Shown here one piece after another: positions 1 to 64,000 of a stretch of 64,000 bases of DNA. The stretch covers positions 129,702-193,701 of the forward strand of contig CAZCYZ010000001.1 of NCBI GenBank assembly GCA_964503465.1, written 5' to 3'. Positions within the stretch are counted from its first letter, which is position 1. The number at the start of each line of letters is the position of its first letter. A model generated the notes under the pieces. That model ran no database searches. It had not been told where the DNA came from and saw only the letters and a program-made list of their open reading frames with translations. Source of the DNA: an uncultured Gammaproteobacteria bacterium (GTDB lineage: Bacteria; Patescibacteriota; Microgenomatia; UBA12405). The position numbers and the translations under genes are program-made.

Positions 1-1
1 T

Positions 2-217
2 CCCACTGGAACTCCCCAACCTACAAATACTCCAACTAACACTCCAATTCCAACTAACACTCCCACAAATCAGCCAACTTCAACCCCAATGCCAATCGTT
101 GAAGGCCCTAGTCCGACCAGGATTGTTCTCCCCAACGCTGGTATTAGTTTCCCTGGATCCAGTATGGTACTTTTTGGATCTATTGTGACCTTGCTTGGAT
201 TCTTGGTATTATTGTAG
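2..217 (+). CDS. 3' end of a surface protein (partial, start outside window): Pro/Thr-rich linker (PTNTPTNTPIPTNTPTNQPTSTP) followed by LPNAG, a hydrophobic segment and a stop. This is a sortase-type C-terminal sorting signal.
   Basis: Frame 2 translation ends ...RIVLPNAGISFPGSSMVLFGSIVTLLGFLVLL* with TAG at 215-217. The LPxxG-like motif plus hydrophobic tail is the classical sortase substrate architecture. Confidence 0.45.
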   Translation, partial: PTGTPQPTNTPTNTPIPTNTPTNQPTSTPMPIVEGPSPTRIVLPNAGISFPGSSMVLFGSIVTLLGFLVLL

Positions 218-220
218 GTC

Positions 221-1132
221 ATGAAAATTATTGCTCTAATCGAGGCCCTACGCCCATTTCAGTGGATAAAAAATCTTAATCTATTTGCTGCTGCTATTCT
301 TAATGGCAAGCTCTTTGATCCACCAGTTTTTATTCAAAGTCTTATTGGTTTCTTGGTTTTTTCAGCACTATCATCTTCGTCATATTTGATCAATGATCTT
401 GTTGATATGGAACGGGACAAACTCCATCCCTTCAAGAAATTTCGTCCTTTAGCCAGGGGTGACGTTTCTCCAATTCAAGCAATCATTGTTTCATTTGGGT
501 TATTTTGTTTTGCCATTTTGGCTTCTCTTTATGTTAGTTTTGGTTTTTTCGTTCTTTCCCTTATTTTTATTATCATGCAATATTCTTATTCATTCGTATT
601 TAAACGTCGAGCCATTTTAGATATCATTGGCATTTCTCTCTTTTTTATCATTCGGGCTTTTGCTGGTGAAATTGCCACTGGTTACCATCTTCCTGTCTGG
701 ACTATGCTAACGGTTATTTTTCTCTCTCTTTTTATTGCCAGTGGTAAGCGTCGAAGTGAGCTGGTTAGAAGTGGCGTTAAAACTAGACAAGCACTCCAGG
801 GTTACGGTAAAAGTCTCCTTAACTTTTACACCACCATGTTTGCCGTCTGTACTTTGGTTACTTATGCTATGTACACTTTCTTTGCTGAACCTATTAGGTT
901 CCAGGGAATAATTCATCATTTCCTGTTAGATAATTTTCCTGCTGCCCTGGATCGTAAGTGGTATATGGTCACGTTGTTGCCGGTAATATTTGGCATCATG
1001 CGTTATGGCCAAATAATTTTTGAAATGGAAGAAGGGGAGAGGCCCGAACGTGTCGTTACCACCGATATTCCCCTGTTGATGTCAGTTCTTACTTGGGGGC
1101 TAATGATGATCACCATTATTTATGTTCTCTAG
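221..1132 (+). CDS. UbiA-family polyprenyl-phosphate transferase, decaprenyl-phosphate 5-phosphoribosyltransferase-like
   Basis: Polytopic membrane protein. Asp-rich motif NDLVDMERDKLHPFKKFRP matches the NDxxDxxxD-R-HP-K-RP signature of UbiA/DPPR-synthase-type prenyltransferases. Confidence 0.55.
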   Translation: MKIIALIEALRPFQWIKNLNLFAAAILNGKLFDPPVFIQSLIGFLVFSALSSSSYLINDLVDMERDKLHPFKKFRPLARGDVSPIQAIIVSFGLFCFAILASLYVSFGFFVLSLIFIIMQYSYSFVFKRRAILDIIGISLFFIIRAFAGEIATGYHLPVWTMLTVIFLSLFIASGKRRSELVRSGVKTRQALQGYGKSLLNFYTTMFAVCTLVTYAMYTFFAEPIRFQGIIHHFLLDNFPAALDRKWYMVTLLPVIFGIMRYGQIIFEMEEGERPERVVTTDIPLLMSVLTWGLMMITIIYVL

Positions 1133-2648
1133 TATCGTTCTCTTTCTGTTAACCCTATTTACTCGTTTTTTTGGATTTAATTGGGGTAATGGTTTTTTCT
1201 TCCACCCAGACGAAAATAACATGGCCACAGCTATTACCCAGCTGTCTTGGCAAAACCTTAATCCTCACTTTTTTGCCTATGGCCAATTTCCGCTATATCT
1301 TGGTTATTTTTCCCTCAAAACACTTGGACTTGCCAACACCTTTTTCAATTCTGTTTATATTCTCCGTTTTTGGTCAGCTGTCTTTTCCTGTTTCTCTATT
1401 TTGTTTTTTTACCACATTTGTAGATCAAAAATTTTTACCTTGCTATTGGTCTTTACCCCGGGATTAATTCAGTTAGCTCATTTTGGAACCACTGAAAGTC
1501 TGTTGATCTTTGTCTTTGCTGTCAATCTCTATTTGAGCCAACTTATTATTCGCAGCCCCAAACCAAAATATTTTTTTTTGGCCTCTGTTGTTACCGGAAT
1601 CGGTCTGGCTACCAAAATCTCTGCAATTATATTTATTACTCCCGTTCTTCTGGCGACTCTGTTTAACAAAGATAAAAACAAGCTCCACCTCCTATTGTTT
1701 ACTATCTACTGTTTACTGTTCACCTTTCTCTTCTTTATTATTTTCTCTCCATATAACCTAATTGCTCATGCTGACTTCCTCTCATCTCTTCACTACGAGA
1801 CTCAAGTTGCCACTGGCAAATTACCAGTTTTCTACACTAATCAATTTCTTCACACCTCCCCATATTTTTTTCAATTGACCAAGATATTCCCCTACATTGC
1901 TGGTCTTCCGATGTTTATTTTCAGTTCCATAAGTTTTTGTCTTATTCTTAAGTCATATTTCATAGATCGCAAATCATTTAACAACTTAACTATCGTTTTA
2001 CTTTCTTGCCTAGTTTATTTTTTATATTTTGGCCAGGTCTATACCAAATGGACCCGTTTCATGTCCCCCATCTTTTTCATTTTTCCGTTCCTGACGACCG
2101 TCTTATTAGAAAAAATAAATAATATAAATAAAAAAAATATTTTTATTACTTATCTAAATAAGTTTATTATAGTTTTGTCAATTATTCCCGGCATTATGTT
2201 TATGAAGATCTATTTTCAACCCGATGTTCGTCTTATTGCCAGTCGATGGATGGTTCAAGCCATTCCTGCTAATTCGAAAATCCTCTCTGAAGCCGGTAAT
2301 GTAATCAATCTTCCTATAACTGACTTGCCCGCCGCAACCGACCATCAATTACAAGTCACCAATTTTGATTTCTACAACCTTGATACCAATACCAACCTTC
2401 AACCAAAATTGACTGACCAGATTGGTCAGTCTGATTACATTATCATCCCTTCTCGTCGAATTTTTAAAAATCAAAATAATTCCAATTTTCCTGTCTCTCA
2501 ACAATATTACCAACAGTTATTTTCCGGCCAACTCGGTTTTAGTCAAATTAAACAATTTTCTGTTTTTAATGACGAAAACGCCGAGGAAACCTGGTCAGTC
2601 TTCGATCACCCTGTAGTTAGAATTTTCCAAAGAAATTACTACGATTAA
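1122..2648 (+). CDS. GT-C superfamily glycosyltransferase (ArnT/PMT, GT39/GT83-like; polyprenyl-phosphate-sugar dependent)
   Basis: About 12 TM segments. First periplasmic loop FGFNWGNGFFFHPDE carries the conserved DE motif of PMT/ArnT. Paralogous to 4363..6063 (YGLNWDQGYHLHPDE). Start overlaps the upstream gene. Confidence 0.55.
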   Translation: MFSSIVLFLLTLFTRFFGFNWGNGFFFHPDENNMATAITQLSWQNLNPHFFAYGQFPLYLGYFSLKTLGLANTFFNSVYILRFWSAVFSCFSILFFYHICRSKIFTLLLVFTPGLIQLAHFGTTESLLIFVFAVNLYLSQLIIRSPKPKYFFLASVVTGIGLATKISAIIFITPVLLATLFNKDKNKLHLLLFTIYCLLFTFLFFIIFSPYNLIAHADFLSSLHYETQVATGKLPVFYTNQFLHTSPYFFQLTKIFPYIAGLPMFIFSSISFCLILKSYFIDRKSFNNLTIVLLSCLVYFLYFGQVYTKWTRFMSPIFFIFPFLTTVLLEKINNINKKNIFITYLNKFIIVLSIIPGIMFMKIYFQPDVRLIASRWMVQAIPANSKILSEAGNVINLPITDLPAATDHQLQVTNFDFYNLDTNTNLQPKLTDQIGQSDYIIIPSRRIFKNQNNSNFPVSQQYYQQLFSGQLGFSQIKQFSVFNDENAEETWSVFDHPVVRIFQRNYYD

Positions 2649-2656
2649 TTCACCCT

Positions 2657-4366
2657 ATGGTTAAACTAATTCACCAATTTCCACTGACGATTATTGGTGT
2701 CATTCTCTCTATCGTCTCCTTTGCCATCTCTTCTCCTACGCTTGGGTTAAACCAACTAGCTTTTTGCTATTTTCTGTTGTCAATATTACTGATCTTTTTT
2801 GATTATGTTCGAGCGCATGTCACCATTCGGCAGTTGTCAATACCAACTCGGTTGTTTTGGTTCGTCCTTGCCCTAGCTTTTGTATCCAGACTCTCTTTAC
2901 TTACCAGTTACCCTTTTGTTTCAGTTGGTGACCAGCTTCGTGATGGTGGTCTAGACGCCCAAAAAATTGTCAACCAGGAAATTTCAAATCTTTTCGAGTC
3001 TGGAGCTTACAATGCTCATGGACTAATCATTCCCTGGTTCTCCAGTTTGTTCTATCTCTTTATCGGTCCCTCAGTTCTAGTTTATCGAATTCCTGCTGCT
3101 CTTATTTCAATTCTTGACATTATTGCTATTTTTATTTTTGTCAAGTCAATTAAAGGTACCTGGTCAGCATTCTTTAGTAGTCTTGTCTTAATAGTCCTCC
3201 CCCTCCATCTTTTTTACGGCCGGACTGAATTAGTTGTTATTTTTAGTAGTCTGATGGCCACACTCACCCTTTTCACCGTCTATCATTTCTTTGCTCGGCC
3301 AGGTTATCCACTTTACATTCTCTTGGGATTAATAATTGGTTTCTCCTGGAATTTTCATGGCGGAGTCAAGGCCTTCACTATTCTTGTTGCTATTTTTGTG
3401 GTAACCAGAGACCTAATAACCATCGTTACTAAATTGTTATCTAAACAGTCAATTAAAAGTAATCTAATTGGGTTAACTCTATTGGCTGGTTTTCTTATCA
3501 TTGGCTTTGGGCCCAAAATTATTTTTACTAACCAACAGGGATTTGTCCATGCCTCTCGCTTTAACTCCAATAATCTAAGTTTAAATACTCTCACTAATAA
3601 TTATCTTAAGTCCCTTATGGTTTATTTTTATGAGCCAACCAATAGTTGGTATCCTGACCATCAGCCCATTTTGGTACCAATATTTGCCCTGTTCTTCCTC
3701 CTTGGCATCGGCAAAATCATCTTTCTTTCCAAAAATATTTTTGATTGGTTTCTGATATATCTGATTTCTTTAACCCCTTTTACTAACAGTACTATTACCG
3801 ACATCCTCAATGCCGACCACCGCCTGGTTCCTCTACTCCCCGTAATAGTTATCATTATTGGGATAGGAATTGATTATATTCTTGATTCCATTAGTACTAC
3901 TTCTCTCAAGCGTATTTCTACTATTACCCTGTCACTTTACATAATACTAGTCGGGATTCATTTTTTTATCAAGCGACCTGCCGACATTAATGACTATGTC
4001 AATCAAAAACAGGACCTAAAGGATTACCTGTCAATGCATCTTATTTATTTTCTTCGGTCCCAACCTTCGTTTACTATCTCCCCGAACCTTTGCATTTCTG
4101 CACCACCAGCTAACTATCCGAACTATATCTTGACCCACTACCAAGAGCAATATCAGTATTTTTTTCCTCACACGGTGGTCGGAGTAGAAGAAAATCCCAC
4201 TCTTACTGATAGTGAAATAATGATTACTCCTTCCGCTTGTTCATCATTATCCCCCAGTCCAAAAGACTATCAAATTTCCCAAATAGACTGTTCCAGGGAT
4301 AATTTTTTCACTTGTCCGCACGACTATTTAGGTAAAATGAAAATTTATTACCCTTTGTCATTATGA
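2657..4366 (+). CDS. Polytopic membrane protein, probable divergent GT-C glycosyltransferase
   Basis: 569 aa, highly hydrophobic, in tandem between two GT39-like genes and overlapping the next gene by 4 nt. Lacks the clear HPDE motif. Confidence 0.4.
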   Translation: MVKLIHQFPLTIIGVILSIVSFAISSPTLGLNQLAFCYFLLSILLIFFDYVRAHVTIRQLSIPTRLFWFVLALAFVSRLSLLTSYPFVSVGDQLRDGGLDAQKIVNQEISNLFESGAYNAHGLIIPWFSSLFYLFIGPSVLVYRIPAALISILDIIAIFIFVKSIKGTWSAFFSSLVLIVLPLHLFYGRTELVVIFSSLMATLTLFTVYHFFARPGYPLYILLGLIIGFSWNFHGGVKAFTILVAIFVVTRDLITIVTKLLSKQSIKSNLIGLTLLAGFLIIGFGPKIIFTNQQGFVHASRFNSNNLSLNTLTNNYLKSLMVYFYEPTNSWYPDHQPILVPIFALFFLLGIGKIIFLSKNIFDWFLIYLISLTPFTNSTITDILNADHRLVPLLPVIVIIIGIGIDYILDSISTTSLKRISTITLSLYIILVGIHFFIKRPADINDYVNQKQDLKDYLSMHLIYFLRSQPSFTISPNLCISAPPANYPNYILTHYQEQYQYFFPHTVVGVEENPTLTDSEIMITPSACSSLSPSPKDYQISQIDCSRDNFFTCPHDYLGKMKIYYPLSL

Positions 4367-6063
4367 AAAAATTATCCAAAAATTATTTGACGACTATATT
4401 CATTTTCTTCGTGGTGTTGCTAGTCAGATTCTACGGCCTTAATTGGGACCAAGGTTATCATCTCCACCCAGACGAAAGAATGATATCTATGGTAGTTGAT
4501 AAAATTAAACTACCCCAAAGCTCAAACATTGGTCAAATATTTTCCCCCGATTCTAGTCTCAACCCGAAATTTTTTGCCTACGGTTCATTCCCCATCTACC
4601 TACTCAAAACGGTCTCTTCCATTTTTCCCTCCAATTCCCCCTACTCCCAGTATCAAGCCAATAATCTACTTGGTCGGGGCCTGTCAGCTATAGCCGATTC
4701 GGTTTCGGTCGTTCTAATCTACAAAATAGGGCAATTACTTTTCACTTCCCAAGTTGGTATTTTAGCCTCTTTAATTTATGGTTTTGCCGTTCTTCCATTC
4801 CAACTATCGCACTTTTACGCCGTCGACACTCTTTTAAATTGTTTTATTTTATTTACCATTTATCAACTTTGCCAACTCTACCTTCATCGTCGTCCTCTTA
4901 ATGCAATCTTGACCGGTATAGCATTTGGGCTATCTTTAGCTACCAAAATCAGTGCTACTGTTCTACTGGCATCTATTGGAGCCACCTTCTTAGTTGAGTT
5001 TTTACTCTACCTTGTCAAAAAAAATCCCAAACCATCACTCACCTCACTCCAAAATAACACTCTTCTCTTGCTACTAGTATTTCTCGTCACCTTTACCACT
5101 TTCTTCATTTGTCAGCCATTTGCTTTTTTTGACTTTCCAACCTTTTGGAACCAAATTAATGAACAAAAAGCCATGACTCGAAACGCTTTTGTTTTTCCCT
5201 ATACTCTTCAATACGTCTTTACCCCCCCATATGTTTATCAGCTTAAAAATATTTTCTTATGGGGATTTGGACCCATAGCCACAATTTTTGGGCTGTTAGG
5301 ATTTGTTCTCTCTTTAATTAAACTAATTAAAAATCTTTTTATTCCTGGCAATGACACCAAAGAGGGACTACTCCTAATAGTTTTTACCTTTTGCCTTGGC
5401 TATTTTCTTGTTGTTGGCTCCTTTGCGATTAAATTTGTGCGTTACTGTCTTCCGCTTTATCCATTTTTAGCTATCTTTGCCGCTTGGACTATTTTTTCTG
5501 CCCCATCAATTATTATTAAGAAAATCCTTCTAGTAATACTCATGCTATTTCAGCTTAGCTGGTTTTTGGCCTTTACCCATATTTACTCTCTCCCCAACAC
5601 CCGAGTCGAAGCCAGTAATTGGATTAACCAAAATATTCCCAAAGGTAGTCTTATCCTTCGAGAACATTGGGACGATGGTTTACCGCTTTTTGATTCCAGG
5701 CAATTTCGATATCAAGATCTAGCTCTTTACGACTCCGATCTTAATCCCAACAAATGGGCCCAAATTCAATCACAGCTAACTCAAGCCAATTATCTTATAG
5801 TTGCTAGTAATCGTCTTTATACTCCTCTTTTAAAGTTAACAAATTGTGAAGTTCTCCCGCCAGGAAAATGTTACCGCCAAACTGCTCAATACTACCAAGA
5901 TCTTTTTTCAGGTAAGCTGGGTTATCAACTAGTTGCTGAATTTGCTAGATTCCCAAGTTTTCTTGGAGTTGATATAAATGATCAATCAGCCGACGAATCC
6001 TTTACCGTCTACGACCACCCCAAAATAATGATTTTTAGGAACACTCAACAATCACATGAATAA
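4363..6063 (+). CDS. GT-C superfamily glycosyltransferase (ArnT/PMT-like), paralog of 1122..2648
   Basis: YGLNWDQGYHLHPDERMIS loop-1 motif, ~12 TM, FAYGSFP motif shared with its paralog. Confidence 0.55.
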   Translation: MKKLSKNYLTTIFIFFVVLLVRFYGLNWDQGYHLHPDERMISMVVDKIKLPQSSNIGQIFSPDSSLNPKFFAYGSFPIYLLKTVSSIFPSNSPYSQYQANNLLGRGLSAIADSVSVVLIYKIGQLLFTSQVGILASLIYGFAVLPFQLSHFYAVDTLLNCFILFTIYQLCQLYLHRRPLNAILTGIAFGLSLATKISATVLLASIGATFLVEFLLYLVKKNPKPSLTSLQNNTLLLLLVFLVTFTTFFICQPFAFFDFPTFWNQINEQKAMTRNAFVFPYTLQYVFTPPYVYQLKNIFLWGFGPIATIFGLLGFVLSLIKLIKNLFIPGNDTKEGLLLIVFTFCLGYFLVVGSFAIKFVRYCLPLYPFLAIFAAWTIFSAPSIIIKKILLVILMLFQLSWFLAFTHIYSLPNTRVEASNWINQNIPKGSLILREHWDDGLPLFDSRQFRYQDLALYDSDLNPNKWAQIQSQLTQANYLIVASNRLYTPLLKLTNCEVLPPGKCYRQTAQYYQDLFSGKLGYQLVAEFARFPSFLGVDINDQSADESFTVYDHPKIMIFRNTQQSHE

Positions 6064-7111
6064 CAATATCTATATTCAACCAATTTCTCCTTCCACTGTT
6101 ATTTCTGACTATCAAAAGCTTCTTGCCAAGCTTCCTAAACCACAAAACACCCCAACCGTCATTAAATTGAATCTATCATGGACTAAGTTTTATCCAGCTG
6201 TTTCAACTCCACCTTGGCACTTTGATGCCATTCTAAAGTGGCTGATTGATTCCGGAGTTTCCCCCTCAAATATTATTCCAGTTGAGAACCGTACTGTTGT
6301 CACTAAGGTCGAAATTGGTGCCCGAAATCATGGTTGGACCAAAATTGCCAAAAAATACGACGTTAAGCTTCACTACCTCACCAAAGAAAAATACATTGAA
6401 TACCGTCCCAAGTCAAAAATGTTAGTTCTTGACCAAATTTTCCCTGACGGAATTCTTCTCCCGGAAGTAATAATGGATAAACCCCTTATTACTCTGTGCA
6501 CACTTAAGTCTCACGTGTTTACCACCATCACCGGTGCTATCAAAAATTATTTTGGCATGCTTAATACCAATCGTCATTTTTGTCATCGCCGTATTCACCA
6601 AACTATCATTGATCTTCTTCAGATCCAGCGGGAACTCCATCCCCAAATCTTTGCCGTGATGGATGGTAGTGTTCTTGGTTTTGGGCCTGGCCCTAGGGCC
6701 ATGGAGTGGGAGCCAGCCAACCTTGCCCTGGCCAGTTGCGATGAAGTTGCTCTTGATGCCACTGCCGCCAGAATCATTGGTTTTGATCCCAGTCAAATAG
6801 AATTCATCAAGTTAGGGCACAAAATGAAACTGGGCAATATGAACCCTACCTATTCACATTCCTTGCCAAATTTTCACCACTCCGTTCGCAAAGATACTTT
6901 CGCCTCCCGCGGGCAAAAATTTATTTATCACCATCTCCCTGAATGGTTTGAAAAACTAATTCTTCGAAGCCCTATTGCTCCTTGGTCATACGCCGCCTCA
7001 AACCTTTACCATGATGGTTACTGGTACAATTTTGTTGGCAAAAATCGATTGAGTGCTTATCTTCGGTCTGATTGGGGCAAACTGTTTAAAAATTACGTTC
7101 CTCGTGATTAG
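6056..7111 (+). CDS. DUF362-family protein
   Basis: N-terminal VIKLNLSW (IKPN-like) and TLCTLKSH...TGAIKNYFG motifs typical of DUF362. Paralog at 14964..15872. Confidence 0.45.
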   Translation: MNNNIYIQPISPSTVISDYQKLLAKLPKPQNTPTVIKLNLSWTKFYPAVSTPPWHFDAILKWLIDSGVSPSNIIPVENRTVVTKVEIGARNHGWTKIAKKYDVKLHYLTKEKYIEYRPKSKMLVLDQIFPDGILLPEVIMDKPLITLCTLKSHVFTTITGAIKNYFGMLNTNRHFCHRRIHQTIIDLLQIQRELHPQIFAVMDGSVLGFGPGPRAMEWEPANLALASCDEVALDATAARIIGFDPSQIEFIKLGHKMKLGNMNPTYSHSLPNFHHSVRKDTFASRGQKFIYHHLPEWFEKLILRSPIAPWSYAASNLYHDGYWYNFVGKNRLSAYLRSDWGKLFKNYVPRD

Positions 7112-7670
7112 GAAGTTACTATTCTGGCAGCCTTCCATCGATTGTTATCGTCTACTTTCCCAACATCGTTACGGCCAATCCTTCTTAGTGGCCACCAACT
7201 ATTTAATTTGGTTTTTCCTTTTCTTTGTTTCTTATTTGCTAATAAAGCAAAATACCAACGTTTTTTGGCAACTGCTCCTGGCCACCATTACTAGTGAAGT
7301 CATTGAGAAAATAGTTAAAGTCAAAAACCTATGGAAAAGACCAGCTTTTGCCAATGGTAACCAGATCCCTAATGGTTTTATTAAGTCCTGGTACCTCAAG
7401 GGCTCTTTTCCTTCTGGTCATACCATCAAAGCCGTTTTCTTTCTGTTGTTCATCCTTCAATATTCAGTCATATCCCCATTTGTCTATTTGGCTGTCGTTG
7501 TTCCCTTGTTATTAATCAGGGTTATTTGTGGTTTTCATTATCCCGTTGACATTCTTGGTGGGGGTATAATTGGTGGTTTAATTTGGGTCATGTTCAATCA
7601 CATTTACGCCCCCGAATGGCTAAATCAGATTATTTCCCAAATTTTTAATTTCGTTTTTTTTATCAAATAG
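7053..7670 (+). CDS. PAP2-family phosphatase (polyprenyl-diphosphate/phospholipid phosphatase-like)
   Basis: All three PAP2 motifs are present: KVKNLWKRP (Kx6RP), FPSGH, and RVICGFHYPVD (SRx5Hx3D). Annotated start is GTG at 7053 and overlaps the upstream gene by 59 nt. The true start may be a downstream GTG/TTG (e.g. ~7104). Confidence 0.6.
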   Translation: MLIFGLIGANCLKITFLVIRKLLFWQPSIDCYRLLSQHRYGQSFLVATNYLIWFFLFFVSYLLIKQNTNVFWQLLLATITSEVIEKIVKVKNLWKRPAFANGNQIPNGFIKSWYLKGSFPSGHTIKAVFFLLFILQYSVISPFVYLAVVVPLLLIRVICGFHYPVDILGGGIIGGLIWVMFNHIYAPEWLNQIISQIFNFVFFIK

Positions 7671-7674
7671 TCTC

Positions 7675-9732
7675 TTGACTATGTTTTCTGATCTAAAGTT
7701 TATTATTCTCTGGTGGTTTGTTATTTTAACTTGCGGCCTAGCCGTACTTCCTCTTACTCTTCGCCTGTTCTCCAAATTTTGGGATCGGGGATATGTTTTC
7801 GCCAAAATTATTTCTCTAGGATTGACAACATACCTCGTTCTAGTTCTTGGAATTTTTAAAGTTCTACCCTTCACCATTCCGGTTATTCTAGCTGTGTTGA
7901 TCGTTCTAGCTGCTGCCAGTTACAAACTCAATCCCCATTTTTTTGATGATTTACAAAAGAAATATCCGATTTTCGTCATCGAAGAACTGGTCTTTTTACT
8001 AATACTCATTGCTTGGTCTTATATTCGTGGTTTTGCCCCCGATATAGAAGGTCTCGAAAAGTACATGGACTGGGGTTTTATTAATTCTATGCTCCGGACC
8101 AAGTTTCTTCCGCCCATTGACATGTGGTTTGCCAGTGAGCCCATTAATTATTATTATTTTGGCCATCTAATTTTTGCCCTGATCACCAAGCTTTCTAATA
8201 TTCCTTCGGCTATTACTTACAATCTTTCCATCGCCACCGTCTGTTCATTAACTTTCGTTTCCACTTTTTCCTTGGCCTCAAATCTTGTCTCTTCTACCCT
8301 CAAAAAGCCCCGAGTTAAAACTATTATTGTCGCCGGTCTCATCTCCGCTATTATTCTTACATTTGGTGGCAATCTCCATGCTGTTTACAAGATTATCAAA
8401 ATCAATATCAACGATAACGGTCGTTTGACGTTAACTCCCGAGGCCATTACCAAATCCGCTCATGCATATTGGTATCCCGACGCTACTCGGTTTATTGGTT
8501 TTGATCCAGACATCAAAGATAAAACTATTCATGAATTTCCTCTCTATAGCTTTGTAGTTGCCGATCTTCATGGCCACATGAACGACATTCCGGTTATCCT
8601 ATTTTTTATTGCCTTTCTGTTTTCAAGTTTCATTAGTTTTCCTAGTGTCAAAAACCTCTTTAATTGGTTTCTAATTATTCCCTCCGCCCTCACCCTTTCA
8701 ATTGCCTACATGACCAATGCCTGGGATTTTGCTGTTTACGGCCTCCTTTTTGCTATTTCTCACTTTCTTATCTACTTTCAATCTACTCGTCATAAATTAT
8801 TTGAAACTGTCATCAAAACTTTTGTCAACGGAGTTGCAGTTATCATCTTTTGGTATCTATTTACCTTGCCTTTCTCCCTCAATTTCGTTCCCATGGCCCA
8901 AGGTTTAATGCTTTCTGACTCTCGCTCACCCTTTTATCAATTGTTTATTCTTTACGGTGGTTTTTGGCTTATTTGCTTGCCTTTTTTGTTCATTTTTTTG
9001 CAAAAGAACCAAAAGTTTCAAACGGCCGACCATTTTGTCCTTGCCCTGATAATCACCGCCACCATTCTCATTATCATCCCTGAGATTGGTTATCTAAAAG
9101 ACATCTATATCTATGAACATCGTCGAGCCAACACCATGTTTAAACTCGTTTACCAGGCATTTATCATGTACTCTCTCTGTTCAGGTTATATCCTAATTCG
9201 TTTATCAAAACATTTACTCTATCGCATATTATTTGTCATTATCTTTGTCTGTCACCTTCTTTACCCCTATTTTGCCATTCGTTCTTATTATGGTTTTCGC
9301 CAATACCGAGGCCTTTGGGGTTTAAATTATCTTCAAAATCTTTATCCTGACAGCTTGGCTGCTGTTGATTGGCTCAACGCCAATGTTACTGGTCAGCCGG
9401 TAATCCTTGAAGCAGTAGGGGACAGCTACACTACTTTTAATCATGTTTCATCGGCCACTGGTCTGCCCACTATTGAAGGGTGGGTAGTTCATGAATGGCT
9501 CTGGCGTGGCGGTTACGACCAGCCCGGAGCCAGATCGGCTGAAGTCCAAAAGATATATGAATCGACCAACCTTACCGAAGTTCAACAGTTGCTTCAAAAG
9601 TATAATGTCGAATATGTTATTGTTGGTCCCAAAGAGGTTGAGAAATATAAAGACCTTAAAGAAGACAACTTACTAAACCTGGGGGCAAAAGTTGTCTTTC
9701 AAACCGGTCAAACCAAAGTTTATCGACTTTAA
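7675..9732 (+). CDS. DUF2298 / 'Chlor_Arch_YYY' family integral membrane protein (putative GT-C-like glycosyltransferase)
   Basis: 685 aa, highly hydrophobic, contains the diagnostic EPINYYYFGH 'YYY' motif. Confidence 0.5.
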   Translation: MTMFSDLKFIILWWFVILTCGLAVLPLTLRLFSKFWDRGYVFAKIISLGLTTYLVLVLGIFKVLPFTIPVILAVLIVLAAASYKLNPHFFDDLQKKYPIFVIEELVFLLILIAWSYIRGFAPDIEGLEKYMDWGFINSMLRTKFLPPIDMWFASEPINYYYFGHLIFALITKLSNIPSAITYNLSIATVCSLTFVSTFSLASNLVSSTLKKPRVKTIIVAGLISAIILTFGGNLHAVYKIIKININDNGRLTLTPEAITKSAHAYWYPDATRFIGFDPDIKDKTIHEFPLYSFVVADLHGHMNDIPVILFFIAFLFSSFISFPSVKNLFNWFLIIPSALTLSIAYMTNAWDFAVYGLLFAISHFLIYFQSTRHKLFETVIKTFVNGVAVIIFWYLFTLPFSLNFVPMAQGLMLSDSRSPFYQLFILYGGFWLICLPFLFIFLQKNQKFQTADHFVLALIITATILIIIPEIGYLKDIYIYEHRRANTMFKLVYQAFIMYSLCSGYILIRLSKHLLYRILFVIIFVCHLLYPYFAIRSYYGFRQYRGLWGLNYLQNLYPDSLAAVDWLNANVTGQPVILEAVGDSYTTFNHVSSATGLPTIEGWVVHEWLWRGGYDQPGARSAEVQKIYESTNLTEVQQLLQKYNVEYVIVGPKEVEKYKDLKEDNLLNLGAKVVFQTGQTKVYRL

Positions 9733-10290
9733 ATGAAAAATAACTCTGCTCTCAAGATTCTTTTTCTCTACAACTCAATTTTCGTTTTTGCTAACAATCT
9801 TATTGGCCCACTTTTTGCTCTTTACCTTCAAGGTTTTCATTCCAGTACTGTTACTATTAGCTTTACCTGGGCAGTTTTTGTTTTCTTTACGACCATTTTT
9901 ACTTATCTTTTTTCGAAGTTTGGCGATCGAATTAAAGAACAAGAATATACCCTTATGGCCGGCTTCCTTATTCGTTCCATCGTCTGGTTTCTCTATATTT
10001 TTACTGATTCACTCTCGATGGTGGTTGTGCTTCAAGTTGTTTTGGCCTTGGGGGAAGCCTTGGGTTCTCCAAGTTTTGACACCATCTTGTCTCAACATCT
10101 CGACGATGGTAGTCAAGTAGCCGAATATTCCACCTGGCGAGTCATGGCCAATTTATCAATGGCCCTGGCCACCATCATCGGTGGTTTTGTTGTTGCCAAG
10201 TTTGGTTTTCAGGTTTTATTTGTTGTTATGTCTCTTTTGGGTCTTTTTGCTTTTTTTGGCGTGCTCTCCAAACCCCGGGAGTTGCTGTAA
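9733..10290 (+). CDS. Small ~6-TM membrane protein, half-MFS-like
   Basis: 185 aa hydrophobic ORF starting 1 nt after the previous stop. Weak resemblance to an MFS half-transporter. Confidence 0.3.
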   Translation: MKNNSALKILFLYNSIFVFANNLIGPLFALYLQGFHSSTVTISFTWAVFVFFTTIFTYLFSKFGDRIKEQEYTLMAGFLIRSIVWFLYIFTDSLSMVVVLQVVLALGEALGSPSFDTILSQHLDDGSQVAEYSTWRVMANLSMALATIIGGFVVAKFGFQVLFVVMSLLGLFAFFGVLSKPRELL

Positions 10291-10297
10291 ATCTCCT

Positions 10298-12190
10298 ATG
10301 TCCGATATTCTTGATGGTCTGAACCCTCAGCAAAAAGAAGCTGTGACTCACATTGGTTCACCTCTCCTTGTTCTGGCTGGTGCCGGTTCAGGTAAAACCA
10401 GAGTTTTAACCCATCGAGCGGCATATTTTGTTCACCAAAAACTTGCCAAACCATCTGAAATCTTGCTTTTAACCTTTACTAACAAGGCCGCTGGCGAAAT
10501 GAAAGACCGTATGTCCAAATTGTTAACATCAACAATTAACAAGTCGCCATCCGACAACCTGTTTGCAGGTACCTTTCATTCTTTCTGTTGTTCAGTTCTT
10601 CGTCGGCATGGATCGTATGTTGGCATCCCTCACAACTTTGTTATTTACGATACCGATGATCAGGAAAACACTATTAGTTTAATTCTCAAAGACATTGGTT
10701 TTACCCCCAAAGAATTTAAACCGAGTAGTGTTCTCTATTTTATTGAATCCGCCAAAAACAATTTCCTGACTCCCAAAGAGGCCAGGCAACAAGCTTCCGG
10801 TTTTTGGGCTGAACATGCGGCCAAAATTTATCAACTTTACCAAAACAAGTTGACTGAATTTCAGGCCCTAGACTTTAATGATCTAATTTTTAGGACTATC
10901 GAACTTTTTTATCAAAGTCCAGAAATTCTTGACAAATATCAGGATCAATATCGTTATATTTTAATTGACGAATATCAGGATACTAATCAAACCCAGTACC
11001 TGTTAACCAAACTCTTATCGCTTAAACATCATCAAATTACTGTTGTTGGTGATGCGTCCCAGGCTATTTACGGCTGGCGTGGCGCCGATTATCACAACCT
11101 TGACAGCTTTCTTCGCGATTTTAACGATACCAAGGTTGTTAATCTTGAGGAAAATTATCGTTCGACTCAAACCATCTTGGATGCCGCCAATTCGGTTATC
11201 TCCAAAAATAATTCTCATCCTATTCTTAAACTTTTCACTCTCAAACAATCGAACGATAAGATTAAAATTTTTGAGGCCGAATCCGAAATTGCCGAGGCCG
11301 ATTATCTTTCCGATCGAATTAATTTTTTGGTCAACACCCATCGCATTCCTCATCGGGCTATTGCCGTCCTTTATCGAATGAATGCCCAATCGCGTGTTAT
11401 CGAAGAGTCCTTTCTAAAAAACAACATTCCCTACGTTCTAATTGGTGGCCTTCGTTTTTATGAGCGGGCCGAAATCAAAGATATTCTCGCCATGGTTCGT
11501 TTCGCTGTTAATCATCAAGACCAGGTATCGTATGGCCGACTCACTAAAACATTTGGTAAAAAACGATTGTTTAGTTTTGAAAACTACTTAAAGGATGTCG
11601 ACTTGTCTGACCTTTCCTCGCTTCAAATTCTCGAGTCGTTAGTCCTTAATTCCGGTTACCTTGACCGTTTCGATCCAAAAGATGATGACGATCAACGTCG
11701 AATCGAAAACATTAAGGAACTCAAGTCCGTTGCTACTTCCTTTCCCAAGATTAACGACTTTTTAGAAAACATTGCCTTGGTTCAAGCCGAATATAGTCAG
11801 CAGGAAAAATCCAAGAGAAAGGAAAAGCGCGACGGCATCAGGCTGATGACTCTTCACAGCAGTAAAGGATTAGAGTTTGAAGCGGTTTTTTTGGTCGGTT
11901 TTGAAGAGGGGATATTGCCCCATTCACGAAGCATGGTCGACGATTCCGATATCGAAGAAGAAAGGCGCCTTTGTTATGTTGGTATCACTCGGGCCAAAGA
12001 TTATCTTCACCTCTCCTATGCTTCCCGTCGTCTCTATTTTGGCCGCTCATCATTAAACGAACCTTCCCGTTTCCTGGCCGATATTCCAAACAACTTAATC
12101 GAATTTGACCAGGTTGCTAATATTACTCGAGACTATCGCCATCGTCAGGATTCTGGTGACGATCTTACTTATGATCCAGATATATACTAA
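10298..12190 (+). CDS. uvrD: ATP-dependent DNA helicase UvrD/PcrA family
   Basis: MSDILDGLNPQQKEAV start, Walker A AGAGSGKTRVLT, DEYQDTN, helicase motifs V/VI (TLHSSKGLEFEAVF, YVGITRA). The ORF-track N-terminal extension (10181) is rejected. Confidence 0.85.
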   Translation: MSDILDGLNPQQKEAVTHIGSPLLVLAGAGSGKTRVLTHRAAYFVHQKLAKPSEILLLTFTNKAAGEMKDRMSKLLTSTINKSPSDNLFAGTFHSFCCSVLRRHGSYVGIPHNFVIYDTDDQENTISLILKDIGFTPKEFKPSSVLYFIESAKNNFLTPKEARQQASGFWAEHAAKIYQLYQNKLTEFQALDFNDLIFRTIELFYQSPEILDKYQDQYRYILIDEYQDTNQTQYLLTKLLSLKHHQITVVGDASQAIYGWRGADYHNLDSFLRDFNDTKVVNLEENYRSTQTILDAANSVISKNNSHPILKLFTLKQSNDKIKIFEAESEIAEADYLSDRINFLVNTHRIPHRAIAVLYRMNAQSRVIEESFLKNNIPYVLIGGLRFYERAEIKDILAMVRFAVNHQDQVSYGRLTKTFGKKRLFSFENYLKDVDLSDLSSLQILESLVLNSGYLDRFDPKDDDDQRRIENIKELKSVATSFPKINDFLENIALVQAEYSQQEKSKRKEKRDGIRLMTLHSSKGLEFEAVFLVGFEEGILPHSRSMVDDSDIEEERRLCYVGITRAKDYLHLSYASRRLYFGRSSLNEPSRFLADIPNNLIEFDQVANITRDYRHRQDSGDDLTYDPDIY

Positions 12191-12193
12191 GTT

Positions 12194-13201
12194 ATGATTA
12201 CTCGGATTCTCTATGATGAGGAGAAAGACCAGTACAATGCCGTTGTTAATCATCCTCTTCAAACCTGGGAATGGGGTGAGTTTCAAAAGTCCCAAGGTCA
12301 TAAAGTCTACCGCCTGGGGGTCTTTGATCAGGAAAAACTGATCTCTGGTTACACCATCTCTTTCCACCAAGTTCCAAAAACAAAATATTCAGTTGGTACC
12401 ATTCTCCGTGGTCCGAATATCGACGAAGACTTACTAACTAATGTTTCCAAAATTGCCGTTGATGAAAACGCCATTTTTGTCAAACTCGAACCAGACGTTT
12501 TAAAAAAAAATAGCTCCTACTACTCCTTTTCTAATCTTTTTTCTTCCCCCAAGAGTGCTTTTTACCCCCATTCCCACATCGTCGATTTAACCAGGTCCGA
12601 AGAAGAATTATTGACCCTTTGTCACCCTAAAACTCGCTACAATATTCGTCTTGCTAATCGTCACGGGGTTAAAACTGAAGAAGTTACTACCGATTCTGGT
12701 TTCGAGCAATATCTTAAATTGATTTTTGAGTCCACCAAGCGTCAAGGTTTTTATCTTCACTCTCCCGAATATCATCGCCGTCAGTGGCAGATTCTCAAAA
12801 AAACCCATATCCCCCACATTTTTTTGGCTTCCTATCGAGGTGAAGTTTTGGCCGCCTTTATGACCTTTGTCTTTAGGGATCGTCTGTTTTACCCCTATGG
12901 CGGCACATCGGACAATCACAAAGAAGTTATGGCTCCAAATTTGTTAATGTGGGAGATTATCAAATTTGGTCGATCTCAAAATTTAAAAACCTTTGATATG
13001 TGGGGTAGTCTTGGACCTAATGCTCGGGAGGGGGATAATGGCTTTGGCTTTCATCGTTTTAAACAAGGTTATGGTGGTGAACTAAAAGAATTTGTTGGCA
13101 GTTATGATTTGGTACTTAACATCCAACTTTACAAATTTTACAACTTTATCAATTTAATTCGTTGGTTTCTTCTCCGCCTCAAAGCTAAATTTCTGCGCTA
13201 A
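12194..13201 (+). CDS. FemAB-family peptidoglycan bridge aminoacyltransferase
   Basis: 335 aa. The C-terminal half (MAPNLLMWEIIKFGRSQNLKTFDMWGS) resembles the FemAB/GNAT-fold family. Confidence 0.55.
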   Translation: MITRILYDEEKDQYNAVVNHPLQTWEWGEFQKSQGHKVYRLGVFDQEKLISGYTISFHQVPKTKYSVGTILRGPNIDEDLLTNVSKIAVDENAIFVKLEPDVLKKNSSYYSFSNLFSSPKSAFYPHSHIVDLTRSEEELLTLCHPKTRYNIRLANRHGVKTEEVTTDSGFEQYLKLIFESTKRQGFYLHSPEYHRRQWQILKKTHIPHIFLASYRGEVLAAFMTFVFRDRLFYPYGGTSDNHKEVMAPNLLMWEIIKFGRSQNLKTFDMWGSLGPNAREGDNGFGFHRFKQGYGGELKEFVGSYDLVLNIQLYKFYNFINLIRWFLLRLKAKFLR

Positions 13202-13210
13202 AATATACCC

Positions 13211-13504
13211 ATGTCTTCTGTTATCTCTGACGATCAGTTTCAGCACATTGCCAAATTATCCCGTTTAGAAATAAAACCGGAAGAAAATTTTATCAAGGAT
13301 CAGCTTTCTCAAGCAGCCGAATATGTCGAGGTTCTCAAAGAACTAGATACCACCAGCGTTGAGCCTACCTTTCAGGTAAATCACAAGCAAAACGTTTTCC
13401 GCCAAGATGTTGTAACTGAATCACTAACCCAACAAGAAGCCTTGTCCCAGGCCAAACTTACCCAAAACGGTTATTTTGTTACCACAGCAACCATTAAAAA
13501 ATAA
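13211..13504 (+). CDS. gatC: Asp/Glu-tRNA amidotransferase subunit C
   Basis: 97 aa, directly upstream of gatA, with the typical GatC N-terminus (DQFQHIAKLSRLEI). Confidence 0.7.
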   Translation: MSSVISDDQFQHIAKLSRLEIKPEENFIKDQLSQAAEYVEVLKELDTTSVEPTFQVNHKQNVFRQDVVTESLTQQEALSQAKLTQNGYFVTTATIKK

Positions 13505-13569
13505 TGTTAAGAATCAAGACCTTTTTATTTTTAAGTCTCCCTTGTCAAGGGGAGATTTAGAGGGGTTTT

Positions 13570-14967
13570 ATGAGTGACTTAAACAGACTAACTCTGGTGG
13601 AAGCCCGCCAAGGTTTATTATCAAAAAAGTTTTCTTCTCGTGAACTGATTACTGATTGCTTTTCTCAAATTAAAAAAGTTGAACCTCAATTAAACGCTTT
13701 TGTTTCATTATTCGAAGAAGAATCATTAACCAAAGCCGATAATATCGATCTGTCAAAACCATTGGCTGGTATTCCTGTGGCTGTCAAAGACAATTTTTTG
13801 GTCAAGGACCATCGCACCACCGCTTCAGCCAAGGTCCTTGATAGTTACACTGCTCAATATTCTTCCACTTTTACTCAGCGTCTTGAAGATGCTGGGGCCA
13901 TCATCATCGGTAAAACCAACATGGATGCTTGGGCTCACGGCTCATCTACCGAAACTTCCGATTATGGCCCGACCAAAAATCCTTGGAATACCAATCATCT
14001 ACCCGGCGGTTCCAGTGGTGGCAGTGCTGCAGCCGTTGCTGCTGATGAGTGTACTGTTGCTGTTGGTTCCGAAACTGCCGGCTCGATTCGTCAACCAGCT
14101 GCCTGGTGCGGGGTGGTTGGCTTCAAACCCACCTATGGTCGTTGTTCTCGTTACGGCACTATCGCTATGAAATCCAGCACCGATTCACCTGGACCAATTG
14201 CCAAGACAGTTGACGATGCCGCTTATATCCTTTCGCTTGTTTCTGGTTACGATCCCCACGATGCCACTAGTATCGAAGAAGGCCCGTGGTTAATCCCGCC
14301 ACCTTTAACTTCACTTAAGAATATTAAAATTGGCCTTCCTCTGTCGTATTTTCCTCCGCAAATTCAGCCAGATGTAAAACAGGCAGTTTTAAATTCCACT
14401 GAAATTTTCAAAAAACTAGGTGCTGAAATTGTTGAGCTCCCTGACGTTCTAGATCCCAAATATTCGGTTGCCATCTATACCATTCTTCAACGTTCCGAGG
14501 TTAGTAGCAACCTATCTCGATTTGATGGCATTCGCTACGGTAATGATCGCTCATTTTTTTCCCAAGAGGCCAAACGCCGGATTATGCTTGGAACTTATTC
14601 TCTTTCCGCTGGATATTACGATGCCTATTACACCAAAGCTCAAAAAGCCAGAACCCTCCTCTGTCAGGATTTTGACAAACAGTTTGCCAAAGTTGATGTC
14701 ATTATTGGTCCTACCTCTCCTAGTACTGCTCTGCCTCTTAAGGCCACCGAAGGTCAGGCTATGTTTGGTGAACTCCAAGACATGTTCTTGGAACCATCAA
14801 GTATTGCCGGTCTGGCTGGTATTTCCATTCCTTGTGGTTTTGACACTAACAATCTTCCCATTGGTCTTACTATCGTTGCTCCCCAAAAGCGCGAAGATAT
14901 TGTCTATCAACTGGCCAAAACCTTCGAATCCAACACCGATTATCATCTCCAAAAACCTAAACTATGA
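13570..14967 (+). CDS. gatA: Glutamyl-tRNA(Gln)/Asp-tRNA(Asn) amidotransferase subunit A
   Basis: Amidase signature GGSSGGSAAAVAA and a Ser-cisSer-Lys family. Confidence 0.9.
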   Translation: MSDLNRLTLVEARQGLLSKKFSSRELITDCFSQIKKVEPQLNAFVSLFEEESLTKADNIDLSKPLAGIPVAVKDNFLVKDHRTTASAKVLDSYTAQYSSTFTQRLEDAGAIIIGKTNMDAWAHGSSTETSDYGPTKNPWNTNHLPGGSSGGSAAAVAADECTVAVGSETAGSIRQPAAWCGVVGFKPTYGRCSRYGTIAMKSSTDSPGPIAKTVDDAAYILSLVSGYDPHDATSIEEGPWLIPPPLTSLKNIKIGLPLSYFPPQIQPDVKQAVLNSTEIFKKLGAEIVELPDVLDPKYSVAIYTILQRSEVSSNLSRFDGIRYGNDRSFFSQEAKRRIMLGTYSLSAGYYDAYYTKAQKARTLLCQDFDKQFAKVDVIIGPTSPSTALPLKATEGQAMFGELQDMFLEPSSIAGLAGISIPCGFDTNNLPIGLTIVAPQKREDIVYQLAKTFESNTDYHLQKPKL

Positions 14968-15872
14968 TTACCAGACTTGACTCCACCACTCTTGCCAAAA
15001 TCACTACTCAGGCCGATATGGACGAATTTGTTAATTCCCTTGGTCTGACGACTAATACCGTTATCATTAAGCCCAATTGGGTTGATGGTTGTCTTGGTAC
15101 TCATACCGAAGCAAAAGTTCTTGACCTGTTTTTAGGATCATTAAAAAATAAAAAAATTTATCTTGTCGAAAGTTACACTTTTTGGCGCAATCAAAAATCA
15201 ACCGAAGAAGGGGAGGATTCTTTTTCTTCTTCCGAAGCTCAATTTGATACTGGCCAAAAACATTGGGATTTTTTCAAAGCCGGTGACGACTGGTTTCTAA
15301 GAAACAGTGGTATCGGTAAAGTTATTGGGAAATATGGAATCACCTACATTAATGTCACCAATGAACTTTGGGCTGGCCGGGAATCACCCATCCCTCTGGT
15401 TCCCCAAGTTCTTTACGATCTTCAGGGTTCTGACTTTATTAGTTTTGCCAAACTAAAGGGTGATGGTGATTATGGCGCCACCCTATCTATCAAAAATCTT
15501 TTTGGCCTTTACCCAGACCCGCATCGAATGAAAAAATATCATGGGGAAAATGATGAATTGATAAAAGATTCAATTCTAAAGATTAATCAAACCTATCGGC
15601 CTCTCTTTAAACACTTTTCCATTGTCGAAGGTGTCTATTTTGCCAGTTATGTCCACTGGTCCAAACACATTCATCAAGTATCCCAAGATTTGGGTATTAT
15701 TATTGGTGGTCAAGACGCCCTCCAAGTTGACGACACCGCTCTTAAAATGACCCAAACTCAACCATCCGGATCTCTCAAAACACTTCTGGTTGACTATCAA
15801 AAACTTTTTGGTGGTAACTTCCAGTCTCAAAGTATCCCTTCCGATTACCATGTTGAGTTGTTCAAACTATGA
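14964..15872 (+). CDS. DUF362-family protein embedded in the gatCAB operon
   Basis: VIIKPNWVD... and AKLKGDGDYGATLSIKNLFG motifs. Its start overlaps the gatA stop by 4 nt. Confidence 0.45.
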   Translation: MITRLDSTTLAKITTQADMDEFVNSLGLTTNTVIIKPNWVDGCLGTHTEAKVLDLFLGSLKNKKIYLVESYTFWRNQKSTEEGEDSFSSSEAQFDTGQKHWDFFKAGDDWFLRNSGIGKVIGKYGITYINVTNELWAGRESPIPLVPQVLYDLQGSDFISFAKLKGDGDYGATLSIKNLFGLYPDPHRMKKYHGENDELIKDSILKINQTYRPLFKHFSIVEGVYFASYVHWSKHIHQVSQDLGIIIGGQDALQVDDTALKMTQTQPSGSLKTLLVDYQKLFGGNFQSQSIPSDYHVELFKL

Positions 15873-16159
15873 AAGTCGTTCAATGGTCAATGACTGTTTC
15901 AAACAATTTACATCAAGAATTTATTGAATATTCCCAAAACGTATTAAAACCCACCTGGTTCAAGTTTGGTGCCATCGATTATCGACTTTTTGAAGGAGAA
16001 AATAAGTTTATAGAACAGCTATTCTTCCCAGAAGATTTCAATCCCGAAGAGTTCTTTGCCAAAGTTAAATCCGATCCAAAGGCCAACGAAGTTTCCAAAA
16101 GTTATGAACAACACTTTCAGGCCACCAACATTCAAAAGGAGGTACTAAATCAACTATGA
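15869..16159 (+). CDS. Hypothetical 96-aa protein (possibly ferredoxin-like/ABM-fold), translationally coupled between DUF362 and gatB
   Basis: 4-nt overlaps on both sides. No recognisable motif. Confidence 0.4.
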   Translation: MKVVQWSMTVSNNLHQEFIEYSQNVLKPTWFKFGAIDYRLFEGENKFIEQLFFPEDFNPEEFFAKVKSDPKANEVSKSYEQHFQATNIQKEVLNQL

Positions 16160-17553
16160 CCACCACTCCCATCATCGGACTTGAGGTTCATGTCGAACTA
16201 AAAACCAAATCAAAAATGTTTTGTGGTTGCAATGCCGAGCATTTTCAGCAGCAGCCCAACACCCACACCTGCCCGGTTTGTCTGGGTCTCCCCGGGGCAC
16301 TACCTGTCCCCAACATTATTGCCTGCCAGTGGTGTCTTAAGCTTGGACTGGCCCTCGGTTGCAGTATCAACCAGCATTCTTTTTTTGAGCGTAAAAATTA
16401 TTTTTATCCCGATCTGGCCAAGGGTTATCAAATCTCCCAACTTCAAAAACCGTTTTGCATTAACGGTCAACTAATTATCGATTCCCACTCCGTTCGCATC
16501 AATCGAGTTCACATGGAGGAGGATACTGGTAAATCAGTTCATGTCGGCGACCAGACCCTATTGGATTTTAACCGTTCCGGTGTTCCCTTGGTCGAAATTG
16601 TCTCCGAACCGGATATTAATTCTCCCGAAATCGCTAAAAAATATCTTCAAAAAATTCAGCAAATTGTCCGTTACTTGGGAATTTCTGATGCCGATATTGA
16701 AAAGGGGAGCATGCGTTGCGAACCGACTGTCAATGTCAATATTGATGGCCATTTTACCCCCTTGGTCGAAATTAAAAACGTCGCCTCTCTTACCGGGGTT
16801 CTAAATGCTATCCAATACGAAATTGATCGTCAAATCAAACAATTCGAGACCGATCATCTCGAAAAATCGCCGACCAACAAAACTACCCGTGGTTGGGATG
16901 CTGATAAGCAACAAACCTTTTTGCAACGGGAAAAAGAGGGAAGTGCTGACTATCGCTATTTTCCCGAACCCGATATTCCCCCAGTTGTTTGGTCCGATGC
17001 TGATATTAACACCATCAAATCGACCATTCCCGAACTTCCTGACCAAAAAATTGCCAAATATAAATCCTATGGCCTATCCGATTACGATGCTAATCTTTTG
17101 GCCGAAGACCAGATGTTTGCTGCCACTTTTGAAAAAGTTACCGGTGACCAACCTTCTCCTGAATTTGCAAAGTTTGTAGCTAATTTGTTTATCGGTCCGC
17201 TTAAGGCCATTAATCTTGATCAAGTAAATCCAGTTTATTTCAAAAATCTTTTTGACCACAAGCATGAGTTATCCTCGACGGCCATAAAAGAACTAATCAT
17301 TGAATCACTTTCGTCTAATGTTGACCCTTTAAAAATCGCCGCCGATAAAAATCTCTTTCAGGTCTCCGACACTGATACCATCGAGAAACTTGCCAGGCAA
17401 GTTATCGCTACTAACACCAAGGCAGTTGACGATTATCACAAAAACCCATTGGCCATTGGATTTCTTGTCGGTCAACTAATGAAACTTTCCCAGGGTTCCG
17501 CCAACCCTCAACTGGCCAAGGAAGTACTTGAGAAACTTCTCTCGACTAAGTAA
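16156..17553 (+). CDS. gatB: Asp/Glu-tRNA amidotransferase subunit B
   Basis: IGLEVHVELKTKSKMFCGC...HTCPVCLGLPGALP N-terminus, GatB/YqeY C-terminal domain. Confidence 0.9.
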   Translation: MTTTPIIGLEVHVELKTKSKMFCGCNAEHFQQQPNTHTCPVCLGLPGALPVPNIIACQWCLKLGLALGCSINQHSFFERKNYFYPDLAKGYQISQLQKPFCINGQLIIDSHSVRINRVHMEEDTGKSVHVGDQTLLDFNRSGVPLVEIVSEPDINSPEIAKKYLQKIQQIVRYLGISDADIEKGSMRCEPTVNVNIDGHFTPLVEIKNVASLTGVLNAIQYEIDRQIKQFETDHLEKSPTNKTTRGWDADKQQTFLQREKEGSADYRYFPEPDIPPVVWSDADINTIKSTIPELPDQKIAKYKSYGLSDYDANLLAEDQMFAATFEKVTGDQPSPEFAKFVANLFIGPLKAINLDQVNPVYFKNLFDHKHELSSTAIKELIIESLSSNVDPLKIAADKNLFQVSDTDTIEKLARQVIATNTKAVDDYHKNPLAIGFLVGQLMKLSQGSANPQLAKEVLEKLLSTK

Positions 17554-17555
17554 AT

Positions 17556-17711
17556 ATGATCAAAAAAATTGCTTTGATTGTCCTAATTGTCATGGGCGCC
17601 ATCTTTGCTATTCGTTTGCTTACCCCCGAAGACACCTGGGTTTGCTCGCAGGGCCAATGGATTAAACATGGCAACCCCTCCATCCCCATGCCCTCATCTT
17701 CTTGTCCCTAG
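17556..17711 (+). CDS. Possible 51-aa small membrane protein
   Basis: ATG 3 nt after the gatB stop. MIKKIALIVLIVMGAIFAIRLL TM helix. Below the ORF-track length cutoff. Confidence 0.25.
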   Translation: MIKKIALIVLIVMGAIFAIRLLTPEDTWVCSQGQWIKHGNPSIPMPSSSCP

Positions 17712-18443
17712 TTATTTGCGTTTCACTCGTCTCCCAAGTTCCTTCAATACACCAGCAACCTGTCGATCAAATGTCCGTCTTTCGTTAACAATCTCATATC
17801 CTAAACTTTTTCGGTGAGCCGCTCCGGCTCGTCCAATTCCAGCTATTTCACAGTCAAAAGCCAAAATATCTCCTCGATTTCTCGTGGCCACTTGTCGTAC
17901 GGTTTTTTCACCTCTCTTAGGATTGGCTCTTTCTTCTTCTATTTGCTCCTGAAGTGCTAGTATCCTATCTGCACCCCTAGCTATTTCAGTAATTTCCGGC
18001 CAAAGATCTTTTGCTCCGTCTGGTATAACAATTGTACTTCCATCGGCACTACCACCATCTTGGTACAGATAAATCACACCATTAACGTTTCGTCCATCTC
18101 TTGTTCCCCTAACCATACACCCGATTGTGGTTTGCAACAAATGATTTCCTCTTAGGGGTGGTGGTTTGAATTCAATTACTGCGCGGGGAGTTATTGCGTC
18201 AGATCTTACTGATAATTTCAATCCATCAGGTCCGATCTCGATTTCGTCTTCAACTTCAAATCTTGTCTCAACCCCTCGTAATCCTCTTAGTGGTTTGGGC
18301 AAGTCACCAGACACAATTCTTTTTTTGATTTCCTGATGGGCCTTTATTCCAGCCTTACTCGCTTCTTGGTCTAAATTTTTTGGTGGTCCACCCCGTATTA
18401 CTTCGGCTATCTTACTTGGCGTAATTCTCCTCTCCGCCACCAA
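17712..18443 (-). CDS. Hypothetical Arg/Gly-rich protein with a PD-(D/E)xK nuclease-like motif (VRR-NUC-like: GPDGLKL...AVIEFKPPPLRGNHLLQ)
   Basis: 243-aa minus-strand ORF in an otherwise plus-strand region. There is no plus-strand ORF of 60 aa or more in its interior. Locally elevated GC and Arg/Gly/Ala-rich composition atypical of neighbouring genes. Confidence 0.45.
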   Translation of the reverse strand: MVAERRITPSKIAEVIRGGPPKNLDQEASKAGIKAHQEIKKRIVSGDLPKPLRGLRGVETRFEVEDEIEIGPDGLKLSVRSDAITPRAVIEFKPPPLRGNHLLQTTIGCMVRGTRDGRNVNGVIYLYQDGGSADGSTIVIPDGAKDLWPEITEIARGADRILALQEQIEEERANPKRGEKTVRQVATRNRGDILAFDCEIAGIGRAGAAHRKSLGYEIVNERRTFDRQVAGVLKELGRRVKRK

Positions 18444-18542
18444 ATAACATTCTAATCAAGTACCCCACTTTATCAAGCAGATAATTGTCATCATTGTTAT
18501 CCTATAGTTTCAAAAATACAAAAAAGAGTTATAATCACCCAA

Positions 18543-18809
18543 ATGGAGAAACAAAAAATCAAATATCACGGAGTTGATGCCTGGGGTAATCGTATCCCTA
18601 TTGTTACTGCTACCAAACCGGGTAAAGGCGAAACAATACCTGGAGTTGCCCTAAACCGTTCATCCGCCTCTGTGATCGTTGATGGTAGAGCTATTCAGAT
18701 GCCATTCAGTGAAACCGATGTCCGAATTACTCGAATGCCCAACTGTAAAGGTGCCCAAAGATTTCGAGTTATGCCGGTTAGGGAATCACGTAGTCCCGAT
18801 TTTGAATAA
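18543..18809 (+). CDS. Hypothetical 88-aa protein
   Basis: Divergent from the minus-strand nuclease-like gene and directly upstream of the helicase-nuclease. A -35/-10-like sequence (TTTCAA...TATAAT) lies ~18500-18530. Confidence 0.35.
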   Translation: MEKQKIKYHGVDAWGNRIPIVTATKPGKGETIPGVALNRSSASVIVDGRAIQMPFSETDVRITRMPNCKGAQRFRVMPVRESRSPDFE

Positions 18810-18823
18810 CGCTATACTAGATA

Positions 18824-21800
18824 GTGATCAATAGTTTTGATTCCGAATATCAAAAGCTTAATTCCGACCAAAAACTAGCCGTCGATACTACCGATGGTCC
18901 AGTCATGGTTGTCGCCGGTGCTGGCACTGGCAAAACTCAAACTATTGCTCTCCGCATTGCCAACATCCTCCAAAAGACTCAAATCGGCCCTAGCAACATT
19001 CTCTGTTTAACCTTTACTGACTCGGCCGCTATCAACATGCGCCAGCGTTTGTCATCCATTATTGGCCCCGATGCCTATTCAGTTCGCATCAGCACCTTTC
19101 ATTCGTTTTGTCAGTCGATTATCAAACACCATCCCGAGCATTTTCTTCAGTTTCACTCCGATTCCGAAGCCCTGGACAAAATCGAACAAATTCAAATCAT
19201 TCAATCCTTGATCGATAAACTTCCTCCCAATAGCCCTCTGACCAGCTCCGTCGAAATCTACTATGCCCAAAACCAAATAATTTCGGCCATCGAATCACTT
19301 AAAAAAGAAAGTATTTCTTCATCAGTTCTTGCTGATCTAATCAATCAATCCAGTCAATTCCTTCAATCGGCTGCCAGCTGTTACCAACAACTAAAAACCA
19401 TTCGGGCCGACAAAAAAAATCTTAATCAAATCATCGATATCGTGAATAAGTTAATTAAATTACCCAACATTAATTCCACTTACCAAACCAAAATTTCCTC
19501 ACTTGTCAAAGATCACTTAACTTCAGCCAAAGAAATCAAAACTTCAATTATTTGTTTTTATGAAAACTGCCAAAAAAACCTTCCCAAACAACAATCTCTC
19601 CTTTGGCTGTTTATCGAGTATCAACAACAACTTAGCTCTCGCCACCTCTTTGATTTTGATGACATGATCCTCTCAGTCATCGATCTTTTCAAAAATAAAC
19701 CAGAAATTTTGGCTGAATATCAGGAAAGATTCCAATATATCCTTGTTGATGAGTATCAAGACACAAATTCTTCTCAAAACCAAATTATTGATTTACTTGC
19801 CGGTTCTGATTTCCCTAATGTTTTTGTCGTTGGTGACGACGACCAATCAATTTTCCGCTTTCAGGGAGCTAGCACTGAAAATGTTTATCACTTCTATCTT
19901 CGTTATCACCCCCAACTGGTTGTCCTTCGCAATAATTACCGCAGTCATAGATTAATTTTAGCTTCAAGCCAAACACTTATTAACCGCAATCTCAATCGAA
20001 TTGCTACCAAAATTAGTAATATTGACAAGACTTTGATTGCCTCTCGGGATTACGACCCCGACCCAATCAATTTTTATGTTGCCCAGTCAAACATTGAAGA
20101 AAATTATTGTCTGGCTTCTTCCATTAAAAAACTTACTGATACCGGAGTAGATCCGAACCATATTGCCGTTTTAGTTCGAAATAATGCCGATATTGATGAT
20201 CTCCTGCCAGCATTATCAAGTTTCAATATCAAATACACCAAAGATTTTAGTATCAACATTCTTCTCCAACCGCCAATCATTCAACTTATTGACCTCCTTC
20301 GTTTGCTCTCCAATCCAACTGATTCCATTCTTTTTGGTAAAGTTCTAAATTTTCAGTTCCTAAATTTCCCCGCAATTGACCTTTATCGTCACTTCCACCA
20401 ACAACCAACATCTGACAAGTTTGTCAAACGTCTTGATAGGTTTACTGACCGTCTTGCTAAATTTCAAAAACAAAAGTTAAATCTTCCACCTGACAGACTT
20501 TTCAATCGCCTTATCCGTCGTTTTGGTTACCTAAAATGGGTTCTGCGTTGCCGTAATCTCGAACTCCTAAAACAACTCGACCGACTTTACCAGGAATTTA
20601 AAGTTAACTACACCGACAAAAGGCTGACTTTCGATCAAATAGTCTCCCGCCTTTCAACCCATTTTGATAGCAACCTATCCCTCAATTGTCCACCGCTTTT
20701 GTCCGAGTCGGTTAACTGCGTTCGTCTCATGACTATTCACAAAGCTAAAGGCTTGGAATTTGACCATGTTTTTCTCCCTAAGGCCCTAGCTTCTCGTTGG
20801 GAAGATGCTCGCGGTCGACAGTCAATTCCCCTTCCGCTTGGAATTATTGCCTCTGAAGTTATTGGCCCCAATTATGACCAAGAGCTTGAGGAAAACCGCC
20901 GTCTCTTTTATGTTGCCTTAACCCGGGCTAAAAACCAAATTTATCTCTCCTACACTCAAAATAATCCCGAAGGTCGGGAACTTCTCCCCACTCGTTTTAT
21001 TGCCGAAATTGACCCCAAAAATATTCAGACTTTTCCCACCGACCCCAATATCGAATCGTCCGCCCTAAAGTTACAGTTCTCCATGCCCAACACCAAATTG
21101 TTCTCGACTCAATTGTCCGACTATCTTCGGTGGTACTTTGCCAACAAATACCGCCTCAATATTACCCACCTTAACTCATATCAAAAATGCCCTCTTTGTT
21201 TTTTCTTCAAAACCATTTTAAAAATTCCTCAAGCCAAGACTATACCACTTTCTTATGGCACTTCTGTTCATGGGGCCCTCGCCTATCTTTTTTCAAGCTA
21301 TAAAAGAACCGATTCCTTAATTCCTCTCAATCAATTTCTTAACATTTTTCAAAATAATTTAGTCAGAGAGAATTTACCACTCAAAAATTTTGACGAATTA
21401 CTGACTCGTGGCCGTCAACAGCTAACCGAATATTACCAGCATTATCAATCAAACTTCAGTGGTCGTTGTCTAGTCGAACATGATTTTCGTCCTTATCTGG
21501 CACGGATCGATGATATCCCTATCACTGGTAAGGTTGACAAGATTGAGATTATTTCTGGAAGAAAAGTCAATGTAGTTGATTTTAAAACTGGTAAACCAGA
21601 CAACAAATATCATGAAATTTCTCGGGAAGGGGATTATTTCCGCCAACTTGTCTTTTACAAGATTCTAGCCGATCACAGTCCTGGCTTTAATTATCAGGTT
21701 GTTTCTGGTTCAATTGACTTTATTCAGACCAACTCTCGCAACCAATTTGTCCGTCGTGATTACGACATTACTCCTTCCGACATTTCATCCCTCACTAGCA

Positions 21801-21928
21801 TTATCAAAGATACCTATCAAAAAGTTATCTCTTTAAATTTTTCCCAAAACCCATCCTGCCCCGACCACGACCACCTTCATCATCTTGCTTCCAAATACTT
21901 TTTCACTTGTTCCTCGATCCAGGGGTAA
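18824..21928 (+). CDS. UvrD-like helicase fused to a C-terminal RecB-family (PD-(D/E)xK) nuclease with a Cys cluster (AddA/AddB-like single-chain helicase-nuclease)
   Basis: Walker A VVAGAGTGKTQT, DEYQDTN, TIHKAKGLEFDHVF, YVALTRA helicase motifs. C-terminal nuclease motifs EHDF...DKIEII...VVDFKTGK...YFRQLVFYKIL. Cysteines at CPLC and CPDHDHLHHL...FTC. Confidence 0.8.
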   Translation: MINSFDSEYQKLNSDQKLAVDTTDGPVMVVAGAGTGKTQTIALRIANILQKTQIGPSNILCLTFTDSAAINMRQRLSSIIGPDAYSVRISTFHSFCQSIIKHHPEHFLQFHSDSEALDKIEQIQIIQSLIDKLPPNSPLTSSVEIYYAQNQIISAIESLKKESISSSVLADLINQSSQFLQSAASCYQQLKTIRADKKNLNQIIDIVNKLIKLPNINSTYQTKISSLVKDHLTSAKEIKTSIICFYENCQKNLPKQQSLLWLFIEYQQQLSSRHLFDFDDMILSVIDLFKNKPEILAEYQERFQYILVDEYQDTNSSQNQIIDLLAGSDFPNVFVVGDDDQSIFRFQGASTENVYHFYLRYHPQLVVLRNNYRSHRLILASSQTLINRNLNRIATKISNIDKTLIASRDYDPDPINFYVAQSNIEENYCLASSIKKLTDTGVDPNHIAVLVRNNADIDDLLPALSSFNIKYTKDFSINILLQPPIIQLIDLLRLLSNPTDSILFGKVLNFQFLNFPAIDLYRHFHQQPTSDKFVKRLDRFTDRLAKFQKQKLNLPPDRLFNRLIRRFGYLKWVLRCRNLELLKQLDRLYQEFKVNYTDKRLTFDQIVSRLSTHFDSNLSLNCPPLLSESVNCVRLMTIHKAKGLEFDHVFLPKALASRWEDARGRQSIPLPLGIIASEVIGPNYDQELEENRRLFYVALTRAKNQIYLSYTQNNPEGRELLPTRFIAEIDPKNIQTFPTDPNIESSALKLQFSMPNTKLFSTQLSDYLRWYFANKYRLNITHLNSYQKCPLCFFFKTILKIPQAKTIPLSYGTSVHGALAYLFSSYKRTDSLIPLNQFLNIFQNNLVRENLPLKNFDELLTRGRQQLTEYYQHYQSNFSGRCLVEHDFRPYLARIDDIPITGKVDKIEIISGRKVNVVDFKTGKPDNKYHEISREGDYFRQLVFYKILADHSPGFNYQVVSGSIDFIQTNSRNQFVRRDYDITPSDISSLTSIIKDTYQKVISLNFSQNPSCPDHDHLHHLASKYFFTCSSIQG

Positions 21929-22845
21929 GTTAGCTCTACCCCCCGTTTTAATGGAAATTGAGCTTTCCAGCCAGTAGCATAGATTTTGTCGTTACTAAAA
22001 TTTCGTGATTGAACACCAACCGGCCCCCTAATGTGTTTGATGGTAATATTTTTATTAGCCACCTTGGCAACTATTGCCACTAGTTCGTCAACCGAGACAT
22101 ACTCTGGATTACCAATATTCGTTGGTACCGAAACTTCCGAGTCTACTAACTTTCTTATCCCGTCTACCATATCGTCCACATAAGTGTATGACCTTACCGC
22201 CGTTCCGTCCCCCCAAACTTCTATCTCCCCCGAGTCACCTTTGATTTCGGCCACCTTTCGGCATATTGCCGCCGGGGCTTTTTCTCGTCCCCCTTGCCAA
22301 GTTCCTTCAGGTCCATAACAGTTCTGAAATCTGGCTATCCGTACTTTCATCGAGTATTTTCGCCCATACGCTAGCAACATTCTTTCACTATAAAGCTTTT
22401 CCCATCCATATTCATTATCCGGCTGGGCTGGATAAGCCTGTTCTTCGACCATTTCTGGTTCACCGATTTTCATATCACGATACACACAGACCGAAGATGA
22501 AAAAAAATACTTTCTCACCCCTAGTTTGGCGGCGGAGTCAATCATATTAATATTAATTAAGGCGCTATTTCTCATAATTTCGCATTCGGCTGAGTGGATA
22601 AAGCCCATCCCCCCCATATCTGCCGCTAGCTGATAGACCTCATCAAATCCACCGTCTATGGTTAAAGCTTTAATGCAATTTTCTCTTTCCCTCAAATCTA
22701 ATACTAAGAACTCATCTGCGACTGATTTGGTGAATTCATGATTTTTTATATCCACCCCTCTAACCCAATAACCATCTTTTTTTAGCCTCTTAACCAAATG
22801 TCCGCCAATAAAACCTCCTGCTCCCCCAACCAAAACTTTTTTCAT
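21880..22845 (-). CDS. gme: GDP-mannose 3,5-epimerase-like NAD-dependent epimerase (SDR family)
   Basis: GGAGGFIGGH Rossmann motif, LAADMGGMGFI, YGWEK (YxxxK), GTWQGGREKAPAAICRK, GPVGVQSRNFSN and the C-terminal YPWIEEQ all match GME. Its 3' end convergently overlaps the helicase-nuclease by 49 nt. Confidence 0.75.
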   Translation of the reverse strand: MKKVLVGGAGGFIGGHLVKRLKKDGYWVRGVDIKNHEFTKSVADEFLVLDLRERENCIKALTIDGGFDEVYQLAADMGGMGFIHSAECEIMRNSALININMIDSAAKLGVRKYFFSSSVCVYRDMKIGEPEMVEEQAYPAQPDNEYGWEKLYSERMLLAYGRKYSMKVRIARFQNCYGPEGTWQGGREKAPAAICRKVAEIKGDSGEIEVWGDGTAVRSYTYVDDMVDGIRKLVDSEVSVPTNIGNPEYVSVDELVAIVAKVANKNITIKHIRGPVGVQSRNFSNDKIYATGWKAQFPLKRGVELTYPWIEEQVKKYLEAR

Positions 22846-22962
22846 ATCTCTAGTCTACATAAATCACTTTAAAAAATCACCCAACTGATTCCAACCTGAA
22901 ATATGTCTGATAATATTTTAGTCCCTTGACAAACCCTACTATAAGTCTTTGACTTAAATAAA

Positions 22963-25900
22963 GTGCGTCCATTCAAGTTTTTTGGGATATTGTTTTGCGC
23001 AGTAGCATTGGCCTTCTTGACCATAAGTCCATCTTTTGCTGTTAATCAAGCCACCATCACTTCCCTGACTGTTTCTGACTCAGCTGTTGGTGCTACCAAT
23101 GTTACCTACACTCTTCAGTTTCAATTAGATACCGAAATTACCGCCGACACAGCCAAGTCAATGAATTTTGATCTCAACAGAATGAGTACCAAAAGTACCT
23201 GGGAAGGTGGAGATCAAACATCCAACATGGCCACGGCCACTGGCACCTTTAGCAGTTTTCAATATGACAGTACTGGTAGTGGTAATTGGGTCGATATTGA
23301 CTTTGGCGGCGCTAGTTATTTTCACAAAGAAATTTCAACCGACAATTCACTGTTAATTTGGGGTCTAGGTTATGTCGACAATAACGACATCCATTCGATT
23401 CAAACAACCATTCCTGTCAACAAAACGGTCAAATTAGTTGTTACTGGTGTTACTAACCCCAATAAAGCCGGTGCTTATACTTTTAGTATTGAAAGTGGTT
23501 TAGGACCAGCTAGTGACACCTACTGGTTGTTGCCCCAGGATTCTCTTGCTCGGGACCGAGCTCTGTATGTTGATATCGGCACCTATTGTTTACGGGCCAA
23601 GATCAAAGATCCTACCGGGGCTACTGCCATTGCCAAGGCCGAACTCTATCTTCACAATTCTAACTGGACCATCACTTCTTGGGGCGGTAGAACTTTTGCC
23701 GATGGTGCTGTCTCTTACTACCCAGATGATTTCTGGTACACTGGCGGTCCGGCCCAGGAAACCTGTCCTACTGGCATAATTACCATCGAAGCCAACCCTC
23801 CAGGTGGCGTAAATACTTATGCCAAGGCTGTCGATAAGACACCCACATTACCGGGGGATAAAGACACTTATTACAATACCCCGATTACTATGTCGGCCAT
23901 TCAGCTTCAGGGTAGACTTCATAATCCTGCCGTCTCCTCTGGTCAGTATCACTATATCACCAACTCTAATGTCAGTTTTACTCCTTCCGACTTTAATCCA
24001 ACGGGGTTTAAAAACACTCAATCCGACAACAACGGAATTTTCAGAATTGGCGGTTTAGCCGTTGGAACTACCTACACCGTTGGATTTATGATGCCTTGGG
24101 ATAGTGGTTACGGAGGTATTAATGTCCCCGATTCATTTCAAGTTGTTGTTGATGCTGACGGGAAAGTAAAAACGGTCGCCGTCGGCGGCACTTGCCCTGA
24201 TTTTGCCGTTAATTGTGATTTGGGTGACATTGATTACACTGTCGCTACTAAGACCATCACCGGTACCCTCAAAGACAGTGATGGTAACCCAATAACCAGT
24301 GGTCGTATTCGAGCTTTTAAAGAAATGGGCATGGGCCAAGCCCAGGACGAGGTCGACTCCAACGGTAATTATTCTCTAACTGTCGGTGGCGGTACCTGGG
24401 GATTGCAGCCTGAACCCAATTGGAATCCTAGTAGTCCTCCCGATTGGTCTTATTGTGGTATGTCTAAATTTTTTGTCTTTGCCGGTGATACTACTGTCGA
24501 GACCAAAACTAGTGCCAATAGTAGTGGTCAAACAGACTTTACCGTCAAGAGAACTACTGTCACCGTCACCGGTGATGTCGTTTACCCCAACGGCAATCCA
24601 CTAACCGGCCAGGGTGGAGTTGAAGTTCGATCCAAGGAAGGTTGCGGTACCTTTGCTCAATTGGATATGAATGGTCATTTTTCCACCAAAGTTGCTCCCG
24701 GAACCTACAATGTTATGGTTCAAGTTTGGGATCAAACATACAGTGCTCCGTCTGTTCAAACCATCACCGTCTCTACCAGTAATTACAATGTTGGGACTCT
24801 CACTCTAACCGAAAAGAAAGACACCATTACTGGCCGAGTTTGGAATGATATCGATGGCGACAATACTTACGATTCCGGCGAGGGAATCAGCGGTCAACAG
24901 ATAAATGCCTCTAAAATGTCCAAAAAATTTGATGAATTTGGCGGTCCAGGCAGTGGTCCGATGATGGGTCCTGGCGGTGGTGATTTTAGCGGTACCACTA
25001 GTGGTAACAATGGAGTTTATTCTCTAAAAGTTACTCCGGGTACCTGGATGATTAATCTTATGTCCGACCCAGGGATGATGGGGGGATATTCCGAAAGCAG
25101 CACTAATTATATTTACAACGGCAGTCCGCTTGAAGTCAATGTTACCTCCTCGGCTAATGGTGGCACCTTCCCTGACAATAATTTTAAACTTACTGTTGCC
25201 GACGCCACCATTAAAGGCAAGCTGGTTGATAGTAACGGTACTGCTATTGCTGGTGTTTGGGGTTTTGCTTTTGCTGATACCGGTTCAGGTGGACCAATGA
25301 TGGGTGCTGGCATGGGGGCTCCGATTCAAAATGGTATCTTCACCATCAAGGTTCCTGCCGGCACTTACAACGTCGGCGTCGAATTTCCTCCCGAATCGTC
25401 TGGGTATACTCCCGCCTCGTCAACTGAAACCACTATCACCGCCGGTGAAACCAAATCAATTGATATTACTGTTAAACCCAATAACCGGAGGATAAAAGTT
25501 AACTTCAAAGACACCAACGGTAACCCTATTACCACCCTTTCTCAAGCTAATATTTTTGCCGACAACAGCAGTGGCGGTCATATGTTTAAAATGCTTTATG
25601 GTTCGGATCTGGTTAGCGGATCAACTACTCTTTCTGTTAGCGAGGGCACTTGGAATATTGGCTACTTCATTGATCCGACTACTAACAACTATATGTCCGA
25701 ACCCATGTCCAAGGACAATGGTATTACTGTTACTAGTGTTCATACTGCCGATAATCCGGCTGTTCTTAATATTACTCTTCGTAGTGCCGATTCAACCATT
25801 TCAGGTACTGTCACCGGTCCAACTGGCACTGCCTTGGCTGGTGTTTGGATTTCCACCGACAACCGTAAAGCCTCAGGATTCTCTAGTGGTGGCCCAATGT

Positions 25901-27366
25901 TCATGACTGGCAGTGCCACCGACTCAAACGGTAGTTATTCTATTTCTTTACCAGCCGGTACCTATAAAGTTCAGGCGTTCTTGCCTCCGTCAATGGGCTA
26001 TATTAATCCAGATGGAGTCGAGGTGACAATCAGTCCAAGTAGCCCTGGCGTCGCCAATTTACAGTTTAGTCAATCCGACGCTACTATTACCGGTTCTGTC
26101 TACCTAAACGAGGTTAAAAAAGGTGCCTTTATTTCCGCCTATTCGGACAAGGGTGGTTATAGTGAAACCAATGCTAATAGTGGTGATTATTCTCTCAATG
26201 TCACCAAGGATGACACTTGGTATGTTCGTGCTATGTACGAAACCGGTTCTGATTTTTACCAAAGCACCATTAACAAAGTCATTATGGCTGGTGCATCCAC
26301 CAAAAGCCAAAATCTTACGCTCACCAAAGCCTCATTCACCTTACCTGATTCAGTTTCAACTACCTTTGACTATCAGAATGCTAAAAAAATTAGTCTTAGT
26401 AACGGTTTCAATCTATCTATCCCTGCCGGCGCCATTCCCCCCACTAGTAACGCTACGGGAGATAACATTACTATCACCATTTCGCCTACCTCACAACTTT
26501 CTACCCAAAATAAGGCCATTCCCATTGGTATTGGTTATGAAATTACTGCCACCGATGACTCTGGTAGTCTTATCACCTCCAATTTTAACGACAATGTCAC
26601 CATTACCATTCCTTACACCGCCACCTATCTTGAGGAGGCGCTTGGTTCCAGTGACGAAACCTTGCTTGATAATGGTTATTGGGATACCACCACTTCTACT
26701 TGGAAAGGTATAACCGGTACCACCATTGACACTACTAATAAGACTATTTCCTTCACGGTTAACCACTTTACCACCTTCTCTATCCTCTCCAACAAAGACC
26801 CCAATACTGTTGGTGGCTCATCCGGTAGCAATTCTACTCAAGCTAGTACCAACAGTAACAGCACTCCAAGTTGCAACAGTCAGGTGCCAGGCAGTGCTCC
26901 AACTTTATTCAGAATCGATCGTACCAAAACCACTGCTAAACTTTACTTTGCTCCCTCCAGCGATCCGGTCACTTATTACTATATTGCTTATGGCCACAAG
27001 GTAGGGGATTATCGCTATGGGGCATCTTTTGACCAAGGACATTCAGGGGGTGTACTAACCTACACTATCAAAAGCCTCAAGCCCAATGTTAAATACTATT
27101 TTTCAATCCGTGCCGGTAACGGTTGCATGCCTGGACCATGGTCAAATTGGTTCCCCAACAAAAATGCCAAAGTAACTCCAGTTACTGCCTCGACATCTCT
27201 CAGGGCAAAAAACAATGCTGCGACTACCAACCTACCTCAACCCTCAATTCCCCCGGTGGTCGAAGCTCTCCCTACTTCTACTCCTCCTCCAAAACCACTT
27301 CCTACCCCCACTCCTAAGAAAAACATTTTTCAACAAGGTCTCGAATGGTTGAGGAAAATCATCTAG
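22963..27366 (+). CDS. Giant secreted/surface protein (1467 aa): signal peptide, many carboxypeptidase-regulatory-like/Ig-like beta-sandwich repeats, C-terminal FN3-like domain and Pro/Thr-rich tail
   Basis: GTG start, N-terminal signal MRPFKFFGILFCAVALAFLTISPSFA. Recurrent 'GKLVDSNG.PIAGV...NG.YSL.V.PGTY.V' units and repeated GGPMMG motifs. C-terminal Pro-rich PLPTPTPKK tail. Confidence 0.7.
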   Translation: MRPFKFFGILFCAVALAFLTISPSFAVNQATITSLTVSDSAVGATNVTYTLQFQLDTEITADTAKSMNFDLNRMSTKSTWEGGDQTSNMATATGTFSSFQYDSTGSGNWVDIDFGGASYFHKEISTDNSLLIWGLGYVDNNDIHSIQTTIPVNKTVKLVVTGVTNPNKAGAYTFSIESGLGPASDTYWLLPQDSLARDRALYVDIGTYCLRAKIKDPTGATAIAKAELYLHNSNWTITSWGGRTFADGAVSYYPDDFWYTGGPAQETCPTGIITIEANPPGGVNTYAKAVDKTPTLPGDKDTYYNTPITMSAIQLQGRLHNPAVSSGQYHYITNSNVSFTPSDFNPTGFKNTQSDNNGIFRIGGLAVGTTYTVGFMMPWDSGYGGINVPDSFQVVVDADGKVKTVAVGGTCPDFAVNCDLGDIDYTVATKTITGTLKDSDGNPITSGRIRAFKEMGMGQAQDEVDSNGNYSLTVGGGTWGLQPEPNWNPSSPPDWSYCGMSKFFVFAGDTTVETKTSANSSGQTDFTVKRTTVTVTGDVVYPNGNPLTGQGGVEVRSKEGCGTFAQLDMNGHFSTKVAPGTYNVMVQVWDQTYSAPSVQTITVSTSNYNVGTLTLTEKKDTITGRVWNDIDGDNTYDSGEGISGQQINASKMSKKFDEFGGPGSGPMMGPGGGDFSGTTSGNNGVYSLKVTPGTWMINLMSDPGMMGGYSESSTNYIYNGSPLEVNVTSSANGGTFPDNNFKLTVADATIKGKLVDSNGTAIAGVWGFAFADTGSGGPMMGAGMGAPIQNGIFTIKVPAGTYNVGVEFPPESSGYTPASSTETTITAGETKSIDITVKPNNRRIKVNFKDTNGNPITTLSQANIFADNSSGGHMFKMLYGSDLVSGSTTLSVSEGTWNIGYFIDPTTNNYMSEPMSKDNGITVTSVHTADNPAVLNITLRSADSTISGTVTGPTGTALAGVWISTDNRKASGFSSGGPMFMTGSATDSNGSYSISLPAGTYKVQAFLPPSMGYINPDGVEVTISPSSPGVANLQFSQSDATITGSVYLNEVKKGAFISAYSDKGGYSETNANSGDYSLNVTKDDTWYVRAMYETGSDFYQSTINKVIMAGASTKSQNLTLTKASFTLPDSVSTTFDYQNAKKISLSNGFNLSIPAGAIPPTSNATGDNITITISPTSQLSTQNKAIPIGIGYEITATDDSGSLITSNFNDNVTITIPYTATYLEEALGSSDETLLDNGYWDTTTSTWKGITGTTIDTTNKTISFTVNHFTTFSILSNKDPNTVGGSSGSNSTQASTNSNSTPSCNSQVPGSAPTLFRIDRTKTTAKLYFAPSSDPVTYYYIAYGHKVGDYRYGASFDQGHSGGVLTYTIKSLKPNVKYYFSIRAGNGCMPGPWSNWFPNKNAKVTPVTASTSLRAKNNAATTNLPQPSIPPVVEALPTSTPPPKPLPTPTPKKNIFQQGLEWLRKII

Positions 27367-27380
27367 TGTAAAATTACTTT

Positions 27381-28418
27381 GTGATCCCTGTCTATGCTCT
27401 CCTAATTCTGATTCTGGTTGCGATTGTCTATTTTATATATCTTCAGAAAAAAAATAAAACCCAGGAAATAGATTTGTCAAAAGCTATTGATACCCTGGTC
27501 AACATTGCCAACGAAAAGTTAAATGATAAAAACCAGCAAATTCAAATCGATCTTAACAACAAGAAAGATTCCATCGAAAAGATGGTTAAACAAGTTCTCG
27601 ATCAACTTTCGGTCGTTGAAAAAGATCGAATTGGTAGCTTCAATGGTCTAAGGGAAGCCATCGAAAATAGCCGCAAAGTCACTGAACAGCTTTCAATTAC
27701 CACCGAAGGTCTCAAGCGAACCCTAAGTAGCGATCGGATGCGAGGTGCTTTTGGTGAAAGGGTGGCCGAAGATTTACTCAAACAAGCTGGTTTTGTTGTT
27801 GGTACTGACTATAGTAGGCAAGAAGTTTTTGGGGAAGGTCGGCCTGATTTTACTATCTATCTCCCCGACAAAACCAAAATCAACATTGACGCCAAATTTC
27901 CTTATTCCAACCTAGTTAAAATGAGTGAGTCCAATAATGTTGATCAAAAGAATCAATTTCTTAAAGCCTTTGAAATCGACATCAAAAGAAAAATTACCGA
28001 TGTTTCGTCCCGAAACTATATTAACCCCGAGGAAAAAACCGTTGATTTTGTGGTCGTCTTTATCCCCAACGAAATGATCTTCAGTTTTATCTATGAGAAA
28101 TTTCCTGAGTTATTGGAAGAAGCCTTCAACAAAAAAATCGTTTTCGCTGGCCCTTTTAGCTTTGTCGCTATTTTACGCATGGTTCGTCAGGCTTATGACA
28201 ACTTCCGTTATCAAAAGAATATTCAAAACATCATTACTCAAATCAAAATTTTTGAAAAAGAGTTTATTAAATATAACCAGGAATTTCAAAAAATTGGTGC
28301 CAAAATTGATAGTCTTTCCCACCAATATGACGAGGTTGATCACACACGAACTAACAAGCTGTTAAGAGTTGTTGAAAAAATCAACCTTGAAAACCAAAAT
28401 CCTACGGCCATCGAATAA
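27381..28418 (+). CDS. rmuC: DNA recombination protein RmuC
   Basis: N-terminal TM, coiled coil, and RmuC core GAFGERVAEDLLKQAGF...GRPDFTIYLPD...IDAKFP. Confidence 0.7.
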   Translation: MIPVYALLILILVAIVYFIYLQKKNKTQEIDLSKAIDTLVNIANEKLNDKNQQIQIDLNNKKDSIEKMVKQVLDQLSVVEKDRIGSFNGLREAIENSRKVTEQLSITTEGLKRTLSSDRMRGAFGERVAEDLLKQAGFVVGTDYSRQEVFGEGRPDFTIYLPDKTKINIDAKFPYSNLVKMSESNNVDQKNQFLKAFEIDIKRKITDVSSRNYINPEEKTVDFVVVFIPNEMIFSFIYEKFPELLEEAFNKKIVFAGPFSFVAILRMVRQAYDNFRYQKNIQNIITQIKIFEKEFIKYNQEFQKIGAKIDSLSHQYDEVDHTRTNKLLRVVEKINLENQNPTAIE

Positions 28419-28686
28419 ATTGCCACTCTTCCTCTGGCTGTTGTTTGTTCTAGGAGTTATTTTTGTCCCTCCAAGCTCACCAGTTGTGGTAATTACTTTT
28501 TTTCTCCTCTTATTCTTGTGTCTTTTTGGAACCATAGGAATTTTCGTTCGTCCATTTCGTCGTCGATTAGTTCTTAGTCTCTGTCCAATTATTATTCTAG
28601 GATTACTTTTTGGTCGCCTTTTAAGCCCCATTAGTTTGGTTCTGGTTCTCGCTTTGACCTTCATTTTCCTCCTTGACACCCGTTAG
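28369..28686 (+). CDS. Possible small polytopic membrane protein
   Basis: Hydrophobic ORF overlapping the rmuC 3' end. A more likely start is in-frame TTG at 28420, right after the rmuC stop. The antisense ORF 28362..28679 is Arg-rich and rejected. Confidence 0.25.
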   Translation: MLKKSTLKTKILRPSNKLPLFLWLLFVLGVIFVPPSSPVVVITFFLLLFLCLFGTIGIFVRPFRRRLVLSLCPIIILGLLFGRLLSPISLVLVLALTFIFLLDTR

Positions 28687-28709
28687 CAGTCAGCATATTA
28701 TATTGCTAA
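28683..28709 (+). promoter_or_regulatory. Degenerate CIRCE operator (HrcA binding site) immediately upstream of hrcA
   Basis: TTAGCAGTC-N9-TATTGCTAA versus consensus TTAGCACTC-N9-GAGTGCTAA. Abuts the hrcA ATG at 28711. Confidence 0.4.
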
Positions 28710-28710
28710 T

Positions 28711-29448
28711 ATGCCAGATCTAACTCAACGACAAATCAAAATTCTCAAGTGTATTGCCGAGGAATTTATCAATTCCGCTGAACCAGTTGGTTCAGAAACA
28801 CTGGAAAGAAAATACAACCTAGGAATTTCCTCTGCTACCATCCGAAATGAAATGTCAGCCTTAACTCAGTTAGGGTTTCTTAAAAAAGGCCATCTTTCTG
28901 CCGGCCGTAGTCCTACCTCGATGGGCCTTAAATATTATGTTAGAAATCTTTTGGTCCCAAAAAACTTAACCGTTACCGAAGAAGTTGGTGTCAAAGAAAA
29001 AGTTTGGGACTATAGAAATGAGTTTGAAAAACTTATTAAGGAATCAACTCGAGAACTAGCTAATCGTTGTCGTGGTATGGCTATTGCCACCACTGATCAA
29101 GGCTCCCTCTTTTGCTATGGTGCTAGCAATTTACTGGAGGAGCCAGAATTTTACAATATTGATGTTACCAAGACTGTTCTTTCTCTGATTGATAACGTCA
29201 ACTATTGGTTTGAAATGGTCAACAAATCTGGTCCACATGACCCTAATTCTGCCGAAATAGTTCACCTTCTTATTGGTGAAGACCTGGGAATGGAACATCT
29301 CGAACCATGCGGTTTTATTTATCAACATTACCAATCTGGTCCTCATCATGGCATTATGGGGGTTGTTGGCCCAGCCAGACTTCACTACCAAACAGTTATT
29401 CCCTTGGTTGACTACTTTGCTCAATTGCTTTCCACTATTAGCCGTTAA
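28711..29448 (+). CDS. hrcA: Heat-inducible transcription repressor HrcA (short form)
   Basis: N-terminal winged-helix region EPVGSETLERKYNLGISSATIRNEMSALTQLGFL, position ahead of grpE-dnaK-dnaJ. Confidence 0.75.
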   Translation: MPDLTQRQIKILKCIAEEFINSAEPVGSETLERKYNLGISSATIRNEMSALTQLGFLKKGHLSAGRSPTSMGLKYYVRNLLVPKNLTVTEEVGVKEKVWDYRNEFEKLIKESTRELANRCRGMAIATTDQGSLFCYGASNLLEEPEFYNIDVTKTVLSLIDNVNYWFEMVNKSGPHDPNSAEIVHLLIGEDLGMEHLEPCGFIYQHYQSGPHHGIMGVVGPARLHYQTVIPLVDYFAQLLSTISR

Positions 29449-29922
29449 TTGTCTATGACCACCAAGAAAAAATCCACTACCAACAATCAACATCTTGAGC
29501 TTCAAACACAAATTAATAGTCTTCGTGACCAGTTGGCACGATCTTTAGCTGATTATTCCAACCTCGAAAAACGAGTCGATAGTCAGCGACAATTAATTGC
29601 TACTCTCGCCTCGGCTACCATTGTTACCAAGATGGTCGAAGTCCTCGATGATCTTTATCTTGCTCAAGACCATCTCCGCAACCCAGGTCTCCAAATTGCC
29701 GTCGACAAATTATTAAACATCCTTAAGTCCGAAGGACTGGTCGAAATCAACGCTATCAATCAGCCTTTTGATCCAGAAACCATGGACTGTGTCGAAGTAT
29801 CTATTGGACCACAAGACCAAGTAACTGAGGTCAAAAAGAAAGGTTATCTTCTCAATAACCATTGTCTTCGTCCTGCCAAGGTCGTGGTTGGCAAAGAAGA
29901 TGCTCCAAACAAAAAATTATAA
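29449..29922 (+). CDS. grpE: Nucleotide exchange factor GrpE
   Basis: Coiled-coil N-terminus plus C-terminal beta domain. Position between hrcA and dnaK. Confidence 0.8.
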
Positions 29923-29939
29923 GTTTTAAATTAAATAAT

Positions 29940-31847
29940 ATGTCAACTAACAAAATCATTGGTATCGATTTAGGTACCACCAACTCTTGTGTCGCTGTTA
30001 TGGAAGGTGGTACTCCAAAAGTAATTCTTACTTCGGAGGGCCGCAATATCATTCCTTCGGTGGTTGAACCAATCAAAAAATTAGTTGGTGATCTGGCCAA
30101 AAGGCAAATGGTCCTTAATCCCGAAAATACCATCTATAGTATCAAACGTCTTATGGGTCGACGTATTGATGACGAACAGGTCAAGAAAACCCAAAAGATT
30201 GCCCCCTACAAAATTGTTGCCGGTAAGGACAACATGGCTGCTGTTGATATCAACGGTAAAATTTATACACCTCAAGAAATTTCAGCCATGATTCTTCAAA
30301 AAGCCAAAACTGATGCTGAAAAATACCTTGGTGACAAAGTTACCGATGCCGTCATTACTGTTCCAGCCTATTTTGATGATTCTCAACGCCAGGCTACTAA
30401 ACAAGCCGGCGAAATCGCTGGGCTTAAAGTTCAAAGAATTGTCAATGAACCTACTGCTTCCGCTCTAGCCTATGGTCTTGACAAGAAGAAAAAAGGTATT
30501 GTTGCTGTTTATGATCTTGGTGGTGGAACTTTTGATATTTCCATTCTTGAAATCGGCGACGGTGTTTTTGAAGTTAAAGCTACCAATGGTGACACCTTTC
30601 TTGGCGGTGATGATTTTGATCAGAAAATTATTAATTGGCTTTTGGATAGTTTTCAAAAAGACCATGGAGTTGATCTAACCAAAGATCCTCAGGCCCTTCA
30701 ACGTATTCGTGAGGCTGCTGAGAAGGCCAAAATTGAGTTAAGTAGTACCGTTGAGACCGAAATTAACCTTCCTTTTATTACCCAAAAAGATGGTCAACCG
30801 CTTCATTTAACCGTCAAACTGACCCGAGCTGAGTTGGAGAAAATGGTTGATGATTTAATTCAAAAAACCATCAAACCAGTTGAATTGTGCCTCAAAGATG
30901 CGGGTATCTCCAAAGGTGAGGTCACCGACGTTATTATGGTTGGTGGTATGACCCGAATGCCCAAAGTTCTTGAGGTTGTCAAAGACTTTTTTGGTAAAGA
31001 TCCCAATACTAGTGTTAATCCTGATGAGGTCGTCGCTGTTGGTGCCGCCGTTCAGGGAGCTGTTCTTTCCGGCGACGTCAAAGATATTGTTCTTCTTGAC
31101 GTCACTCCTCTTACCTTGGGTATCGAAACTGCTGGTGGAGTCCGTACTCCTCTAATTGATCGCAACACTACTGTCCCGACCAAAAAATCTCAAGTATTTA
31201 CCACCTATTCTGACAACCAGCCTCAAGTTGAGGTTAACGTTCTTCAGGGTGAACGTCCCATGGCTGTCGACAACAAATCACTTGGCCGGTTCATTCTTGA
31301 TGGTATTGCTCCAGCTCCGCGTGGCATGCCCCAAATTGAAGTCACTTTTGACATCGACAGTAACGGTATTCTTTCGGTGTCAGCCAAAGATAAAGGCACC
31401 GGCAAAGAGCAAAAGATTACCATTCAAAATGCCACCAACCTCTCCGAGGAAGAAGTCGAAAAAATGCGCAAAGACGCCGAATCCCATGCCAATGATGACG
31501 AGGTCAAGCGCCTTTTGGCTGAAAGTCGGAACCGTCTTGATGCCACCATCTTCAGTGCCGAAAAAACCCTCAAAGACTTTGCTGATAAAGTTAAGCCAGA
31601 AGATAAGTCAAAAATTGAGGACAAGGTTAAAGAAGCCAAGGAACTTCTTGTCAAAACTGACGCCAGCAAAGAGGATTTTAACAAAACTAGTGATGAATTG
31701 TCTCAAATCCTCCAGGTTGTCGGTCAGGCGGTTTATCAACAGCAAACTCCTCCGCCAACTGGTGAGCAACAATCCACGTCGGAAGAACCAAAAACCGATA
31801 CTAAAACCGACACCAAAACCGCCGAAGAAGGGGAAATTGTTAAATAA
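29940..31847 (+). CDS. dnaK: Chaperone DnaK (Hsp70)
   Basis: [42 protein letters not shown]. The ORF-track extension from 29862 is rejected. Confidence 0.95.
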
Positions 31848-31867
31848 AATTAATTTTTATATTGGTA

Positions 31868-31888
31868 GGGCGGACCTCGTGTCCGCCC
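31868..31888 (+). terminator. GC-rich perfect hairpin (GGGCGGAC-ctcgt-GTCCGCCC) between dnaK and dnaJ without a strong U-tract. Putative intra-operon attenuator or processing/stability element.
   Basis: 8-bp perfect stem seen directly in the dnaK-dnaJ spacer, 14 nt before the dnaJ ATG. Confidence 0.3.
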
Positions 31889-31901
31889 GTTATGATATCA
31901 G

Positions 31902-32768
31902 ATGAAACGCGATTATTACGAAGTTTTGGGGGTCAACAAATCTGCCTCAACGGCAGACATCAAATCGGCCTATCGCAAAAAAGCCATGGAATGGCATCCT
32001 GATCGCAACAAGTCCACCGATGCTGAAGAAAAATTCAAGGAAATCAACGAAGCTTATGAAATTTTAAGTAATAGTCAAAAGAAGCAGGCCTACGACCAAT
32101 TCGGTCATGCTGCTTTTGACCCATCTTCTGGAGCCTCTGGTGGTCACACCTATACCGACCGCAGTGGCCCTTTCACCTACACCTGGAGTAGTGGTGGTCA
32201 AAACCCATTCGGCGGTAATGCTGACTTTGATTTTGGAGGTTTTAGCAATCCTTTTGATATTTTCGAACAATTCTTTGGTACTGGCGGCTTCCAATATGGT
32301 GGCCGTCAACAAAAACGTCTTGCTACCTACAAAATTCAACTTACTTTTCTTGAAGCTGCCAAGGGTTGCGACAAAGAAGTCGAGATCGACGGTAAACGCA
32401 AAACTATCAAAATACCTGCCGGAGTTGATGATGGCCAACGAATTAAATTTACTGACTTTATCCTTTATGTTGACGTCATTCCTGACAATATTTTCAAACG
32501 TGACGGCAACGATGTTTACATCAACCAAATTATTAGTTTTTCTACTGCAGTCCTTGGGGCCGATATCGAAGTTCCTACCCTCAATGGTTCTCTCAAAGTT
32601 CGAGTCAAACCAGGCACTCAACCCAACACTCTGATTCGCCTTCAGTCAAAAGGTATTCGTGACGTCAATGGTTATGGATACGGTGATTTCTATATCAGAT
32701 TGATCGTTGAAGTCCCCACCCGTCTCTCTTCTCGTCAGAAAGAATTGCTAAAAGAGCTCGAGTTGTAA
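31902..32768 (+). CDS. dnaJ: Co-chaperone DnaJ (J domain, G/F-rich region and C-terminal domain, no CxxCxGxG zinc finger)
   Basis: DYYEVLGV...HPDRN J domain with HPD, Gly/Phe-rich linker, C-terminal substrate-binding domain. Confidence 0.85.
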   Translation: MKRDYYEVLGVNKSASTADIKSAYRKKAMEWHPDRNKSTDAEEKFKEINEAYEILSNSQKKQAYDQFGHAAFDPSSGASGGHTYTDRSGPFTYTWSSGGQNPFGGNADFDFGGFSNPFDIFEQFFGTGGFQYGGRQQKRLATYKIQLTFLEAAKGCDKEVEIDGKRKTIKIPAGVDDGQRIKFTDFILYVDVIPDNIFKRDGNDVYINQIISFSTAVLGADIEVPTLNGSLKVRVKPGTQPNTLIRLQSKGIRDVNGYGYGDFYIRLIVEVPTRLSSRQKELLKELEL

Positions 32769-32802
32769 TATAATACCCTAGCACTATTAATTGGTATCAC
32801 TC

Positions 32803-32830
32803 AAAGGGGCTGTGGACGGCCCCTTTTTTA
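32803..32830 (+). terminator. Rho-independent terminator after dnaJ
   Basis: AAAGGGGC-tgtggac-GGCCCCTTTTTT stem-loop followed by a T-run. Confidence 0.6.
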
Positions 32831-32836
32831 ATAAAA

Positions 32837-33835
32837 ATGGATCTTAGAAAGTTACCAAAAACCGAGTTTGCCGCCGCCGTCGCTCAAATTGCCGGCGAAC
32901 GCAACATTGATGTTCAGTCTATCCTTGATTCTATTGAGTTAGGTTTAATTTCTGCCTATAAACGTGACCAGAAAGAACACGGGATTATTATCCCCGATGA
33001 AGATCAGTTTGAGGCTGAATTAAGCCCTGAAACTGGTTCATTTAAAGTTTTTAAAATTGAAGCCAAAAAACGTATTGATGTTACTCCTCCTGGTTTTGGT
33101 CGTATTGCTGCTCAAACAGCCAAACAAGTTATTGACCAAAAAATTCATGAAGCCGAAAAGGCGGTCATCATTACCGAATACCAAAAGAAAATCGGCACCC
33201 TTCTACCTGGTTCCGTTCTCAAGGCTGACCCACACAAATTAACCGTCGGTATTGGTAAAACTGAAGGAGTTTGTCCTCGGGACGAGCAGATAAAAGGGGA
33301 GATTCTTCCCATTGGCGCTCGTAAGCTTTTTTTGCTTCGAGCCATCGTTGTTGATCCTGAAACCGGTAGAAGCGATATCGTCCTTTCACGTCGCGATCCC
33401 GAGTTTATTAAGGAACTATTTGCCCGAGAAGTTCCCGAAGTTGGTAATCGCGGAGTCATTGTTGAGGCTATCGCTCGTGAAGCAGGAGAACGAACAAAGA
33501 TTGCCGTTTCATCTTCCCAGCCGGGTATTGATCCAGTTGGTTCCTGTATCGGTCAAAAAGGCTCACGAATTCAAGCGGTTCTAAATGAACTGCCCCAGTC
33601 GGAGAAAGTTGACGTTGTTCTTTATTCTAAAAATTCAAATCAATTTATCATCAACGCTCTATCTCCCGCCCAAAACGCCAAAGTAGTTTCGGTCACCAAT
33701 GGTGTTGCTGTTGTTGTCGTCCCCGAAGACCAACTAGCTCTAGCTATTGGGGCCGGTGGTGAGAATGTCCGTTTGGCTGGTATCTTGACCAATACCGACA
33801 TCAAAGTTCGATCGGAAAACGAAACTGTCAAATAA
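32837..33835 (+). CDS. nusA: Transcription termination/antitermination factor NusA (core, no C-terminal AR domains)
   Basis: S1 and tandem KH regions (IAVSSSQPGIDPVGSCIGQKGSRIQAV...GAGGENVRLAG) align with NusA. Confidence 0.85.
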   Translation: MDLRKLPKTEFAAAVAQIAGERNIDVQSILDSIELGLISAYKRDQKEHGIIIPDEDQFEAELSPETGSFKVFKIEAKKRIDVTPPGFGRIAAQTAKQVIDQKIHEAEKAVIITEYQKKIGTLLPGSVLKADPHKLTVGIGKTEGVCPRDEQIKGEILPIGARKLFLLRAIVVDPETGRSDIVLSRRDPEFIKELFAREVPEVGNRGVIVEAIAREAGERTKIAVSSSQPGIDPVGSCIGQKGSRIQAVLNELPQSEKVDVVLYSKNSNQFIINALSPAQNAKVVSVTNGVAVVVVPEDQLALAIGAGGENVRLAGILTNTDIKVRSENETVK

Positions 33836-33853
33836 CATTCCGGTTTTAAAAAT

Positions 33854-35311
33854 ATGTCCCAAGATTTACCTACCACCAAATTCCGCCCACCTATTGTAGC
33901 CGTCATGGGCCATATTGATCACGGCAAAACTAGCCTACTGGACCGCATTCGTTGCGCCAACGTTGCTGCTCGTGAGGCTGGTGGCATTACCCAACATATA
34001 TCTGCCTATCAAGTCGTAATTAAAACCAAAAAAAATAAAACCGGTATCATCACTTTCATCGATACTCCAGGTCACGCCGCTTTTTGCCAGATGCGTTCTC
34101 GCGGAGCCCTAACCACCGATTTGGTTGTTCTGGTAATCTCGGCCATCGATGGTGTCATGGCTCAAACCAGGGAGTGCATTGACCAAATAAAAAAAGCCAA
34201 TCTTCCAGTAATCGTTGTTGCCAACAAAGTTGATCTCTCTGGTATTCAGATGGAAAAAGTTAAGGGTCAATTAGTTGAGCTCGGATTAACTCCCGAAGAG
34301 TATGGTGGTCAAGTGCCCTTAATTTCTACTTCAGCCAAAACCGGTGAAGGTGTTGACGATCTGCTTGAATCCATTCTACTTCATGCCGAGGTTATGGAAC
34401 TAAAAAATGAACCACAATCACCACTCGAAGCGGTGGTTATCGAATCAAAACTTGATAAAAACCGGGGTCCAGTTGCCTTGGTCATTATCAAAAAAGGCAC
34501 TCTGTCAATCGGTGACCAGGTTTATTCCGACCAAATTGCTGGTAAAGTTAAAGCACTCTTCTCCCCCGACGGCAAGGCCATCAGTCAGGCCACACCCAGT
34601 TGTCCAGTTGAAATTTTAGGTTTTGAATCAGTGCCAGCTGTTGGTAGTCTTATCACCGATCATTTAACGTCTCTCACCTCGACTCCTCCAACTTCCCCAA
34701 AAACCACTTCCACAGCCGACAGTACCGCTTCTACTTTAAAACTTCCAATTGTTCTCAAGGCTGATGTTCAGGGTACTCTCGAGGCAATTCTTAATAGTTT
34801 TTCCGACGATGTTAAGGTTATCCATGCTGGTGTCGGCCCGGTCTCCGATAATGACATATTTTTAGCCAAACCCGCCAATGCTCAGATTTTTGCTTTCAAT
34901 GTAGCCGTGCCTCGGTTTATCCAGAATTTAGCCGACAACGAAAAAGTTAAGATTTTCCCCACTAAAATCATTTATGAAATTATCGAGACAGTTCAGAATC
35001 AAGTTCTTAAAATGCTTGAACCCACTATCGACGAAACCATACTTGGTCAGGCAACCGTCATCGCTGAATTTAATATCAATAAGGTTAGGATTGCCGGTAT
35101 CAAATGCACCAAAGGCGAGCTTAAGCCCGGTGACTCTGTCCACCTCAAGCGGGACGACAAAATCATCAAGGATACCAAGATAGAAGGCATCCGCCTTCAC
35201 AAAGACAGCGTCGACAAAGCTAAGGCTGGCCTCGAGTATGGAATCACCTTTAGACCTTATGTTGACTTTAAGTTAAACGATGTTATAATAGCCTATAAGG
35301 TTGAGAAATGA
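33854..35311 (+). CDS. infB: Translation initiation factor IF-2 (short form lacking N-terminal domains)
   Basis: G domain VAVMGHIDHGKTSLLD, DTPGH, NKVD, plus the C-terminal beta-barrel domains. Confidence 0.9.
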   Translation: MSQDLPTTKFRPPIVAVMGHIDHGKTSLLDRIRCANVAAREAGGITQHISAYQVVIKTKKNKTGIITFIDTPGHAAFCQMRSRGALTTDLVVLVISAIDGVMAQTRECIDQIKKANLPVIVVANKVDLSGIQMEKVKGQLVELGLTPEEYGGQVPLISTSAKTGEGVDDLLESILLHAEVMELKNEPQSPLEAVVIESKLDKNRGPVALVIIKKGTLSIGDQVYSDQIAGKVKALFSPDGKAISQATPSCPVEILGFESVPAVGSLITDHLTSLTSTPPTSPKTTSTADSTASTLKLPIVLKADVQGTLEAILNSFSDDVKVIHAGVGPVSDNDIFLAKPANAQIFAFNVAVPRFIQNLADNEKVKIFPTKIIYEIIETVQNQVLKMLEPTIDETILGQATVIAEFNINKVRIAGIKCTKGELKPGDSVHLKRDDKIIKDTKIEGIRLHKDSVDKAKAGLEYGITFRPYVDFKLNDVIIAYKVEK

Positions 35312-36177
35312 GCAGGTTAGCTAGTACCTTGTTTAACTCAACCCCACCGATCAATAATCAATTCGAAAGCAGGTCGAATATGAAAAACTACAATGTCAGT
35401 CAAATTAAACCCCTTCTTGCTCAGGCTAAATCTGCCCTGGTCGTTGTTCCTCAACTAAGTGTCGATAGTGTCGGCGCCGCTCTGGCCCTTGCCTTAGGTC
35501 TAAAGAAAAATAATCTCGAAGTTAAAGTTTATTGTCCACAAAAAACTGACAATAACTATTCCAAACTCAGTGGTCTTGACCTTTTGACCGACAGTATCAG
35601 CCTCAACGACTTGGTAGTTTCTCTAGATTATCCGGTTGATCAAATCGAGCAGGTCTCCTATAACGATGACGGTGGTCATCTTAACCTGGTGGTCAAAACC
35701 AAATCAGGTGCCCCAAAAGTTGAAAATAATCAGATTCTTATTAACAATCAATCCTCTTCTGCCGACCTTTGTTTTATTCTGGGCGATGAAACTGGCTTGG
35801 GGGTCAATTCCTCTATGATCAACAAAGGTAATTGGATTCTTATTTCCCCAATCGAAGTGACCAAAGCCTGGGCCAAAGCTTCCTTGATCGACCCAGATGC
35901 TCCTTATTCCGAAATCTTTACCTTTCTTTTGCCCATGCTCGGTTTGGAACTGGACATGGACACTGGCAAGAATCTGTTGATAGGGCTTCGGGTTGCCACC
36001 CAATCTTTTTCAGTCAATGTTTCTCCAGAAACATTTGAAGCTGGAGCTATCTGTCTTCGGGCAACTCAGCCAGAAGATAATCTAGCTTCACCCGAAACAA
36101 CTCCGATTCAAAATGTTGAAAAAACCGGTGGTATTGTCCCCGGTACCAACAAACCCAACCCCACTCCAACGATTTGA
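35308..36177 (+). CDS. Hypothetical protein, possibly a degenerate DHH-family (NrnA-like) protein
   Basis: Translationally coupled to infB (4-nt overlap). The VVVPQLSVDSVGAALALALGL region resembles DHH motif I but lacks the catalytic Asp/His residues. Occupies the position where rbfA/nrnA/truB usually follow infB. Confidence 0.3.
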   Translation: MSRLASTLFNSTPPINNQFESRSNMKNYNVSQIKPLLAQAKSALVVVPQLSVDSVGAALALALGLKKNNLEVKVYCPQKTDNNYSKLSGLDLLTDSISLNDLVVSLDYPVDQIEQVSYNDDGGHLNLVVKTKSGAPKVENNQILINNQSSSADLCFILGDETGLGVNSSMINKGNWILISPIEVTKAWAKASLIDPDAPYSEIFTFLLPMLGLELDMDTGKNLLIGLRVATQSFSVNVSPETFEAGAICLRATQPEDNLASPETTPIQNVEKTGGIVPGTNKPNPTPTI

Positions 36178-36272
36178 TGTAAAGTGCTAAAATAATCATG
36201 TGGTCAAGGTTAAACATCCGTTAGCCCGACTGGTAATTGCTTTTGATTTATTTCTTTTGGCTTTGTTCTTCT

Positions 36273-36302
36273 TTGTGAAAGTGGCCGGATTAATGCTATA
36301 AT
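36273..36302 (+). promoter_or_regulatory. Putative sigma70-type promoter for rpsO-pnp (TTGTGA-N18-TATAAT with TG-extended -10)
   Basis: Hexamers seen ~80 nt upstream of the rpsO ATG. Confidence 0.3.
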
Positions 36303-36379
36303 CCTCTCTGTTCACCTCAATCGGTATTTTGGTTGCCATTCCAAAATTAATTATTGCACCGATTAAGGCGATATAAACC

Positions 36380-36649
36380 ATGGCTCTATCCAAACAGGAC
36401 AAGCAGGACATTATTACCAAATTTTCTCAAGCTAAGGGTGATACCGGTTCTCCCGAAATTCAAGTCGCTATTCTTAGCCTTGAAATCACCAGGCTCCAGG
36501 AACATTTAGCCGCCAACAAACACGACTCACCGGCCAAACGTGGTCTATTAAGTAAAATTGCCAAACGTCGCCGATTATTACGTTATCTTTCTGCTCACAA
36601 TCCAGAACGTTACACCAAACTCACCAAAGACCTTGGTCTCAAGAAATAA
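36380..36649 (+). CDS. rpsO: 30S ribosomal protein S15
   Basis: 89 aa. Typical S15 sequence ending ...LSKIAKRRRLLRYL. Confidence 0.9.
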   Translation: MALSKQDKQDIITKFSQAKGDTGSPEIQVAILSLEITRLQEHLAANKHDSPAKRGLLSKIAKRRRLLRYLSAHNPERYTKLTKDLGLKK

Positions 36650-36675
36650 CAGCCTGGTATCTATATAATCAATCT

Positions 36676-38841
36676 ATGAACAAACAAACATTTGATATTT
36701 CTATTGGCAGTCAGGTTATCACTTTAACCACTGGCTACCTTGCTCCTCAAGCCACCGCTGGAGTGTTGGCCAAATCCGGCAACACTGTCGTTTTGGCCAC
36801 TGTGGTTATGGGTAAGGTCGATGAAACCAAAGATTATTTTCCCCTTTCAGTTGAATTTGCCGACAAGCTTTATGCTGGTGGTGTGATTAAAGGTGGCAAA
36901 TGGGTCAAACGCGAACTCAATCCATCAGACAATTCAATCCTCTTTGGTCGAATCATTGATCGTTCGGTTCGCCCTTTGTTCCCAGCTGATTTCCATCACG
37001 AGGTTCAAATCATTGTTACTGTTTTAAGTAATGACAAGGAAAATGACGTTATTGTCCCGGCTTTCTTGGCCGCTTCTACCGCTTTAAGTATCTCCAAGAT
37101 TCCTTTTAATGGTCCTGTATCCGCTATCCGTGTAGCCCAGGTTGATGGCAAACCAATCGTCGGTCCGACCTCGTCCACCCTCCAGTCATCAAAATTTGAT
37201 CTGCTCGTTTGTACTGGGGTTGCTGGCGTCAACATGATCGAGGCCAGTGCCGATATTGTTGACAACCAAACCATGTTAGATGCCATTACCCTAGCTAAGG
37301 AAACAGCTGATCAGGTTAACCAGCAAATTCAGGGGATTGTTGCCAAAATTGGTCAGGAAAAAGTTAAATACGAATCATATGCCCCATCAGACAAGTTATT
37401 GTCGGAAATTGAGAAATTTGTTAGCCAAGATCTAGTCGAGTTTTTCAAGAATGGTATGGATGGCAATCATCAAACTGCCGAGGAACTAATTATTGATAAA
37501 GTTCTAGAAAAATATCAAGCCCAAATAAAATCAGAAGAAATTACCAAAACCCAACTAATTTCTGCTGTTGATATCTTGGTCGGCCGATACTTTCGACAGC
37601 AAACTCTTGCTGGTCAGCGCTATGACAAGCGTCAATTTGACGAAATCAGACCACTTCACCTTGAAGTTGGAGTTCTTCCCTGTACTCACGGTAGTGCCCT
37701 CTTTCAACGCGGCCTGACTCAAGCCTTAACTACCACCACTCTTGGGCCTCTAGCCGACAAACAATATCTCGAAGACTCGATGGGTGAAACCACCAAGCGT
37801 TACCTTCACTATTATTCCGCTGCTCCTTTTTCTACAGGTCAAACCGGTCGCTTTGGCCGTCCTGGTCGACGGGAAATTGGCCATGGTGCCCTAGCCGAAA
37901 AAGCTCTTATACCAGTCATCCCTTCGGAAGATGACTTTCCTTACACTATCGTCTTGACGTCCGAAGTAATGTCTCAAAATGGCTCATCCTCTATGGCCTC
38001 TACTTGCGGCTCGACCCTTAGTCTTCTTGATGCTGGTGTTCCCATCAAGGACAAAGTTGCTGGCATCTCCGTTGGTATGATTTCCGACAATAGCGGTAAA
38101 TATATTCTGCTAACCGATATTGCCGGGATCGAAGATCATCATGGTGACATGGATTTCAAAATTACTGGTACCAAGAATGGCATTACTGCCATTCAGCTTG
38201 ACATCAAACGTCCCGGTTTGACTCTACCAATGATTGCCGACACTTTTGTTGCTAGCACCAAAGCCAGACTTCAAATCCTCGAAACGATTGAAAAAACCAT
38301 GCCTACCCCTCGTCCACAACTGTCTCCATTTGCTCCAAAAATTAAATTGGTCAAAATCCCAGAAGACAAAATTGGTGAGGTCATTGGATCAGGGGGCAAA
38401 ACTATCAAAGCTCTGATGGTCAAGTATGCAGTTCAAATCGATATTGACGATGATGGTCGGGCTTCAATCTCATCTCTTGACGAAACCAGTATTGCCAACG
38501 CTGCTTTTGAGATCGAATCCATGGTTAGAGATATTAATGTTGGTGAGGAGTTCGATGGTATTGTTACTCGCGTCGAAAACTTTGGTGCTTTCATTGAATT
38601 TTTGCCAGGCCGTGAGGCTCTACTGCATGTCTCTGAAATGAGTGGTGGATTTCTATCTGACCCATCGACCATCATCAAGGTTGGGGATCCAATCCATGTC
38701 AAAGTTTCTGGTTTTAACGACAACCACCAAATCAAATTATCTGCCCCAGCTTTTAAAGCCGCCCACCCTGGTCAACCCAGAAGCAATAATCCCAGTCGGG
38801 TCCAATTTTCCAAATTCTCTTCTCCTCGTCCCCATCGCTAA
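36676..38841 (+). CDS. pnp: Polyribonucleotide nucleotidyltransferase (PNPase)
   Basis: Two RNase PH domains, KH (KIGEVIGSGGKTIK) and S1 domains. Conserved rpsO-pnp synteny. Confidence 0.95.
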   Translation: MNKQTFDISIGSQVITLTTGYLAPQATAGVLAKSGNTVVLATVVMGKVDETKDYFPLSVEFADKLYAGGVIKGGKWVKRELNPSDNSILFGRIIDRSVRPLFPADFHHEVQIIVTVLSNDKENDVIVPAFLAASTALSISKIPFNGPVSAIRVAQVDGKPIVGPTSSTLQSSKFDLLVCTGVAGVNMIEASADIVDNQTMLDAITLAKETADQVNQQIQGIVAKIGQEKVKYESYAPSDKLLSEIEKFVSQDLVEFFKNGMDGNHQTAEELIIDKVLEKYQAQIKSEEITKTQLISAVDILVGRYFRQQTLAGQRYDKRQFDEIRPLHLEVGVLPCTHGSALFQRGLTQALTTTTLGPLADKQYLEDSMGETTKRYLHYYSAAPFSTGQTGRFGRPGRREIGHGALAEKALIPVIPSEDDFPYTIVLTSEVMSQNGSSSMASTCGSTLSLLDAGVPIKDKVAGISVGMISDNSGKYILLTDIAGIEDHHGDMDFKITGTKNGITAIQLDIKRPGLTLPMIADTFVASTKARLQILETIEKTMPTPRPQLSPFAPKIKLVKIPEDKIGEVIGSGGKTIKALMVKYAVQIDIDDDGRASISSLDETSIANAAFEIESMVRDINVGEEFDGIVTRVENFGAFIEFLPGREALLHVSEMSGGFLSDPSTIIKVGDPIHVKVSGFNDNHQIKLSAPAFKAAHPGQPRSNNPSRVQFSKFSSPRPHR

Positions 38842-38862
38842 AATTTTTGTATACTCTATCTA

Positions 38863-39924
38863 ATGCCCGATTCTCCGTTAACGATAGATGAAGCTATTAA
38901 TAGGCTGATTGCCAAGTCTCAGTCAGTTAAGTTACCCCCTGGTTTACTTAGCAAACTCGAAGAACTTTTTGGGGAATTACGAATCAATGCTAACTCGCCC
39001 CAGACTTTCTGGCAAAGTTATCAAGTGGTCAGCAAATATCTCGACTGGATTGTTTCCCTTCCTTGGTTTTCCAAAACTGACGACATCCTTGATATTGATC
39101 ATGCTCGTCAACAGTTAAATCTCAATCATTATGGCCTTGATGCTGCTAAAGAAAGAATTCTTGAGTTTATTGCTGTTCTTGCTCTTCAGCAACACCGTCA
39201 TCCGGAAGCCAAACCTCATGCCCCAGTACTTCTTTTTACTGGTTTGGTTGGCACCGGCAAAACCACTCTTGCCCGTTCCATTGCTCACGCCCTTGGTCGT
39301 CAGTTTATTCGTATTCCTTTCGGCGGTTTGGGGGACCCTCTCTATCTTCGTGGTCGTTCTCGAATTTATCCCGAAGCCGAGCCTGGCGCCATCATCAAAG
39401 GTCTAATATCAGTCAAAAGTAACAACCCGGTTATCTTATTGGACGAGATCGATCGTATTGCCGACGATGCCCTCAACACCATTATGGGAGTTTTGGTTGA
39501 ACTTCTTGATCCGGAACAGAACAATCATTTTGTTGACCATTATCTTGATTATCCTTTTGATCTTAGCAATTGTCTTTTTTGTGCCACTTGTAATAACACC
39601 ACTCGTATTGCCACTGCCGTTATGGACCGGCTCGAAGTTATCCAAATGCCTTCTTACACTGACGAGGAAAAGACTATCATCGGCCGTGACTATATTCTCC
39701 CCAAGGCAATTATCGAATCCGGACTCAATCCGGAGGAAATTACTATTTCTCCTGACGTTTGGCCAAATATTGTCCGGCCGTTAGGTTTTGATGCCGGTGT
39801 CAGAACTCTTAAACGCAATATTGAAGGATTGTGCCAAAAAGCCGCTCGTCAAATTCTTGAAGGTCGAGCTCAAAAAATTACTATTGATGACTCCAATGTT
39901 AAATTATTTGTCCCCCAGTGGTAA
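38863..39924 (+). CDS. Stand-alone Lon-like AAA+ ATPase module (no LAN domain, no S16 protease domain)
   Basis: LDAAKERILEFIAVL...LLFTGLVGTGKTTLARSIAHALGRQFIRIPFGGLGDPLYLRGRSRIY...GAIIKGL...NPVILLDEIDRI...LLDPEQNNHFVDHYLDYPFDLSNCLFCATCN...MDRLEVIQMPSYTDEEK aligns nearly motif-for-motif with the Lon A-type ATPase domain. Ends at 353 aa. Confidence 0.65.
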   Translation: MPDSPLTIDEAINRLIAKSQSVKLPPGLLSKLEELFGELRINANSPQTFWQSYQVVSKYLDWIVSLPWFSKTDDILDIDHARQQLNLNHYGLDAAKERILEFIAVLALQQHRHPEAKPHAPVLLFTGLVGTGKTTLARSIAHALGRQFIRIPFGGLGDPLYLRGRSRIYPEAEPGAIIKGLISVKSNNPVILLDEIDRIADDALNTIMGVLVELLDPEQNNHFVDHYLDYPFDLSNCLFCATCNNTTRIATAVMDRLEVIQMPSYTDEEKTIIGRDYILPKAIIESGLNPEEITISPDVWPNIVRPLGFDAGVRTLKRNIEGLCQKAARQILEGRAQKITIDDSNVKLFVPQW

Positions 39925-40003
39925 AGTTTCCATTCCTTTCAGTCCTGCTTCTTTGCGTTGCTTTTGTCATTCTTCTCTTTACTCTCTCTCCATTTTTTCC
40001 TAA

Positions 40004-40588
40004 ATGAAACAAGACCCATTTCTTATTCCCGTTCTACTGGCCATTATTTTTGTTTCTATTTTGGGCAATATTTATCTTTATTTTCATAAAAATATCAATT
40101 TCTCTCCCACCCCATTTGACACCAGCATTCTTATCACTCCTACTCTTTACCCCTCCTTGGTGCCAACTATCCCAGCCACCACTTCGACCTCGGTTAATGG
40201 ACTTGTGACATACACCAATCGGGAGGATGGCCTAAGTTTTCAATATCCCGAAGATTGGTACTTTGATGGTGGTGTCCTCTCAAACTATGACCCATCCAAT
40301 AGAGGTCCAGTAGAATCCCACCAGGGTGACATTAAGTGTGACCTGTTTGCCGCCAAGTTTGTGGATGAATCGACGTTGGTTGGGACAAAACAACTCAAAA
40401 TCAATTCAAAAAGTACAATTTACCAATCTAAACTACAATCCGAATTATATGAAGATATTTTTTACACTGTTTTTAGCATTTATTCCCCAAATAAATCAAA
40501 GTTAAATCATTTCATCTGCTACTCACTCGCCCAAAACCAGATTCAGGCCTTCTATAAGGTACTTAGCTCTTTTGAATTTATCAACTAA
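40004..40588 (+). CDS. Small secreted/membrane-anchored protein, tandem paralog A (xYPxxW domain signature)
   Basis: N-terminal TM PVLLAIIFVSILGNIYLYF, DTSILITPTLYP, FQYPEDW. Confidence 0.4.
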   Translation: MKQDPFLIPVLLAIIFVSILGNIYLYFHKNINFSPTPFDTSILITPTLYPSLVPTIPATTSTSVNGLVTYTNREDGLSFQYPEDWYFDGGVLSNYDPSNRGPVESHQGDIKCDLFAAKFVDESTLVGTKQLKINSKSTIYQSKLQSELYEDIFYTVFSIYSPNKSKLNHFICYSLAQNQIQAFYKVLSSFEFIN

Positions 40589-41214
40589 TGTCTACTAATT
40601 CATTAAGTCCAAAACTAGTACCCATTCTCCTCGCCATTATTTTTGTTTCTATTTTGGGCAATATTTATCTTTACTTTACTCGGAACCAGCCATTTACTCC
40701 TTTAGTTCCCGATACCAGTATTTTTATCACCCCCACTCCTTATCCCCCAACTGCCACCCCAATAACCCGGCAACAATATCAACACTCCCGACTCAAGTAC
40801 CAAATTAGTTACCCTTCATCCTGGCAATTAGAAGTCGACGGGCAATACCCGGATATAGTTAACCTTACTCTCGGTGATCTGGCTAGAATTACTATCGACC
40901 CTACCAACCAACTACAAATTACCCCCACGATTAAACAGTGGGTCGAAAAAACTAACCATCAAACCTCCACCGATCCCAATCGCAAGTCATTTTCGTCGCT
41001 TTTAACCATTCTTCCCGATGACGGTCTCATTACCAATCAAGTGGGTAAGTCACTTGTCATTTTGGACGAAGGTTTTTTTGAACAAAACGGCAAGCAATAT
41101 CTTTTTACTCGCGGTAATACAATTTATAATCTTACCGCTGTTTATTACGGTGAAAACTCTTCAGCCTCCATCGACATCAATGGCATCGTTTCTAGTCTCA
41201 AGTTTATTGATTAG
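40588..41214 (+). CDS. Small secreted/membrane-anchored protein, tandem paralog B
   Basis: Shares a near-identical ~45-nt stretch (gccattatttttgtttctattttgggcaatatttatcttta) and the TM/ITPTPYP/YPSSW architecture with paralog A. Its start overlaps A's stop. Confidence 0.4.
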   Translation: MSTNSLSPKLVPILLAIIFVSILGNIYLYFTRNQPFTPLVPDTSIFITPTPYPPTATPITRQQYQHSRLKYQISYPSSWQLEVDGQYPDIVNLTLGDLARITIDPTNQLQITPTIKQWVEKTNHQTSTDPNRKSFSSLLTILPDDGLITNQVGKSLVILDEGFFEQNGKQYLFTRGNTIYNLTAVYYGENSSASIDINGIVSSLKFID

Positions 41215-41243
41215 TTGCAATTCGTAGCCACAAGTGTTACAAT
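41215..41243 (+). promoter_or_regulatory. Putative sigma70-type promoter (TTGCAA-N17-TACAAT) upstream of rnj with a ~95-nt leader
   Basis: Hexamers with ideal 17-nt spacing seen in the 124-nt intergenic region. Confidence 0.35.
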
Positions 41244-41338
41244 ACCCTTCAAGCTTCTGAATACGGTTACACACATTCGACCCGACGTTTCCTAAGCAAT
41301 TTATATTATTTTAGTCTTTTCGGGTCTATTATTTTTGT

Positions 41339-43075
41339 ATGAATCAAATCAATCAATTTCAGGGTCTAAAAAACCCCGTTCGTCAGTTTAACTCCCAAAA
41401 CGATTCAGTTCGTATTAGTTCACTGGGCGGTTTTGGTGACGTTACTCAAAACATGTTCGTTTATGAGTATGCTCCCAATGGTGACTTTACCAAAAGCGAA
41501 ATTATTATTGTTGACTGTGGTGTCGGTTTTCCCGAAGAAGACGCTTTTGGTGTTGATCTTCAAATTCCCGATACTACTTATCTTACCGACAAGAAAGATC
41601 GAATCAAAGCTATTTTTATTACTCACGGTCACGAGGATCATATTGGTGCTGTCAGATTTATTTTGCCAATTTTGGGTAAGGATATCCCCATTTATGCCCC
41701 TCGTCTGGCCGCCGCCTTTATTCAGGCTCGTTTGGAAGAATTCAACATTCGTCCCAAGCTTGAAGTAATTCAAGATGGTATTTCTATCATCAAAAGTCCT
41801 TTCACTGTTGAGCCAGTTCGAGTAACCCACTCCGTCCCTGATACTTATCATTATGCTATTCACACCCCAGTTGGTATTTTTTACCACGGGAGTGATTTCA
41901 AGTTTGATCTTTTCCCTCTCGACGGTGTTCAGGCTGATCTCCGTCGTATTGCCGCCGTTGGTGGTCAGAATGTAGTTTGTCTTCTTTCTGATTGTCTCGG
42001 GGCCGATCATGAAGGCTATTCGCCCTCCGAAGGTGCTATTGCCGAAAACTTTGAACGAGAAATAAAAACTGCCAAAGGGCGAGTCTTTGTCACTGCCATC
42101 AGTAGTAACATTGTCCGTTGGAGTCAGGCTATTGATTGTGCCAAAAAAGTTGGTCGTAAAATAGTTATTGTTGGTATGTCGGTTGACAAGGCCATTAGAA
42201 TTGCCAAAGAGCTGGGTTATGTTCATTTGGTCGAATCCGATATCATTCCCGTCGAGAAAGTTCGTAATTTTTCTGACAACAAACTAATTTTTCTGACCGC
42301 CGGTTTTGCTGGACAACCAGATTCGGCTCTTTCCAAAATGACTATGGGCAAACATCGGATCAAAATAAAATCTGGTGATAAGGTTATTTTCTCTTCACCC
42401 GATTACATTCCCGGTACCACTACCGCCATTTTTGACATGATTGACAACCTTTCTCGGCTTGGAGCTGAGGTTGCCTACGGTGAAAAAGAAGAACTTCATG
42501 TTAGTGGTCATGGTTATCAAAAGGAACATGCTCTTTTAATCCAGCTACTTCATCCCAAATATCTTCTTCCCATTGGTGGCAACTACCGTCATGTCAAAAG
42601 TTATCAGACTATGGCTAAAAGTTTAGGTTTTAACGACAATCAGTTTATTGCTCCCGATCACGACTCTTCGGTCACTTTTCACGGGGATCGCTCCTTTGAC
42701 ACCAGCTTTAGAATCCCTCTTCGTAAAGTTTTGATTGACGGACTTGGGGTGGGGGATGTTGGCACTACCGTTCTTCGTGACCGTAAACTTTTAGCTGAAG
42801 ATGGTATGTTTAGTGTTGTTGTCTTAGTCGACAAAGAACATGGCAAACTTTACCAGGAGCCCGTTATTCTTAGCCGAGGTTTTGTTTTTGTCAAAGAAAA
42901 TACTGACCTTTTAAATTACTTAAAGCAGGAGGTTACCAATAAGTTTCAACAGCTTGCCAGCAAACCGGCTAATCTTGATTACATTCGCACCGAGCTCCAA
43001 TCGTATCTTGAGGGAATTATCATGGAAAAAACCGGCCGTCAACCTATGGTGCTACCTCTAGTTATCGAGATTTAA
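41339..43075 (+). CDS. rnj: Ribonuclease J (metallo-beta-lactamase/beta-CASP)
   Basis: ITHGHEDHIGA motif, beta-CASP region, ~578 aa. Confidence 0.85.
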   Translation: MNQINQFQGLKNPVRQFNSQNDSVRISSLGGFGDVTQNMFVYEYAPNGDFTKSEIIIVDCGVGFPEEDAFGVDLQIPDTTYLTDKKDRIKAIFITHGHEDHIGAVRFILPILGKDIPIYAPRLAAAFIQARLEEFNIRPKLEVIQDGISIIKSPFTVEPVRVTHSVPDTYHYAIHTPVGIFYHGSDFKFDLFPLDGVQADLRRIAAVGGQNVVCLLSDCLGADHEGYSPSEGAIAENFEREIKTAKGRVFVTAISSNIVRWSQAIDCAKKVGRKIVIVGMSVDKAIRIAKELGYVHLVESDIIPVEKVRNFSDNKLIFLTAGFAGQPDSALSKMTMGKHRIKIKSGDKVIFSSPDYIPGTTTAIFDMIDNLSRLGAEVAYGEKEELHVSGHGYQKEHALLIQLLHPKYLLPIGGNYRHVKSYQTMAKSLGFNDNQFIAPDHDSSVTFHGDRSFDTSFRIPLRKVLIDGLGVGDVGTTVLRDRKLLAEDGMFSVVVLVDKEHGKLYQEPVILSRGFVFVKENTDLLNYLKQEVTNKFQQLASKPANLDYIRTELQSYLEGIIMEKTGRQPMVLPLVIEI

Positions 43076-43476
43076 AAATATTTCTCCAATCGTCTCAAAG
43101 TATCATCAGTAGGGGTATTAGATACTTGTCTGACCGCTAAATCCACTGACGTCCATCCGTCGCCACCGATTCTTTTAACCTGAATTCGACCTCCCTCTCT
43201 GTCGGCTACTCGACGCAGTTCTTGTTGTAGAGCGTGAAGTTCAGCGTAAGCCCTAGGCTCATCTAGTCCCCCGCCATGTAACCGTTGTCTTTTCCCAGAT
43301 ATCGTCACTATGGCTGTTCCATCTTTTCCTGCAGTTTTTAGAATATCCTCCGCTTCATCATATCGCACTCTAATCTTTGCCGGCTTTCTCGGGACTACTC
43401 TGTCCCTGGTTGGCCCCCAGTTAATCTCTTGAGCCTCTGCTTCGGTGGCTCTTCTAATCATCGTTACTGGACTCAT
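43072..43476 (-). CDS. Small basic hypothetical protein (134 aa) translationally coupled downstream of the cyclase; weak Smr-like motifs
   Basis: Start overlaps the cyclase stop by 4 nt. Arg-rich. VTISGKRQRLHGGG and IGGDGWTSVDL faintly resemble the Smr HGxG/GGDG-T-V-L motifs, which is unverified. Convergently abuts the rnj stop. Confidence 0.4.
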   Translation of the reverse strand: MSPVTMIRRATEAEAQEINWGPTRDRVVPRKPAKIRVRYDEAEDILKTAGKDGTAIVTISGKRQRLHGGGLDEPRAYAELHALQQELRRVADREGGRIQVKRIGGDGWTSVDLAVRQVSNTPTDDTLRRLEKYF

Positions 43477-44267
43477 TTTTTGAAATTAACCGGTAATCTT
43501 CTAATTTGAACCGTTGGTGTCGGGGCAGGGAATACCCTTGATCTAATTAAATTCTTTGTTTTTATTGGCAATTTACTCCAAGCAAATACCACCACTACTA
43601 CTATCAGGGCTAAATACAACAATTTCACAATTCCTGGAAACGATTCTTCCTCCGTGGTCCTGTCGCTGGTGTTGTGTTTGTCTTTATCCAAATTAGCATG
43701 TTGGTATGTCTTCTCGCTTCGAGCACTTTTGTGTTTATCCATTGCTCCCTCTTCTTGCAACACCTTATATACCTTTACCTGATCAGCAATTCCCTTAAGA
43801 TAACGATAACCAATCTCTGCCGTTGGCACCTCGTTTTTATTCATTGCCAGGTATACCGCTTCTGTGAAATACACCTCCCCCGGTTCGGCAATCGACTCGA
43901 TTCTTGAAGCAATATTGACCGGTTCCCCAAAAACATCATCGTCCTTAAGGTTTACTTCCCCAAAGTTCACTGCGATCCTTAGTTCAAACTTCTCATCTTC
44001 GTTCGCGTCATGGTTGTGCTTAGCAATTGTTTCCTGAACCTTGACTCCGCACAGTACTGCATTAGTCGGGGATTCGAAAGTTACCAAATAGGCGTCACCA
44101 ATAGTTTTAACTATTGTTCCATCGTACTGTCCAAATATTGGCCGCACCACTTCATCTTGAATCTCCAGTAAATGCTGTATTTCTTCTCGTGATTCAAGCG
44201 AAGTTCTGGTCGTAAACCCTTTCATGTCGGTAAACATTATCGCCAGCCCTTTGGTCTTTGCCCCCAT
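43473..44267 (-). CDS. Class III nucleotidyl (adenylyl/guanylyl-type) cyclase catalytic domain with C-terminal single TM anchor
   Basis: CHD motifs LAIMFTDMKGFT, KTIGDAYL, RIAVNFGEV, GEPVNIASRIES. C-terminal hydrophobic IVKLLYLALIVVVVVFAW segment and short basic tail. Confidence 0.8.
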   Translation of the reverse strand: MGAKTKGLAIMFTDMKGFTTRTSLESREEIQHLLEIQDEVVRPIFGQYDGTIVKTIGDAYLVTFESPTNAVLCGVKVQETIAKHNHDANEDEKFELRIAVNFGEVNLKDDDVFGEPVNIASRIESIAEPGEVYFTEAVYLAMNKNEVPTAEIGYRYLKGIADQVKVYKVLQEEGAMDKHKSARSEKTYQHANLDKDKHNTSDRTTEEESFPGIVKLLYLALIVVVVVFAWSKLPIKTKNLIRSRVFPAPTPTVQIRRLPVNFKK

Positions 44268-45031
44268 GGCTTATTTTAACTCAAATATCTTTTGGTGTAG
44301 ACTTTTATATGGACAAAAAACATCCTCACCATCTTGGTCTTTTTATTCTTCTTGCCTCCATTATTTGGTCGTTTGCCTTTTATCGGGCTAAAGTCGTTAC
44401 TTCTCGTCAAACCATTTCTGTCACTGGTGTTGCTTATCAAGATGTTACTTCTGACTTAGCCGACTGGTCATTTACTCTAGAGCGTCGGGACTCAGGTCGG
44501 AAAAATAGTTACGACAATTTGTTGTCCGACGAGAAAAATTTTCTTGATCATCTTAAGAAACTCAACATTACCGATTCCGAAATCCGCAAAGGCACTTACC
44601 ACACTTTTCCTGTTTACCGTAAGGAAAACTATACCGATACCGACGAAATCATTGCTTACACTTCCACCATCAATTATTCCATTGTTGGTTCTGACATTAG
44701 TAAAATTGCCAACATTGCCGACAATATCAATGCCTACTTAATCGCCAATAATCTTACTCTCTCTCAAAACTATCAATCCTACACCTACAATCAACTCGAA
44801 GGGCTCAAGATCTCTCTCCTCGAAGCCGCTATCAAAAATGCCGAAAGTCGGGCCAAAGCCATTGGTAAAACTACTCATTCCCGAATTGGGAAGATCGTTA
44901 ATGCTTCCCAGGGGATTTTTCAAGTCAACCCCAGAAACGACTACAGTGTCTCCGGTGAAGGCAACTTTGATACTTCCTCCATTGGTAAAACTATCCGCGC
45001 CACTGTTTCGGTTGATTTCGAGCTCAAGTGA
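44258..45031 (+). CDS. SIMPL/DUF541-like periplasmic protein
   Basis: N-terminal TM then ISVTGVAYQDV... and C-terminal ...RATVSVDFELK typical of SIMPL-domain proteins. Probable true start is the internal Met at ~44309, which removes the 10-nt divergent overlap with the cyclase start. Confidence 0.45.
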   Translation: MPPWLILTQISFGVDFYMDKKHPHHLGLFILLASIIWSFAFYRAKVVTSRQTISVTGVAYQDVTSDLADWSFTLERRDSGRKNSYDNLLSDEKNFLDHLKKLNITDSEIRKGTYHTFPVYRKENYTDTDEIIAYTSTINYSIVGSDISKIANIADNINAYLIANNLTLSQNYQSYTYNQLEGLKISLLEAAIKNAESRAKAIGKTTHSRIGKIVNASQGIFQVNPRNDYSVSGEGNFDTSSIGKTIRATVSVDFELK

Positions 45032-45034
45032 TGT

Positions 45035-45185
45035 CATAATTCCCTCAAACCTATGAAACCGTTTCCCGCGGTGGAGGTGACGGCGACGAGCCGCTCCAGA
45101 AACAAACTGTAAAATATTCATCAAGAAGTAAATAGGGTGGTACCACGACGCTTGCGCTCGTCCCTAACAGGACGAGCTTTTTTAG
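45035..45185 (+). ncRNA. T-box riboswitch leader upstream of proS
   Basis: Conserved T-box sequence AATAGGGTGGTACCACG (45131-45147), immediately followed by terminator GCTCGTCC-ctaaca-GGACGAGC-TTTTTTT (45155-45183). The antiterminator and terminator are mutually exclusive. Candidate Pro specifier CCU-A at ~45050-45053. Confidence 0.5.
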
Positions 45186-45275
45186 TTTCTTTAGGTCTAA
45201 TTTTAAACCGAAGGTGATAAAATTTGCCTAAAGACACAATCCCGATGGGCAGACAATGTTGGGATAGTTTAAAAT

Positions 45276-46715
45276 TTGACTATGGATCAACAATTCAAAA
45301 AAGAACAACTTAAGGATCGCAATCTTGATTTATCCGAGTGGTACAACGATATTGTTCTCAAGGCCGAATTGGCCGACTACGCCCCCGTCAAGGGCTGCAT
45401 GGTCATCCGCCCCTATGGTTATGCCCTTTGGGAAGGAATCCAGAACTTTATGGATAAGCTCATCAAGGACTATGGCGTTCACAATGCCTATTTTCCCCTC
45501 TTTATCCCCATGCATTATCTTCAAAAAGAAAAAGAACACGTTAAAGGTTTCTCCCCTCAACTAGCGGTAGTTACCCATGGCGGTGGCGAGAAGCTTGCTG
45601 AAAATTTGGCTGTCAGGCCCACTTCCGAAACTATTATGTACGACATGTATCGCAAGTGGACTAATTCTTGGCGTGATTTACCCATCCTCATTAACCAGTG
45701 GTGCAATGTCGTTCGATGGGAAAAACGCACCTATCTCTTCTTGCGCACTTCAGAGTTCTTGTGGCAGGAGGGCCATTGTGCCCATCTAACCCAAGAAGAA
45801 AATCTCAAAACTGTTTTCTGGGCTCTGGATATGTATCAGCAAACTTACAACCAACTTCTGGCCATGTATGGCATCAAAGGTGTCAAAAGTTCCAGCGAAA
45901 AATTCCCTGGTGCCGGTAACACTTACACTTTTGAATCCCTCATGCCCAATGGTAAATCACTTCAAGCTTGCACCTCCCATGATTTGGGTCAAAACTTCAG
46001 CAAGTCGTTTGAGTGGACAGTTCAGGATCAGTCAAAAAACAAAATTTATCCTTATCAAAACTCTTGGGGCTTTTCTACTCGCAGTATCGGCGGCCTGATC
46101 ATGGCCCATGGTGATCAAAACGGTCTTAAACTTCCTCCTAGCATTGCCCCCATCCAGGCCGTTATCGTTCCTATTCCTGGTCACTCCCAAGCCCTTCCCC
46201 AGGCCGACAAAATTTATCCCCAGCTCAAAAACAATTTCCGGGTCAAACTTGACGACTTTGAAGGTGAAACCGCAGGTTTCAAGTTCAATCATTGGGAACT
46301 CAAGGGTGTTCCCCTTAGAATCGAAATTGGCGACCGTGATGTTAGTAATCATAGTGCCGTTTTGGTCCGCCGTGACACTGGTGAAAAAGTTACTGTCGAT
46401 GTTGATAACCTTAACTCATCTATTACCAAAATCTTGGCCGATATTCAGGACTCACTTTTTGCCGCTCACCAAAAATTTACCGACAGTCACACCCATTCTG
46501 TTGATTCCTATCAGGACTTTAAACAGATTATGTCCACCGATCGTGGTTTCATTCGAGCCCATTGGTGTGAAGATGCCAATTGTGAAACCAAAATCAAAGA
46601 CGATACCAAAGCGACCACCCGTTGCCTTCCTCTTGATGCTCCCACGGAATCTGGTAAGTGCATTTATTGTGGCCGCCCCTCAACTCATCGCTGGCTCTTT
46701 GGTCTTAGTTACTGA
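45276..46715 (+). CDS. proS: Prolyl-tRNA synthetase, archaeal/eukaryotic-type class II
   Basis: 479 aa, class II motifs, no bacterial insertion/editing domain, C-terminal zinc-binding Cys residues. Confidence 0.9.
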   Translation: MTMDQQFKKEQLKDRNLDLSEWYNDIVLKAELADYAPVKGCMVIRPYGYALWEGIQNFMDKLIKDYGVHNAYFPLFIPMHYLQKEKEHVKGFSPQLAVVTHGGGEKLAENLAVRPTSETIMYDMYRKWTNSWRDLPILINQWCNVVRWEKRTYLFLRTSEFLWQEGHCAHLTQEENLKTVFWALDMYQQTYNQLLAMYGIKGVKSSSEKFPGAGNTYTFESLMPNGKSLQACTSHDLGQNFSKSFEWTVQDQSKNKIYPYQNSWGFSTRSIGGLIMAHGDQNGLKLPPSIAPIQAVIVPIPGHSQALPQADKIYPQLKNNFRVKLDDFEGETAGFKFNHWELKGVPLRIEIGDRDVSNHSAVLVRRDTGEKVTVDVDNLNSSITKILADIQDSLFAAHQKFTDSHTHSVDSYQDFKQIMSTDRGFIRAHWCEDANCETKIKDDTKATTRCLPLDAPTESGKCIYCGRPSTHRWLFGLSY

Positions 46716-46754
46716 TCACTGTTCACTAATCACCGATCACTGATATACTGAAGT

Positions 46755-48887
46755 ATGGCCAGACGCGGGCGAAAAAAGAAAAAACACAGCACTGTTCCCA
46801 GTTTCCGTCTCCGCCCCGATACTGTTAATTCTATTTTCTTTATTTTTTTTCTTCTCCTCTCCATTGTCTCTGTTTTTTCCTTTCTCCAGATTGGTCCACT
46901 TCCTACCCAATACAATCTTTTTCTTTCTAAATACTTTGGTTTCGCCTCCGTTTTAATCCCTTTCCTTTTAGTCTTAGTTTCTTTTATTTTTACTAAAATA
47001 AAAATCCCTCTTAAAGAACCCAACGTTCCCTTGGGGTTTTCTTTAATGCTCATTTCCGTTGTTAGCCTTTTTCAGCAGGGGATAGTTGGTCGTTTTATTT
47101 GGGATCAACTCATTTATCTTTTTACCAGTCCTGCTATCGTTTTTTTGCTTTTCTTCTTTCTTTTCACAGTTGGCTTTGTGGTCCTCTTTGATACCTCAGT
47201 CGTTCAAATAGTTCGCACTGTTTTGCGGATCTTGGCTATTATTCGTAAATACACCCTCGGGTCTCGTTCCCGTCTCTCCTCAATCAAAAAACCAAATCGC
47301 GATGAAGCCATTTATGTTGAATCACCCAAAGAAAATGAAAAAGAGAAAGCTAATGACTTTGTTGTCGGTGTTCCTCCAGTTCTCAAATCCTCCTCCACTA
47401 CTCCCACTCTTCCTCTCAAATCTCCGCCGATTAATTCTTCCAGTCACCAGGTCTGGGAATATCCACCTATCACGATTTTTGAAGATCCTACTGGTACCAA
47501 GGCTGACCGCGGTGATGTCCGTCACAATGCTCAGACTATTGAGCAAACTCTTGATTCCTTCGGTATTACCGCTCGGGTCAAAGAAATCAACAATAGCCCT
47601 TCGGTGACTCAATATGCTCTTGAGGTTGCCCTGGGTACTAAGTTGGCTAAAATCATGAGTCTTAGTAACGACTTGGCTATGGCCCTAGCCGCTCCCGGTG
47701 GTCAAATCCGTGTCGAAGCTCCAATCCCTGGTCGTTCTTTAGTTGGCATCGAAGTTCCCAATCGTTCACTTGAAATCGTTCCTATCAGAAAAATTATTGA
47801 ATCCGACCCCATGAAGCATTCCAAGTCCAAGTTAGCCGTGCCCCTAGGTCTCGATGTTGGTGGTAACCCTCGAATTGCTGACATTACCAAAATGCCCCAT
47901 GTTCTTATCGCTGGTCAAACTGGCTCTGGAAAATCAGTTTGTGTTAACTCCTGGATTTGTTCACTCCTATTTCGTTCCTCTCCTGACGAAGTTAAACTAA
48001 TCCTTGTCGATCCCAAACGAGTCGAACTAACCCCATACAATGGTATTCCGCACTTATTAACCCCGGTTATCGTTGAACCAGAGAAGGTTGTTTCTGCCCT
48101 CAAATGGGCCGTTTCCGAAATGGAGCGTCGTTATAAGGTCTTCACCGAAATTGGCGCTAAAAATATTGAAAGTTTTAATGATATGTCGGGTTTCCAGTCA
48201 ATGCCATACATTGTTATTTTTGTTGATGAATTAGCAGAAATTATCATGTACTCTCCCTCCGAGGTTGAGGACAATATTTGTCGATTAGCCCAAATGGCCC
48301 GAGCCGTGGGTATTCATTTGGTTTTGGCCACCCAGCGGCCATCAGTCAATGTTATTACCGGCTTAATTAAAGCTAATGTTCCTACCAGAATTGCTTTTGC
48401 TGTTGCCTCAATGACCGATTCTCGGGTAGTGTTGGACACTCCTGGTGCCGAAAAACTTCTTGGTAGAGGAGATATGTTATATATCCCCCCCGATCTAGCC
48501 AAACCAATTCGTATTCAAATGTGTCTAATTACCGACGCCGAAACTAATCGCTTGATTGATCACCTCAAAAATCAGGCTAGTACTCAGCCACAATACAATG
48601 ACCAAATTACCAGCCAACCAGTTGCTAGCCCCACCTCCAAAAGCGTCAATCTTCAATCAGTCGATGGCGAAGAACGTGACGCCGTTTTTGATCAGGCGGT
48701 CGCTCTAATTCAGTCGTCAGGCAAGGCTTCGGCTTCCTTGTTCCAGCGTCATCTCAAACTTGGATATGCACGGGCTGCTCGTCTTTTGGACCAACTAGAA
48801 TCGGCTGGTATTGTTAGTCCCGGTCAAGGCGCCAAACCTCGTCAAATTCTTATTCCCCACACACCCTCTAGTGATGACGAAGCCTAA
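46755..48887 (+). CDS. ftsK: DNA translocase FtsK/SpoIIIE
   Basis: N-terminal TM segments, Pro/Ser linker, motor domain with Walker A LIAGQTGSGKSV, C-terminal gamma winged-helix. Confidence 0.85.
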   Translation: MARRGRKKKKHSTVPSFRLRPDTVNSIFFIFFLLLSIVSVFSFLQIGPLPTQYNLFLSKYFGFASVLIPFLLVLVSFIFTKIKIPLKEPNVPLGFSLMLISVVSLFQQGIVGRFIWDQLIYLFTSPAIVFLLFFFLFTVGFVVLFDTSVVQIVRTVLRILAIIRKYTLGSRSRLSSIKKPNRDEAIYVESPKENEKEKANDFVVGVPPVLKSSSTTPTLPLKSPPINSSSHQVWEYPPITIFEDPTGTKADRGDVRHNAQTIEQTLDSFGITARVKEINNSPSVTQYALEVALGTKLAKIMSLSNDLAMALAAPGGQIRVEAPIPGRSLVGIEVPNRSLEIVPIRKIIESDPMKHSKSKLAVPLGLDVGGNPRIADITKMPHVLIAGQTGSGKSVCVNSWICSLLFRSSPDEVKLILVDPKRVELTPYNGIPHLLTPVIVEPEKVVSALKWAVSEMERRYKVFTEIGAKNIESFNDMSGFQSMPYIVIFVDELAEIIMYSPSEVEDNICRLAQMARAVGIHLVLATQRPSVNVITGLIKANVPTRIAFAVASMTDSRVVLDTPGAEKLLGRGDMLYIPPDLAKPIRIQMCLITDAETNRLIDHLKNQASTQPQYNDQITSQPVASPTSKSVNLQSVDGEERDAVFDQAVALIQSSGKASASLFQRHLKLGYARAARLLDQLESAGIVSPGQGAKPRQILIPHTPSSDDEA

Positions 48888-48893
48888 CAACTT

Positions 48894-49487
48894 ATGCATC
48901 GTGCTTCAACCACTCTTTCCACTACTCGTCTCGACAAAGAATTAACATACGACGAAATTTCCAAAAGAACAAAAATTCCCATTAAGTACCTAGAAGCCAT
49001 TGAAGCGGAAAATACCCAAAATCTTCCCAATGAGCCCTACTGTTCCTTGATAGTCAAAGATTACGCTGAATCTCTTGGTCTCAATGGTTCTCATCTTCTC
49101 TCACTTTTCCGCCGTGATGTTCTTACCCCCAGACGTTTGCAACCAACTAGTCGGAAAATTTTGTCTTTTACTCCGCAGTTGGCCTTAACTCTAGTTATGA
49201 CTATCTCATTTCTGACTTTTGCTGGGTATTTATTTTACGAATACAACAAATTTAACCGCCCACCAAGTTTAAAAATCGATTGGCCCGAAAAAATCAACGA
49301 TTCTAAATTGGAAATTACTGGTATTACCGATCCAGAAGCTACTATTCGTGTCAATGACAGTTTAGTCATCGTCGACGCTAATGGCCATTTTTCCAAGAAG
49401 ATAAACATTGATACCAATCCTGCCAAGATTATCATTGAATCAAAATCTCGTGGGGGCAAAACCACCGTTGAAGAGAAAACCTACTAA
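48894..49487 (+). CDS. RodZ-like HTH (XRE) domain membrane protein
   Basis: N-terminal HTH LTYDEISKRTKIPIKYLEAIE, central TM, C-terminal beta domain. Confidence 0.5.
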   Translation: MHRASTTLSTTRLDKELTYDEISKRTKIPIKYLEAIEAENTQNLPNEPYCSLIVKDYAESLGLNGSHLLSLFRRDVLTPRRLQPTSRKILSFTPQLALTLVMTISFLTFAGYLFYEYNKFNRPPSLKIDWPEKINDSKLEITGITDPEATIRVNDSLVIVDANGHFSKKINIDTNPAKIIIESKSRGGKTTVEEKTY

Positions 49488-49505
49488 GTGTATAAATAAA
49501 CATAG

Positions 49506-49751
49506 ATGGACCCAACCCAAATAGTCATTATTCTCAGCTTGATTTCCATCACTGTTGTTTTTGTTGTTGTTGGTATTTGGCTAGTTCTTGTTCTTCGTGA
49601 AGCCAAACAAATTCTTGAAGATACTCACTCTATTACTTCTTCAGTCGCCAAACCAGTTAATTCTTTTTCCGAATTCTTGATGGGCTTCAAAAACGGCTTT
49701 ACTCTTTTCAACAAGTTTTTTCCCGACAACCAAGATGAGTCAAAGAAATAA
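49506..49751 (+). CDS. Small membrane protein (hypothetical)
   Basis: 81 aa, single TM IVIILSLISITVVFVVVGIWLVLVL. Confidence 0.3.
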   Translation: MDPTQIVIILSLISITVVFVVVGIWLVLVLREAKQILEDTHSITSSVAKPVNSFSEFLMGFKNGFTLFNKFFPDNQDESKK

Positions 49752-50031
49752 TTCATGTGATTGTTGTTCATCTTCCTCTTCTGGTTTTGTTTTTGGTCTT
49801 ATTTGTGGTGCCATTATCGCCGCTCTAGTGGCCATTTATGTCTACCGTAATCCCAAGTCAGAAGTTTTCCAAAATCTCAAGAAAAAGTTTGACGAATTTT
49901 TTAAAACCAAATCATCCCCACCTCCAAAGAACCACAAAAAATCTGTCACCCTCCCTCCTATGTTGGCTGTTACCACCCCTCCTTCGGCTCCCAAGATCAA
50001 AGCTAAAAAGTTTCTCAAACCGAAGAAATAA
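49735..50031 (+). CDS. Small membrane protein with Cys-rich N-terminus and basic Pro-rich tail (hypothetical)
   Basis: 98 aa, TM FVFGLICGAIIAALVAIYV. Overlaps the previous ORF by 17 nt. Confidence 0.3.
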   Translation: MSQRNNSCDCCSSSSSGFVFGLICGAIIAALVAIYVYRNPKSEVFQNLKKKFDEFFKTKSSPPPKNHKKSVTLPPMLAVTTPPSAPKIKAKKFLKPKK

Positions 50032-50061
50032 TCTCTCTCGTTTCTGTTATATAATTCCCCT

Positions 50062-51822
50062 ATGACTCCTCGGGATTTAAAGGACAAATTTGTTAAATTT
50101 TTTGTTAATCGTGGCCATGTCGAAATTCCCAGTGCTTCTCTCGTTCCCGAAAATGATCCAACCACTCTCTTTATATCCGCTGGGATGCATCCACTAGTTC
50201 CATTTTTACTCGGCCAGCCGCACCCTCTGGGTCAGCGTTTGGTTGACGTTCAAAAAAGCCTCCGTACCGGCGATATTGAGGAAACAGGGGATACTGTTCA
50301 CCACACTTTTTTTGAAATGCTTGGTAATTGGAGTTTGGGTGATTATTTCAAGAAAGAACAAATTGAATGGAGTTATGAATTCCTAACCAAAGAACTTGGC
50401 TATGACCCTGCAGCTATCCATGTTACCTGTTTCGAAGGCGATATCGATGCTCCAAAGGATGAAGAGTCGGCCGCCATTTGGGAATCAGTTGGAATTCCTA
50501 AAGACAGGATTCACTTTCTTCCCAAGAAAGACAACTGGTGGGGTCCGGCCGGATCTACTGGTCCTTGTGGTCCCGACACCGAAATGTTTGTTGACACTAA
50601 ACCAGAAGAAGGACCAATTGATTTTGTTGTCGGTTGTCAATCATGTCGGATCGTTGAAATTGGTAACGATGTTTTTATGCAATATAACAAAACTACTAAT
50701 GGTCAATATGTTCTTTTGCCTCAGAAAAATGTCGATACTGGTTGGGGAGTTGAACGCAACACTGCTATTGCCAATGGTCACGCCGACAATTATTTAACGG
50801 TCATATGGCAACCAATTATTAAAAAGATCGAACAACTATCAGGTAAAAAATACGACCAAGATCCTCGACCTTTCAGAATTATTGCTGACCATATCCGTGC
50901 GGCTGTTTTTGTTATCGCTGATGGTGTTGAACCCAGCAACAAGGAAAGGGGATATGTCCTTCGTCGTCTTATTCGCCGCTCGATCCGTCAGGGAAAACTA
51001 CTAGGAATCGAACATAACTTTATCGTTGCCATTGGTCGGGCGGTTCTTGATAATCAGGGAAATTACGCTGGGATCTATCCTGAACTAAGTCAAAACAAAG
51101 ACAAAATTTTAAATATTCTTGATCTTGAGGAAAATAAATTCCGCAAAACCCTAAACCACGGTCTTTCACAAATCCAAAGACTGATCGATCGCCAAAAGTC
51201 TGTTTCCGGTCAAGAGGCCTTTGATATTTATCAAAGTTTTGGTTTTCCAGCCGAAATGATTGAGGAAGAACTCAAGAAAAACAATTTAACCTTAGATATC
51301 GATGAGTTTAACAAATTTAAACTAGATCATATTGAAAAATCTCGCACCCTTTCTGCTGGTATGTTTAAATCCGGCCTGGCCGACCATTCTGAAGCCATGA
51401 CCAAATATCATACCGCCACTCATCTTCTTCACGCCGCCCTTCGTCAGATTCTTGGAACCCATGTTCAGCAATCGGGTTCCAATATTACCGCCGAGCGTCT
51501 TCGTTTCGATTTTTCCCACCCAGACAAACTTACCGACGACCAATTGGCTCAAGTTTCTAATTTAATAAACCAAAAAATAACCGAAGGGATTGAGGTTAAG
51601 GTTGACACCATGAAATTTGTTGACGCCAAAAATTCCGGTGCTCTAGCTTTTTTTGGGGCCAAATATCCCGAAGTTGTTACCGTCTATACCATTAATGGTT
51701 TTTCCAAAGAAGTCTGTACTGGTCCTCACGTCACCAATACCTCAAAGCTTGGTCAGTTCCAAATTATCAAAGAAGAGTCGGCTGGTAGTGGTAAACGTCG
51801 CATCTACGCTATACTAATTTGA
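50062..51822 (+). CDS. alaS: Alanyl-tRNA synthetase, short form (catalytic + editing domains, no C-Ala domain)
   Basis: FEMLGNWSLGDYFK and GPCGPDTE class II motifs. Editing HTATHLLHAALRQILGTHVQQSGS. Ends at 586 aa. Confidence 0.85.
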   Translation: MTPRDLKDKFVKFFVNRGHVEIPSASLVPENDPTTLFISAGMHPLVPFLLGQPHPLGQRLVDVQKSLRTGDIEETGDTVHHTFFEMLGNWSLGDYFKKEQIEWSYEFLTKELGYDPAAIHVTCFEGDIDAPKDEESAAIWESVGIPKDRIHFLPKKDNWWGPAGSTGPCGPDTEMFVDTKPEEGPIDFVVGCQSCRIVEIGNDVFMQYNKTTNGQYVLLPQKNVDTGWGVERNTAIANGHADNYLTVIWQPIIKKIEQLSGKKYDQDPRPFRIIADHIRAAVFVIADGVEPSNKERGYVLRRLIRRSIRQGKLLGIEHNFIVAIGRAVLDNQGNYAGIYPELSQNKDKILNILDLEENKFRKTLNHGLSQIQRLIDRQKSVSGQEAFDIYQSFGFPAEMIEEELKKNNLTLDIDEFNKFKLDHIEKSRTLSAGMFKSGLADHSEAMTKYHTATHLLHAALRQILGTHVQQSGSNITAERLRFDFSHPDKLTDDQLAQVSNLINQKITEGIEVKVDTMKFVDAKNSGALAFFGAKYPEVVTVYTINGFSKEVCTGPHVTNTSKLGQFQIIKEESAGSGKRRIYAILI

Positions 51823-53861
51823 TGTCCTCTTTTTGGTTAATTGTTCTTCATTCCACCCATCTCTCGGTCGTCCTAGTTGAAGGAGAACAGATTGTTGCCA
51901 CTGGCCCAAAAGTTGATTGGAACCCCGACGATGATTCGATAACCTTGGCTGTCGATCAATCACTTTCGCAAGCAGCCGAAAACCATAACCTATCCCCATC
52001 AAACGAGCCTACTCAAGCCGCTTTCGTCCTTCCTCCTGATTGGGTTGGTTCCGACGGCAAAATCACTTCTCGAATTCTGTCCAAAATTGAACTAGTCTGT
52101 CGCCAGCTAAAACTAGAGCCCATGGGTTTTGTTGGCCAGGATGAGGCCATTATTGAAAGTTTTAATTCCAATGGCGGTGTTCCTGCTAGTTTTGTTCTTA
52201 TCCATTTCGATCACCAAAGCTTTGATATCTCATTAATATTCTTAGGTCAAATCAAAAAACGTATTTTTCAGAGTTTCACTCCACCATTTACCCCCACCAT
52301 CCTTGAGTCAGTTCTCAATTCACTCGATCAAGATTCAACTCTTCCTCCTCGAATTATCGTTTTTGGCCACGTTTCCGAATCAGCCGTTACCGATCTGACT
52401 AATTATCCCTGGTTAAACAAACCAGATTTTAAGGCTTTTCTTCAACTTCCTGAAATTACTTATTATCCTGAATCCGAACTTATCAAGATCTATGTCGATT
52501 TAATACTTCACCAACTTCAACCACCATCCTCATCCGTTGCCTCCCCTCCACCACCTCCTCCGGAACCCGTTACTCCTCTCAACGAAGTCAGTCCCGAATC
52601 TTTTGGTTTTGGAGTAAACAATTCCGTTTTAAAGCCCGAAATCTCCCCCCCGACAATTTCCAACAGTCAACCCGTTAGACCTCCATCCCGCCCAACATTC
52701 ACTTTTCCCAAAATCAAGTTGCCTCATATTAGAATTAAACTCAAAACGAATTGGTTGTTCGCTTTCGTTTTTGTCCCGACACTATTACTAATTCCGTTTT
52801 TCTTTCTCAAAACACATCTTACTCTTTATATTAACCCTTATGTTTATTCACAGCAGTTTCCAGTCACACTTACCACCAAAATCTCCACCCTGGATACAAA
52901 TCAAAAATTAATCCCCGTCAAAGCCCAATCTTTTACTGTCACTGCCAGTGCCACCACTCCCTCAACTGGCAAGCTCACTATCGGCAATAAGGCTCGGGGA
53001 GAGATTACTATCTATAACCAACAAAACAAAGTCCAAAATATCGCCAAAGGTGCCATTATTACTGATCCAACTGGTAAAAAATTTGAACTTTTTGTTGCCA
53101 CCAACGTAGCTTCTAGTAGTTCCAATCTAGACGCTGGTATTGTCACCCTAGGCCAAACCAAAGCAACCGTAATTGCCGTTGACGTTGGCCCAGAGTACAA
53201 CCTCACCAAGGACACCAAGCTCATCTTCAAAGATTACCCCGACACTCTTCTTCTCGCTCGTTGCTCTCAGGCTTTTTCTGGTGGTAGTCGTCAGGAAGTA
53301 AATGCCGTTGCCCTTGCCGATAGAACCACCCTCGACCAAAAACTTCAGTCTCTATTAAATAGCAACATTACTGCCAAAATCGACCAAGAATTCAAAGCCA
53401 ATTCTGATATTATCAAGGAATTTTCCCAGACCAAAAAAAACCGTATTGATTTTAGTCGTGAGGTCAACGAAGAGGCAGATGAATTATCAGCTACCTTAAC
53501 TGCTTCAGTCACCCTTTTCTCACTTGCTATTCCCAAACCGCAAATTATTACGGCTTTCCTGGCCACTGACTCCACTCTTCCCCAGTTAAATTTTGATACC
53601 GATCTATCCTCCCTCAGTTTTCAGGTAAACAAATCTGATGCCAATCAAGCCTCGGCTGTTCTTAACATTCAAGGTCAGGCCTTACCCAAAATTGATATTT
53701 CCGGTCTCCAACGTAAACTTATATTTAGAACACCATCCTCTGCTGCTAAAATTCTTCAGCAACAAGTTGATCGTCTTTACGATTTCCGTCTTGTTCCAAG
53801 CTTTATTCTTCCAATCCGTCCTCAAAATATTATCATCGATATCAAAACCAACAATCAATGA
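51819..53861 (+). CDS. Bitopic hypothetical protein: N-terminal cytoplasmic domain (actin/PilM/FtsA-like guess), Pro-rich linker, single TM, ~330-aa extracytoplasmic domain
   Basis: 4-nt overlap with alaS and with the downstream sortase. PPPPPEPVTP linker. TM WLFAFVFVPTLLLIPFFFL. Confidence 0.4.
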   Translation: MMSSFWLIVLHSTHLSVVLVEGEQIVATGPKVDWNPDDDSITLAVDQSLSQAAENHNLSPSNEPTQAAFVLPPDWVGSDGKITSRILSKIELVCRQLKLEPMGFVGQDEAIIESFNSNGGVPASFVLIHFDHQSFDISLIFLGQIKKRIFQSFTPPFTPTILESVLNSLDQDSTLPPRIIVFGHVSESAVTDLTNYPWLNKPDFKAFLQLPEITYYPESELIKIYVDLILHQLQPPSSSVASPPPPPPEPVTPLNEVSPESFGFGVNNSVLKPEISPPTISNSQPVRPPSRPTFTFPKIKLPHIRIKLKTNWLFAFVFVPTLLLIPFFFLKTHLTLYINPYVYSQQFPVTLTTKISTLDTNQKLIPVKAQSFTVTASATTPSTGKLTIGNKARGEITIYNQQNKVQNIAKGAIITDPTGKKFELFVATNVASSSSNLDAGIVTLGQTKATVIAVDVGPEYNLTKDTKLIFKDYPDTLLLARCSQAFSGGSRQEVNAVALADRTTLDQKLQSLLNSNITAKIDQEFKANSDIIKEFSQTKKNRIDFSREVNEEADELSATLTASVTLFSLAIPKPQIITAFLATDSTLPQLNFDTDLSSLSFQVNKSDANQASAVLNIQGQALPKIDISGLQRKLIFRTPSSAAKILQQQVDRLYDFRLVPSFILPIRPQNIIIDIKTNNQ

Positions 53862-54583
53862 CCTATATTTACGTCAAAAAAACACCACCACCTATTCGTC
53901 CCCAGCCTAGACTAAATCCGCCAACCCGTCGTATTCTTGCTTTGGTTCTTTTGTTGGCCGGTTTGGCTTTTTTAACCTCGGCCATTTTTCCCATCGTCCA
54001 GTTTCAATTAGCTTACGCCAATCGTTTCCGGGAAGTCATCAATCCGCTTTCAAGTCGCTTTTATAACCGTCAAGACAATGTTTTAGGAGATGTTGATTAT
54101 ACCCAACTTAATAACTGGTTTATTTCCAATTCAAACAACTCTACCCCGGGGACTTTAGCTTCTTCTCCATCCAACACCTACTACATTTCTATTCCCAAGC
54201 TCAACATTGATTCGGCCACTGTCGAGGTTGGCAGTCTCGATCTCAAACACAGTCTCATTCAATATCCTCAAACCGCTCTTCCGGGTCAATTTGGTAATTC
54301 AGTTATTTTTGGTCACTCCGTTTTGCCGCAGTTTTTTAACCCCAAATCATATTTAACTATTTTTTCCACTCTCTATCGTCTCAAGCAAGGTGATGAAATT
54401 TTTGTTGATTTTGATCAGATTCGTTATAAATTCTTAGTCGAAGAAATGTATGAAGTCCAACCAACCGACCTTTCAGTTCTCGAACAACGTTTTGATGGCC
54501 GTTATCTTACCCTCATCACTTGTAGTCCGCCCGGTACCTACCTCCGCCGCCTGATCGTTAAAACTCGCATTGTCGACATTTAA
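53858..54583 (+). CDS. Sortase-family transpeptidase
   Basis: N-terminal TM, FGHSVL His region, catalytic TLITC, conserved Arg near the C-terminus (YLRRLIVKTR). Confidence 0.6.
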   Translation: MTYIYVKKTPPPIRPQPRLNPPTRRILALVLLLAGLAFLTSAIFPIVQFQLAYANRFREVINPLSSRFYNRQDNVLGDVDYTQLNNWFISNSNNSTPGTLASSPSNTYYISIPKLNIDSATVEVGSLDLKHSLIQYPQTALPGQFGNSVIFGHSVLPQFFNPKSYLTIFSTLYRLKQGDEIFVDFDQIRYKFLVEEMYEVQPTDLSVLEQRFDGRYLTLITCSPPGTYLRRLIVKTRIVDI

Positions 54584-54653
54584 ATTATTTTTTATTCTCC
54601 CTTTCCTCAAGGGGAGATGTCCCGAGCTTGTCGAGGGACAGAGGGGTTTTATT

Positions 54654-55025
54654 ATGAATTTACTCGGTATCGACTATGGCACCAAAAGGATTGGTCTAGC
54701 CATTGCTATCAACGGTGTTATCTCTCCGCTTTCGGTCATCGTCAACGATTCAAACTCCATCACCAAAATTCAAGAAGCAATCAATCAGCACCACATACAC
54801 AAAGTATATGTAGGGGTATCGGAAGGACACTTTGCCGTTATCACTCGCCAATTTGTTGAGAAGCTCACCCATGTGTTAAAATTACCGGTCGAGACCATCG
54901 AGGAGGCTGTTTCTACCATTGAGGCCGGACAAATTTATCGGCAAAATCGTGGTAAAAATAAGCATTACCAAGATAGGATTGACGCCATTTCCGCTGCAGT
55001 TATTCTTAATCGGTTATTAATTTGA
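54654..55025 (+). CDS. ruvX: Holliday-junction resolvase-like RNase RuvX/YqgF
   Basis: MNLLGIDYGTKRIGLAIA RNase H-like N-terminus. The ORF-track extension from 54570 is rejected. Confidence 0.7.
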   Translation: MNLLGIDYGTKRIGLAIAINGVISPLSVIVNDSNSITKIQEAINQHHIHKVYVGVSEGHFAVITRQFVEKLTHVLKLPVETIEEAVSTIEAGQIYRQNRGKNKHYQDRIDAISAAVILNRLLI

Positions 55026-55031
55026 CCTCCA

Positions 55032-55229
55032 ATGATCAAAAATTTAATTGCCCCAATCCAAGCCTGGTTGTTATCTCAAGGACGTTGTGTCGGCTGCGGA
55101 ACTGATCTTTCTCAAGGAACCAAAAAGGAAGTTCGCGGCAAAACCACAGTTACCTGTCGTTGTGGTCGTATTTTTATCCACGATCCCGTCAAAAAGTCCT
55201 ACCGCCGAGCCTTGTTTGATGAAGTTTAG
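55032..55229 (+). CDS. Small zinc-ribbon protein (hypothetical)
   Basis: CVGCG...CRCG four-Cys arrangement in 65 aa. Confidence 0.3.
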   Translation: MIKNLIAPIQAWLLSQGRCVGCGTDLSQGTKKEVRGKTTVTCRCGRIFIHDPVKKSYRRALFDEV

Positions 55230-55231
55230 TC

Positions 55232-56137
55232 ATGAAAAAGGCCCTCTTGTTTTTTCTGGTTGTTATCTTCGCTGCTGTCGGTTTTGTTGTCATTTCGCTT
55301 CAACCAGTTTCTTCATCAATTCAACCCCAACAGTTCGTTATTAATCAAGGTGATAGTCTCAACCTCATTGCCTCCAGACTTTATTCAAGCAAGCTTGTCC
55401 GTAGTCGTTATGTCTTTATTATTTGGTCGTACCTAAAAGGTCTTAATCGTCGTCTTCAGGCCGGATCTTTTGAGCTTCTTCCGTCTCTGTCAACTCCGGA
55501 TATTGTCCTCAAGCTTTCCACGGGTGGCAGTCATGATTATTGGTTAACTATTATTGGTGGTAGTCGGCGTGAGGAAATTTCCCCACCACTAACTGGTGCC
55601 AGTGAGGGCTACTTATTTCCCGACAGTTATCTAGTCCCACGCGACTTTACTCCATCGGAAATTCTTGAGGTTATCAATCAAAACTTCCAAAAAAAATTTG
55701 CTCAGGCTAAACTTTCCCAAACTACTTCTCTTACCGATTCTGAAACCTTAGTTCTTGCCTCTCTTCTCGAACGTGAGGCCCGACTTCTTCCCACCAAACA
55801 AATGATTGCTGGCATCCTTCTTAATCGCCTCCAGATCAACATGGCCCTCCAGGTTGATGCCTCAGTTCAGTATGCTCGTGATAATCTCAAAAAACCCACC
55901 AAATACTGGCAACCGGTAACCAAAGCCGACCTTAAGATTAGTTCTCCCTTTAATACTTATCTTTATCCTGGACTTCCTCCTGCTCCCATTTGCAACCCTG
56001 GTTACGATTCTATCTTCGCCGCCTTTCATCCCACTCCCTCAAAATATCTTTTCTATATCACCGACGATTCGGGTCAAATCCACTACGCCCAGACTCTTGA
56101 CGAACACAATGCCAACATTGCTAAATACCTACGTTAA
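55232..56137 (+). CDS. mltG: Endolytic murein transglycosylase MltG/YceG
   Basis: N-terminal TM plus YceG-like domain. C-terminal ...YLFYITDDSGQIHYAQTLDEHNANI conserved block. Confidence 0.7.
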   Translation: MKKALLFFLVVIFAAVGFVVISLQPVSSSIQPQQFVINQGDSLNLIASRLYSSKLVRSRYVFIIWSYLKGLNRRLQAGSFELLPSLSTPDIVLKLSTGGSHDYWLTIIGGSRREEISPPLTGASEGYLFPDSYLVPRDFTPSEILEVINQNFQKKFAQAKLSQTTSLTDSETLVLASLLEREARLLPTKQMIAGILLNRLQINMALQVDASVQYARDNLKKPTKYWQPVTKADLKISSPFNTYLYPGLPPAPICNPGYDSIFAAFHPTPSKYLFYITDDSGQIHYAQTLDEHNANIAKYLR

Positions 56138-57104
56138 TTAACTCATTTAGTATTTTCCATCGTCTTTTTTTCTCTTTTGGAGGAATGTCATCTTTGTAAA
56201 TTTTTGCCGAAACTGTTCCCCGTCGTGGTGAATATTTATTAATATAAGCAATTTCAAAACCAACTTTTTGGCACAAATCTACCGTATTTTGAAAAGCCGG
56301 TTCATCCTCACCTGGAAAACCAACAATAATATCAGTCGACAATCTTACTCCCTCAATCGCGGTTCTTATTTTGTTGACCAACTTCAAATAATCCTCTCTG
56401 GTGTAACCCCGATTCATCTTTTTAAGTATTTCATTATCCCCGGATTGAATCGGCAGATGAATCAGCCTGTCAATATTCTGGTGTTTGGCTATTACCTGTA
56501 TCAGTTCGTTATCAAAATCCCATGGATTGCTACTAATAAACGATACTTTCCTTAACTTTCTACCGGCCACCTTATCCAGTAAATCAAAAAACTTTCCTTT
56601 TTGCCAAGAATTGACGCTTTGTCCAATCAGCATTACTTCCTCAAAACCTTCTTTTATGGCTTTGTCTACTTCCTCAAGAATTTCTTTTTCACTTCGATAC
56701 ATTTCTCGCCCTCTGGAATAGGGGACTATACAATAGCTACAATAATGGTCACAACCACTACTAATGGGTATCAATGCCGCTCGCTTCTTGTCTCTTATTG
56801 GCCCATCAACCTCAAATTTCTTTATTGGCCACCACTCCACTCCTTCGATTTTTTTCTTTCGCACGGGCACTAAACACCCGGTAATAATTATTCTTTTACT
56901 TTTTATATTGTTAATCAGGCCGTAAACTCTATTTTCTGCCGATTCTCTAATCACACAGGTATTTATCACTACCAGGTCAGCTGTTTTTAAGTCGTCCACC
57001 TCTTCGTACCCCTTTGTCCAAAAGTATGCCCGTATTTTTTCTGAATCAGCTTGGTTTTGAATACAACCAAAAGTTTTAATGTGAAATCTTATAACCTTAT
57101 TCAT
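56121..57104 (-). CDS. MiaB-like tRNA methylthiotransferase (MTTase N-domain + radical SAM; TRAM domain apparently absent)
   Basis: IKTFGCIQNQADSE MTTase cysteines, radical-SAM CDHYCSYC. The internal Met at 57104 is the more likely start than 57170, which would overlap the divergent downstream gene. Confidence 0.7.
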   Translation of the reverse strand: MNKVIRFHIKTFGCIQNQADSEKIRAYFWTKGYEEVDDLKTADLVVINTCVIRESAENRVYGLINNIKSKRIIITGCLVPVRKKKIEGVEWWPIKKFEVDGPIRDKKRAALIPISSGCDHYCSYCIVPYSRGREMYRSEKEILEEVDKAIKEGFEEVMLIGQSVNSWQKGKFFDLLDKVAGRKLRKVSFISSNPWDFDNELIQVIAKHQNIDRLIHLPIQSGDNEILKKMNRGYTREDYLKLVNKIRTAIEGVRLSTDIIVGFPGEDEPAFQNTVDLCQKVGFEIAYINKYSPRRGTVSAKIYKDDIPPKEKKRRWKILNELINVGI

Positions 57105-57160
57105 TCTCGTATTATACCCATTAATTTGACACTGATTTTCAAAAGTGCCATAGTTATTCC

Positions 57161-57721
57161 ATGGATTCAAATCAACAGTACCAAGATATTCTTGATCAAT
57201 ATCAAAAGACTTTTAGTAATCCGCCTTCACCCTCAGTACCAGCCCCCCCTCAACCACTCGAATCAGTACCTCCATCTCCAGTACCTCCTCCTTCACCTGT
57301 TTTACTTCCACCTGTTTCACCCCCACCCATATCACCGCCACCACAACCGGTTTTACCTCCACCCCCACCTGTTCAAGCCCTGACTAAGCCAAGTAAGGAC
57401 TCAACTATTTTCTTTAAAATTTTGTTTATCCTTTCCTTTCTTCTATTTTTAGGAGTTGCTGCTGCCGTTGTTTATAATCTCCTAAGCCAACAATTGGGGT
57501 CAAACCCTCTTCCTATCAAAAAAATTACTACCACCCCATCGGAAACGCCCACTCAAGCAGTTTCTTTTTGCGAACTCAACGATCAACGTTACCAAGTCGG
57601 TCAATCATTTCCCGCCGCCGATGGCTGCAATACCTGTACTTGTCTTGAGGACTTAACTATTAGTTGCACCGAACTTTCTTGTGACATTACTCCTGCAGTT
57701 TCTCCGGTAAATGGATCATAA
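57161..57721 (+). CDS. Pro-rich membrane-anchored protein with C-terminal six-Cys module
   Basis: PPSPVPPPSPVLLPPVSPPPISPPPQP tract, TM ILFILSFLLFLGVAAAVV, C-terminal CELNDQRYQVGQSFPAADGCNTCTCLEDLTISCTELSCD. Confidence 0.4.
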   Translation: MDSNQQYQDILDQYQKTFSNPPSPSVPAPPQPLESVPPSPVPPPSPVLLPPVSPPPISPPPQPVLPPPPPVQALTKPSKDSTIFFKILFILSFLLFLGVAAAVVYNLLSQQLGSNPLPIKKITTTPSETPTQAVSFCELNDQRYQVGQSFPAADGCNTCTCLEDLTISCTELSCDITPAVSPVNGS

Positions 57722-59633
57722 CCGTCCCCGAATAATTATTTTTCTTTTTGTACTTATTGCCATTATTTTTGTCGATATTTTATTGGTCATTTATCGTCGG
57801 CAGTCCCCTCCTGCCCCAACATCCCCCGATCTCACCTCCACTTGGAAGACCTACGAGAACAAAGAATACGGATTCTCGCTTGAGTATCCGGGTCAGTATG
57901 GTCTTAAGTCGGACACGACCAACAATCTAACCAATATTGTATCCTCCGACTACCGCGACGACTCCTACGACTCCGAACCTGGTGCGGCATATCAATACGC
58001 CTCAGCAATGTTCGGAATATCAGTTGAAGATCGTGCTTGCACTCCGCCGTCCGTAGACACATCTAACCCATCTTCGGCAAAAACCACCATCGTTTCAACC
58101 AAGGATGTTGCAACAGGTGTTGTGTACGGATTTCAAAGTTACCCAGATAACTACAGTTTGTTCCAGGCTAGAATGTTCAATAACAAGTGCCTAGTTATTT
58201 CTTGTTTATCTTCAACCAAAGGTTGTTTGGAAAATGAAGTCAGTGAGGAATTTAACCAAATCCTTTCTACTCTTCAGTTTGCTGATCCTGCCTCTACCTG
58301 GAAAACATACGAAAACAAAAAATATGGTTTTTCTTTGCAGTATCCAAGTACATGGACTGTGGAAGAAAGTACAAATTCATCCCCCTCGGTCTCCTTCAAC
58401 CCTCATATAGATTCTCCCCACCTGGCCGGCCCAATAGAACCAAAAGCAGTCCCGTATGAATTAACAATTGATAAAACCAATGATAATTTTGACAAGTGGA
58501 AACAAAGGAATAATTTTCTCCCTGATATAAAGTTTTCCGTCCTGAAGATAAATAACTTGAATTTATATATTACCCGAGATCTACCGGATATGTTTGGTAA
58601 TTATGATGTCTTTGTAGATTATCCGGATGGCAGTGGTTTATTGAGATTTACTTTGTTTCCCGTCGAGGATGATCAGGAGTTAGATAACAAAATAATATCT
58701 ACTTTTAACCAAATTCTCTCCACTTTTAAATTTCTTGACACCCCCGATCTCACCTCCACTTGGAAGACATACGAGAACAAAGAACTTGGAATTAGTTTGA
58801 AGTATCCGTCGTCTTGGTACCCAGAAGGTAATTTCTTAATGCACGAAACCTGCAAAGCAAACACTAGCTGCCTGACATTGTCATTCAGTTTGACACCAAA
58901 ATCACTTCAACAATTAACCTCCGAGATTGCCATTAATGATGGTGCAGTCGACAATACCGACACCAAACCTACCCCGGTTATGGTCAACAACTTGTCTGGT
59001 TTCGAGCTTGTATACGGTGATGCCATGGGCTTAGGTAACCGAAAAATATATCTTAGTCGTCTCAACCAAAATCTTTTGATCGAACACATTATTCATGAAT
59101 CGAATCTAAAATCACAAATTAACCAAATCCTAGCCACTCTCGTCTTTAATCCCCTCGACTCTACCTCCACCTGGAAAACCTACGAAAATAAAGAGTACAA
59201 CTTTACTTTCAAATACCCGGCTACACTTAAGTTAGAACAAAATTATAATTCCCAAGATCACAAGAATTATTACGTTTCCCTTAGTAACTACAGTGAAGAC
59301 CAAACCCAGATACTACATGTATCTGAGAACTACATAAAGATCGAATTTATCACCGAAGATCTCTCCTCTGTTTCTAACATTTCTGAATTTGCCAACGACC
59401 CCAACATATTTTTACGCCACGTCAAAGACCAGCACCTTTCTGGCAATGATCCAACTAGTGCACAATCCCAAGTCATCGGCGGCCATAACTGTTGGTATAT
59501 CAAAGGGTCAGACACATCAGTTCATTGCTTTGATTCAGTTCATAAGAGGGAGTTCATCATTAGTAGAGGCATCCCCACTATTGCTTCACTGTCCGTTTTT
59601 GATCAAATTTTATCAACTCTAAAATTCCTTTAA
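57711..59633 (+). CDS. Secreted protein made of four tandem ~140-aa repeats (each 'TSTWKTYENKEYGFSLxYP ... NQILSTLKF')
   Basis: N-terminal TM/signal. Four copies of STWKTYENK(E/K)(Y/L)GFSL(E/Q/K)YP at aa ~40, ~205, ~345 and ~485. Each repeat ends (F/I)NQIL(S/A)TL(K/Q/V)F. Confidence 0.55.
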   Translation: MDHNRPRIIIFLFVLIAIIFVDILLVIYRRQSPPAPTSPDLTSTWKTYENKEYGFSLEYPGQYGLKSDTTNNLTNIVSSDYRDDSYDSEPGAAYQYASAMFGISVEDRACTPPSVDTSNPSSAKTTIVSTKDVATGVVYGFQSYPDNYSLFQARMFNNKCLVISCLSSTKGCLENEVSEEFNQILSTLQFADPASTWKTYENKKYGFSLQYPSTWTVEESTNSSPSVSFNPHIDSPHLAGPIEPKAVPYELTIDKTNDNFDKWKQRNNFLPDIKFSVLKINNLNLYITRDLPDMFGNYDVFVDYPDGSGLLRFTLFPVEDDQELDNKIISTFNQILSTFKFLDTPDLTSTWKTYENKELGISLKYPSSWYPEGNFLMHETCKANTSCLTLSFSLTPKSLQQLTSEIAINDGAVDNTDTKPTPVMVNNLSGFELVYGDAMGLGNRKIYLSRLNQNLLIEHIIHESNLKSQINQILATLVFNPLDSTSTWKTYENKEYNFTFKYPATLKLEQNYNSQDHKNYYVSLSNYSEDQTQILHVSENYIKIEFITEDLSSVSNISEFANDPNIFLRHVKDQHLSGNDPTSAQSQVIGGHNCWYIKGSDTSVHCFDSVHKREFIISRGIPTIASLSVFDQILSTLKFL

Positions 59634-59643
59634 TCTCCCCCAT

Positions 59644-59671
59644 TGACCCATACCTAACTTGTATATATAAT
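59644..59671 (+). promoter_or_regulatory. Putative sigma70-type promoter (TTGACC-N16-TATAAT) upstream of rpoB
   Basis: Hexamers seen in the 55-nt intergenic region. Confidence 0.35.
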
Positions 59672-59688
59672 ACCCAACATCGTCAGAG

Positions 59689-62600
59689 GTGGGCGTCCTG
59701 GGCCCTTTTATTAAACAAAATTCAAAAAACTCGATGGGTTCCGCAAAAAGAATTAACTGGGGTAAAAAATACCCCAATCTTCCCGCGCTTGATTTAGTTA
59801 AGGTCCAAAAAGAATCTTGGAATCAACTGCTCCACCAGGAACTTGCTCAAACAATTTGTTCTATTTCACCAATTTCTGACTACACTGGTAACAACTGGGA
59901 ATTAACTCTTGGTGACCTTTCCTACGAACCAATCACTATTACTCCTGACATCGCCAAGAAAAAAGGTCTCAACTATACCGTTCCGGTCCGTGTCAAGGCC
60001 ACTCTTACCAACAAACGTACTGGTCATGTTGCGCAAGAAAATGTCTTTTTCCTAAACCTTCCCACCATGACCGAAGAAGGTACCTTTATTGTTAACGGTA
60101 TCGAAAGAGGTGTTATCAATCAATTAGTTCGATCTCCCGGAGTCTACTTTACCGCTCAAGCTGATCCTGCCACTGGTAAAAGTCTTTACAATGCCGAGAT
60201 TCGCCCCGTCCGTGGTTCATGGCTTGAATTTTTTATTGGCAAAAAAGATGTTATTTTTGCCCGTATCGATAGGAAGAAAAAATTTCCCGCCAGTATAATT
60301 CTTCGAGCCGCTTGCCAATTCTCCGACAAACAATTTGTTGACGAATTTTCCGATTATATTAATCACACTCTTCAGGCCGATGTAACCAAGAACAGCGAGG
60401 AGGCTATTATGGAGTTTTATCGCAAACTTCGACCCGGTGAGCCAGTGATTTTGGAAAACGCCCAAAAATTTTTTGAAGAAAGATTTTTTGACCTTCGCAC
60501 TTATGAGCTCGGTAATGTCGGTCGTTACAAAATCAACAAAAAATTCTCTTTCCGTTTCTCCGATGAAGATAAGTCCAACTGGGTTCTCAAAAAAGAAGAT
60601 CTTATCGCCACGGTCAAATATTTAATTCAACTTCAAAAAGGCGAAGTTAATCGTCTCGACGATATTGACAGTCTCGGGAATCGTCGTCTTCGTCGTTGTG
60701 GCGAAATTGTTTCCCAGGTTGCTATCCGTCCCGCTCTTATTCGCTTCGAGCGGATGATTAAGGAACGAATGAGTTTGATTTCCACCAAAGAAAAACCCAC
60801 CCCGAGCCAAATGATTAATCCCCAGCCATTAATTTCCTCCCTCAATACTTTCTTTAGAAGCAATCAACTTTCAGCTATTTTGGACCAGACCAATCCTCTC
60901 TCTGAAGTCGATCTTTTGCGTCGAGTCACCGTAGTTGGTATCGGAGGCTTAACTCGCGAAAGAGCCGCCTTTTCCATTCGTGACGTTCATTCGTCTCAAT
61001 ATGGTCGTATTTGTACTGTTCGTTCTCCCGAAGGTCCCAACATCGGTTTGGTTACTTATCTTGCTCTTTATGCTCAAGTTAATAAGTATGGTTTTATCGA
61101 AGCACCCTTCCGCCCTGTTGAAAAAGTAGGCAAGCACTATCGAATCGCTGACAAGTTTGTCTATCTCGACGCCGATGATGAGTTTGATAAACACATTACT
61201 CACTTAGCTATCAAAATTAACGACGAAGGTGTTATTGAGCAAGAATGGATCCCGATTCGTTATCAGGGTGAATTTATCGAAGGTCCAGTTGAATTAGTTG
61301 AGTTTATTGACCTTGTCCCCCGGCAAATAGTTGGGTCATCTGCCTCTCTAATTCCTTTTGTCGATCACGACGACGCTACCCGGGCTCTTATGGGCAGCCA
61401 CATGCAGACTCAGGCTGTACCTTTGGTCAAACCAGAGACCCCAATTGTCGGTACCGGTATGGAGTCCCATATCGCTTCTGCCATGAAAAGAAGTATTACC
61501 GCCAACCACGGTGGCAAAGTCACTTATGTTGATGCTCAAAAAGTCATAATTACTCTGAACAAGAAGGTTGATCCCCAAGATGTTCACGACCATAGCGAAA
61601 TTAGTAAAGACGGCAAACTCCAAACTTATCATCTAACCAAGTTTGAGCGCACCTCTCCATATGGTACTTGTTACAACCAACGAGTTGTTGTTAATGTTGG
61701 TGACACCGTTAAGGAAGGGGATCTTCTTATTGATGGTCCTTCCACCGAGAATGGCGAATTATCTCTTGGTCGTAATCTTTTGGTTGCCTACGCCTCCATT
61801 GATGGTCTCTCATATGAAGATTCTTTCTTGATTTCCGATCGCTTAGTCAAGGAAGATGTTCTCACCAACATTCAAATTTACGAATACCCCGCCAATGTTG
61901 TCGAAACCAAGCTGGGTAGTGAGGAATTAACCAAAGATATTCCCAATGTTTCCGAGAATGAACTCGCCAAACTAACCGATGATGGGATTGTTATGATTGG
62001 AGCCATTGTTGGTCCAAATGACATTTTGGTAGGTAAAGTTGAGCCTCGTGGTGAAAAAGAACTTACCGCTGAAGAAAGATTGCTTCGTGCTATTTTTGGC
62101 GAGAAAGCTCGTGAAGTTAAGGACACTTCACTTCGTGTCCCCAATGGTGAAGGCGGAGTCGTCATCAAAGTCGATGTCCTCGATAAGGACAAGGGTGACG
62201 AACTTGATCCAGGTGTTAATAAGGTTGTCAAAGTTTACGTTGCTCAAATCCGTCGGATTCAGGAGGGTGACAAAATTGCTGGACGACACGGGAACAAAGG
62301 TGTTGTTTGCCGTATTATGCCCGAATATGACATGCCACATCTGGCTGATGGTACCCCGGTAGATTTAGTTATTTCACCTCTTTCTGTTATTGCTCGTATG
62401 AACTTGGGCCAAATTCTTGAAACCACTCTCGGTTTGGCTGGTCATTCTCTCTCCCGTCAATACGCTGTTCCGGTATTTGATAAGTATTCCGAGGATCAAA
62501 TTGCCAAAGAACTCCAACAAGCAGGTTTAGACACTATCGGCAAAACTCAATTGTATGATGGCCGAACCGGTGAACCATACGATCAAAAGTCCGTTGTTGG

Positions 62601-63015
62601 TGTCAGCTACATTCTCAAATTGGTTCACATGGTTGACGACAAGGTTCATGCCCGTTCAACTGGGCCTTATTCTCTCGTTACCCAACAACCACTGGGCGGT
62701 AAAGCCCGCATGGGTGGTCAACGTTTGGGCGAAATGGAGGTTTGGGCTCTGGAAGCTCATCGAGCTGCCCATACTCTCCAGGAAATGCTCACCCTCAAGT
62801 CAGACGATATCGAGGGTCGTACTCGTGCCTTTCAATCAATTATCAAAGGTCTCCCCATTCCCGAACCCGATATTCCCGAGTCATTTAAGGTTCTTACCAA
62901 AGAGTTAGCTGGTTTGGGCATTGATATTTCTCCGGTCGGATTTTCACCAAAAGTTGACGAAGTTATTCCTAGTCAACCGTTAGCAGATTTAGATACCACT
63001 CAAAAAAATGACTGA
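59689..63015 (+). CDS. rpoB: DNA-directed RNA polymerase subunit beta
   Basis: Conserved RpoB blocks throughout. The GTG at 59689 lies only ~12 nt from the predicted -10, so the ATG at 59734 (MGSAKR...) may be the true start. Confidence 0.95.
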
Positions 63016-64000
63016 TTTTACCGGACTTCGTATTAAACTTGCCTCACCTGAAGAGATCCTCAAATGGTCGCACGGTGAAGTCACCAAGCCTGAAACTATC
63101 AATTATCGTAGCTGGCGTCCCGAGAAAGATGGGCTTTTCTGCGAAAAAATCTTTGGGCCAAGTCGTGACTACGAATGTTATTGTGGTAAGTACAAAAAAA
63201 TTAGATTTAAGGGTGTTATTTGTGATAAATGTGGAGTTGAAGTCACCACCTCCAAAGTCCGACGCGAACGTATGGGTCACATCTCTCTGGCTGCTCCAGT
63301 CACTCATCTCTGGTACCTTCGCAACACTCCATCACCCATTAGCGTCATCCTCGATATTCCTCAAAAAGATCTTGAGTCAGTTGTTTACTTTACCAAATAT
63401 CTTGTTACTTCAGTCGATAACGACAAAAGAAAAGAGGCCCTCGACAATCTACATCAGTTAAGTCGCCAAAGAGTCGAGCAAATCGATGTCGATACTAAAC
63501 GAGCCATCGATTCGTCCACCAAACAAGCTCAAGAGGACAAAAAAGTACTCAAAACCAAAATCAAAAATCCAGACCAACTTCTTATTGCCCAAAAAGAACG
63601 CGATGTCCGCCTCAAGCAGGATGTTCAAAAGATCGAAAACAAAGCTCAAACTGAAAAATCTCGAATTGAAAGCTTGATTAAGTTTCTCGAGGATAAGATT
63701 CGTTCCTTGGATACCCTAACTGTTATTGGAGACGAAGAAAGTTTTTATTTAGCCCAGTTTAAGGCCGACATCTTCTTCCAATCCAAAATGGGCGCCGAGG
63801 CTGTCTATGAAGTTCTCAAGAAAATTGATCTCCCTGAAACTGTTAAGAATCTTAAAAAAGAGCTTGCTAAGACCAGTAGCCGTCTTCGTAAGAAGAAAAT
63901 CATGTACAAAATCCGCATTATCAACGGCATGATCGAAAATGAAATCCGTCCCGAATGGATGGTTATGACCAATGTTCCAGTTGTCCCACCAGATCTTCGA
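63008..64000 (+). CDS. rpoC: DNA-directed RNA polymerase subunit beta' (5' part, continues beyond window)
   Basis: [51 protein letters not shown]...CYCGKY...CDKCGVEV zinc-binding N-terminus. The ATG overlaps the rpoB stop by 8 nt. Confidence 0.9.

Follow-up and report, generated by a model that had tools for sequence, protein, structure and literature searches.

A Shapirobacteria gene cluster for the probable assembly of a lipid-linked, ribose-type sugar and its use in cell-surface decoration

The mycobacterial decaprenyl-phospho-arabinose (DPA) pathway comprises Rv3806c, Rv3807c, DprE1/DprE2, Rv3789, and the Emb and Aft GT-C enzymes. In Citrobacter youngae O1/O2, ORF15 encodes a PPPRS-HAD phosphatase, ORF14 a MATE flippase, and ORF12 a GT-C of family GT136, with an SDR epimerase (ORF13) as an optional addition (Kelly et al. 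2024, PMC11127046). Arabinosylation of Pseudomonas aeruginosa group IV pilins involves the GT-C TfpW and a DPA-like pathway (bioRxiv 10.1101/2020.04.19.049825). Here we describe a gene cluster at one end of a window of 64,000 nucleotides, this term denoting the whole stretch of DNA analysed. A first-pass annotation had read the cluster as an uncharacterised pathway for a lipid-linked pentose donor. The donor reading is supported by the grouping of the UbiA-family enzyme, the GT-C profiles, and the conservation of the cluster, whereas this kind of pathway has already been described in the Citrobacter study. We consider it probable that the "three-component" systems of polyprenyl-phosphate pentofuranose glycosylation have a Shapirobacteria (Patescibacteria/CPR) counterpart in this cluster, equipped with different GT-C families. 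Enzyme families of uncharacterised function would then serve a kind of pathway known from tuberculosis bacteria and O-antigens.

All eight ORFs proposed for positions 221-10290 were present on the plus strand with unchanged coordinates, and the junctions between them measured -11, +8, -4, -8, -8, +10, and 0 nt. The cluster and the gene preceding it comprise the following features.

2..217, plus strand: C-terminal end of the upstream gene, truncated by the window edge; context and candidate acceptor
221..1132, plus strand: UbiA-family protein, DPPR/PPPR synthase-like, 303 aa (Pfam, NCBIfam, PDB match, residues)
1122..2648, plus strand: GT-C#1, PMT_2-like membrane glycosyltransferase, 508 aa; conserved core gene
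2657..4366, plus strand: GT-C#2, lineage-specific extra GT-C, 569 aa (PMT_2 match below cutoff, hhalign)
4363..6063, plus strand: GT-C#3, PMT_2-like membrane glycosyltransferase, 566 aa; conserved core gene
6056..7111, plus strand: DUF362 protein, soluble, predicted LarA-like fold, 351 aa; variable "Y slot"
7104..7670, plus strand: PAP2 phosphatase, 188 aa, GTG start at 7104 (gene call; ORF open from 7053)
7681..9732, plus strand: DUF2298/Chlor_Arch_YYY membrane protein, 683 aa (ORF open from a TTG at 7675)
9733..10290, plus strand: half-length MFS protein, ~6 TM helices, 185 aa; lineage-specific

The co-directional, overlapping or abutting arrangement on which the first-pass annotation laid weight is real, but it is unremarkable in this window, since only ~5 of ~46 large ORFs are on the minus strand and equally tight packing continues past the cluster, with a gap of 7 at UvrD and of 3 at FemAB. 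The small protein with ~6 TM helices at the end of the cluster is better described as a half-length MFS protein, since its MFS_1 match (68.5 bits) covers only positions 1-166 of a profile of 347.

By its sequence, the UbiA protein belongs with the decaprenyl-phosphate phosphoribosyltransferases, as had been suggested, and not with MenA/UbiA/CtaB. It matched PF01040 with 84.8 bits and NF008978 (decaprenyl-phosphate phosphoribosyltransferase) with 197.7 bits, ~9 bits short of the equivalog cutoff of 207, which the orthologue in locus L032 clears with 209.4 bits. The three NCBIfam DPPRS models gave 198, 175, and 159 bits, as against at most 35 bits for the heme-o, 4-HB, and GGGP prenyltransferase models and at most 46 bits for any non-DPPRS, non-fusion family. 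Rv3806c was the best PDB match (8j8j, E 7e-36), followed among the prenyltransferases by AfUbiA (5.7e-7). The motif NDLVDMERDKLHPFKKFRP is found in the translation, and N58-D59-x2-D62-x3-D66 aligns with N73-D74-D77-D81 of Rv3806c (N-D-x2-D-x3-D, cytoplasmic loop 1). Out of 15 substrate or motif residues of Rv3806c, 13 are identical (R22, K28, Y70, N73, D74, D77, D81, K87, R90, Q135, Y138, K143, and K191 in Rv3806c numbering), among them the complete PRPP-binding set of eight (R22, K28, Y70, K87, R90, Q135, Y138, and K143). The other two are changed: Y157 is replaced by Phe, which some mycobacteria also have at this position, and K208 by Gln. The K/R cluster replacing the second Asp-rich motif is also kept. 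Phosphoribose-binding residues of Rv3806c, including K28, Y70, and Q135, which contact the 5-phosphate and the ribose of PRPP, are absent from prenyltransferases (PMC10994848). Membership of the UbiA superfamily and the JGI annotation of some orthologues as 4-hydroxybenzoate polyprenyltransferase would fit an ordinary prenyltransferase of quinone, heme O, or ether-lipid synthesis, in a cluster unrelated to pentose; given the model scores and the conserved PRPP contacts and K/R cluster, we regard this as extremely improbable.

The PAP2 protein matched PF01569 with 51.7 bits. As claimed in the first-pass annotation, all three catalytic motifs can be read in the translation, namely KVKNLWKRP, PSGH, and (I)RVICGFHYPVD (consensus KxxxxxxRP, PSGH, and SRxxxxxHxxxD). 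The combination with UbiA resembles the adjacent ubiA/PAP2 pair of mycobacteria, and a separate PAP2 protein, as found there, stands in place of the fused HAD domain of Citrobacter. All 23 UbiA-containing loci carry a phosphatase gene, which is PAP2 in 22 of them; an Rv3807c-like role is proposed on the basis of this co-occurrence and of adjacency. PAP2 is located directly upstream of DUF2298 in 25 of 80 loci, and any phosphatase gene in 49 of 75 scorable loci. In other lineages the place of PAP2 is filled by an unrelated, soluble HAD-like protein of ~180 aa with DxD...S...K...DDD motifs, in which no signal peptide or TM segment was found. Locus L012 contains both genes, L032 only the HAD-like one, and UbiA is combined with a HAD-like gene in the two intermediate loci L032 and L071. 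PAP2 and HAD alternatives have been described for known pentofuranose systems (PMC11127046), and the swap next to DUF2298 mirrors these, which supports the pathway reading.

The DUF2298 protein (DUF2298, 323 bits; TIGR03662 Chlor_Arch_YYY, 493 bits) has a GT-C fold with likeness to STT3/AglB, including an AglB-like C-terminal globular domain. At 50% identity its family falls into more than 6,000 clusters, and among the loci examined it was encountered in Patescibacteria, Chloroflexota, and Clostridia. An invariant stretch, W601-x2-H604-E605-W606-x-W608, may be reminiscent of the WWDYG motif. These features, together with weak NCBIfam similarities of PAP2 to undecaprenyl-diphosphatases and PgpB, would also suit a PAP2 that acts as undecaprenyl-diphosphatase, recycling polyprenyl-PP freed by an oligosaccharyltransferase-like DUF2298 protein instead of dephosphorylating phosphoribose. 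The soluble HAD-type protein occupying the same slot elsewhere could not reach polyprenyl-PP at the outer face, and PAP2 accompanies UbiA almost without exception; recycling thus appears improbable to us, and a phosphoribose phosphatase is the preferred reading.

Since DUF2298 itself has a GT-C fold, the cluster encodes four GT-C proteins and not the three counted previously. Matches to PMT_2 or to a PMT_2-like family profile bear out the assignment of the others. GT-C#1 and GT-C#3 scored 29.2 and 39.2 bits against PMT_2, carry the predicted HPDE motif, an acidic motif of the first extracytoplasmic loop, right behind TM1, and are paralogues (29% identity, E 4e-45). GT-C#1 ends in a soluble domain of ~140 aa and has orthologues of 48-51% identity in L002, L005, and L007; for GT-C#3, every related cluster has an orthologue (34-53% identity), and D37 and E38 of this protein are nearly invariant, being at least 90% conserved in the family alignment. 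GT-C#2 reached 25.0 bits, 1.1 below the PMT_2 gathering score of 26.1, and was confirmed as a GT-C solely through an hhalign comparison with the profile of the GT-C#1/#3 family (98.6%, E 1.3e-15), GDQLRD being aligned to HPDER. No homologue of GT-C#2 was found in the related Patescibacteria clusters, the only other one found being in a Limnocylindrales (Chloroflexota) locus, L059, and none of the half-MFS protein among 89 related loci; both are thus lineage-specific additions.

In contrast to the single GT136 enzyme of Citrobacter, the cluster harbors three to four GT-C proteins of the PMT_2-like and DUF2298 families; Pfam matches comprised PMT_2 and DUF2298 but not EpsG, the match to be expected of an EpsG-like GT136 enzyme. 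Several GT-C enzymes acting at later steps are also a feature of the mycobacterial pathway. By this analogy, their number suggests a stepwise extracytoplasmic assembly rather than the addition of a single side chain. Unlike the mycobacterial enzymes, the GT-C proteins show no sequence match to Arabinose_trans, Emb, or Aft, and they also belong to other families than TfpW.

In ~27 species-level relatives the gene order is UbiA-GTC1-GTC3-[variable slot]-PAP2-DUF2298, so that the cluster proved to be a conserved unit, as the first-pass reading demands. The UbiA-type clusters all belong to a single clade, and this conservation therefore amounts to about one evolutionary event. More remote relatives still have the GT-C genes and DUF2298, with a HAD-like phosphatase replacing PAP2 and an FAD oxidoreductase of uncharacterised kind replacing UbiA. 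At 37 of 60 loci UbiA is absent within 10 kb of DUF2298, most of these still having GT-C#1/#3, which leaves a dependence of the GT-C and DUF2298 proteins on a PRPP-derived donor as a presumption. Characterised PMT_2 members are hexose or Ara4N transferases, the Chloroflexota cluster L059 includes a GT2 gene, and the neighboring UvrD and FemAB genes are conserved just as well as the cluster. UbiA and PAP2 might accordingly make polyprenyl-P-ribose while the GT-C and DUF2298 proteins use another lipid-linked donor produced elsewhere in the genome, e.g. a GT2-made polyprenyl-P-hexose, the genes being neighbors through the synteny of this compact region alone. We consider such a loose association unlikely, because UbiA always lies directly upstream of and overlaps GT-C#1 in type A clusters, UbiA and the HAD-like gene occur together in the two intermediate loci, and the phosphatase gene stays beside DUF2298 in both architectures, HAD-type loci included. 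This constant pairing is hard to explain without a phosphorylated lipid-sugar intermediate feeding these enzymes.

The content of the slot that follows GT-C#3 and precedes the phosphatase gene varies: some relatives have nothing there, others an SDR epimerase, a DUF362 protein, a methyltransferase, or a GT4; DUF362 and SDR never occurred together among the loci compared. Loci L002, L006, L011, L038, L089, and L090 carry orthologues of the DUF362 protein (55-81% identity), in each case in the interval from the GT-C genes to DUF2298. In Citrobacter an optional auxiliary enzyme sets the final pentose, and the SDR in this slot of sister clusters parallels that epimerase, which supports the pathway. 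Such modularity is a prediction of the model in which an auxiliary epimerase diversifies the pentose (PMC11127046). Unlike in Citrobacter, the auxiliary gene of the present cluster codes for a DUF362 protein (92.1 bits against DUF362), which in the predicted model (pLDDT 91.2) has a LarA-like fold. The top 11 PDB chains found by Foldseek were all LarA-family nickel-pincer racemases (probability 1.00, E 3.5e-5 to 3e-3), the next match having an E of 0.03. DUF362 and DUF2088 are assigned to one Pfam clan (PMC11770544). In LarA1, the catalytic His pair, the NPN-tethering Lys, and the Ni-binding His are found among H108, H174, K184, and H200. Invariant residues of the DUF362 protein are H153, K163, H174, and H177, of which H153-x9-K163 is spaced as H174-x9-K184 in LarA. 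In contrast to these similarities, identity to LarA is 11-14% at a TM-score of ~0.4, no match to LarA was obtained at the sequence level, the window contains no LarB/C/E-like ORF, and instead of a 2-hydroxy acid the enzyme would have to act on a lipid-linked sugar. We regard the DUF362 protein as a candidate for modifying the donor, either as an oxidoreductase or as an epimerase.

No DprE1 (FAD_binding_4)/DprE2 (SDR) pair is present among the large ORFs of the 64-kb window, in agreement with the first-pass annotation and in contrast to the mycobacterial and Pseudomonas systems; this absence was counted as support for its pathway reading. The only SDR, at 21880-22845, had been named a GDP-mannose 3,5-epimerase, but is just a generic extended SDR, whose best model gives 114 bits where 500 are required, and is unlinked to the cluster. 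Unlike Citrobacter with its MATE protein, the cluster lacks a conserved flippase gene of the MATE or SMR/GtrA-like (Rv3789) type and contains only the non-conserved half-MFS, whose role as a flippase is a guess. In relatives, a MurJ/MATE-like gene is located 4-5 kb upstream, and in some of them an LPG_synthase_TM protein adjoins PAP2.

The giant surface proteins of the window had been named as candidate substrates, but they have neither a T/P-rich linker nor a sorting tail. The protein ending at 217 is a better candidate; the two features occur together in its gene and in no other ORF of the window. The fragment at 2..217 encodes a Thr/Pro-rich linker, PTNTPTNTPIPTNTPTNQPTSTP, followed by IVLPNAG and a hydrophobic tail, which looks like a sortase-type sorting signal; a sortase gene is present at 53858-54583. 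In L004, the gene directly upstream of UbiA encodes long TPTPTP linkers, then IVLPQSG and a hydrophobic end. Genes for PilN/PilO-like and T/P-rich surface proteins directly precede the cluster in relatives, which recalls the pilin system of P. aeruginosa. As proposed here, the likeness would extend to a GT-C that uses a lipid-linked pentofuranose to O-glycosylate a surface protein.

As in Citrobacter, a predicted UbiA-type, PRPP-dependent (PPPRS-like) synthase, a putative phosphoribose phosphatase, and GT-C proteins are encoded together, here in a CPR bacterium without O-antigen. In the most likely reading, a membrane lipid is loaded with a ribose-type sugar that then serves to decorate the cell surface. 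UbiA would, as its sequence strongly suggests, move 5-phosphoribose from PRPP onto polyprenyl phosphate at the cytoplasmic face, and PAP2 would then strip the 5-phosphate, yielding polyprenyl-P-ribofuranose. Speculatively, the LarA-fold DUF362 protein may alter the sugar by oxidation/reduction or epimerisation. The lipid-linked sugar would be flipped by a transporter and used outside the membrane by GT-C#1, GT-C#3, and DUF2298, along with the extra GT-C#2. In this way an envelope glycan or glycoprotein would be built or decorated, the most obvious candidate acceptor being the product of the gene just before the cluster, with its T/P-rich linker and apparent sortase signal.

CPR/Patescibacteria are abundant and mostly uncultured epibionts whose surface chemistry is almost unknown. 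A lipid-linked pentose made from PRPP and feeding three to four GT-C enzymes predicts ribo-, arabino-, or xylofuranose envelope glycans or glycoproteins, and would, if true, extend pentofuranose glycosylation beyond Actinobacteria and Gram-negative O-antigens. Functional hypotheses are gained for the large families DUF2298 and DUF362 as well as for the unnamed HAD-like family, and the swaps between PAP2 and the HAD-like protein and between an empty slot, SDR, and DUF362 provide a natural experiment on gene roles. One far-reaching proposal, rather unlikely when its two parts are taken jointly, is that DUF362 represents a new epimerase or oxidoreductase acting on polyprenyl-P ribofuranose, interchangeable with SDR and a one-protein alternative to DprE1/DprE2, and that DUF2298 represents a new GT-C family by which envelope proteins or polymers receive PRPP-derived pentofuranose or glycans composed of it. 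If both roles hold true, many CPR bacteria would be coated with pentofuranose glycans.

Positions 221 to 10290 of the window hold eight plus-strand open reading frames which, we think, form a cluster that would make a polyprenyl-phosphate-ribofuranose donor for its own GT-C glycosyltransferases. Their order is UbiA homologue, GT-C#1, GT-C#2, GT-C#3, DUF362, PAP2, DUF2298 and a half-length MFS protein, with junction gaps of -11, +8, -4, -8, -8, +10, and 0 nt. Reading frames, gap lengths, and Pfam and NCBIfam families agreed with the abutting and overlapping eight-gene cluster of the first-pass annotation, and the motifs quoted there were seen in the translations. The exact cluster sequence recurs in the Logan assembly of SRR8925802. 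Since nearly the whole 64-kb window is encoded on the plus strand and the tight spacing continues into the UvrD and FemAB genes, co-directionality and packing are a property of the genome and no evidence for an operon. A promoter and terminator scan for operon boundaries was uninformative, terminator-like sites being no commoner than in shuffled sequences. GC skew is negative across the whole window, 1-64000 (cumulative -5.0), despite nearly all genes lying on the plus strand, and the coding strand is rich in C and T.

The UbiA homologue (1 gene) and the phosphatase (PAP2) are encoded at:
221-1132, plus strand: UbiA homologue
7104-7670, plus strand: PAP2 protein

The UbiA homologue (Pfam match 84.8 bits) scored 198, 175, and 159 bits against the three NCBIfam models of decaprenyl-phosphate phosphoribosyltransferase and 152 bits against the HAD-UbiA fusion family PRK08238, versus at most 46 bits against the NCBIfam heme-o synthase, 4-hydroxybenzoate, and GGGP prenyltransferase models. 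The cutoff of the best phosphoribosyltransferase model was narrowly missed (197.7 vs 207); the orthologue in L032, a counterpart cluster of a related genome, clears it with 209.4. In a PDB search the top match was the mycobacterial enzyme Rv3806c (E 7e-36), followed by AfUbiA (5.7e-7). Hence the protein sides with the decaprenyl-phosphoribose synthases, as proposed earlier, and not with MenA, UbiA, or CtaB. We mapped the Rv3806c residues that bind Mg2+, pyrophosphate, ribose, the 5-phosphate, and decaprenyl phosphate (PMC10994848). Identical are R22, K28, Y70, N73, D74, D77, D81, K87, R90, Q135, Y138, K143, and K191, while Y157 is replaced by Phe, as in some mycobacteria, and K208 by Gln. Because the phosphoribose-binding sites are not common to prenyltransferases (PMC10994848), their retention is good evidence for a predicted PRPP-dependent phosphoribosyl transfer by the UbiA homologue.

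GT-C#1 and GT-C#3 matched PMT_2 with 29.2 and 39.2 bits and are paralogous (29% identity, E 4e-45). Both carry HPDE immediately after the first transmembrane segment, with D and E at least 90% conserved across the family. GT-C#2 scored slightly under the PMT_2 cutoff (25.0 vs 26.1) and showed no BLAST similarity to the other two, but alignment of its profile to theirs gave 98.6% probability (E 1.3e-15, 345 columns), with GDQLRD aligned to HPDER. The assignment of all three to GT-C models thus held, for GT-C#2 through the profile alignment; they are PMT_2-like and not of the Emb/Aft or GT136 type. DUF2298 (323 bits; TIGR03662 Chlor_Arch_YYY, 493 bits) is the fourth GT-C of the cluster, although its nearest subfamily is not clear. 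A shared origin with GT-C#1 and GT-C#3 was rejected at the sequence level, hhalign giving 40% for the C-terminal region only, and PDB sequence searches with DUF2298 or GT-C#3 returned nothing useful. The last reading frame (185 aa) is a half-length MFS protein covering MFS_1 positions 1-166 of 347. Both it and GT-C#2 are absent from every related Patescibacteria cluster, and no conserved flippase gene is visible in the cluster.

Homologues of UbiA, DUF362, and DUF2298 with 60-80% identity occur in Candidatus Shapirobacteria and related Microgenomates, which places the window in this lineage. Neighbourhood look-ups and tblastn gave the common order UbiA-GTC1-GTC3-[slot]-PAP2-DUF2298-UvrD-FemAB. 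For a broader survey, DUF2298 representatives at 50% identity were collected (6,348 clusters, E 0.001 or better), 38 diverse ones were aligned, one genome per GTDB species was scanned, and 80 loci were annotated with HMMs built for this analysis. Many of the records among L009-L088 are titled 'uncultured Gammaproteobacteria bacterium', apparently a placeholder, although their gene content is plainly that of Microgenomates/Patescibacteria. Two arrangements emerged. Type A, UbiA-GTC1-GTC3-[Y]-PAP2-DUF2298, is shared by the window and about 27 species, so that the cluster is kept as a unit in related genomes; its variable Y slot is empty or holds an SDR epimerase/dehydratase (7 loci), DUF362, a methyltransferase, or a GT4. 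However, all type A clusters fall in one clade and the unrelated neighbours UvrD and FemAB are kept equally well, hence synteny alone is weak evidence. Type B, FADx-GTC1-GTC3-SDR-HADz-DUF2298, was found in Levy-, Woese-, and Blackburnbacteria, one Limnocylindrales, and one Saccharimonadales. FADx corresponds to the uncharacterised NCBIfam 'hypothetical protein' PRK07233 (382-492 bits), an FAD oxidoreductase related to CrtI and HpnE, with genes such as:
L058, 3788-5065: FADx-family gene
L078, 2410-3708, minus strand: FADx-family gene
L083, 5403-6698, minus strand: FADx-family gene
L087, 2608-3897, minus strand: FADx-family gene

Co-occurrence counts cover the 60 loci in which 8 kb or more of sequence precedes DUF2298. 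UbiA was present in 23, each time with a GT-C and a phosphatase: PAP2 in 22 (L012 having a HAD-like gene in addition) and a HAD-like gene alone in L032. FADx adjoins DUF2298 in 31 of the 60, three Clostridia included, and was accompanied by UbiA in only one of these. The two genes are nearly mutually exclusive and share one position upstream of GT-C#1. Intermediate arrangements are FADx-UbiA-GTC1-GTC3-...-HADz-DUF2298 (L032), FADx-GTC3-GTC3-UbiA-HADz-DUF2298 (L071), and FADx-GTC1-GTC3-DUF362-HADz-DUF2298 (L006). As type B clusters demonstrate, the GT-C genes also occur with no UbiA gene close by.

The phosphatase position was occupied by two unrelated families. PAP2 (Pfam match 51.7 bits) stands directly upstream of DUF2298 in type A. 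HADz, a soluble, roughly 180-aa protein without a Pfam or NCBIfam model, is always encoded at this same place. It was found in 27 other loci besides:
L058, 9450-9995: HADz gene
L059, 9444-9992: HADz gene
L071, 4882-5418: HADz gene

Its invariant residues D6-x-D8, S81, K120, and D135-D136 (DxD, S, K, DD(D)) are arranged like HAD phosphatase motifs I-IV. These motifs and one sub-threshold LNS2 match suggest that HADz is HAD phosphatase-like; a profile search of the PDB with the family found nothing. Among the 75 loci long enough for scoring, 49 have a phosphatase gene directly upstream of DUF2298. In L090 (9052-10038) and L030 (8479-9474) a gene for an LPG_synthase_TM membrane protein, similar to the MprF flippase domain, directly precedes PAP2-DUF2298 and could encode a lipid-sugar flippase in these genomes.

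DUF362 (92.1 bits) is a soluble protein for which PDB sequence searches, with the single sequence and with a profile, returned nothing useful, and a fold-level comparison was needed. The confident model (pLDDT 91) had significant fold matches to only 11 PDB chains, all LarA-family nickel-pincer racemases, in line with the Pfam clan CL0471 that the families have in common (PMC11770544). The spacing H153-x9-K163 is like H174-x9-K184 of LarA, whose residue roles have been described (PMC11770544). No LarB, LarC, or LarE genes were found within the 64-kb window. Orthologues (55-81% identity) are always located in the Y slot (window, L002, L006, L011, L038, L089, and L090) and never together with an SDR. 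Judging from the modelled fold, the slot equivalence with the SDR, and the His-Lys spacing, DUF362 possibly modifies the lipid-linked ribose donor. In L089 a radical SAM/SPASM-like gene (6906-7979) lies immediately upstream of the DUF362 gene. A second, highly divergent DUF362 gene (47.8 bits; 14964-15872 of the window, plus strand) is located between gatA and gatB. It retains an IKNxFG stretch, lacks the His conserved in the cluster protein, and was rejected as a close paralogue (BLASTP E 0.03).

The gene ending just before UbiA (2-217, plus strand) encodes a Thr/Pro-rich linker followed by IVLPNAG and a hydrophobic tail at the C-terminus. Its L004 counterpart (8769-9998) has an IVLPQSG tail, and TPTPTP repeats, about 90 residues long, lie between its Cys-rich domains. 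Judged by its motif, IVLPxxG with the hydrophobic tail is a sortase-like sorting signal, and this surface protein is a plausible O-glycosylation acceptor. A sortase gene is present in the window, overlapping the preceding gene for a 680-aa protein without family match (pair at 51819-54583, plus strand). The giant surface proteins formerly proposed as acceptors were dismissed, as neither T/P-rich linker nor sorting tail was found in any, and nothing tied the SDR at 21880-22845 to the system or supported its identity as GDP-mannose 3,5-epimerase. Upstream of the relatives' clusters lie four conserved genes, encoding a PilN-like protein, PilO, a small membrane protein, and a Big_13/fn3 surface protein whose linker is T/P-rich and whose tail is of the MPVTG type, preceded by a MurJ/MATE-like gene:
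L006, 1810-4835: four-gene set
L002, 5819-8719: four-gene set
L058, 878-3791: four-gene set

The arrangement recalls Pseudomonas pilin arabinosylation, but may reflect nothing more than synteny. On the opposite strand after DUF2298, an LCP (LytR-CpsA-Psr) ligase gene is found in L006 (14421-15557, minus strand) and L089 (11726-12661, minus strand), which hints at a wall-attached glycopolymer as product. L058 (12566-13702, minus strand) and other type B loci have a reading frame of similar size at this position.

The mycobacterial pathway yields decaprenyl-phosphate-ribose through Rv3806c and Rv3807c, the latter a PAP2 enzyme; this lipid is then epimerised by DprE1/E2 and consumed by GT-C enzymes. 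In Citrobacter O-antigens, ribofuranose is added by a UbiA-HAD fusion, a MATE flippase, and a GT-C, and an additional SDR epimerase converts the donor to xylofuranose (PMC11127046). Synthase, phosphatase, and GT-C enzymes are common to such polyprenyl-phosphate pentofuranose pathways and the window cluster. This frame predicts, and the relatives show, a phosphatase that is indispensable yet replaceable by an unrelated type, and a variable auxiliary slot able to hold an SDR epimerase. From these features comes our reading that the cluster would produce polyprenyl-phosphate-ribofuranose, possibly modified by DUF362, which three or four GT-C enzymes would consume in extracytoplasmic glycosylation. 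In its count of conserved GT-C genes the cluster is closer to arabinan assembly than to the addition of a single side chain. As far as sequence can tell, the lipid-linked pentose pathway put forward in the first-pass annotation survives on all three counts: UbiA grouping, GT-C matches, and cluster conservation.

The literature searched for DUF2298, DUF362, and Patescibacteria or CPR with pathway enzymes contained no description of the cluster, and PAP2, DUF2298, DUF362, and Candidatus all go unmentioned in the supplement of PMC11127046. As this type of pathway had already been defined in mycobacteria and was given a general form in 2024, the cluster does not count as a novel kind of system. 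It is an undescribed Patescibacteria variant whose GT-C enzymes belong to other families and whose auxiliary protein has a LarA fold, and testable functions for DUF2298 and DUF362 follow from it.

Follow-up and report, generated by a model that had tools for sequence, protein, structure and literature searches.

Two extra genes, a DUF362-family gene and a 96-aa open reading frame (ORF96), lie between gatA and gatB in this patescibacterial gatCAB operon, and both are probably facultative cargo in a variable operon slot, expressed by translational coupling. This reading is supported by the patchy and shuffled distribution of gene content at this position among relatives; the earlier note had raised it as an alternative, an 'unrelated hitchhiker', and it has become the better-supported explanation. 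The competing proposal, in which the two products are obligate accessory factors made in stoichiometric amounts with GatCAB, was not supported: three related loci lack the insert (L011, L012 and L013), another lacks DUF362 (L006), the cargo varies, and the more distant DUF362 orthologues lie away from gat genes.

An interrupted gatCAB operon

Here the window denotes the whole stretch of DNA that was analysed (64 kb). The ORF list and the junction sequences bear out the coordinates previously assigned to gatA, DUF362, ORF96 and gatB, and searches of Pfam and NCBIfam confirm that gatC, gatA and gatB are intact, each being full length with all domains present (Table 1); the TIGR00132 score of gatA lies slightly below the cutoff of 481 bits. 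Because the three Gat proteins are full length, there is no missing domain for DUF362 or ORF96 to complement, and neither inserted gene matches any Gat subunit model in Pfam or NCBIfam. The femX gene ends 9 nt upstream of gatC and is retained in that position in every related Shapirobacteria locus, and the frame UvrD-femX-gatC-gatA-...-gatB-AddA is present in L001, L002, L006, L007 and L011–L013. Downstream, a hydrophobic ORF with no Pfam match starts 3 nt past the gatB stop and is possibly the last gene of the gat transcription unit. The hairpin in the gatC–gatA spacer abuts the gatA Shine-Dalgarno sequence, occurs once in the window and is specific to this genome; in L001, L002 and L007 the spacer is replaced by an ATGA overlap between gatC and gatA. 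An Rfam search for regulatory RNAs in the gat operon, including the hairpin, returned none, and promoter-like sites within the operon were not in excess.

Table 1. Features of the gat operon and its immediate neighbours in the window.
Feature	Position	Strand	Basis
FemAB/FemX-family gene (femX), 335 aa	12194..13201	+	Pfam PF02388, E 4.4e-27
gatC, 97 aa	13211..13504	+	PF02686, E 7.8e-17; TIGR00135, 69 bits (cutoff 47)
Hairpin in the 65-nt gatC–gatA spacer	13528..13563	+	MFE -26.5 kcal/mol, z -4.0
gatA, 465 aa, complete amidase domain	13570..14967	+	PF01425, E 1.8e-124; TIGR00132, 463 bits
DUF362-family gene, 302 aa	14964..15872	+	PF04015, 47.8 bits (cutoff 24)
ORF96, 96 aa	15869..16159	+	ORF; predicted ABM-like dimeric alpha+beta-barrel (ferredoxin-like) fold
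gatB, 465 aa, GatB_N and YqeY domains	16156..17553	+	PF02934, E 2.9e-104; PF02637, E 4.5e-24; NF004012, 516 bits
Hydrophobic ORF, 51 aa	17556..17711	+	ORF list and translation

Since the genome is metagenome-derived, we checked whether the insert could be an assembly chimera, or a set of mis-called ORFs not truly located between gatA and gatB. No support for this was found and it is vanishingly improbable: over the 2688 nt of the window at 13539-16226, which span all three junctions, a separate Logan assembly (run SRR8925802; L173) matches at 100% identity, which already refutes a chimera or frameshift, related arrangements occur in five other independent loci, and the insert has a uniform GC content throughout. 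The reading frames are clean, both genes evolve under purifying selection (dN/dS ~0.07-0.12), their divergence tracks that of the flanking genes, and confident structure models were obtained for both predicted proteins. DUF362 and ORF96 are real protein-coding genes maintained by selection.

Variable content of the gatA–gatB gap

The arrangement gatA...DUF362...gatB, whose recurrence the earlier note had proposed as a check, does recur, at five additional independent loci (L001, L002, L007, L093 and L094; one JGI contig is listed as both L003 and L093). The synteny is neither unique to this contig nor accompanied by signs of chimerism, and no HMM placed the DUF362 gene in a different family. 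The genes that share the gap with DUF362 differ from locus to locus (Table 2). On a gatB tree, the loci with an occupied gap are the window, L007, L094 and L002 (and L001); L011 and L012 branch among the DUF362-bearing loci, and L013 groups with L002. Losses are called here on a rough neighbor-joining (NJ) tree of single genes. A divergent allele has taken the place of the gatC-gatA segment in L006, L002, L012 and L013, with the breakpoint near the gatA–gatB junction, and recombination could therefore mimic patchiness.

Table 2. Genes between gatA and gatB in the window and related loci.
Locus	Gap content
Window	DUF362-ORF96
L001	ORF99-DUF362 (ORF99 belongs to the ORF96 family)
L007	404aa-DinB-like-DUF362
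L094	DinB-like-DUF362
L002/L093	DUF362-DUF1706
L006	ORF99-EamA-like-46aa-PIN (PIN toxin pair), without DUF362
L011, L012, L013	No inserted genes

Within the sub-clade, DUF362 is retained in the gat gap despite rearrangements and deep divergence (identity as low as 59-60%), and it evolves about as slowly as GatB. As a counterpoint to the cargo reading, such persistence might be due to a functional link and not to inertia.

Among 60 loci with gatA upstream of gatB, the two genes are directly adjacent in 39, and 15, from other phyla, have a gap of >600 nt, which holds for example EamA, or an NTP-transferase and an aminotransferase with or without a Roc-COR protein. In Mycobacterium tuberculosis, pfkA lies between gatA and gatB. 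These operons resemble the present one in that intact gatA and gatB are split by one or more genes without an amidotransferase function. Here, however, every junction is a 4-nt overlap, with the passengers threaded into the relay rather than placed in an intergenic gap, and the cargo varies between close relatives. A literature search found no paper on gat operon insertions in Patescibacteria.

Overlapping start and stop codons

ATGA start/stop overlaps are present at 14964-14967 (gatA–DUF362), 15869-15872 (DUF362–ORF96) and 16156-16159 (ORF96–gatB). Overlaps of 4 nt occur in 8 of the 44 same-strand gene pairs of the window and in 5 of the 41 outside the gat operon, and against this base rate three consecutive overlaps exceed the genome background. 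The DUF362 gene, which starts inside the gatA stop, and ORF96 each lack a Shine-Dalgarno sequence of their own, so both would be made from the gat mRNA by coupling, a mechanism that we infer from the sequence. A AAGGAGGT motif is located 13 nt upstream of the gatB start, within ORF96.

The same ATGA overlap joins gatA directly to gatB in L011, L012, L018, L019, L021 and L030, all six of the other Microgenomates-type loci in which the genes abut; the two genes are ~150 nt apart in L013. Since the nearest species genomes are among those with the overlap, coupling is older than the insertion, and by this comparison of sequences the gatA–gatB ATGA overlap is the ancestral state. Four-nucleotide overlaps had earlier been taken to imply obligate co-translation with the amidotransferase, but they do not support the further inference of an obligate, stoichiometric accessory factor, given that the overlap is ancestral to gatA and gatB and common in this genome. 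Most internal junctions of the occupied gaps in relatives are again ATGA. Ancestral gatB, starting inside the gatA stop, was probably translated by termination-reinitiation, and a gene landing at this junction would have to keep the relay going, as GatB expression would otherwise drop. Selection for GatB expression may thus be the reason that the overlaps persist and that nearly every junction of the slot is ATGA. As in ATGA-coupled operons generally, translation would proceed by termination-reinitiation with downstream genes lacking their own ribosome-binding site, and no mechanistic difference from such operons is evident at the gat locus, where coupling is predicted.

Predicted folds and relatives of the inserted proteins

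The assignment to DUF362 stood, with PF04015 matched over residues 33-260 of the protein and over positions 1-199 of the 200 in the profile, and the same family is carried by 66 of 66 homologues. A second gene in the window, at 6056-7111, had been called a paralog: it does belong to the same Pfam family but is otherwise distant (BLASTP E 0.03), on which basis a recent duplication of 14964..15872 was rejected. Searches of the literature for DUF362, PF04015 and COG2006 found no characterised function for any DUF362 protein; there, the family appears as an outgroup to LarA and co-occurs with Fe-S and CBM9 domains.

The model of the DUF362 protein has a LarA-like three-dimensional alpha/beta fold, which it appears to share with the LarA/DUF2088 nickel-pincer 2-hydroxyacid racemases (PDB 5HUQ, 7S91, 9EIA and 4NAR), and on this modelling the protein is most likely a cytoplasmic small-molecule enzyme. 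Unlike LarA, it is ~120 residues shorter (302 aa versus 424 aa) and falls short of the full two-domain length (~420 aa). Sequence comparisons did not recover the relationship: Lar_N gave no Pfam match to the protein at E<=1, the DUF362 profile matched nothing in PDB at E<=10, hmmsearch found no match between DUF362 and LarA, and hhalign gave probabilities of 0.1% for the subfamily against LarA1 (sequence verified against 5huq_A) and 0.07% for 127 DUF362 against 10 LarA sequences (LarA from plasmids). The cofactor-binding and catalytic residues of LarA1 are R75, K184 and H200, together with H108 and H174 (PMC11770544). In the DUF362 subfamily, K36, E69, K177 and H193 are invariant and R75 and H100 nearly so. 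The spacing of 16 between K177 and H193 equals that between K184 and H200, but this register is not favoured by a gapless profile scan, in which 140 of 200 shuffles do as well, and the alignment from hhalign, itself non-significant, follows another. We therefore propose no residue-by-residue transfer of the LarA cofactor site, with all profile tests non-significant and two registers possible; as no sequence-level match to LarA exists, the nickel-pincer-binding residues cannot be placed in DUF362.

Orthologues of DUF362 with 38-48% identity in other Patescibacteria occupy unrelated genomic places. These include sites between LysRS and ThrRS (L010), after TsaC and before the D-aminoacyl-tRNA deacylase DTD2 (with 4-nt and 1-nt spacing; L108 and L110), adjoining PNPOx and a D-2-hydroxyacid dehydrogenase, adjoining a deaminase, MazG and ITPase, and adjoining MltG and NUDIX genes, among others.

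ORF96 has no Pfam or NCBIfam family match at E<=1, and 17 of its 48 relatives give only sub-threshold matches to ABM (PF03992; best E 5.8e-4). Its model shows a ferredoxin-like beta-alpha-beta-beta-alpha-beta fold of ~100 aa, and the protein is most likely, as modelled, a dimeric alpha+beta-barrel protein of the ABM type. It would thereby share its fold with ABM and other dimeric alpha+beta-barrel proteins (SnoaB, LsrG, YgiN and NIPSNAP-like), from which it differs in falling below every Pfam threshold and in having no assignable catalytic residues. Both inserted proteins may be enzymes. The ORF96 family is small, its named members are mostly from Asgard archaea, and the archaeal relatives stand alone in their contigs, with no DUF362 in the three Asgard contexts. 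The idea of ORF96 and DUF362 as a general conserved pair was discarded, an ORF96-family gene being near DUF362 only in L001 and L165 among 172 loci.

Alternative explanations

DUF362, with or without ORF96, could instead be a functional partner, specific to this lineage, of GatCAB or of broader aminoacyl-tRNA metabolism; it might act, for instance, on a substrate, a product or a stereochemical by-product of tRNA-dependent reactions and be co-expressed for that reason. Such a role would fit the tightly coupled place that DUF362 has retained in the gat operon of five or more divergent genomes, its conservation at about the strength of GatB and the tRNA-dependent FemX-family gene immediately upstream of gatC. 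However, GatCAB operates without DUF362 in same-clade loci on the gatB tree (L011, L012, L013 and L006). The orthologues beside LysRS and ThrRS or between TsaC and DTD2 also favour a partner, but most other contexts are unrelated to tRNA, and the tally of ~3 tRNA-related among ~11 independent contexts, compared with ~1 expected from a rough estimate of tRNA-gene density in gene-poor, translation-rich genomes, is not significant. Moreover, the predicted fold belongs to a family of small-molecule racemases, no RNA-binding features were detected, and the other gap cargo (a membrane protein, EamA-like, PIN toxin pair and DinB-like) is plainly unrelated to GatCAB. We therefore regard a partner role as unlikely. 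The more specific proposal that the patescibacterial subfamily is a compact LarA-fold enzyme tied to aminoacyl-tRNA metabolism, for which the relay threading is functional, seems quite unlikely; examples of the roles that it might have are stereochemical or chemical proofreading, or salvage, linked to GatCAB, aminoacyl-tRNA synthetases and D-aminoacyl-tRNA deacylase.

Another unlikely alternative takes DUF362 to be a LarA-type racemase or epimerase of a 2-hydroxy acid or related D/L metabolite feeding cell-wall chemistry, its position reflecting the femX and cell-envelope neighbourhood and not GatCAB. The hmmsearch, gapless profile scan and hhalign comparisons all failed to match LarA, the ~120 missing residues count against it, and in these genomes a cell-wall neighbour is often a matter of chance. 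Turning from function to origin, a dedicated exchange mechanism at the gatA–gatB junction, integron-like without a visible integrase, might swap coupled genes as cassettes; order and content are shuffled while the ATGA junctions are kept, gatC-gatA has been exchanged with a breakpoint near the junction in the four loci noted above, and the cargo includes a toxin-antitoxin pair. The 8-mer AACTATGA is present at all three window junctions, which account for three of its four occurrences in 64 kb, but the junctions of relatives do not conserve it, and its total is no higher than chance allows, being reached in 13 of 100 shuffles. The insert shows no GC shift and is not flanked by a recombinase, by attachment-like sites or by notable direct or inverted repeats, and homologous recombination between relatives via the conserved gatA and gatB flanks, with deletion, explains the pattern. 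Cassette exchange is accordingly very unlikely.

Discussion

For the facultative-cargo reading, we propose that, within a single sub-lineage of the Shapirobacteria-like Patescibacteria, the gatA–gatB junction became a variable slot, and that DUF362 and ORF96 would be passengers using a constitutively expressed housekeeping operon, probably neither subunits nor obligate cofactors of GatCAB. For DUF362, whose only structural relatives, as predicted, are nickel-pincer racemases, the locus provides a well-defined subfamily together with a model of high confidence, while ORF96 defines a rare ABM-like family common to Shapirobacteria and Asgard archaea. If a role in tRNA metabolism proved true, DUF362 would have its first assigned function, and a new activity accessory to tRNA-dependent amidation would be added. 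If instead the inserted genes are hitchhikers, operon membership, even with 4-nt coupling, does not imply shared function in the compact genomes of Patescibacteria, and the locus would exemplify passengers forced to keep the relay so that the essential downstream gatB is still translated.

Two genes inserted between gatA and gatB

The earlier note had placed a DUF362 gene and a 96-aa ORF (ORF96) between intact gat genes, with an ATGA overlap at each junction. Its coordinates match our ORF map exactly, the family assignments hold (table below) and ATGA is present in the DNA at all three junctions from gatA through DUF362 and ORF96 to gatB. Misassembly of the insert is excluded: run SRR8925802, assembled independently by Logan (L173), matches positions 13539–16226 at 100% identity over 2,688 nt, all three junctions included, and GC content is even across the insert region. 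DUF362 and ORF96 have dN/dS values of 0.07–0.12 with unsaturated synonymous sites, like gatA, gatB and femX, and are under purifying selection. The two inserted genes are real.

Features of the gat locus and of the second DUF362 locus in the window
Feature	Position	Assignment
Glycosylation cluster	221–10290	UbiA prenyltransferase, three PMT_2 glycosyltransferases, DUF362, PAP2 phosphatase, DUF2298
Second DUF362 gene	6056–7111	DUF362
FemX/FemAB-family gene	12194–13201	directly upstream of gatC
gatC	13211–13504	GatC (Pfam, NCBIfam), full length
gatC-gatA spacer, 65 nt	13505–13569	hairpin
gatA	13570–14967	amidase/GatA (Pfam, NCBIfam), full length
DUF362 gene, 302 aa	14964–15872	PF04015, 47.8 bits (cutoff 24)
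ORF96, 96 aa	15869–16159	no Pfam or NCBIfam match
gatB	16156–17553	GatB (Pfam, NCBIfam), full length
Hydrophobic ORF, 51 aa	17556–17711	no family match
8-mer AACTATGA	14960–14967, 15865–15872, 16152–16159	common to the three junctions

On a crude map of the window's genes, 8 of 44 same-strand neighbour pairs show 4-nt start/stop overlaps, as do 5 of 41 outside the gat operon. The gatA/gatB junction is an ATGA overlap in four Microgenomates-type loci (L018, L019, L021 and L030) and also in the insert-free relatives L011 and L012, so coupling is an old property of the operon that did not arrive with the extra genes. By inspection, no Shine-Dalgarno-like sequence lies within 20 nt of the DUF362 or ORF96 starts; AGAGGGG is found near the gatA start, and AAGGAGGT within ORF96, 13 nt upstream of gatB. 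The 8-mer has four copies in the 64-kb window, three of them at the gat junctions, a total within chance, and was not found at the junctions of relatives.

The gatC-gatA spacer holds a stable, single-copy hairpin, AAGUCUCCCUUG-UCAA-GGGGAGAUUU (−26.5 kcal/mol, z −4.0; no Rfam match), adjoining the gatA ribosome-binding site; relatives have a gatC/gatA ATGA overlap in its place. The 51-aa ORF begins 3 nt past the gatB stop and may encode a small membrane protein closing the operon.

A variable slot in relatives

Scanning 185,579 species genomes with gatB yielded three close relatives (L011, L012 and L013; gatB 59–70% identical) with the frame UvrD-femX-gatC-gatA-gatB-AddA and an empty gatA-gatB gap. 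The UvrD-femX-gatCAB-AddA string is kept in every Shapirobacteria locus seen; characterised FemX/FemAB members are aminoacyl-tRNA-dependent peptidoglycan transferases. The gatA-DUF362-gatB synteny does recur, but within a narrow clade and with shuffled order and content (table below). Occupied and empty gaps interleave on rough neighbour-joining (NJ) trees, implying repeated loss or exchange.

Contents of the gatA-gatB slot (^, 4-nt overlap; ORF99, ORF96-family gene; L003 and L093 are one and the same JGI contig)
Locus	DUF362 identity	Arrangement
Window, L173	100%	gatA^DUF362^ORF96^gatB
L007	86%	gatA^404aa^DinB-like 154aa^DUF362, 16 nt, gatB
L001	72%	gatA^ORF99^DUF362^gatB (order swapped)
L002, L093	60%	gatA^DUF362, DUF1706, gatB
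L094	59%	gatA^DinB-like^DUF362^gatB
L006	none	gatA^ORF99^EamA-like 143aa ... 46aa, PIN^gatB

The 404-aa protein of L007 (3525–4739) has a hydrophobic N terminus and belongs to no family, and in L006 (6888–7437) a 46-aa ORF overlaps the PIN-domain gene, the two looking like a toxin-antitoxin pair. Of 60 diverse loci in which gatA precedes gatB, 39 have the two genes adjacent and 15 have them spaced by >600 nt; sampled gaps contain unrelated genes (EamA; NTP-transferase and aminotransferase, sometimes joined by a Roc-COR protein), so such passengers are of a known kind.

Close relatives carry two deeply divergent gatC-gatA alleles (L002, L006, L012 and L013 versus the window, 13211–14967). Between L006 and the window, femX and gatB are 81–82% identical and gatC/gatA only 40–42%, and an NJ tree places the second gatA type outside other Microgenomates gatA. 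These sequence comparisons suggest that recombination has replaced gatCA and that one breakpoint lies close to the gatA/gatB junction.

The two protein families

Other Patescibacteria, named as Shapirobacteria, Microgenomates and Dojkabacteria, have DUF362 orthologues with 38–48% identity, none with gat genes nearby. Their neighbours are PNPOx-like genes with D-2-hydroxyacid dehydrogenase or 5′-nucleotidase (L004, L005, L096); a cytidine-deaminase-like gene, then MazG-like and ITPase (L008, L100); prephenate dehydrogenase and alanine racemase (L009); LysRS and ThrRS (L010); MltG and NUDIX (L101); 2H-phosphoesterase (L106); signal peptidase (L107); and TsaC and D-aminoacyl-tRNA deacylase (L108, L110), without a common theme. 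A more distant set of ~30 archaeal-looking metagenome loci (L125–L171) has a conserved, apparently archaeal trio of HTH regulator, DUF362-like gene and DUF371 (for example 320, 292 and 143 aa, the last with a 4-nt overlap, in L160, 4005–7373), near a convergent Trm5/TYW2 tRNA methyltransferase and GlmS.

About 20 invariant residues, including K36-P37-N38-W39, E69, D108, T132, W136, K177-N178 and H193, suggest that the DUF362 protein is an enzyme. Its likeness to the nickel-pincer-dependent racemase LarA holds at the fold level only. The LarA cofactor and catalytic residues (R75, H108, H174, K184 and H200; PMC11770544), with the LarA1 sequence verified against 5huq_A, could not be placed on DUF362: hhalign, hmmsearch and a gapless profile scan with shuffles were non-significant with conflicting registers, as was a broader hhalign of 127 DUF362 against 10 LarA sequences.

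The paralog noted earlier in the glycosylation cluster is indeed a second DUF362 gene, though related to the first at family level only. We take this cluster to resemble polyprenyl-phosphate-sugar (arabinan-type) envelope pathways; in such a setting a protein with the LarA fold could act as an epimerase.

The ORF96 family is rare: among 1.84 billion proteins it has 18 representatives, of which one is a repetitive false positive. Its profile has 52 matches, mostly named as Asgard archaea, and members give weak ABM (PF03992)/DUF4286 signals; the predicted structure is a confident model of a ferredoxin-like dimeric alpha+beta-barrel. Archaeal relatives sit in unrelated contexts. On the archaeal-looking contig L165 (1891–3520), a DUF362 gene is preceded, at a distance of 284 nt, by a member of the ORF96 family with 84% identity to P0110. 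This is the sole such pairing outside the Shapirobacteria clade among 172 loci.

Passengers or partners of GatCAB

The best-supported reading is that the gatA/gatB junction, coupled ancestrally, holds a variable slot. If gatB translation depends on an ATGA relay, passengers would have to preserve it, which would explain why overlaps persist despite changed order and content. That the passengers are instead partners of GatCAB or aminoacyl-tRNA, as the accessory factor proposed earlier would be, we consider improbable. Two or three of the approximately eleven DUF362 orthologue contexts are tRNA-related, which is suggestive but not above expectation for translation-rich small genomes; the passengers are not needed to complete GatCAB, and insert-free genomes exist inside the same clade, leaving the accessory factor unsupported. 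What is new under the variable-slot reading is limited: one more instance of operon hitchhiking, and a sharper definition of two uncharacterised families.

Follow-up and report, generated by a model that had tools for sequence, protein, structure and literature searches.

A putative stand-alone nuclease of the RecB/Cas4 type encoded beside gatB in a Candidatus Shapirobacteria-like bacterium

RecB, Cas4, and MGME1 possess an established metal-dependent active site, which serves in this study as the analogy for the product of the gene described below. To our knowledge, MGME1, RecE, and lambda exonuclease lack a four-cysteine Fe-S module. In the CPR/Patescibacteria, genomes are tiny, a large proportion of genes has no annotation, and the DNA-repair toolkit is both reduced and poorly understood. 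MGME1 (mitochondrial genome maintenance exonuclease 1) is a eukaryotic, mitochondrial enzyme. Cas4 is defined by an Fe-S cluster module with four conserved cysteines (Hudaiberdiev 2017, PMC5704561), and UvrD-Cas4-like fusions are found mostly in restriction-modification or Dcm/Vsr contexts (Hudaiberdiev et al., PMC5704561). In the window analyzed here (the whole stretch of DNA, 64 kb in length), we found a gene, termed X, whose modeled product is rather likely to be a stand-alone nuclease of the RecB/Cas4/lambda-exonuclease branch, native, vertically inherited, and fast-evolving in a Candidatus Shapirobacteria-like (CPR/Patescibacteria) bacterium. Gene X and its surroundings are laid out as follows.

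16156..17553, plus strand: gatB, the neighbor convergent with X, in an arrangement conserved in relatives
17556..17711, plus strand: orf51, with an N-terminal hydrophobic segment and two cysteines, beginning 2 nt past the gatB stop
17712..18443, minus strand: gene X, 243 codons, with an in-frame TTG at 18443 and the stop codon TAA at 17712-17714
18449..18476, minus strand: sigma-70-like promoter match for X, TTGATA-16-TAGAAT, 10/12, a consensus match only
18543..18809, plus strand: orf88, 88 aa, divergent from X, with 14 nt between it and the start of the helicase-nuclease
18824..21928, plus strand: helicase-nuclease, 1034 aa, a UvrD-type SF1 helicase fused to a Cas4-like PDDEXK_1 domain

The layout given by the original prediction was borne out: a 243-codon ORF lies on the minus strand amid approximately 42 plus-strand and only five minus-strand credible genes in the window (X included), a 51-aa ORF with a hydrophobic N-terminus and a divergent 88-aa ORF flank it, and a protein combining UvrD and RecB-type nuclease domains is encoded just downstream of the latter (Pfam: UvrD-helicase 2e-69, UvrD_C 2e-38, and PDDEXK_1 2e-16). 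The genes X and orf51 meet tail-to-tail with zero spacer, and the public gene call (P0001) gives X as 242 aa with the start codon GTG at 18440. X is not a chance ORF, with homologues down to E 1e-22, dN/dS of approximately 0.1-0.2, and conservation centered on an active-site-like motif set.

An AF2 model of X built from the 28-sequence family alignment reached a pLDDT of 89.6 and a pTM of 0.85, whereas one built from only two sequences was of no use (pLDDT 41.6). In the former, a helix (25-44) is followed by strands 60-69, 74-83, and 87-92, a second helix (98-115), and strands 120-127 and 132-139. This predicted alpha-beta-beta-beta-alpha-beta-beta core includes the alpha-beta-beta-beta-alpha-beta core fold of the PD-(D/E)xK superfamily. 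The C-terminal part comprises two antiparallel helices, 140-172 and 204-238, carrying the motifs A157-x2-I160-L161-x2-Q164 and L213-G-x-E-x4-R221 and ending in a basic tail, in agreement with the basic helical C-terminal half proposed from the sequence. An insert at approximately residues 175-203 was modeled with low confidence and is missing from most family members. The parts of X and its conserved positions map to the window as follows.

18021..18440, minus strand: nuclease core, residues 1-140, from secondary structure and column conservation
17715..18020, minus strand: C-terminal part, residues 141-242, with two long antiparallel helices, motifs, and basic tail
18336-18338, minus strand: H35 codon, conserved in 27/28 members
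18225..18227, minus strand: D72 codon, the Asp of GPDG, Asp in only 8/28 members
18198-18200, minus strand: D81 codon, conserved in 28/28
18171-18173, minus strand: E90 codon, E/D in 27/28
18165-18167, minus strand: K92 codon, conserved in 27/28
18132-18134, minus strand: Q103 codon, conserved in 25/28

In the predicted secondary structure, G31-x3-H35 falls within the first long helix (G31 conserved in 27/28), D81 closes strand 2, strand 3 carries E90-x-K92, and the helix after it contributes Q103. We take H35 to be equivalent to RecB His956 and to the motif-I His of Cas4. The invariant Asp is D81, within SVRSD and eight residues ahead of E90-F-K92. A nuclease motif of the form GPDG...IEFK had been proposed for this protein; its D...(D/E)xK logic is present, but the spacer is 15 residues rather than 13 and the catalytic Asp is D81 rather than D72. 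Every catalytic residue is kept in 26 of the 28 family representatives, including the X of the window. The Tyr four residues past Q103 (Q-h-x-x-Y) is replaced by small residues or by the semi-conserved C108. Cysteines form a single conserved column (22/28), with zero to five in total per member. At the N-terminus, T/S-x-S (S9, 26/28) resembles by eye the S-x-S/T start of PDDEXK_1 domains in the neighboring helicase-nuclease and in the L003 protein.

Structure searches with the X model found RecE (3e-5) and SSO0001 (7e-4) in the PDB by Foldseek, and archaeal-virus Cas4 proteins (5e-6) in BFVD. Sequence profiles, by comparison, were non-significant throughout. X had no Pfam or NCBIfam match at E up to 1, and a PDB sequence-profile search gave only a spurious coiled-coil match (E 0.33). 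The PDDEXK_1 profile (PF12705) found no match in X itself and matched one of the 28 family members at E = 0.12. The hhalign comparisons of the X family with single or pooled PDDEXK_1 domains had a probability below 1%, and that with five PDDEXK_1 domains 0.15%; in these non-significant alignments, D81, E90-x-K92, and Q103 were paired with GKVD, DFK, and RQLVFY of the PDDEXK_1 domains. Since no sequence method ties the family to known nucleases, the nuclease assignment rests on predicted structure and motif logic. The suggested kinship with VRR-NUC or restriction-type PD-(D/E)xK nucleases stands at the level of a shared superfamily core, but the nearest structures are those of MGME1, Cas4, RecE, and AdnAB.

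By analogy with RecB, Cas4, and MGME1, H35, D81, and E90 would hold one Mg2+ or Mn2+ ion, and K92 may complete the active site by activating water or stabilizing the transition state. Because nearly all structural neighbors act on DNA ends or single-stranded flaps, X would likewise handle such substrates, as an end-dependent exonuclease or a flap nuclease. The helical hairpin may act as a DNA cover or clamp, in oligomerization, or in partner docking.

The X family consists of 28 clusters, as determined by an exhaustive phmmer search (E ≤ 1e-3) of 1.84 billion cluster representatives, and a word-indexed search added a homologue with 49% identity. Its alignments contain no conserved stretch of 7-10 residues. 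So far, the family is restricted to Shapirobacteria-like CPR metagenomes. The nearest named genomes by GatB, in a scan of species-representative genomes, were Candidatus Shapirobacteria MAGs (68-71% identity), while scanning the contigs of species-representative genomes with the helicase-nuclease revealed no relative.

Homologues occupying the slot between gatB and the helicase-nuclease share only 27-49% identity with X, and X is present at the syntenic site in four loci (L002, L007, L009, and L014). In L002, 30 bp separate the start of the 49% homologue from a divergent helicase whose N-terminus is 89% identical to that of the window. The order in L009, where X is 33% identical, is gatC-gatA-...-gatB-(two small ORFs)-X (opposite strand)-helicase-nuclease-...-RmuC, the same as in the window. 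X is convergent with gatB in L007 and L014, and the GatB proteins beside X in L007, L009, and L014 are 72-74% identical to that of the window. Other members lie elsewhere: between folD and glyA, also on the opposite strand (L011 and L012); beside a divergent gene, 6 bp away, for a stand-alone 4-Cys PDDEXK_1 protein of 313 aa (L003-L006); next to a glycosyltransferase (L015); or among unknown genes with no phage signal (L013). Three Shapirobacteria genomes with GatB identities of 59-70% (L017, L018, and L019) keep the order PcrA-FemAB-gatA-gatB-[slot]-helicase-nuclease(-RmuC) without X; the slot holds a HIT protein and small ORFs in L017 and an opposite-strand HAD-type hydrolase in L018 and L019. 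This absence is compatible with an old gain in the sub-clade or with losses. Since the X-bearing order recurs in relatives and HIT or HAD genes fill the slot in L017-L019, X is probably an old resident of one sub-clade and the slot is plastic at deeper levels.

These data bear on the suggestion that X is a horizontally acquired nuclease or defense gene or a mobile remnant. A recently acquired island or mobile-element remnant would account for the opposite orientation of X, for its unusual amino acid composition, for the adjoining ORFan orf88, and for the variation of the slot between genomes. The product is indeed Arg/Gly/Ala-rich, with all three residues above the comparison values (R 11.5% vs. 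3.9%, G 10.7% vs. 6.0%, and A 8.2% vs. 5.8%). The locally higher GC claimed alongside is marginal, however: the GC content of X (0.439) lies within the range of the genes (mean 0.415 ± 0.027, z = 0.85), and GC3 is in fact low (0.29, z = -2.5). The GC excess is confined to codon positions 1 and 2 and results from the amino acid composition of an Arg/Gly/Ala/Glu-rich protein.

The window shows a strand-specific synonymous bias, in which plus-strand codons end in T (0.40) or C (0.26), and those of the four other minus-strand genes end in A (approximately 0.33-0.38) or G (approximately 0.22-0.28). The third positions of X match the minus-strand pattern (A 0.44 and G 0.17), and its arginine codons rank AGA > CGA > AGG as in other minus-strand genes, whereas plus-strand genes use CGT. 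The per-codon log-likelihood of X is -1.11 under a minus-gene model and -1.39 under a plus-gene model, and the other minus-strand genes behave alike. The low CAI-like score of X (z = -2.5) is common to these genes and is therefore an orientation effect of the strand bias. X has been in its present orientation long enough for codon usage to equilibrate. As a caution, a strong strand-specific codon bias can make an opposite-strand gene look compositionally foreign without being so.

Marks of mobility were likewise lacking. The flanks of X carry only 13-nt chance direct repeats, a tRNA scan found no tRNA gene in the 64-kb window, and no integrase or transposase ORF lies between 14 and 24 kb of the window. 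X, orf88, and orf51 matched no PADLOC-DB 2.0 family and no PHROG profile, and searches of phage genomes and viral contigs found no relatives of X, nor were there any of a plasmid-like kind. Together with native codons and a synteny conserved down to 27% protein identity (27-49% in the slot), these results leave the acquired-island reading largely refuted already, and we regard it as very improbable. Two elements of it survive, the variability of the slot in Shapirobacteria and the fast evolution of X. X has long resided in a small-genome, Shapirobacteria-like bacterium and is neither a recent import nor a mobile island. A selfish gene of the free-standing, homing-endonuclease-like kind was also considered and rejected, as the position and orientation of X are stably inherited in the sub-clade with no target or duplication signature.

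The small ORFs flanking X had no Pfam or NCBIfam match. Downstream of gatB in L014, orf51 is conserved with 53% identity over 32 aa (E 9e-10 in a small search), and the two share the pattern ...IFAIRL..PEDTWVC....W..HG.P....P..SCP. Its codon log-odds (0.253) is like that of in-frame genes; it is not called in the public annotation and is probably a real gene for a small membrane protein. The sole match of orf88 among 5.8 billion proteins was itself, making it a strict ORFan; it was not found in the syntenic slots of L002 and L009, and it is unrelated to the 72-aa ORF that takes its place in L017 (alignment score below the shuffle mean). With a codon log-odds of 0.318, it resembles native genes read in frame, a level attained by only 0.2% of out-of-frame windows, and a TATAAT box lies 10 nt ahead of its ATG. 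The orf88 region gave no Rfam match and no unusual RNA folding (z = -1.5). We consider orf88 to be probably a young lineage-specific gene.

With regard to expression, the promoter match of X ends 6-9 nt before the start codon, although the number of sigma-70-like matches in the X region is no higher than the shuffle expectation. Start codons are GTG or TTG in 11 of 12 X family genes, and no shared operator upstream of X homologues was seen by eye. The sequence suggests that X may have a promoter of its own and weak expression, with a non-ATG start and a leaderless or near-leaderless mRNA. Low-level leaderless expression would be sensible for a nuclease.

The rate of evolution of X differs from that of its neighbors. 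Between the window and L009, identities are 71% for GatA, 72% for GatB, and 70% for RmuC, 50% for the helicase, and 33% for X. Such a difference in one genome pair (33% vs. 70-72% for GatA/GatB/RmuC and 50% for the helicase) would be expected of an arms race at a variable hot spot, with X as a defense or conflict gene that either acts against phages on its own as a Cas4-like nuclease or assists the UvrD-Cas4-like protein in defense. The small and patchy family and the other genes carried by the gatB-helicase slot in other Shapirobacteria fit this reading as well, and defense roles have been predicted for UvrD-Cas4-like fusions (Hudaiberdiev et al., PMC5704561). However, dN/dS in the X family ranges from 0.12 to 0.21 (approximately 0.2 against L002, with saturated dS), which is purifying and not diversifying selection. 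Housekeeping genes make up the annotated neighborhood (approximately 7.7-31.8 kb of the window), with no methyltransferase, restriction, toxin, or integrase gene among them. The GajB matches of the helicase are attributable to the resemblance among UvrD proteins in general, and a GajA-like partner was not observed. Given also the missing PADLOC matches of X, orf88, and orf51 and the lack of relatives in phage genomes or viral contigs, a defense function for X appears unlikely.

A different aspect of this nuclease family is provided by the X orthologue of L007 and L096, which carries G31A, H35K, E90G, K92R, and Q103S and keeps D81. The two copies, from two metagenomes, are full length and 87% identical, with a dN/dS of 0.117 at an unsaturated dS of 0.57, and both are divergent from, and adjoin, the same Pif1/RecD-like SF1 helicase. 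Judged from its residues, this orthologue is a predicted catalytically dead form kept under purifying selection. With a dead copy under strong purifying selection, nuclease catalysis is therefore presumably not the whole function of the X family, which should have some further role, for instance in binding DNA ends or contacting a partner.

This variant also speaks for X mainly assisting SF1 helicases as a noncatalytic subunit, either accessory or DNA-end-binding, and as a minimal analogue of the nuclease-like domains of RecC or AddB in which nuclease chemistry is secondary or dispensable: the dead form is maintained at full length beside a helicase, X adjoins three different helicase or nuclease partners, and the long helical hairpin of the model is a plausible interaction module. 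Yet the catalytic set is intact in 26/28 representatives, the window's X among them, the helicase-nuclease persists without X in L017-L019, and several X members have no helicase neighbor; we therefore give this alternative a low probability. An equally tentative idea is that the family represents a CPR-specific minimal SF1-helicase partner, in which an Fe-S-less Cas4-like domain with a docking hairpin would serve, like AddB, AdnA, or RecC, as a second nuclease or DNA-end guide, with catalysis dispensable in one lineage.

Returning to X as a stand-alone nuclease, its DNA-processing neighbors take three forms: the UvrD-PDDEXK_1 fusion (window, L002, and L009), the solo 4-Cys PDDEXK_1 protein (L003-L006), and the Pif1/RecD-like helicase (L007 and L096). 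These three kinds of neighbor suggest a role in repair or recombination, and X may serve chromosomal DNA repair or recombination, possibly with adjacent SF1 helicases or nucleases. The case for a partnership with the helicase is weak and the association is not obligatory, because L017-L019 keep the helicase-nuclease without X and distant members sit elsewhere. One hypothetical CPR protein family is here assigned a putative fold and chemistry, those of a RecB/Cas4-type nuclease without an Fe-S cluster, and the recurrent adjacency to helicases and nucleases, together with a naturally inactivated, selected variant, offers a testable handle on DNA-end processing in CPR bacteria.

Compared with the known systems, MGME1 (PDB 5zyu and 5zyt) is a structural neighbor of X that shares just 11% identity and cannot be recognized as a homologue by sequence; X has an extra C-terminal helical hairpin of approximately 100 residues and lacks the Tyr of Q-h-x-x-Y. 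Unlike Cas4 (SSO0001, PDB 4ic1; PF01930/TIGR00372) and the solo-Cas4 of CPR bacteria, X has one conserved Cys column in place of the four-Cys Fe-S module and no PF01930 or TIGR00372 profile match. No CRISPR or cas gene was found among the proteins annotated around X. The PDDEXK_1 domains (PF12705) of AddB, AdnAB, UvrD-Cas4-like fusions, and the neighboring 1034-aa protein do not detect X by profiles, and X differs from them in the shorter hairpin between Asp and E-x-K (eight residues), in being unfused to a helicase, and in having no Cys cluster. The phage recombination exonucleases RecE, lambda exonuclease, and YqaJ differ from X, which has neither phage context nor sequence similarity to them, and no annealase gene (RecT, Bet, or Erf) is near X. 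The VRR-NUC (PF08774) and type II restriction-like nucleases gave neither a profile match nor the closest structural neighbors, and X shares with them the superfamily-level core and the D...(D/E)xK logic. On its modeled structure, we would place X in a new and so far unannotated family of the PD-(D/E)xK superfamily, of a known superfamily and type.

The interval between gatB and the UvrD-PDDEXK_1 helicase-nuclease gene, which holds the minus-strand putative RecB/Cas4-like nuclease gene in the window, was filled by different genes in other Shapirobacteria-like genomes (loci L017, L018, and L019):

L017, 6422-7366: HIT-family protein and 72-78-aa ORFs
L018, 6422-7761: HAD-type hydrolase, opposite strand
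L019, 6545-7329: HAD-type hydrolase, opposite strand

Therefore, this interval is a local gene-turnover hot spot, and synteny around it is otherwise conserved. The gatA-gatB junction was likewise variable among the window, L009 (a relative carrying a nuclease homologue), and L017:

Window, 14964-16159: DUF362 and a 96-aa ORF in between
L009, 10851-12105: NUDIX, DUF218, and a 51-aa hydrophobic ORF
L017, ~5001: gatA directly abuts gatB

Three other genes of the window were also noted:

Window, 9733-10290: 185-aa ORF whose match to an MFS_1 transporter covers the first half of the transporter only
Window, 10181-12190: PcrA-like helicase, its predicted start overlapped by ~110 bp by the 185-aa ORF
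Window, 22963-27366: 1467-aa secreted or surface protein, between epimerase and RmuC

One possibility is that this 185-aa ORF is a truncated transporter gene; another is a mis-set start for the PcrA-like helicase. Public annotation of the window's contig (L001) assigns CarboxypepD_reg and fn3 matches to the 1467-aa protein. The L009 arrangement lacks a counterpart of it and holds RHH, dUTPase, and a 134-aa ORF in its place.

Orthologues of the nuclease that have lost catalytic residues were identified in two loci:

L007, 542-1156: adjoins a divergent Pif1/RecD-like SF1 helicase
L096, 1120-1734: adjoins a divergent Pif1/RecD-like SF1 helicase

Both carry the substitutions G31A, H35K, E90G, K92R, and Q103S, with D81 retained. 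Despite this loss, the two orthologues are still under purifying selection (87% amino acid identity, dN/dS 0.117, dS 0.57). When the starts of 12 family genes were compared (window, L002, L003, L007-L009, L011-L015, and L096), 11 began with GTG or TTG instead of ATG, and no obvious Shine-Dalgarno sequence was seen by eye in the 110 nt upstream. These start regions suggest that translation in this family is deliberately weak or leaderless.

A start is also in question for the homologue of the 51-aa ORF that follows gatB in the window:

L014, 728-895, minus strand: homologue of the 51-aa ORF, 3' of gatB

This homologue lacks an in-frame ATG, and a nearby ATG lies one base out of frame across an A7 run, indicating either an assembly error in the homopolymer or a non-canonical start.

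The helicase-nuclease gene overlaps at its 3' end, by 49 bp (window 21880-21928), the 3' end of a convergent gene:

Window, 21880-22845, minus strand: NAD-dependent epimerase gene

The nuclease gene and the 51-aa ORF abut with zero spacer in the window, and the nuclease homologues of L011 and L012 overlap glyA by 4-8 bp. There is no space for terminators between the convergent genes in the window, L011, and L012 genomes.

Strand asymmetry, measured at the third codon positions of 46 genes (window 1-64000), was very strong: at synonymous sites the plus strand had C > G and T > A regardless of gene direction. Plus-strand genes used T 0.40, C 0.26, and G 0.12 at third positions, minus-strand genes showed the mirror image, and cumulative GC skew fell steadily across the profiled range of 14-23 kb. 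Because of this asymmetry, every minus-strand gene appears codon-deviant. The C-rich strand carries ~42 of the 47 genes in the window. The leading strand is usually G-rich; the gene-rich strand here is C-rich, the reverse of that rule.

Follow-up and report, generated by a model that had tools for sequence, protein, structure and literature searches.

A LonA-type ATPase without LAN and protease domains

The current classification describes every Lon as a single polypeptide with both an A and a P domain (PMC9569914). The locus described here raises the question what a Lon ATPase does when its gene encodes neither a LAN nor a protease domain. An initial annotation of the 64-kb stretch of DNA analysed here (hereafter the window) had pointed to such a gene, which is given below together with the two helical regions that flank the AAA+ core of the encoded protein.

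38863-39924, plus strand: complete gene of a protease-less LonA-type AAA+ ATPase (ATG start, 353 codons plus TAA, 353 aa)
38863-39198, plus strand: helical N-terminal region, equivalent of the LonA NTD3H bundle (residues 1-112, placed by the secondary structure of the model and the alignment with Lon)
39649-39882, plus strand: AAA+ lid, i.e. the small alpha subdomain (residues 263-340, with Pfam Lon_lid at residues 285-337)

The reading frame, Pfam, TIGR00763 and a profile of full-length Lons agreed in confirming this assignment. Pfam detected AAA (1.8e-18) and Lon_lid (6.3e-11) on the 353-aa protein and nothing else; the S16 Ser-Lys protease domain (Pfam Lon_C) is absent from the chain according to both Pfam and the full-length Lon profile, the LAN domain (PF02190) gave no Pfam match, and the coiled-coil region is likewise missing. 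The match to TIGR00763 'lon' (1.5e-92) is limited to positions 253-572 of the 795 positions of the model, and its score of 311.4 bits, compared to a cut-off of 608, is below the equivalog threshold for LonA protease; NF008053 scored 228 with a cut-off of 891. When all stop-to-stop reading frames of at least 40 aa in the six frames of the whole window were searched with the profile of 38 full-length Lons (E≤1), the sole match was the ATPase reading frame (profile positions 252-578 of 783), so that the absence of a continuation in an alternative frame, noted earlier by inspection, was borne out and no LAN or S16 domain was detected elsewhere in the window in any frame. There is also no space for a LAN domain or a coiled coil upstream of the gene, because pnp ends 21 nt before it. 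The gene is intact and the protein consists of a LonA three-helix bundle, an AAA+ core and a lid, with no protease domain attached or adjacent to it.

An AF2 model of the protein (pLDDT 92.6) superposes on the ATPase modules of LonA and LONP1 with TM scores of 0.76-0.87. The best matches among solved structures are LonA proteases (3m6a with 4.5e-72, 7fd4, 6on2 and LONP1), throughout in their ATPase part, and the identity to the LonAs of B. subtilis (3M6A), Meiothermus taiwanensis (7FD4) and Y. pestis (6ON2) and to human LONP1 is 34-46 % (E around 1e-70). The N-terminal helices of the model span residues 8-20, 28-44, 46-65, 78-88 and 93-112, and Y59 and W62, both at least 90 % conserved, are the counterparts of Y294 and W297 in Y. 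pestis Lon, as judged by the shared Y-[IL]-D-W motif. The ATPase and LonA have in common NTD3H, the AAA+ alpha/beta core and the Lon-type lid as well as the residues of Walker A/B, sensor-1, the arginine finger, sensor-2 and the PS1-beta-hairpin. In contrast, the LAN globular, coiled-coil and S16 Ser-Lys protease domains of LonA are all three lacking in the ATPase, which differs further by a replaced post-Walker-B loop, an unconserved pore-loop-1 pair and an invariant P-Q-W tail.

The boundaries of the protein are nearly identical to those of 6N2I, an engineered AAA+ fragment of E. coli Lon (TMq 0.83, TMt 0.86; 338 resolved residues of a 344-residue chain compared to 353 residues, with residues 12-345 of the query corresponding to 14-334 of the chain). 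The natural 353-aa protein is essentially this laboratory construct. The two differ in that 6N2I was derived artificially from a protease by truncation, whereas the ATPase is a natural gene product, conserved and marked by a sequence signature and a C-terminal tail of its own. The family allows the ATPase mechanics of Lon to be studied apart from proteolysis in a natural system. LonC, e.g. that of Meiothermus taiwanensis, has kept the protease, and its AAA-like domain is degenerate and inactive. It is the mirror image of the present family, in which the ATPase residues are kept and the protease is lost. The Lon classes, including LonC and LonB/LonBA, are summarised in PMC9569914; LonB/LonBA, as defined there, combine S16 with a membrane-anchoring insertion, located within the AAA+ module or N-terminal to it, and neither was found in the ATPase. 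Its AAA+ core aligns with that of soluble LonA nearly without gaps, and the model is compact and has no hydrophobic insert. Lon shares the HCLR clade of AAA+ proteins with HslU and ClpX (PMC7239648). The latter two are, like the members of this family, stand-alone ATPase chains, and as unfoldases they dock onto peptidases that have genes of their own. Unlike Lon, however, they were not recovered in sequence or fold searches with the ATPase, which lacks their I-domain, zinc-binding domain and IGF loop, and the pore-loop aromatics that are strictly conserved in HslU and ClpX are not conserved here.

An old, conserved family in Patescibacteria

Since a truncated protein could also stem from a damaged gene, as the initial annotation had considered, the distribution and conservation of the family bear directly on its origin. 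A search of species representatives with the family-specific pattern NTIMGVLV detected orthologs of 352-358 aa in at least 135 of them, which belong to Ca. Shapirobacteria and Woesebacteria. Among 120 database clusters with 348-358 aa and 67-100 % identity, none contained Pfam Lon_C or LON_substr_bdg. A wider family of 120 further clusters, mostly of 347-365 aa (range 340-471), lacks S16 throughout; its sources are Gottesmanbacteria, Microgenomates and Shapirobacteria plus Dojkabacteria, and the members measured are 41-58 % identical to the protein of the window. A phylogeny against full-length LonA, suggested at the outset, separated 34 protease-less from 45 full-length LonA sequences by one bipartition in 100 of 100 bootstraps (neighbour joining), so in this tree the protease-less Lon-type sequences are a single, monophyletic clade. 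Because the closest full-length Lons, which come from Clostridiales, Spirochaetes, Anaerolineales and Ktedonobacterales, are all about 43-46 % identical, no specific donor or sister of the protease-less family emerges. The top-scoring 'representatives' (P0121-P0142), considered as fused relatives, were rejected as canonical Lon proteases with two to three tandem AAA+ modules and GPPGVGKTS P-loops. A search of the literature for protease-less Lon in CPR or Patescibacteria returned nothing relevant.

The sole observation in favour of a recent truncation, a pseudogene or an assembly or frameshift artefact of a normal lon gene is the end of the protein at the junction of the A and P domains. Such an origin is contradicted by the equal length and C-terminus of the orthologs in at least 135 species, by the stop codon (TAA, TAG or TGA) that directly follows P-[Q/K]-W in all of the 85 ortholog loci (84 with PQW and one with PKW), and by the monophyly of the family. 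Codon-position identity across these loci is 69/83/45 %, a pattern that indicates purifying selection on the ATPase gene, and a protein identical to that of the window was assembled independently from another data set (locus L001). A frameshift hiding a protease domain, the outcome that would have overturned the initial annotation, also did not materialise: no S16 or LAN domain was found within 10 kb on either side of the 85 orthologs (1.38 Mb of flanking DNA), and no S16-like sequence lies downstream in any frame, be it in the window or in the 85 loci. We therefore consider such an artefact next to impossible. The family would have originated from LonA by an old loss, probably a single one, of the S16 domain and of the N-region with LAN and coiled coil, the protease-less ATPase becoming fixed thereafter in the Microgenomates/Dojkabacteria part of Patescibacteria. 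The JGI label 'ATP-dependent Lon protease' on family members would wrongly credit these organisms with Lon proteolysis and calls for caution in automated annotation.

Intact catalytic residues and altered pore loops

Residue columns were counted in 240 family members (the 120 close and the 120 wider ones) and compared to 38 canonical Lons. The elements concerned are, in the order of the gene:

39241-39267, plus strand: Walker A (P-loop) GLVGTGKTT, residues 127-135; G127, G130, G132, K133 and T134 invariant in the 240 members
39355-39387, plus strand: equivalent of pore loop 1, RSRIYPEAEPG, residues 165-175; Y169-P170 at the position of the canonical Tyr-Ile/Val
39430-39453, plus strand: Walker B VILLDEID, residues 190-197; catalytic D194 and E195 invariant (240/240)
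39457-39525, plus strand: post-Walker-B segment IADDALNTIMGVLVELLDPEQNN, residues 199-221; family-specific and almost invariant, replacing canonical [FY]-R-G-D-P
39592-39594, plus strand: sensor-1 Asn N244, invariant (240/240), equal to N473 of Y. pestis Lon
39628-39630, plus strand: trans-acting arginine finger R256, invariant (240/240), equal to R484 of Y. pestis Lon
39802-39804, plus strand: sensor-2 R314 inside the lid, invariant, equal to R542 of Y. pestis Lon

The Walker A and Walker B motifs are thus present as reported initially, with the P-loop reading GLVGTGKTT compared to GPPGVGKTS in canonical Lon. All features of a Lon-type AAA+ protein of the HCLR clade were found, i.e. Walker A/B, sensor-1, arginine finger, sensor-2 and a Lon-type lid. 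Judging from these conserved catalytic and trans-acting residues, the protein would hydrolyse ATP and assemble into a ring (hexamer). Against this stands that in LonA the protease ring supplies much of the hexamer interface.

The roles of Y294, W297, N473, R484 and R542 in Y. pestis Lon have been described, and Y398/I399 form the pore-loop-1 pair that grips and translocates the substrate (PMC7239648). Such a conserved aromatic-hydrophobic pair, characteristic of LonA, was not found in the family. The first position is Tyr in all 38 canonical Lons, Y (83), H (34) or N (3) among the close members and mainly R (60), S (27) or H (11) among the wider ones; the residue that follows is V, I or L in 38 of 38 canonical Lons and Pro in 111/120 close and 102/120 wider members. 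In the loop after Walker B, canonical Lons have G in 36, D in 38 and P in 37 of 38 sequences, whereas the family has L-N-T-I or R-A-S-I. E218, Y227, D229 and R167, the PS1-beta-hairpin residues that support pore loop 1 in Lon, are nevertheless kept. As neither the pore-loop-1 Tyr-Ile 'pincer' nor the following loop is conserved, processive threading of polypeptides has probably been lost, although some threading ability may remain since Y169 is still a Tyr, as in 83 of the 120 close orthologs. A site for binding clients is not obvious in the ATPase because the substrate-recruiting N domain of LonA is missing.

The reading that we prefer, with moderate confidence, is that of a free-standing, ATP-hydrolysing and non-proteolytic ATPase derived from LonA, with a role as remodeller, chaperone-like or regulatory factor. 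Its residues suggest an oligomer that would hydrolyse ATP but has given up the degradation of polypeptides and probably also their processive threading. ATP-driven remodelling, a chaperone-like activity or a regulatory one would be its most likely function. The chaperone-only Lon derivative proposed initially emerges as the best-supported option in view of the intact ATPase residues, the relaxed pore loops and the adjacency to groESL in one clade, and is to be understood in this conditional sense. A classic protein-degrading machine thus appears to have been turned into a non-degrading ATPase in Microgenomates, a group of the candidate phyla radiation. The retention of the Lon motor alone throughout a bacterial family that is large, old and strongly conserved shows that the motor by itself has a function on which selection can act. 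This is relevant to the protease-independent 'chaperone' and nucleic-acid-related roles of Lon, which have long been debated.

The C-terminal tail as a candidate docking motif

The chain ends in a short motif located where the linker between the A and P domains lies in LonA:

39913-39921, plus strand: invariant C-terminal P-Q-W, immediately before the stop codon

All 120 close homologs end in PQW, and related tails are found in most wider clades (P-[ST]-W, E-S-Y, Q-M-Y, Q-A-W and Q-D-F); the clade adjacent to groESL has no aromatic tail. The tail is modelled with a pLDDT of 68 in the last block of ten residues compared to 92.6 overall. This flexible, invariant motif probably serves for docking to a partner. 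HslU binds and activates HslV through its C-terminal tail, which is a possible analogy for the PQW tail, and docking of AAA+ rings on peptidases by their tails is established for HslUV and PAN-20S, with HbYX tails in proteasomal ATPases.

Such a partner could be a peptidase encoded elsewhere, as had been proposed along with the chaperone option. The ATPase would then be the unfoldase half of a split, HslU-like Lon, and its ring would cap an orphan S16 protease, HslV, ClpP or a 20S-like ring that receives P-Q-W. The invariant, low-confidence and hence flexible tail with its aromatic end exactly at the A/P domain junction, the similar aromatic tails in most wider clades, the full set of ATPase residues and the Tyr kept at position 169 in the protein of the window would all fit. 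However, no peptidase gene was found within the 64-kb window and no S16 domain within 10 kb of any of the 85 orthologs; furthermore, the translocation pair is not conserved (H or N in 37 of 120 close members, R/S/H among the wider ones), the post-Walker-B loop has been rebuilt and the groESL-adjacent clade lacks the aromatic tail. A split protease is thus rather unlikely in our view, and docking of the tail would probably involve a partner of the non-proteolytic ATPase that we favour.

Gene neighbourhood and possible partners

The genes that recur around the ATPase gene are located in the window as follows:

36273-36302, plus strand: promoter-like site
36380-36649, plus strand: rpsO
36676-38841, plus strand: pnp
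41339-43075, plus strand: RNase J gene rnj, downstream of the ATPase gene (73/73 informative loci)

The 21 nt that separate pnp from the ATPase gene contain no called terminator-like or promoter-like site, and rpsO, pnp and the ATPase gene probably constitute one operon because this gap is so short and without a terminator-like site. The gene here would thus probably be transcribed together with rpsO-pnp, just upstream of rnj. Upstream pnp is found on the same strand in 78 of 78 informative species loci and also in more distant members, with spacers of 2-21 nt; between the ATPase gene and rnj there are, depending on the species, zero to three variable, unrelated small genes. The core rpsO-pnp-gene-rnj is still present where protein identity has fallen to 50-56 %, and in locus L090 it is embedded in other outer flanks; the order gene-UDG-rnj is retained even in loci without pnp upstream. 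In the second recurring context, seen in three members whose outer flanks are unrelated, the ATPase gene and groES-groEL diverge from a shared intergenic region. Since this conservation of gene order concerns one bacterial lineage and two contexts that belong to different processes, it is weak evidence of a functional link; the client or partner of the ATPase would most likely be found in RNA decay or protein folding.

In every informative locus of Shapirobacteria and Woesebacteria, the gene is located between pnp and rnj and shares their strand. This location, its persistence in diverged members and without upstream pnp, and the short, terminator-free spacers would agree with an accessory factor devoted to PNPase and/or RNase J, remodelling RNPs at the expense of ATP or regulating the nucleases in a degradosome-like assembly of genome-reduced bacteria. 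The AAA+ and lid domains of Lon bind nucleic acids, and the lid-only entries 4git and 1x37 are among the structure matches of the ATPase. On the other hand, nusA-infB-rpsO-pnp is an ancient conserved cluster, adjacency to which can be inherited without a functional link, and in one clade the gene adjoins groES-groEL rather than this cluster. The protein is also acidic, with a pI of 5.5 (family medians 5.5-6.0), and the basic patch with which E. coli Lon is reported to bind DNA, around residues 306-311, corresponds here to an acidic S-x-D-I-L-D stretch. A dedicated role in RNA decay is accordingly improbable in our judgement. The same holds for a more elaborate version, to which we give only a small chance: the Lon motor, having lost the N domain and the protease, rebuilt its pore loops and acquired PQW as a docking tail, would be an accessory ATPase of the PNPase/RNase J decay apparatus in a minimal 'degradosome' that replaces or supplements DEAD-box helicases, with the groESL-linked clade partnering the folding machinery instead. 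The family also opens a new way to study RNA decay and proteostasis in the genome-reduced CPR bacteria.

The gene neighbourhood also bears on a role in anti-phage defence, which a relationship to BrxL, raised in the initial annotation, would imply. BrxL and similar proteins are Lon-related AAA+ proteins that work outside classical proteolysis, and BrxL retains a Lon-protease-like C-terminal domain. With the ATPase, we obtained weak, partial and generic AAA+ matches to DolB (6.7e-9) and IetA (4.6e-6) of PADLOC and also to TRIP13, but no match to PADLOC BrxL. The neighbours in the window are core housekeeping genes (dnaK, nusA, infB, rpsO, pnp, rnj, proS and ftsK) that are syntenic across species, and the position of the gene is fixed across the examined species, unlike that of a patchy, mobile defence island. 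An ATPase of a defence system can hence be dismissed almost with certainty.

Control by heat shock via HrcA/CIRCE was considered and rejected: the only CIRCE-like element of the window, at 28683-28709, precedes hrcA 10 kb upstream, and inspection by eye of the regions between groES and the ATPase gene in L087 and L089 showed no CIRCE. The two small genes directly downstream, considered as partners, are not conserved, with matches only in the same organism (L001) and, weakly, in L033. Their products had been described as small secreted paralogs; the similarity between them is confined to the N-terminal membrane anchor, where they are 70 % identical over 40 aa.

A Lon-type ATPase module without protease and LAN domains

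The gene under study is a complete open reading frame:

38863-39924, + strand, ATPase gene with ATG start, 353 codons and TAA stop

In Pfam, the encoded protein consists of an AAA domain (residues 123-261) and the Lon-specific lid (residues 285-337) and nothing else; neither a Lon_C nor a LAN domain was detected. The NCBIfam equivalog for endopeptidase La, TIGR00763, matched at 1.5e-92 over model positions 253-572 of 795 only, with a score of 311 bits, far under the cut-off of 608 bits. The top 30 or so matches in a PDB search were all LonA proteases, always within their ATPase part, including B. subtilis 3M6A (4.5e-72), Meiothermus 7FD4, Y. pestis 6ON2 and human LONP1. When a profile of 38 full-length Lons was run against all stop-to-stop ORFs of at least 40 aa in the six frames of the window, the ATPase gene was the single match, at profile positions 252-578 of 783; sequence coding for a protease or LAN domain was found in no frame across the 64 kb. 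The initial annotation of a Lon ATPase lacking both domains, with no continuation in an alternative frame, was thus borne out. Its placement of the protein start right at the AAA+ module was wrong, since about 110 residues, forming five helices in an AlphaFold2 model, precede the AAA+ core. These helices correspond to the 'NTD3H' bundle of LonA, which has been described as integrated into the AAA+ cassette (bioRxiv 10.1101/2024.06.24.600538; PMC7239648). The model, built from 86 family sequences (pLDDT 92.6, pTM 0.87), superposed on the ATPase modules of LonA and LONP1 with TM scores of 0.76-0.87. It was coextensive with 6N2I, 'Lon protease AAA+ domain' (TMq 0.83, TMt 0.86), one of the two nearest analogues and an artificial, engineered E. 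coli fragment with the same boundaries.

Conservation of the shortened form

Close homologs in the protein database comprised 120 clusters of 348-358 aa with 67-100 % identity, 0/120 of which contained Pfam Lon_C or LON_substr_bdg. NCBI, where it names them, has 'AAA family ATPase' and assigns them to Candidatus Shapirobacteria or Woesebacteria; the JGI name, 'ATP-dependent Lon protease', is misleading. An identical protein was independently assembled from a public read set (locus L001). A scan in which a single genome represented each GTDB species, with two peptides specific to the family as queries, gave at least 135 species with a relative, the best 80 loci being 63-72 % identical. In all 85 loci examined, the reading frame stopped at the same place, directly after P-Q-W (once P-K-W), by means of TAA (71 loci), TAG (11) or TGA (3). 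Identity to the window gene was 69 %, 83 % and 45 % at codon positions 1, 2 and 3, respectively, a signature of purifying selection. In 1.38 Mb around the orthologs, the full-Lon profile matched the ATPase module and nothing else. The common stop site, the codon pattern and the lack of a protease in the flanks effectively exclude an artefact or a recent truncation, the latter one of the options in the initial annotation. A protease domain hidden by a frameshift, which would have overturned that annotation, was found neither in the window nor in the ortholog flanks.

Searching with a profile built from more distant members yielded another 120 clusters, most of 347-365 aa (range 340-471); their domains are AAA and Lon_lid only. 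Those measured were 41-58 % identical to the window protein and, where named, belonged to Gottesmanbacteria, the 'Microgenomates group' or Shapirobacteria. Representatives clustered at 50 % added variants with low-complexity, P/Q-rich N-terminal extensions (453-669 aa) and Dojkabacteria proteins with a C-terminal low-complexity extension; in all of them, Lon homology ends at the lid. In the members with long extensions (P0132, P0140, P0143, P0149, P0175 and P0165), the N-terminal ones are P/Q/T-rich and up to about 350 aa long, and the Dojkabacteria carry a long S/N-rich C-terminal extension instead, which suggests lineage-specific disordered appendages on a common ATPase core.

In an unrooted neighbour-joining tree of the shared region, one bipartition separated all 34 protease-less sequences from all 45 full-length LonA representatives, the latter picked by similarity to the query, in 100/100 bootstraps. 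This split is consistent with a single old loss. The LonA-type modules without protease or LAN domain are an intact, conserved and monophyletic family. The closest full-length Lons, at 43-46 % identity, belong to Clostridiales, Spirochaetes, Anaerolineales and Ktedonobacterales rather than to CPR bacteria. Many other database proteins (P0121-P0142, 890-1675 aa) carry Lon-type AAA+ modules in tandem, two or three per protein, each with the canonical P-loop GPPGVGKTS and, in those scanned, followed by an S16 domain; they would be 'multi-ring' Lon proteases, unless they are gene-fusion artefacts.

Residues kept and changed

Residue roles were taken from Y. pestis Lon (PMC7239648; numbering offset 229), and columns were counted separately for the close and the wider family (120 members each) and for 38 canonical Lons. 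The apparatus for ATP hydrolysis is complete: the P-loop (G127-x-x-G-x-G-K-T), Walker B D194 and E195, sensor-1 N244, the trans-acting arginine finger R256 and sensor-2 R314 are invariant in 240/240 members. The P-loop reads GLVGTGKTT in the window protein versus GPPGVGKTS in canonical Lon. Also kept are E218, Y227 and D229 of the PS1-beta-hairpin (E447, Y456 and E458 in Y. pestis) and the NTD3H aromatics Y59 and W62 (Y294 and W297).

The substrate-threading loops are relaxed. The pore-loop-1 tyrosine, which grips the substrate in Lon (PMC7239648), is present in 38/38 canonical Lons, but its column reads Y83/H34/N3 in the close and R60/S27/H11 in the wider family. Proline takes the place of the adjacent hydrophobic residue, I399 (the window protein has Y169-P170); the following G-A-M-P-G is replaced by [DE]-A-E-P-G, and the [FY]-R-G-D-P after Walker B by a family-specific, nearly invariant A-D-D-A-L-N-T-I-M-G-V-L-V. 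These pore-loop changes, together with the lack of a peptidase nearby, weaken one of the two main alternatives, a two-gene protease with its peptidase encoded elsewhere in the genome, which we regard as unlikely.

The C-terminal P-Q-W is invariant in the close family; most wider clades end in P-[ST]-W, E-S-Y, Q-M-Y, Q-A-W or Q-D-F. This motif lies at the position of the LonA A-to-P linker, where confidence in the model is lowest (pLDDT 68 for the last block). Terminal motifs that are invariant yet flexible commonly mark interaction sites, which makes this one a candidate.

Gene context

Along the window, housekeeping genes of one orientation follow one another in the order CIRCE-like site, hrcA, grpE, dnaK, dnaJ, nusA, infB, a DHH-like gene, rpsO, pnp, the ATPase gene, two small membrane-anchored proteins, rnj, proS, ftsK, alaS and finally rpoB. 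The ATPase gene starts 21 nt after the end of pnp. Simple scans detected a good promoter-like site before rpsO and another before rnj, and no terminator-like site between pnp and the ATPase gene, which is likely co-transcribed with rpsO-pnp. Every informative locus among the species representatives has pnp upstream in the same orientation (78/78) and rnj downstream (73/73), with 0-3 unrelated genes inserted on either side. The rpsO-pnp-gene-rnj core was also present in members of just 50-56 % identity, one of which (L090) has different outer flanks. One distant member has no pnp upstream and retains gene-UDG-rnj; in another, 4.6 kb separate pnp from the downstream ATPase gene, and rnj is missing from the locus.

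In a separate clade (P0349, P0299 and P0271), three loci whose outer flanks are unrelated have the ATPase gene next to groES-groEL in divergent orientation, about 100-125 bp apart:

L087, 6585-8047, divergent, groES-groEL-paired locus
L089, 5595-7050, divergent, groES-groEL-paired locus
L092, 4873-6470, divergent, groES-groEL-paired locus

Immediately before the ATPase start, L087 and L089 have the conserved stretch TTGTCAA...TCTGCTAA...ATG in common. The pnp-rnj neighbourhood hints at RNA decay and the groES-groEL one at protein folding; both recur, and neither contains a protease gene. Gene order is the sole support for the other main alternative, a dedicated accessory factor of PNPase/RNase J. 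The groESL-linked clade and the acidity of the protein (pI 5.5; family medians 5.5-6.0) speak against this role, which overlaps with a more general remodelling function, and we consider it improbable.

Predicted function and relation to known Lon systems

As the conserved arginine finger acts in trans, the protein is predicted to assemble into a ring. It would hydrolyse ATP, would no longer degrade proteins and probably would not thread them processively. We give about an even chance to a remodelling, chaperone-like or regulatory ATPase of this kind, docked onto a partner through its C-terminal tail. That the protein is a defence ATPase, a group with which the initial annotation proposed a phylogenetic comparison, is effectively excluded.

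In the existing classifications (A, B, BA and C), every Lon carries both domains in one chain, the P domain after the A domain (PMC9569914). The family described here has neither S16 nor LAN domain, scores under the equivalog cut-off and does not conserve the pore-loop pair; it fails the defining features of a Lon protease and is clearly a Lon-type AAA+ module. The other nearest analogue is LonC, in which the situation is mirrored: the protease is retained and the ATPase is dead. With HslU and ClpX, the analogy is limited to function. A literature search covering part of the journals brought up no account of protease-less Lons from CPR bacteria, so that novelty is unproven. The family is well supported and taxonomically broad, an oddity whose possible mechanisms can be tested rather than a new kind of system.

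Other features of the window

40004-40588, + strand, 194-aa protein between the ATPase gene and rnj
40588-41214, + strand, adjacent 208-aa protein
within 43072-44267, - strand, 264-aa adenylate/guanylate cyclase-domain protein with C-terminal membrane segment
within 43072-44267, - strand, 134-aa ORF without Pfam match, overlapping the cyclase-domain gene by 4 nt
9733-10290, + strand, 185-aa ORF whose MFS_1 transporter match is confined to the first half of the model, with no other match
10181-12190, + strand, PcrA/UvrD-type helicase ORF, its start overlapped by about 110 nt by the 185-aa ORF
28683-28709, + strand, CIRCE-like inverted repeat, TTAGCAGTCAGCATATTATATTGCTAA

The 194-aa and 208-aa proteins have nearly identical N-terminal membrane anchors (70 % identity over 40 aa) and divergent, weakly PsbP_2-like ectodomains; PsbP_2 also occurs on a 640-aa protein (57711-59633). 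Different genes occupy the slot between the ATPase gene and rnj in other species, which makes it a variable insertion spot. The block at 43072-44267, between rnj and a SIMPL/DUF541 gene, is one of few on the minus strand. Nearly all genes are on the plus strand, and GC skew is negative in every 2-kb bin of 1-64000 (-0.002 to -0.34), so that the coding strand is C-rich relative to G over 64 kb. Either the 185-aa ORF is what remains of a truncated transporter, or the start assigned to the helicase ORF is incorrect. The CIRCE-like repeat has 3 mismatches to the consensus (0 sites expected by chance) and lies just upstream of hrcA (28711), directly before the hrcA-grpE-dnaK-dnaJ operon; the source CPR genome thus seems to retain HrcA/CIRCE heat-shock control.
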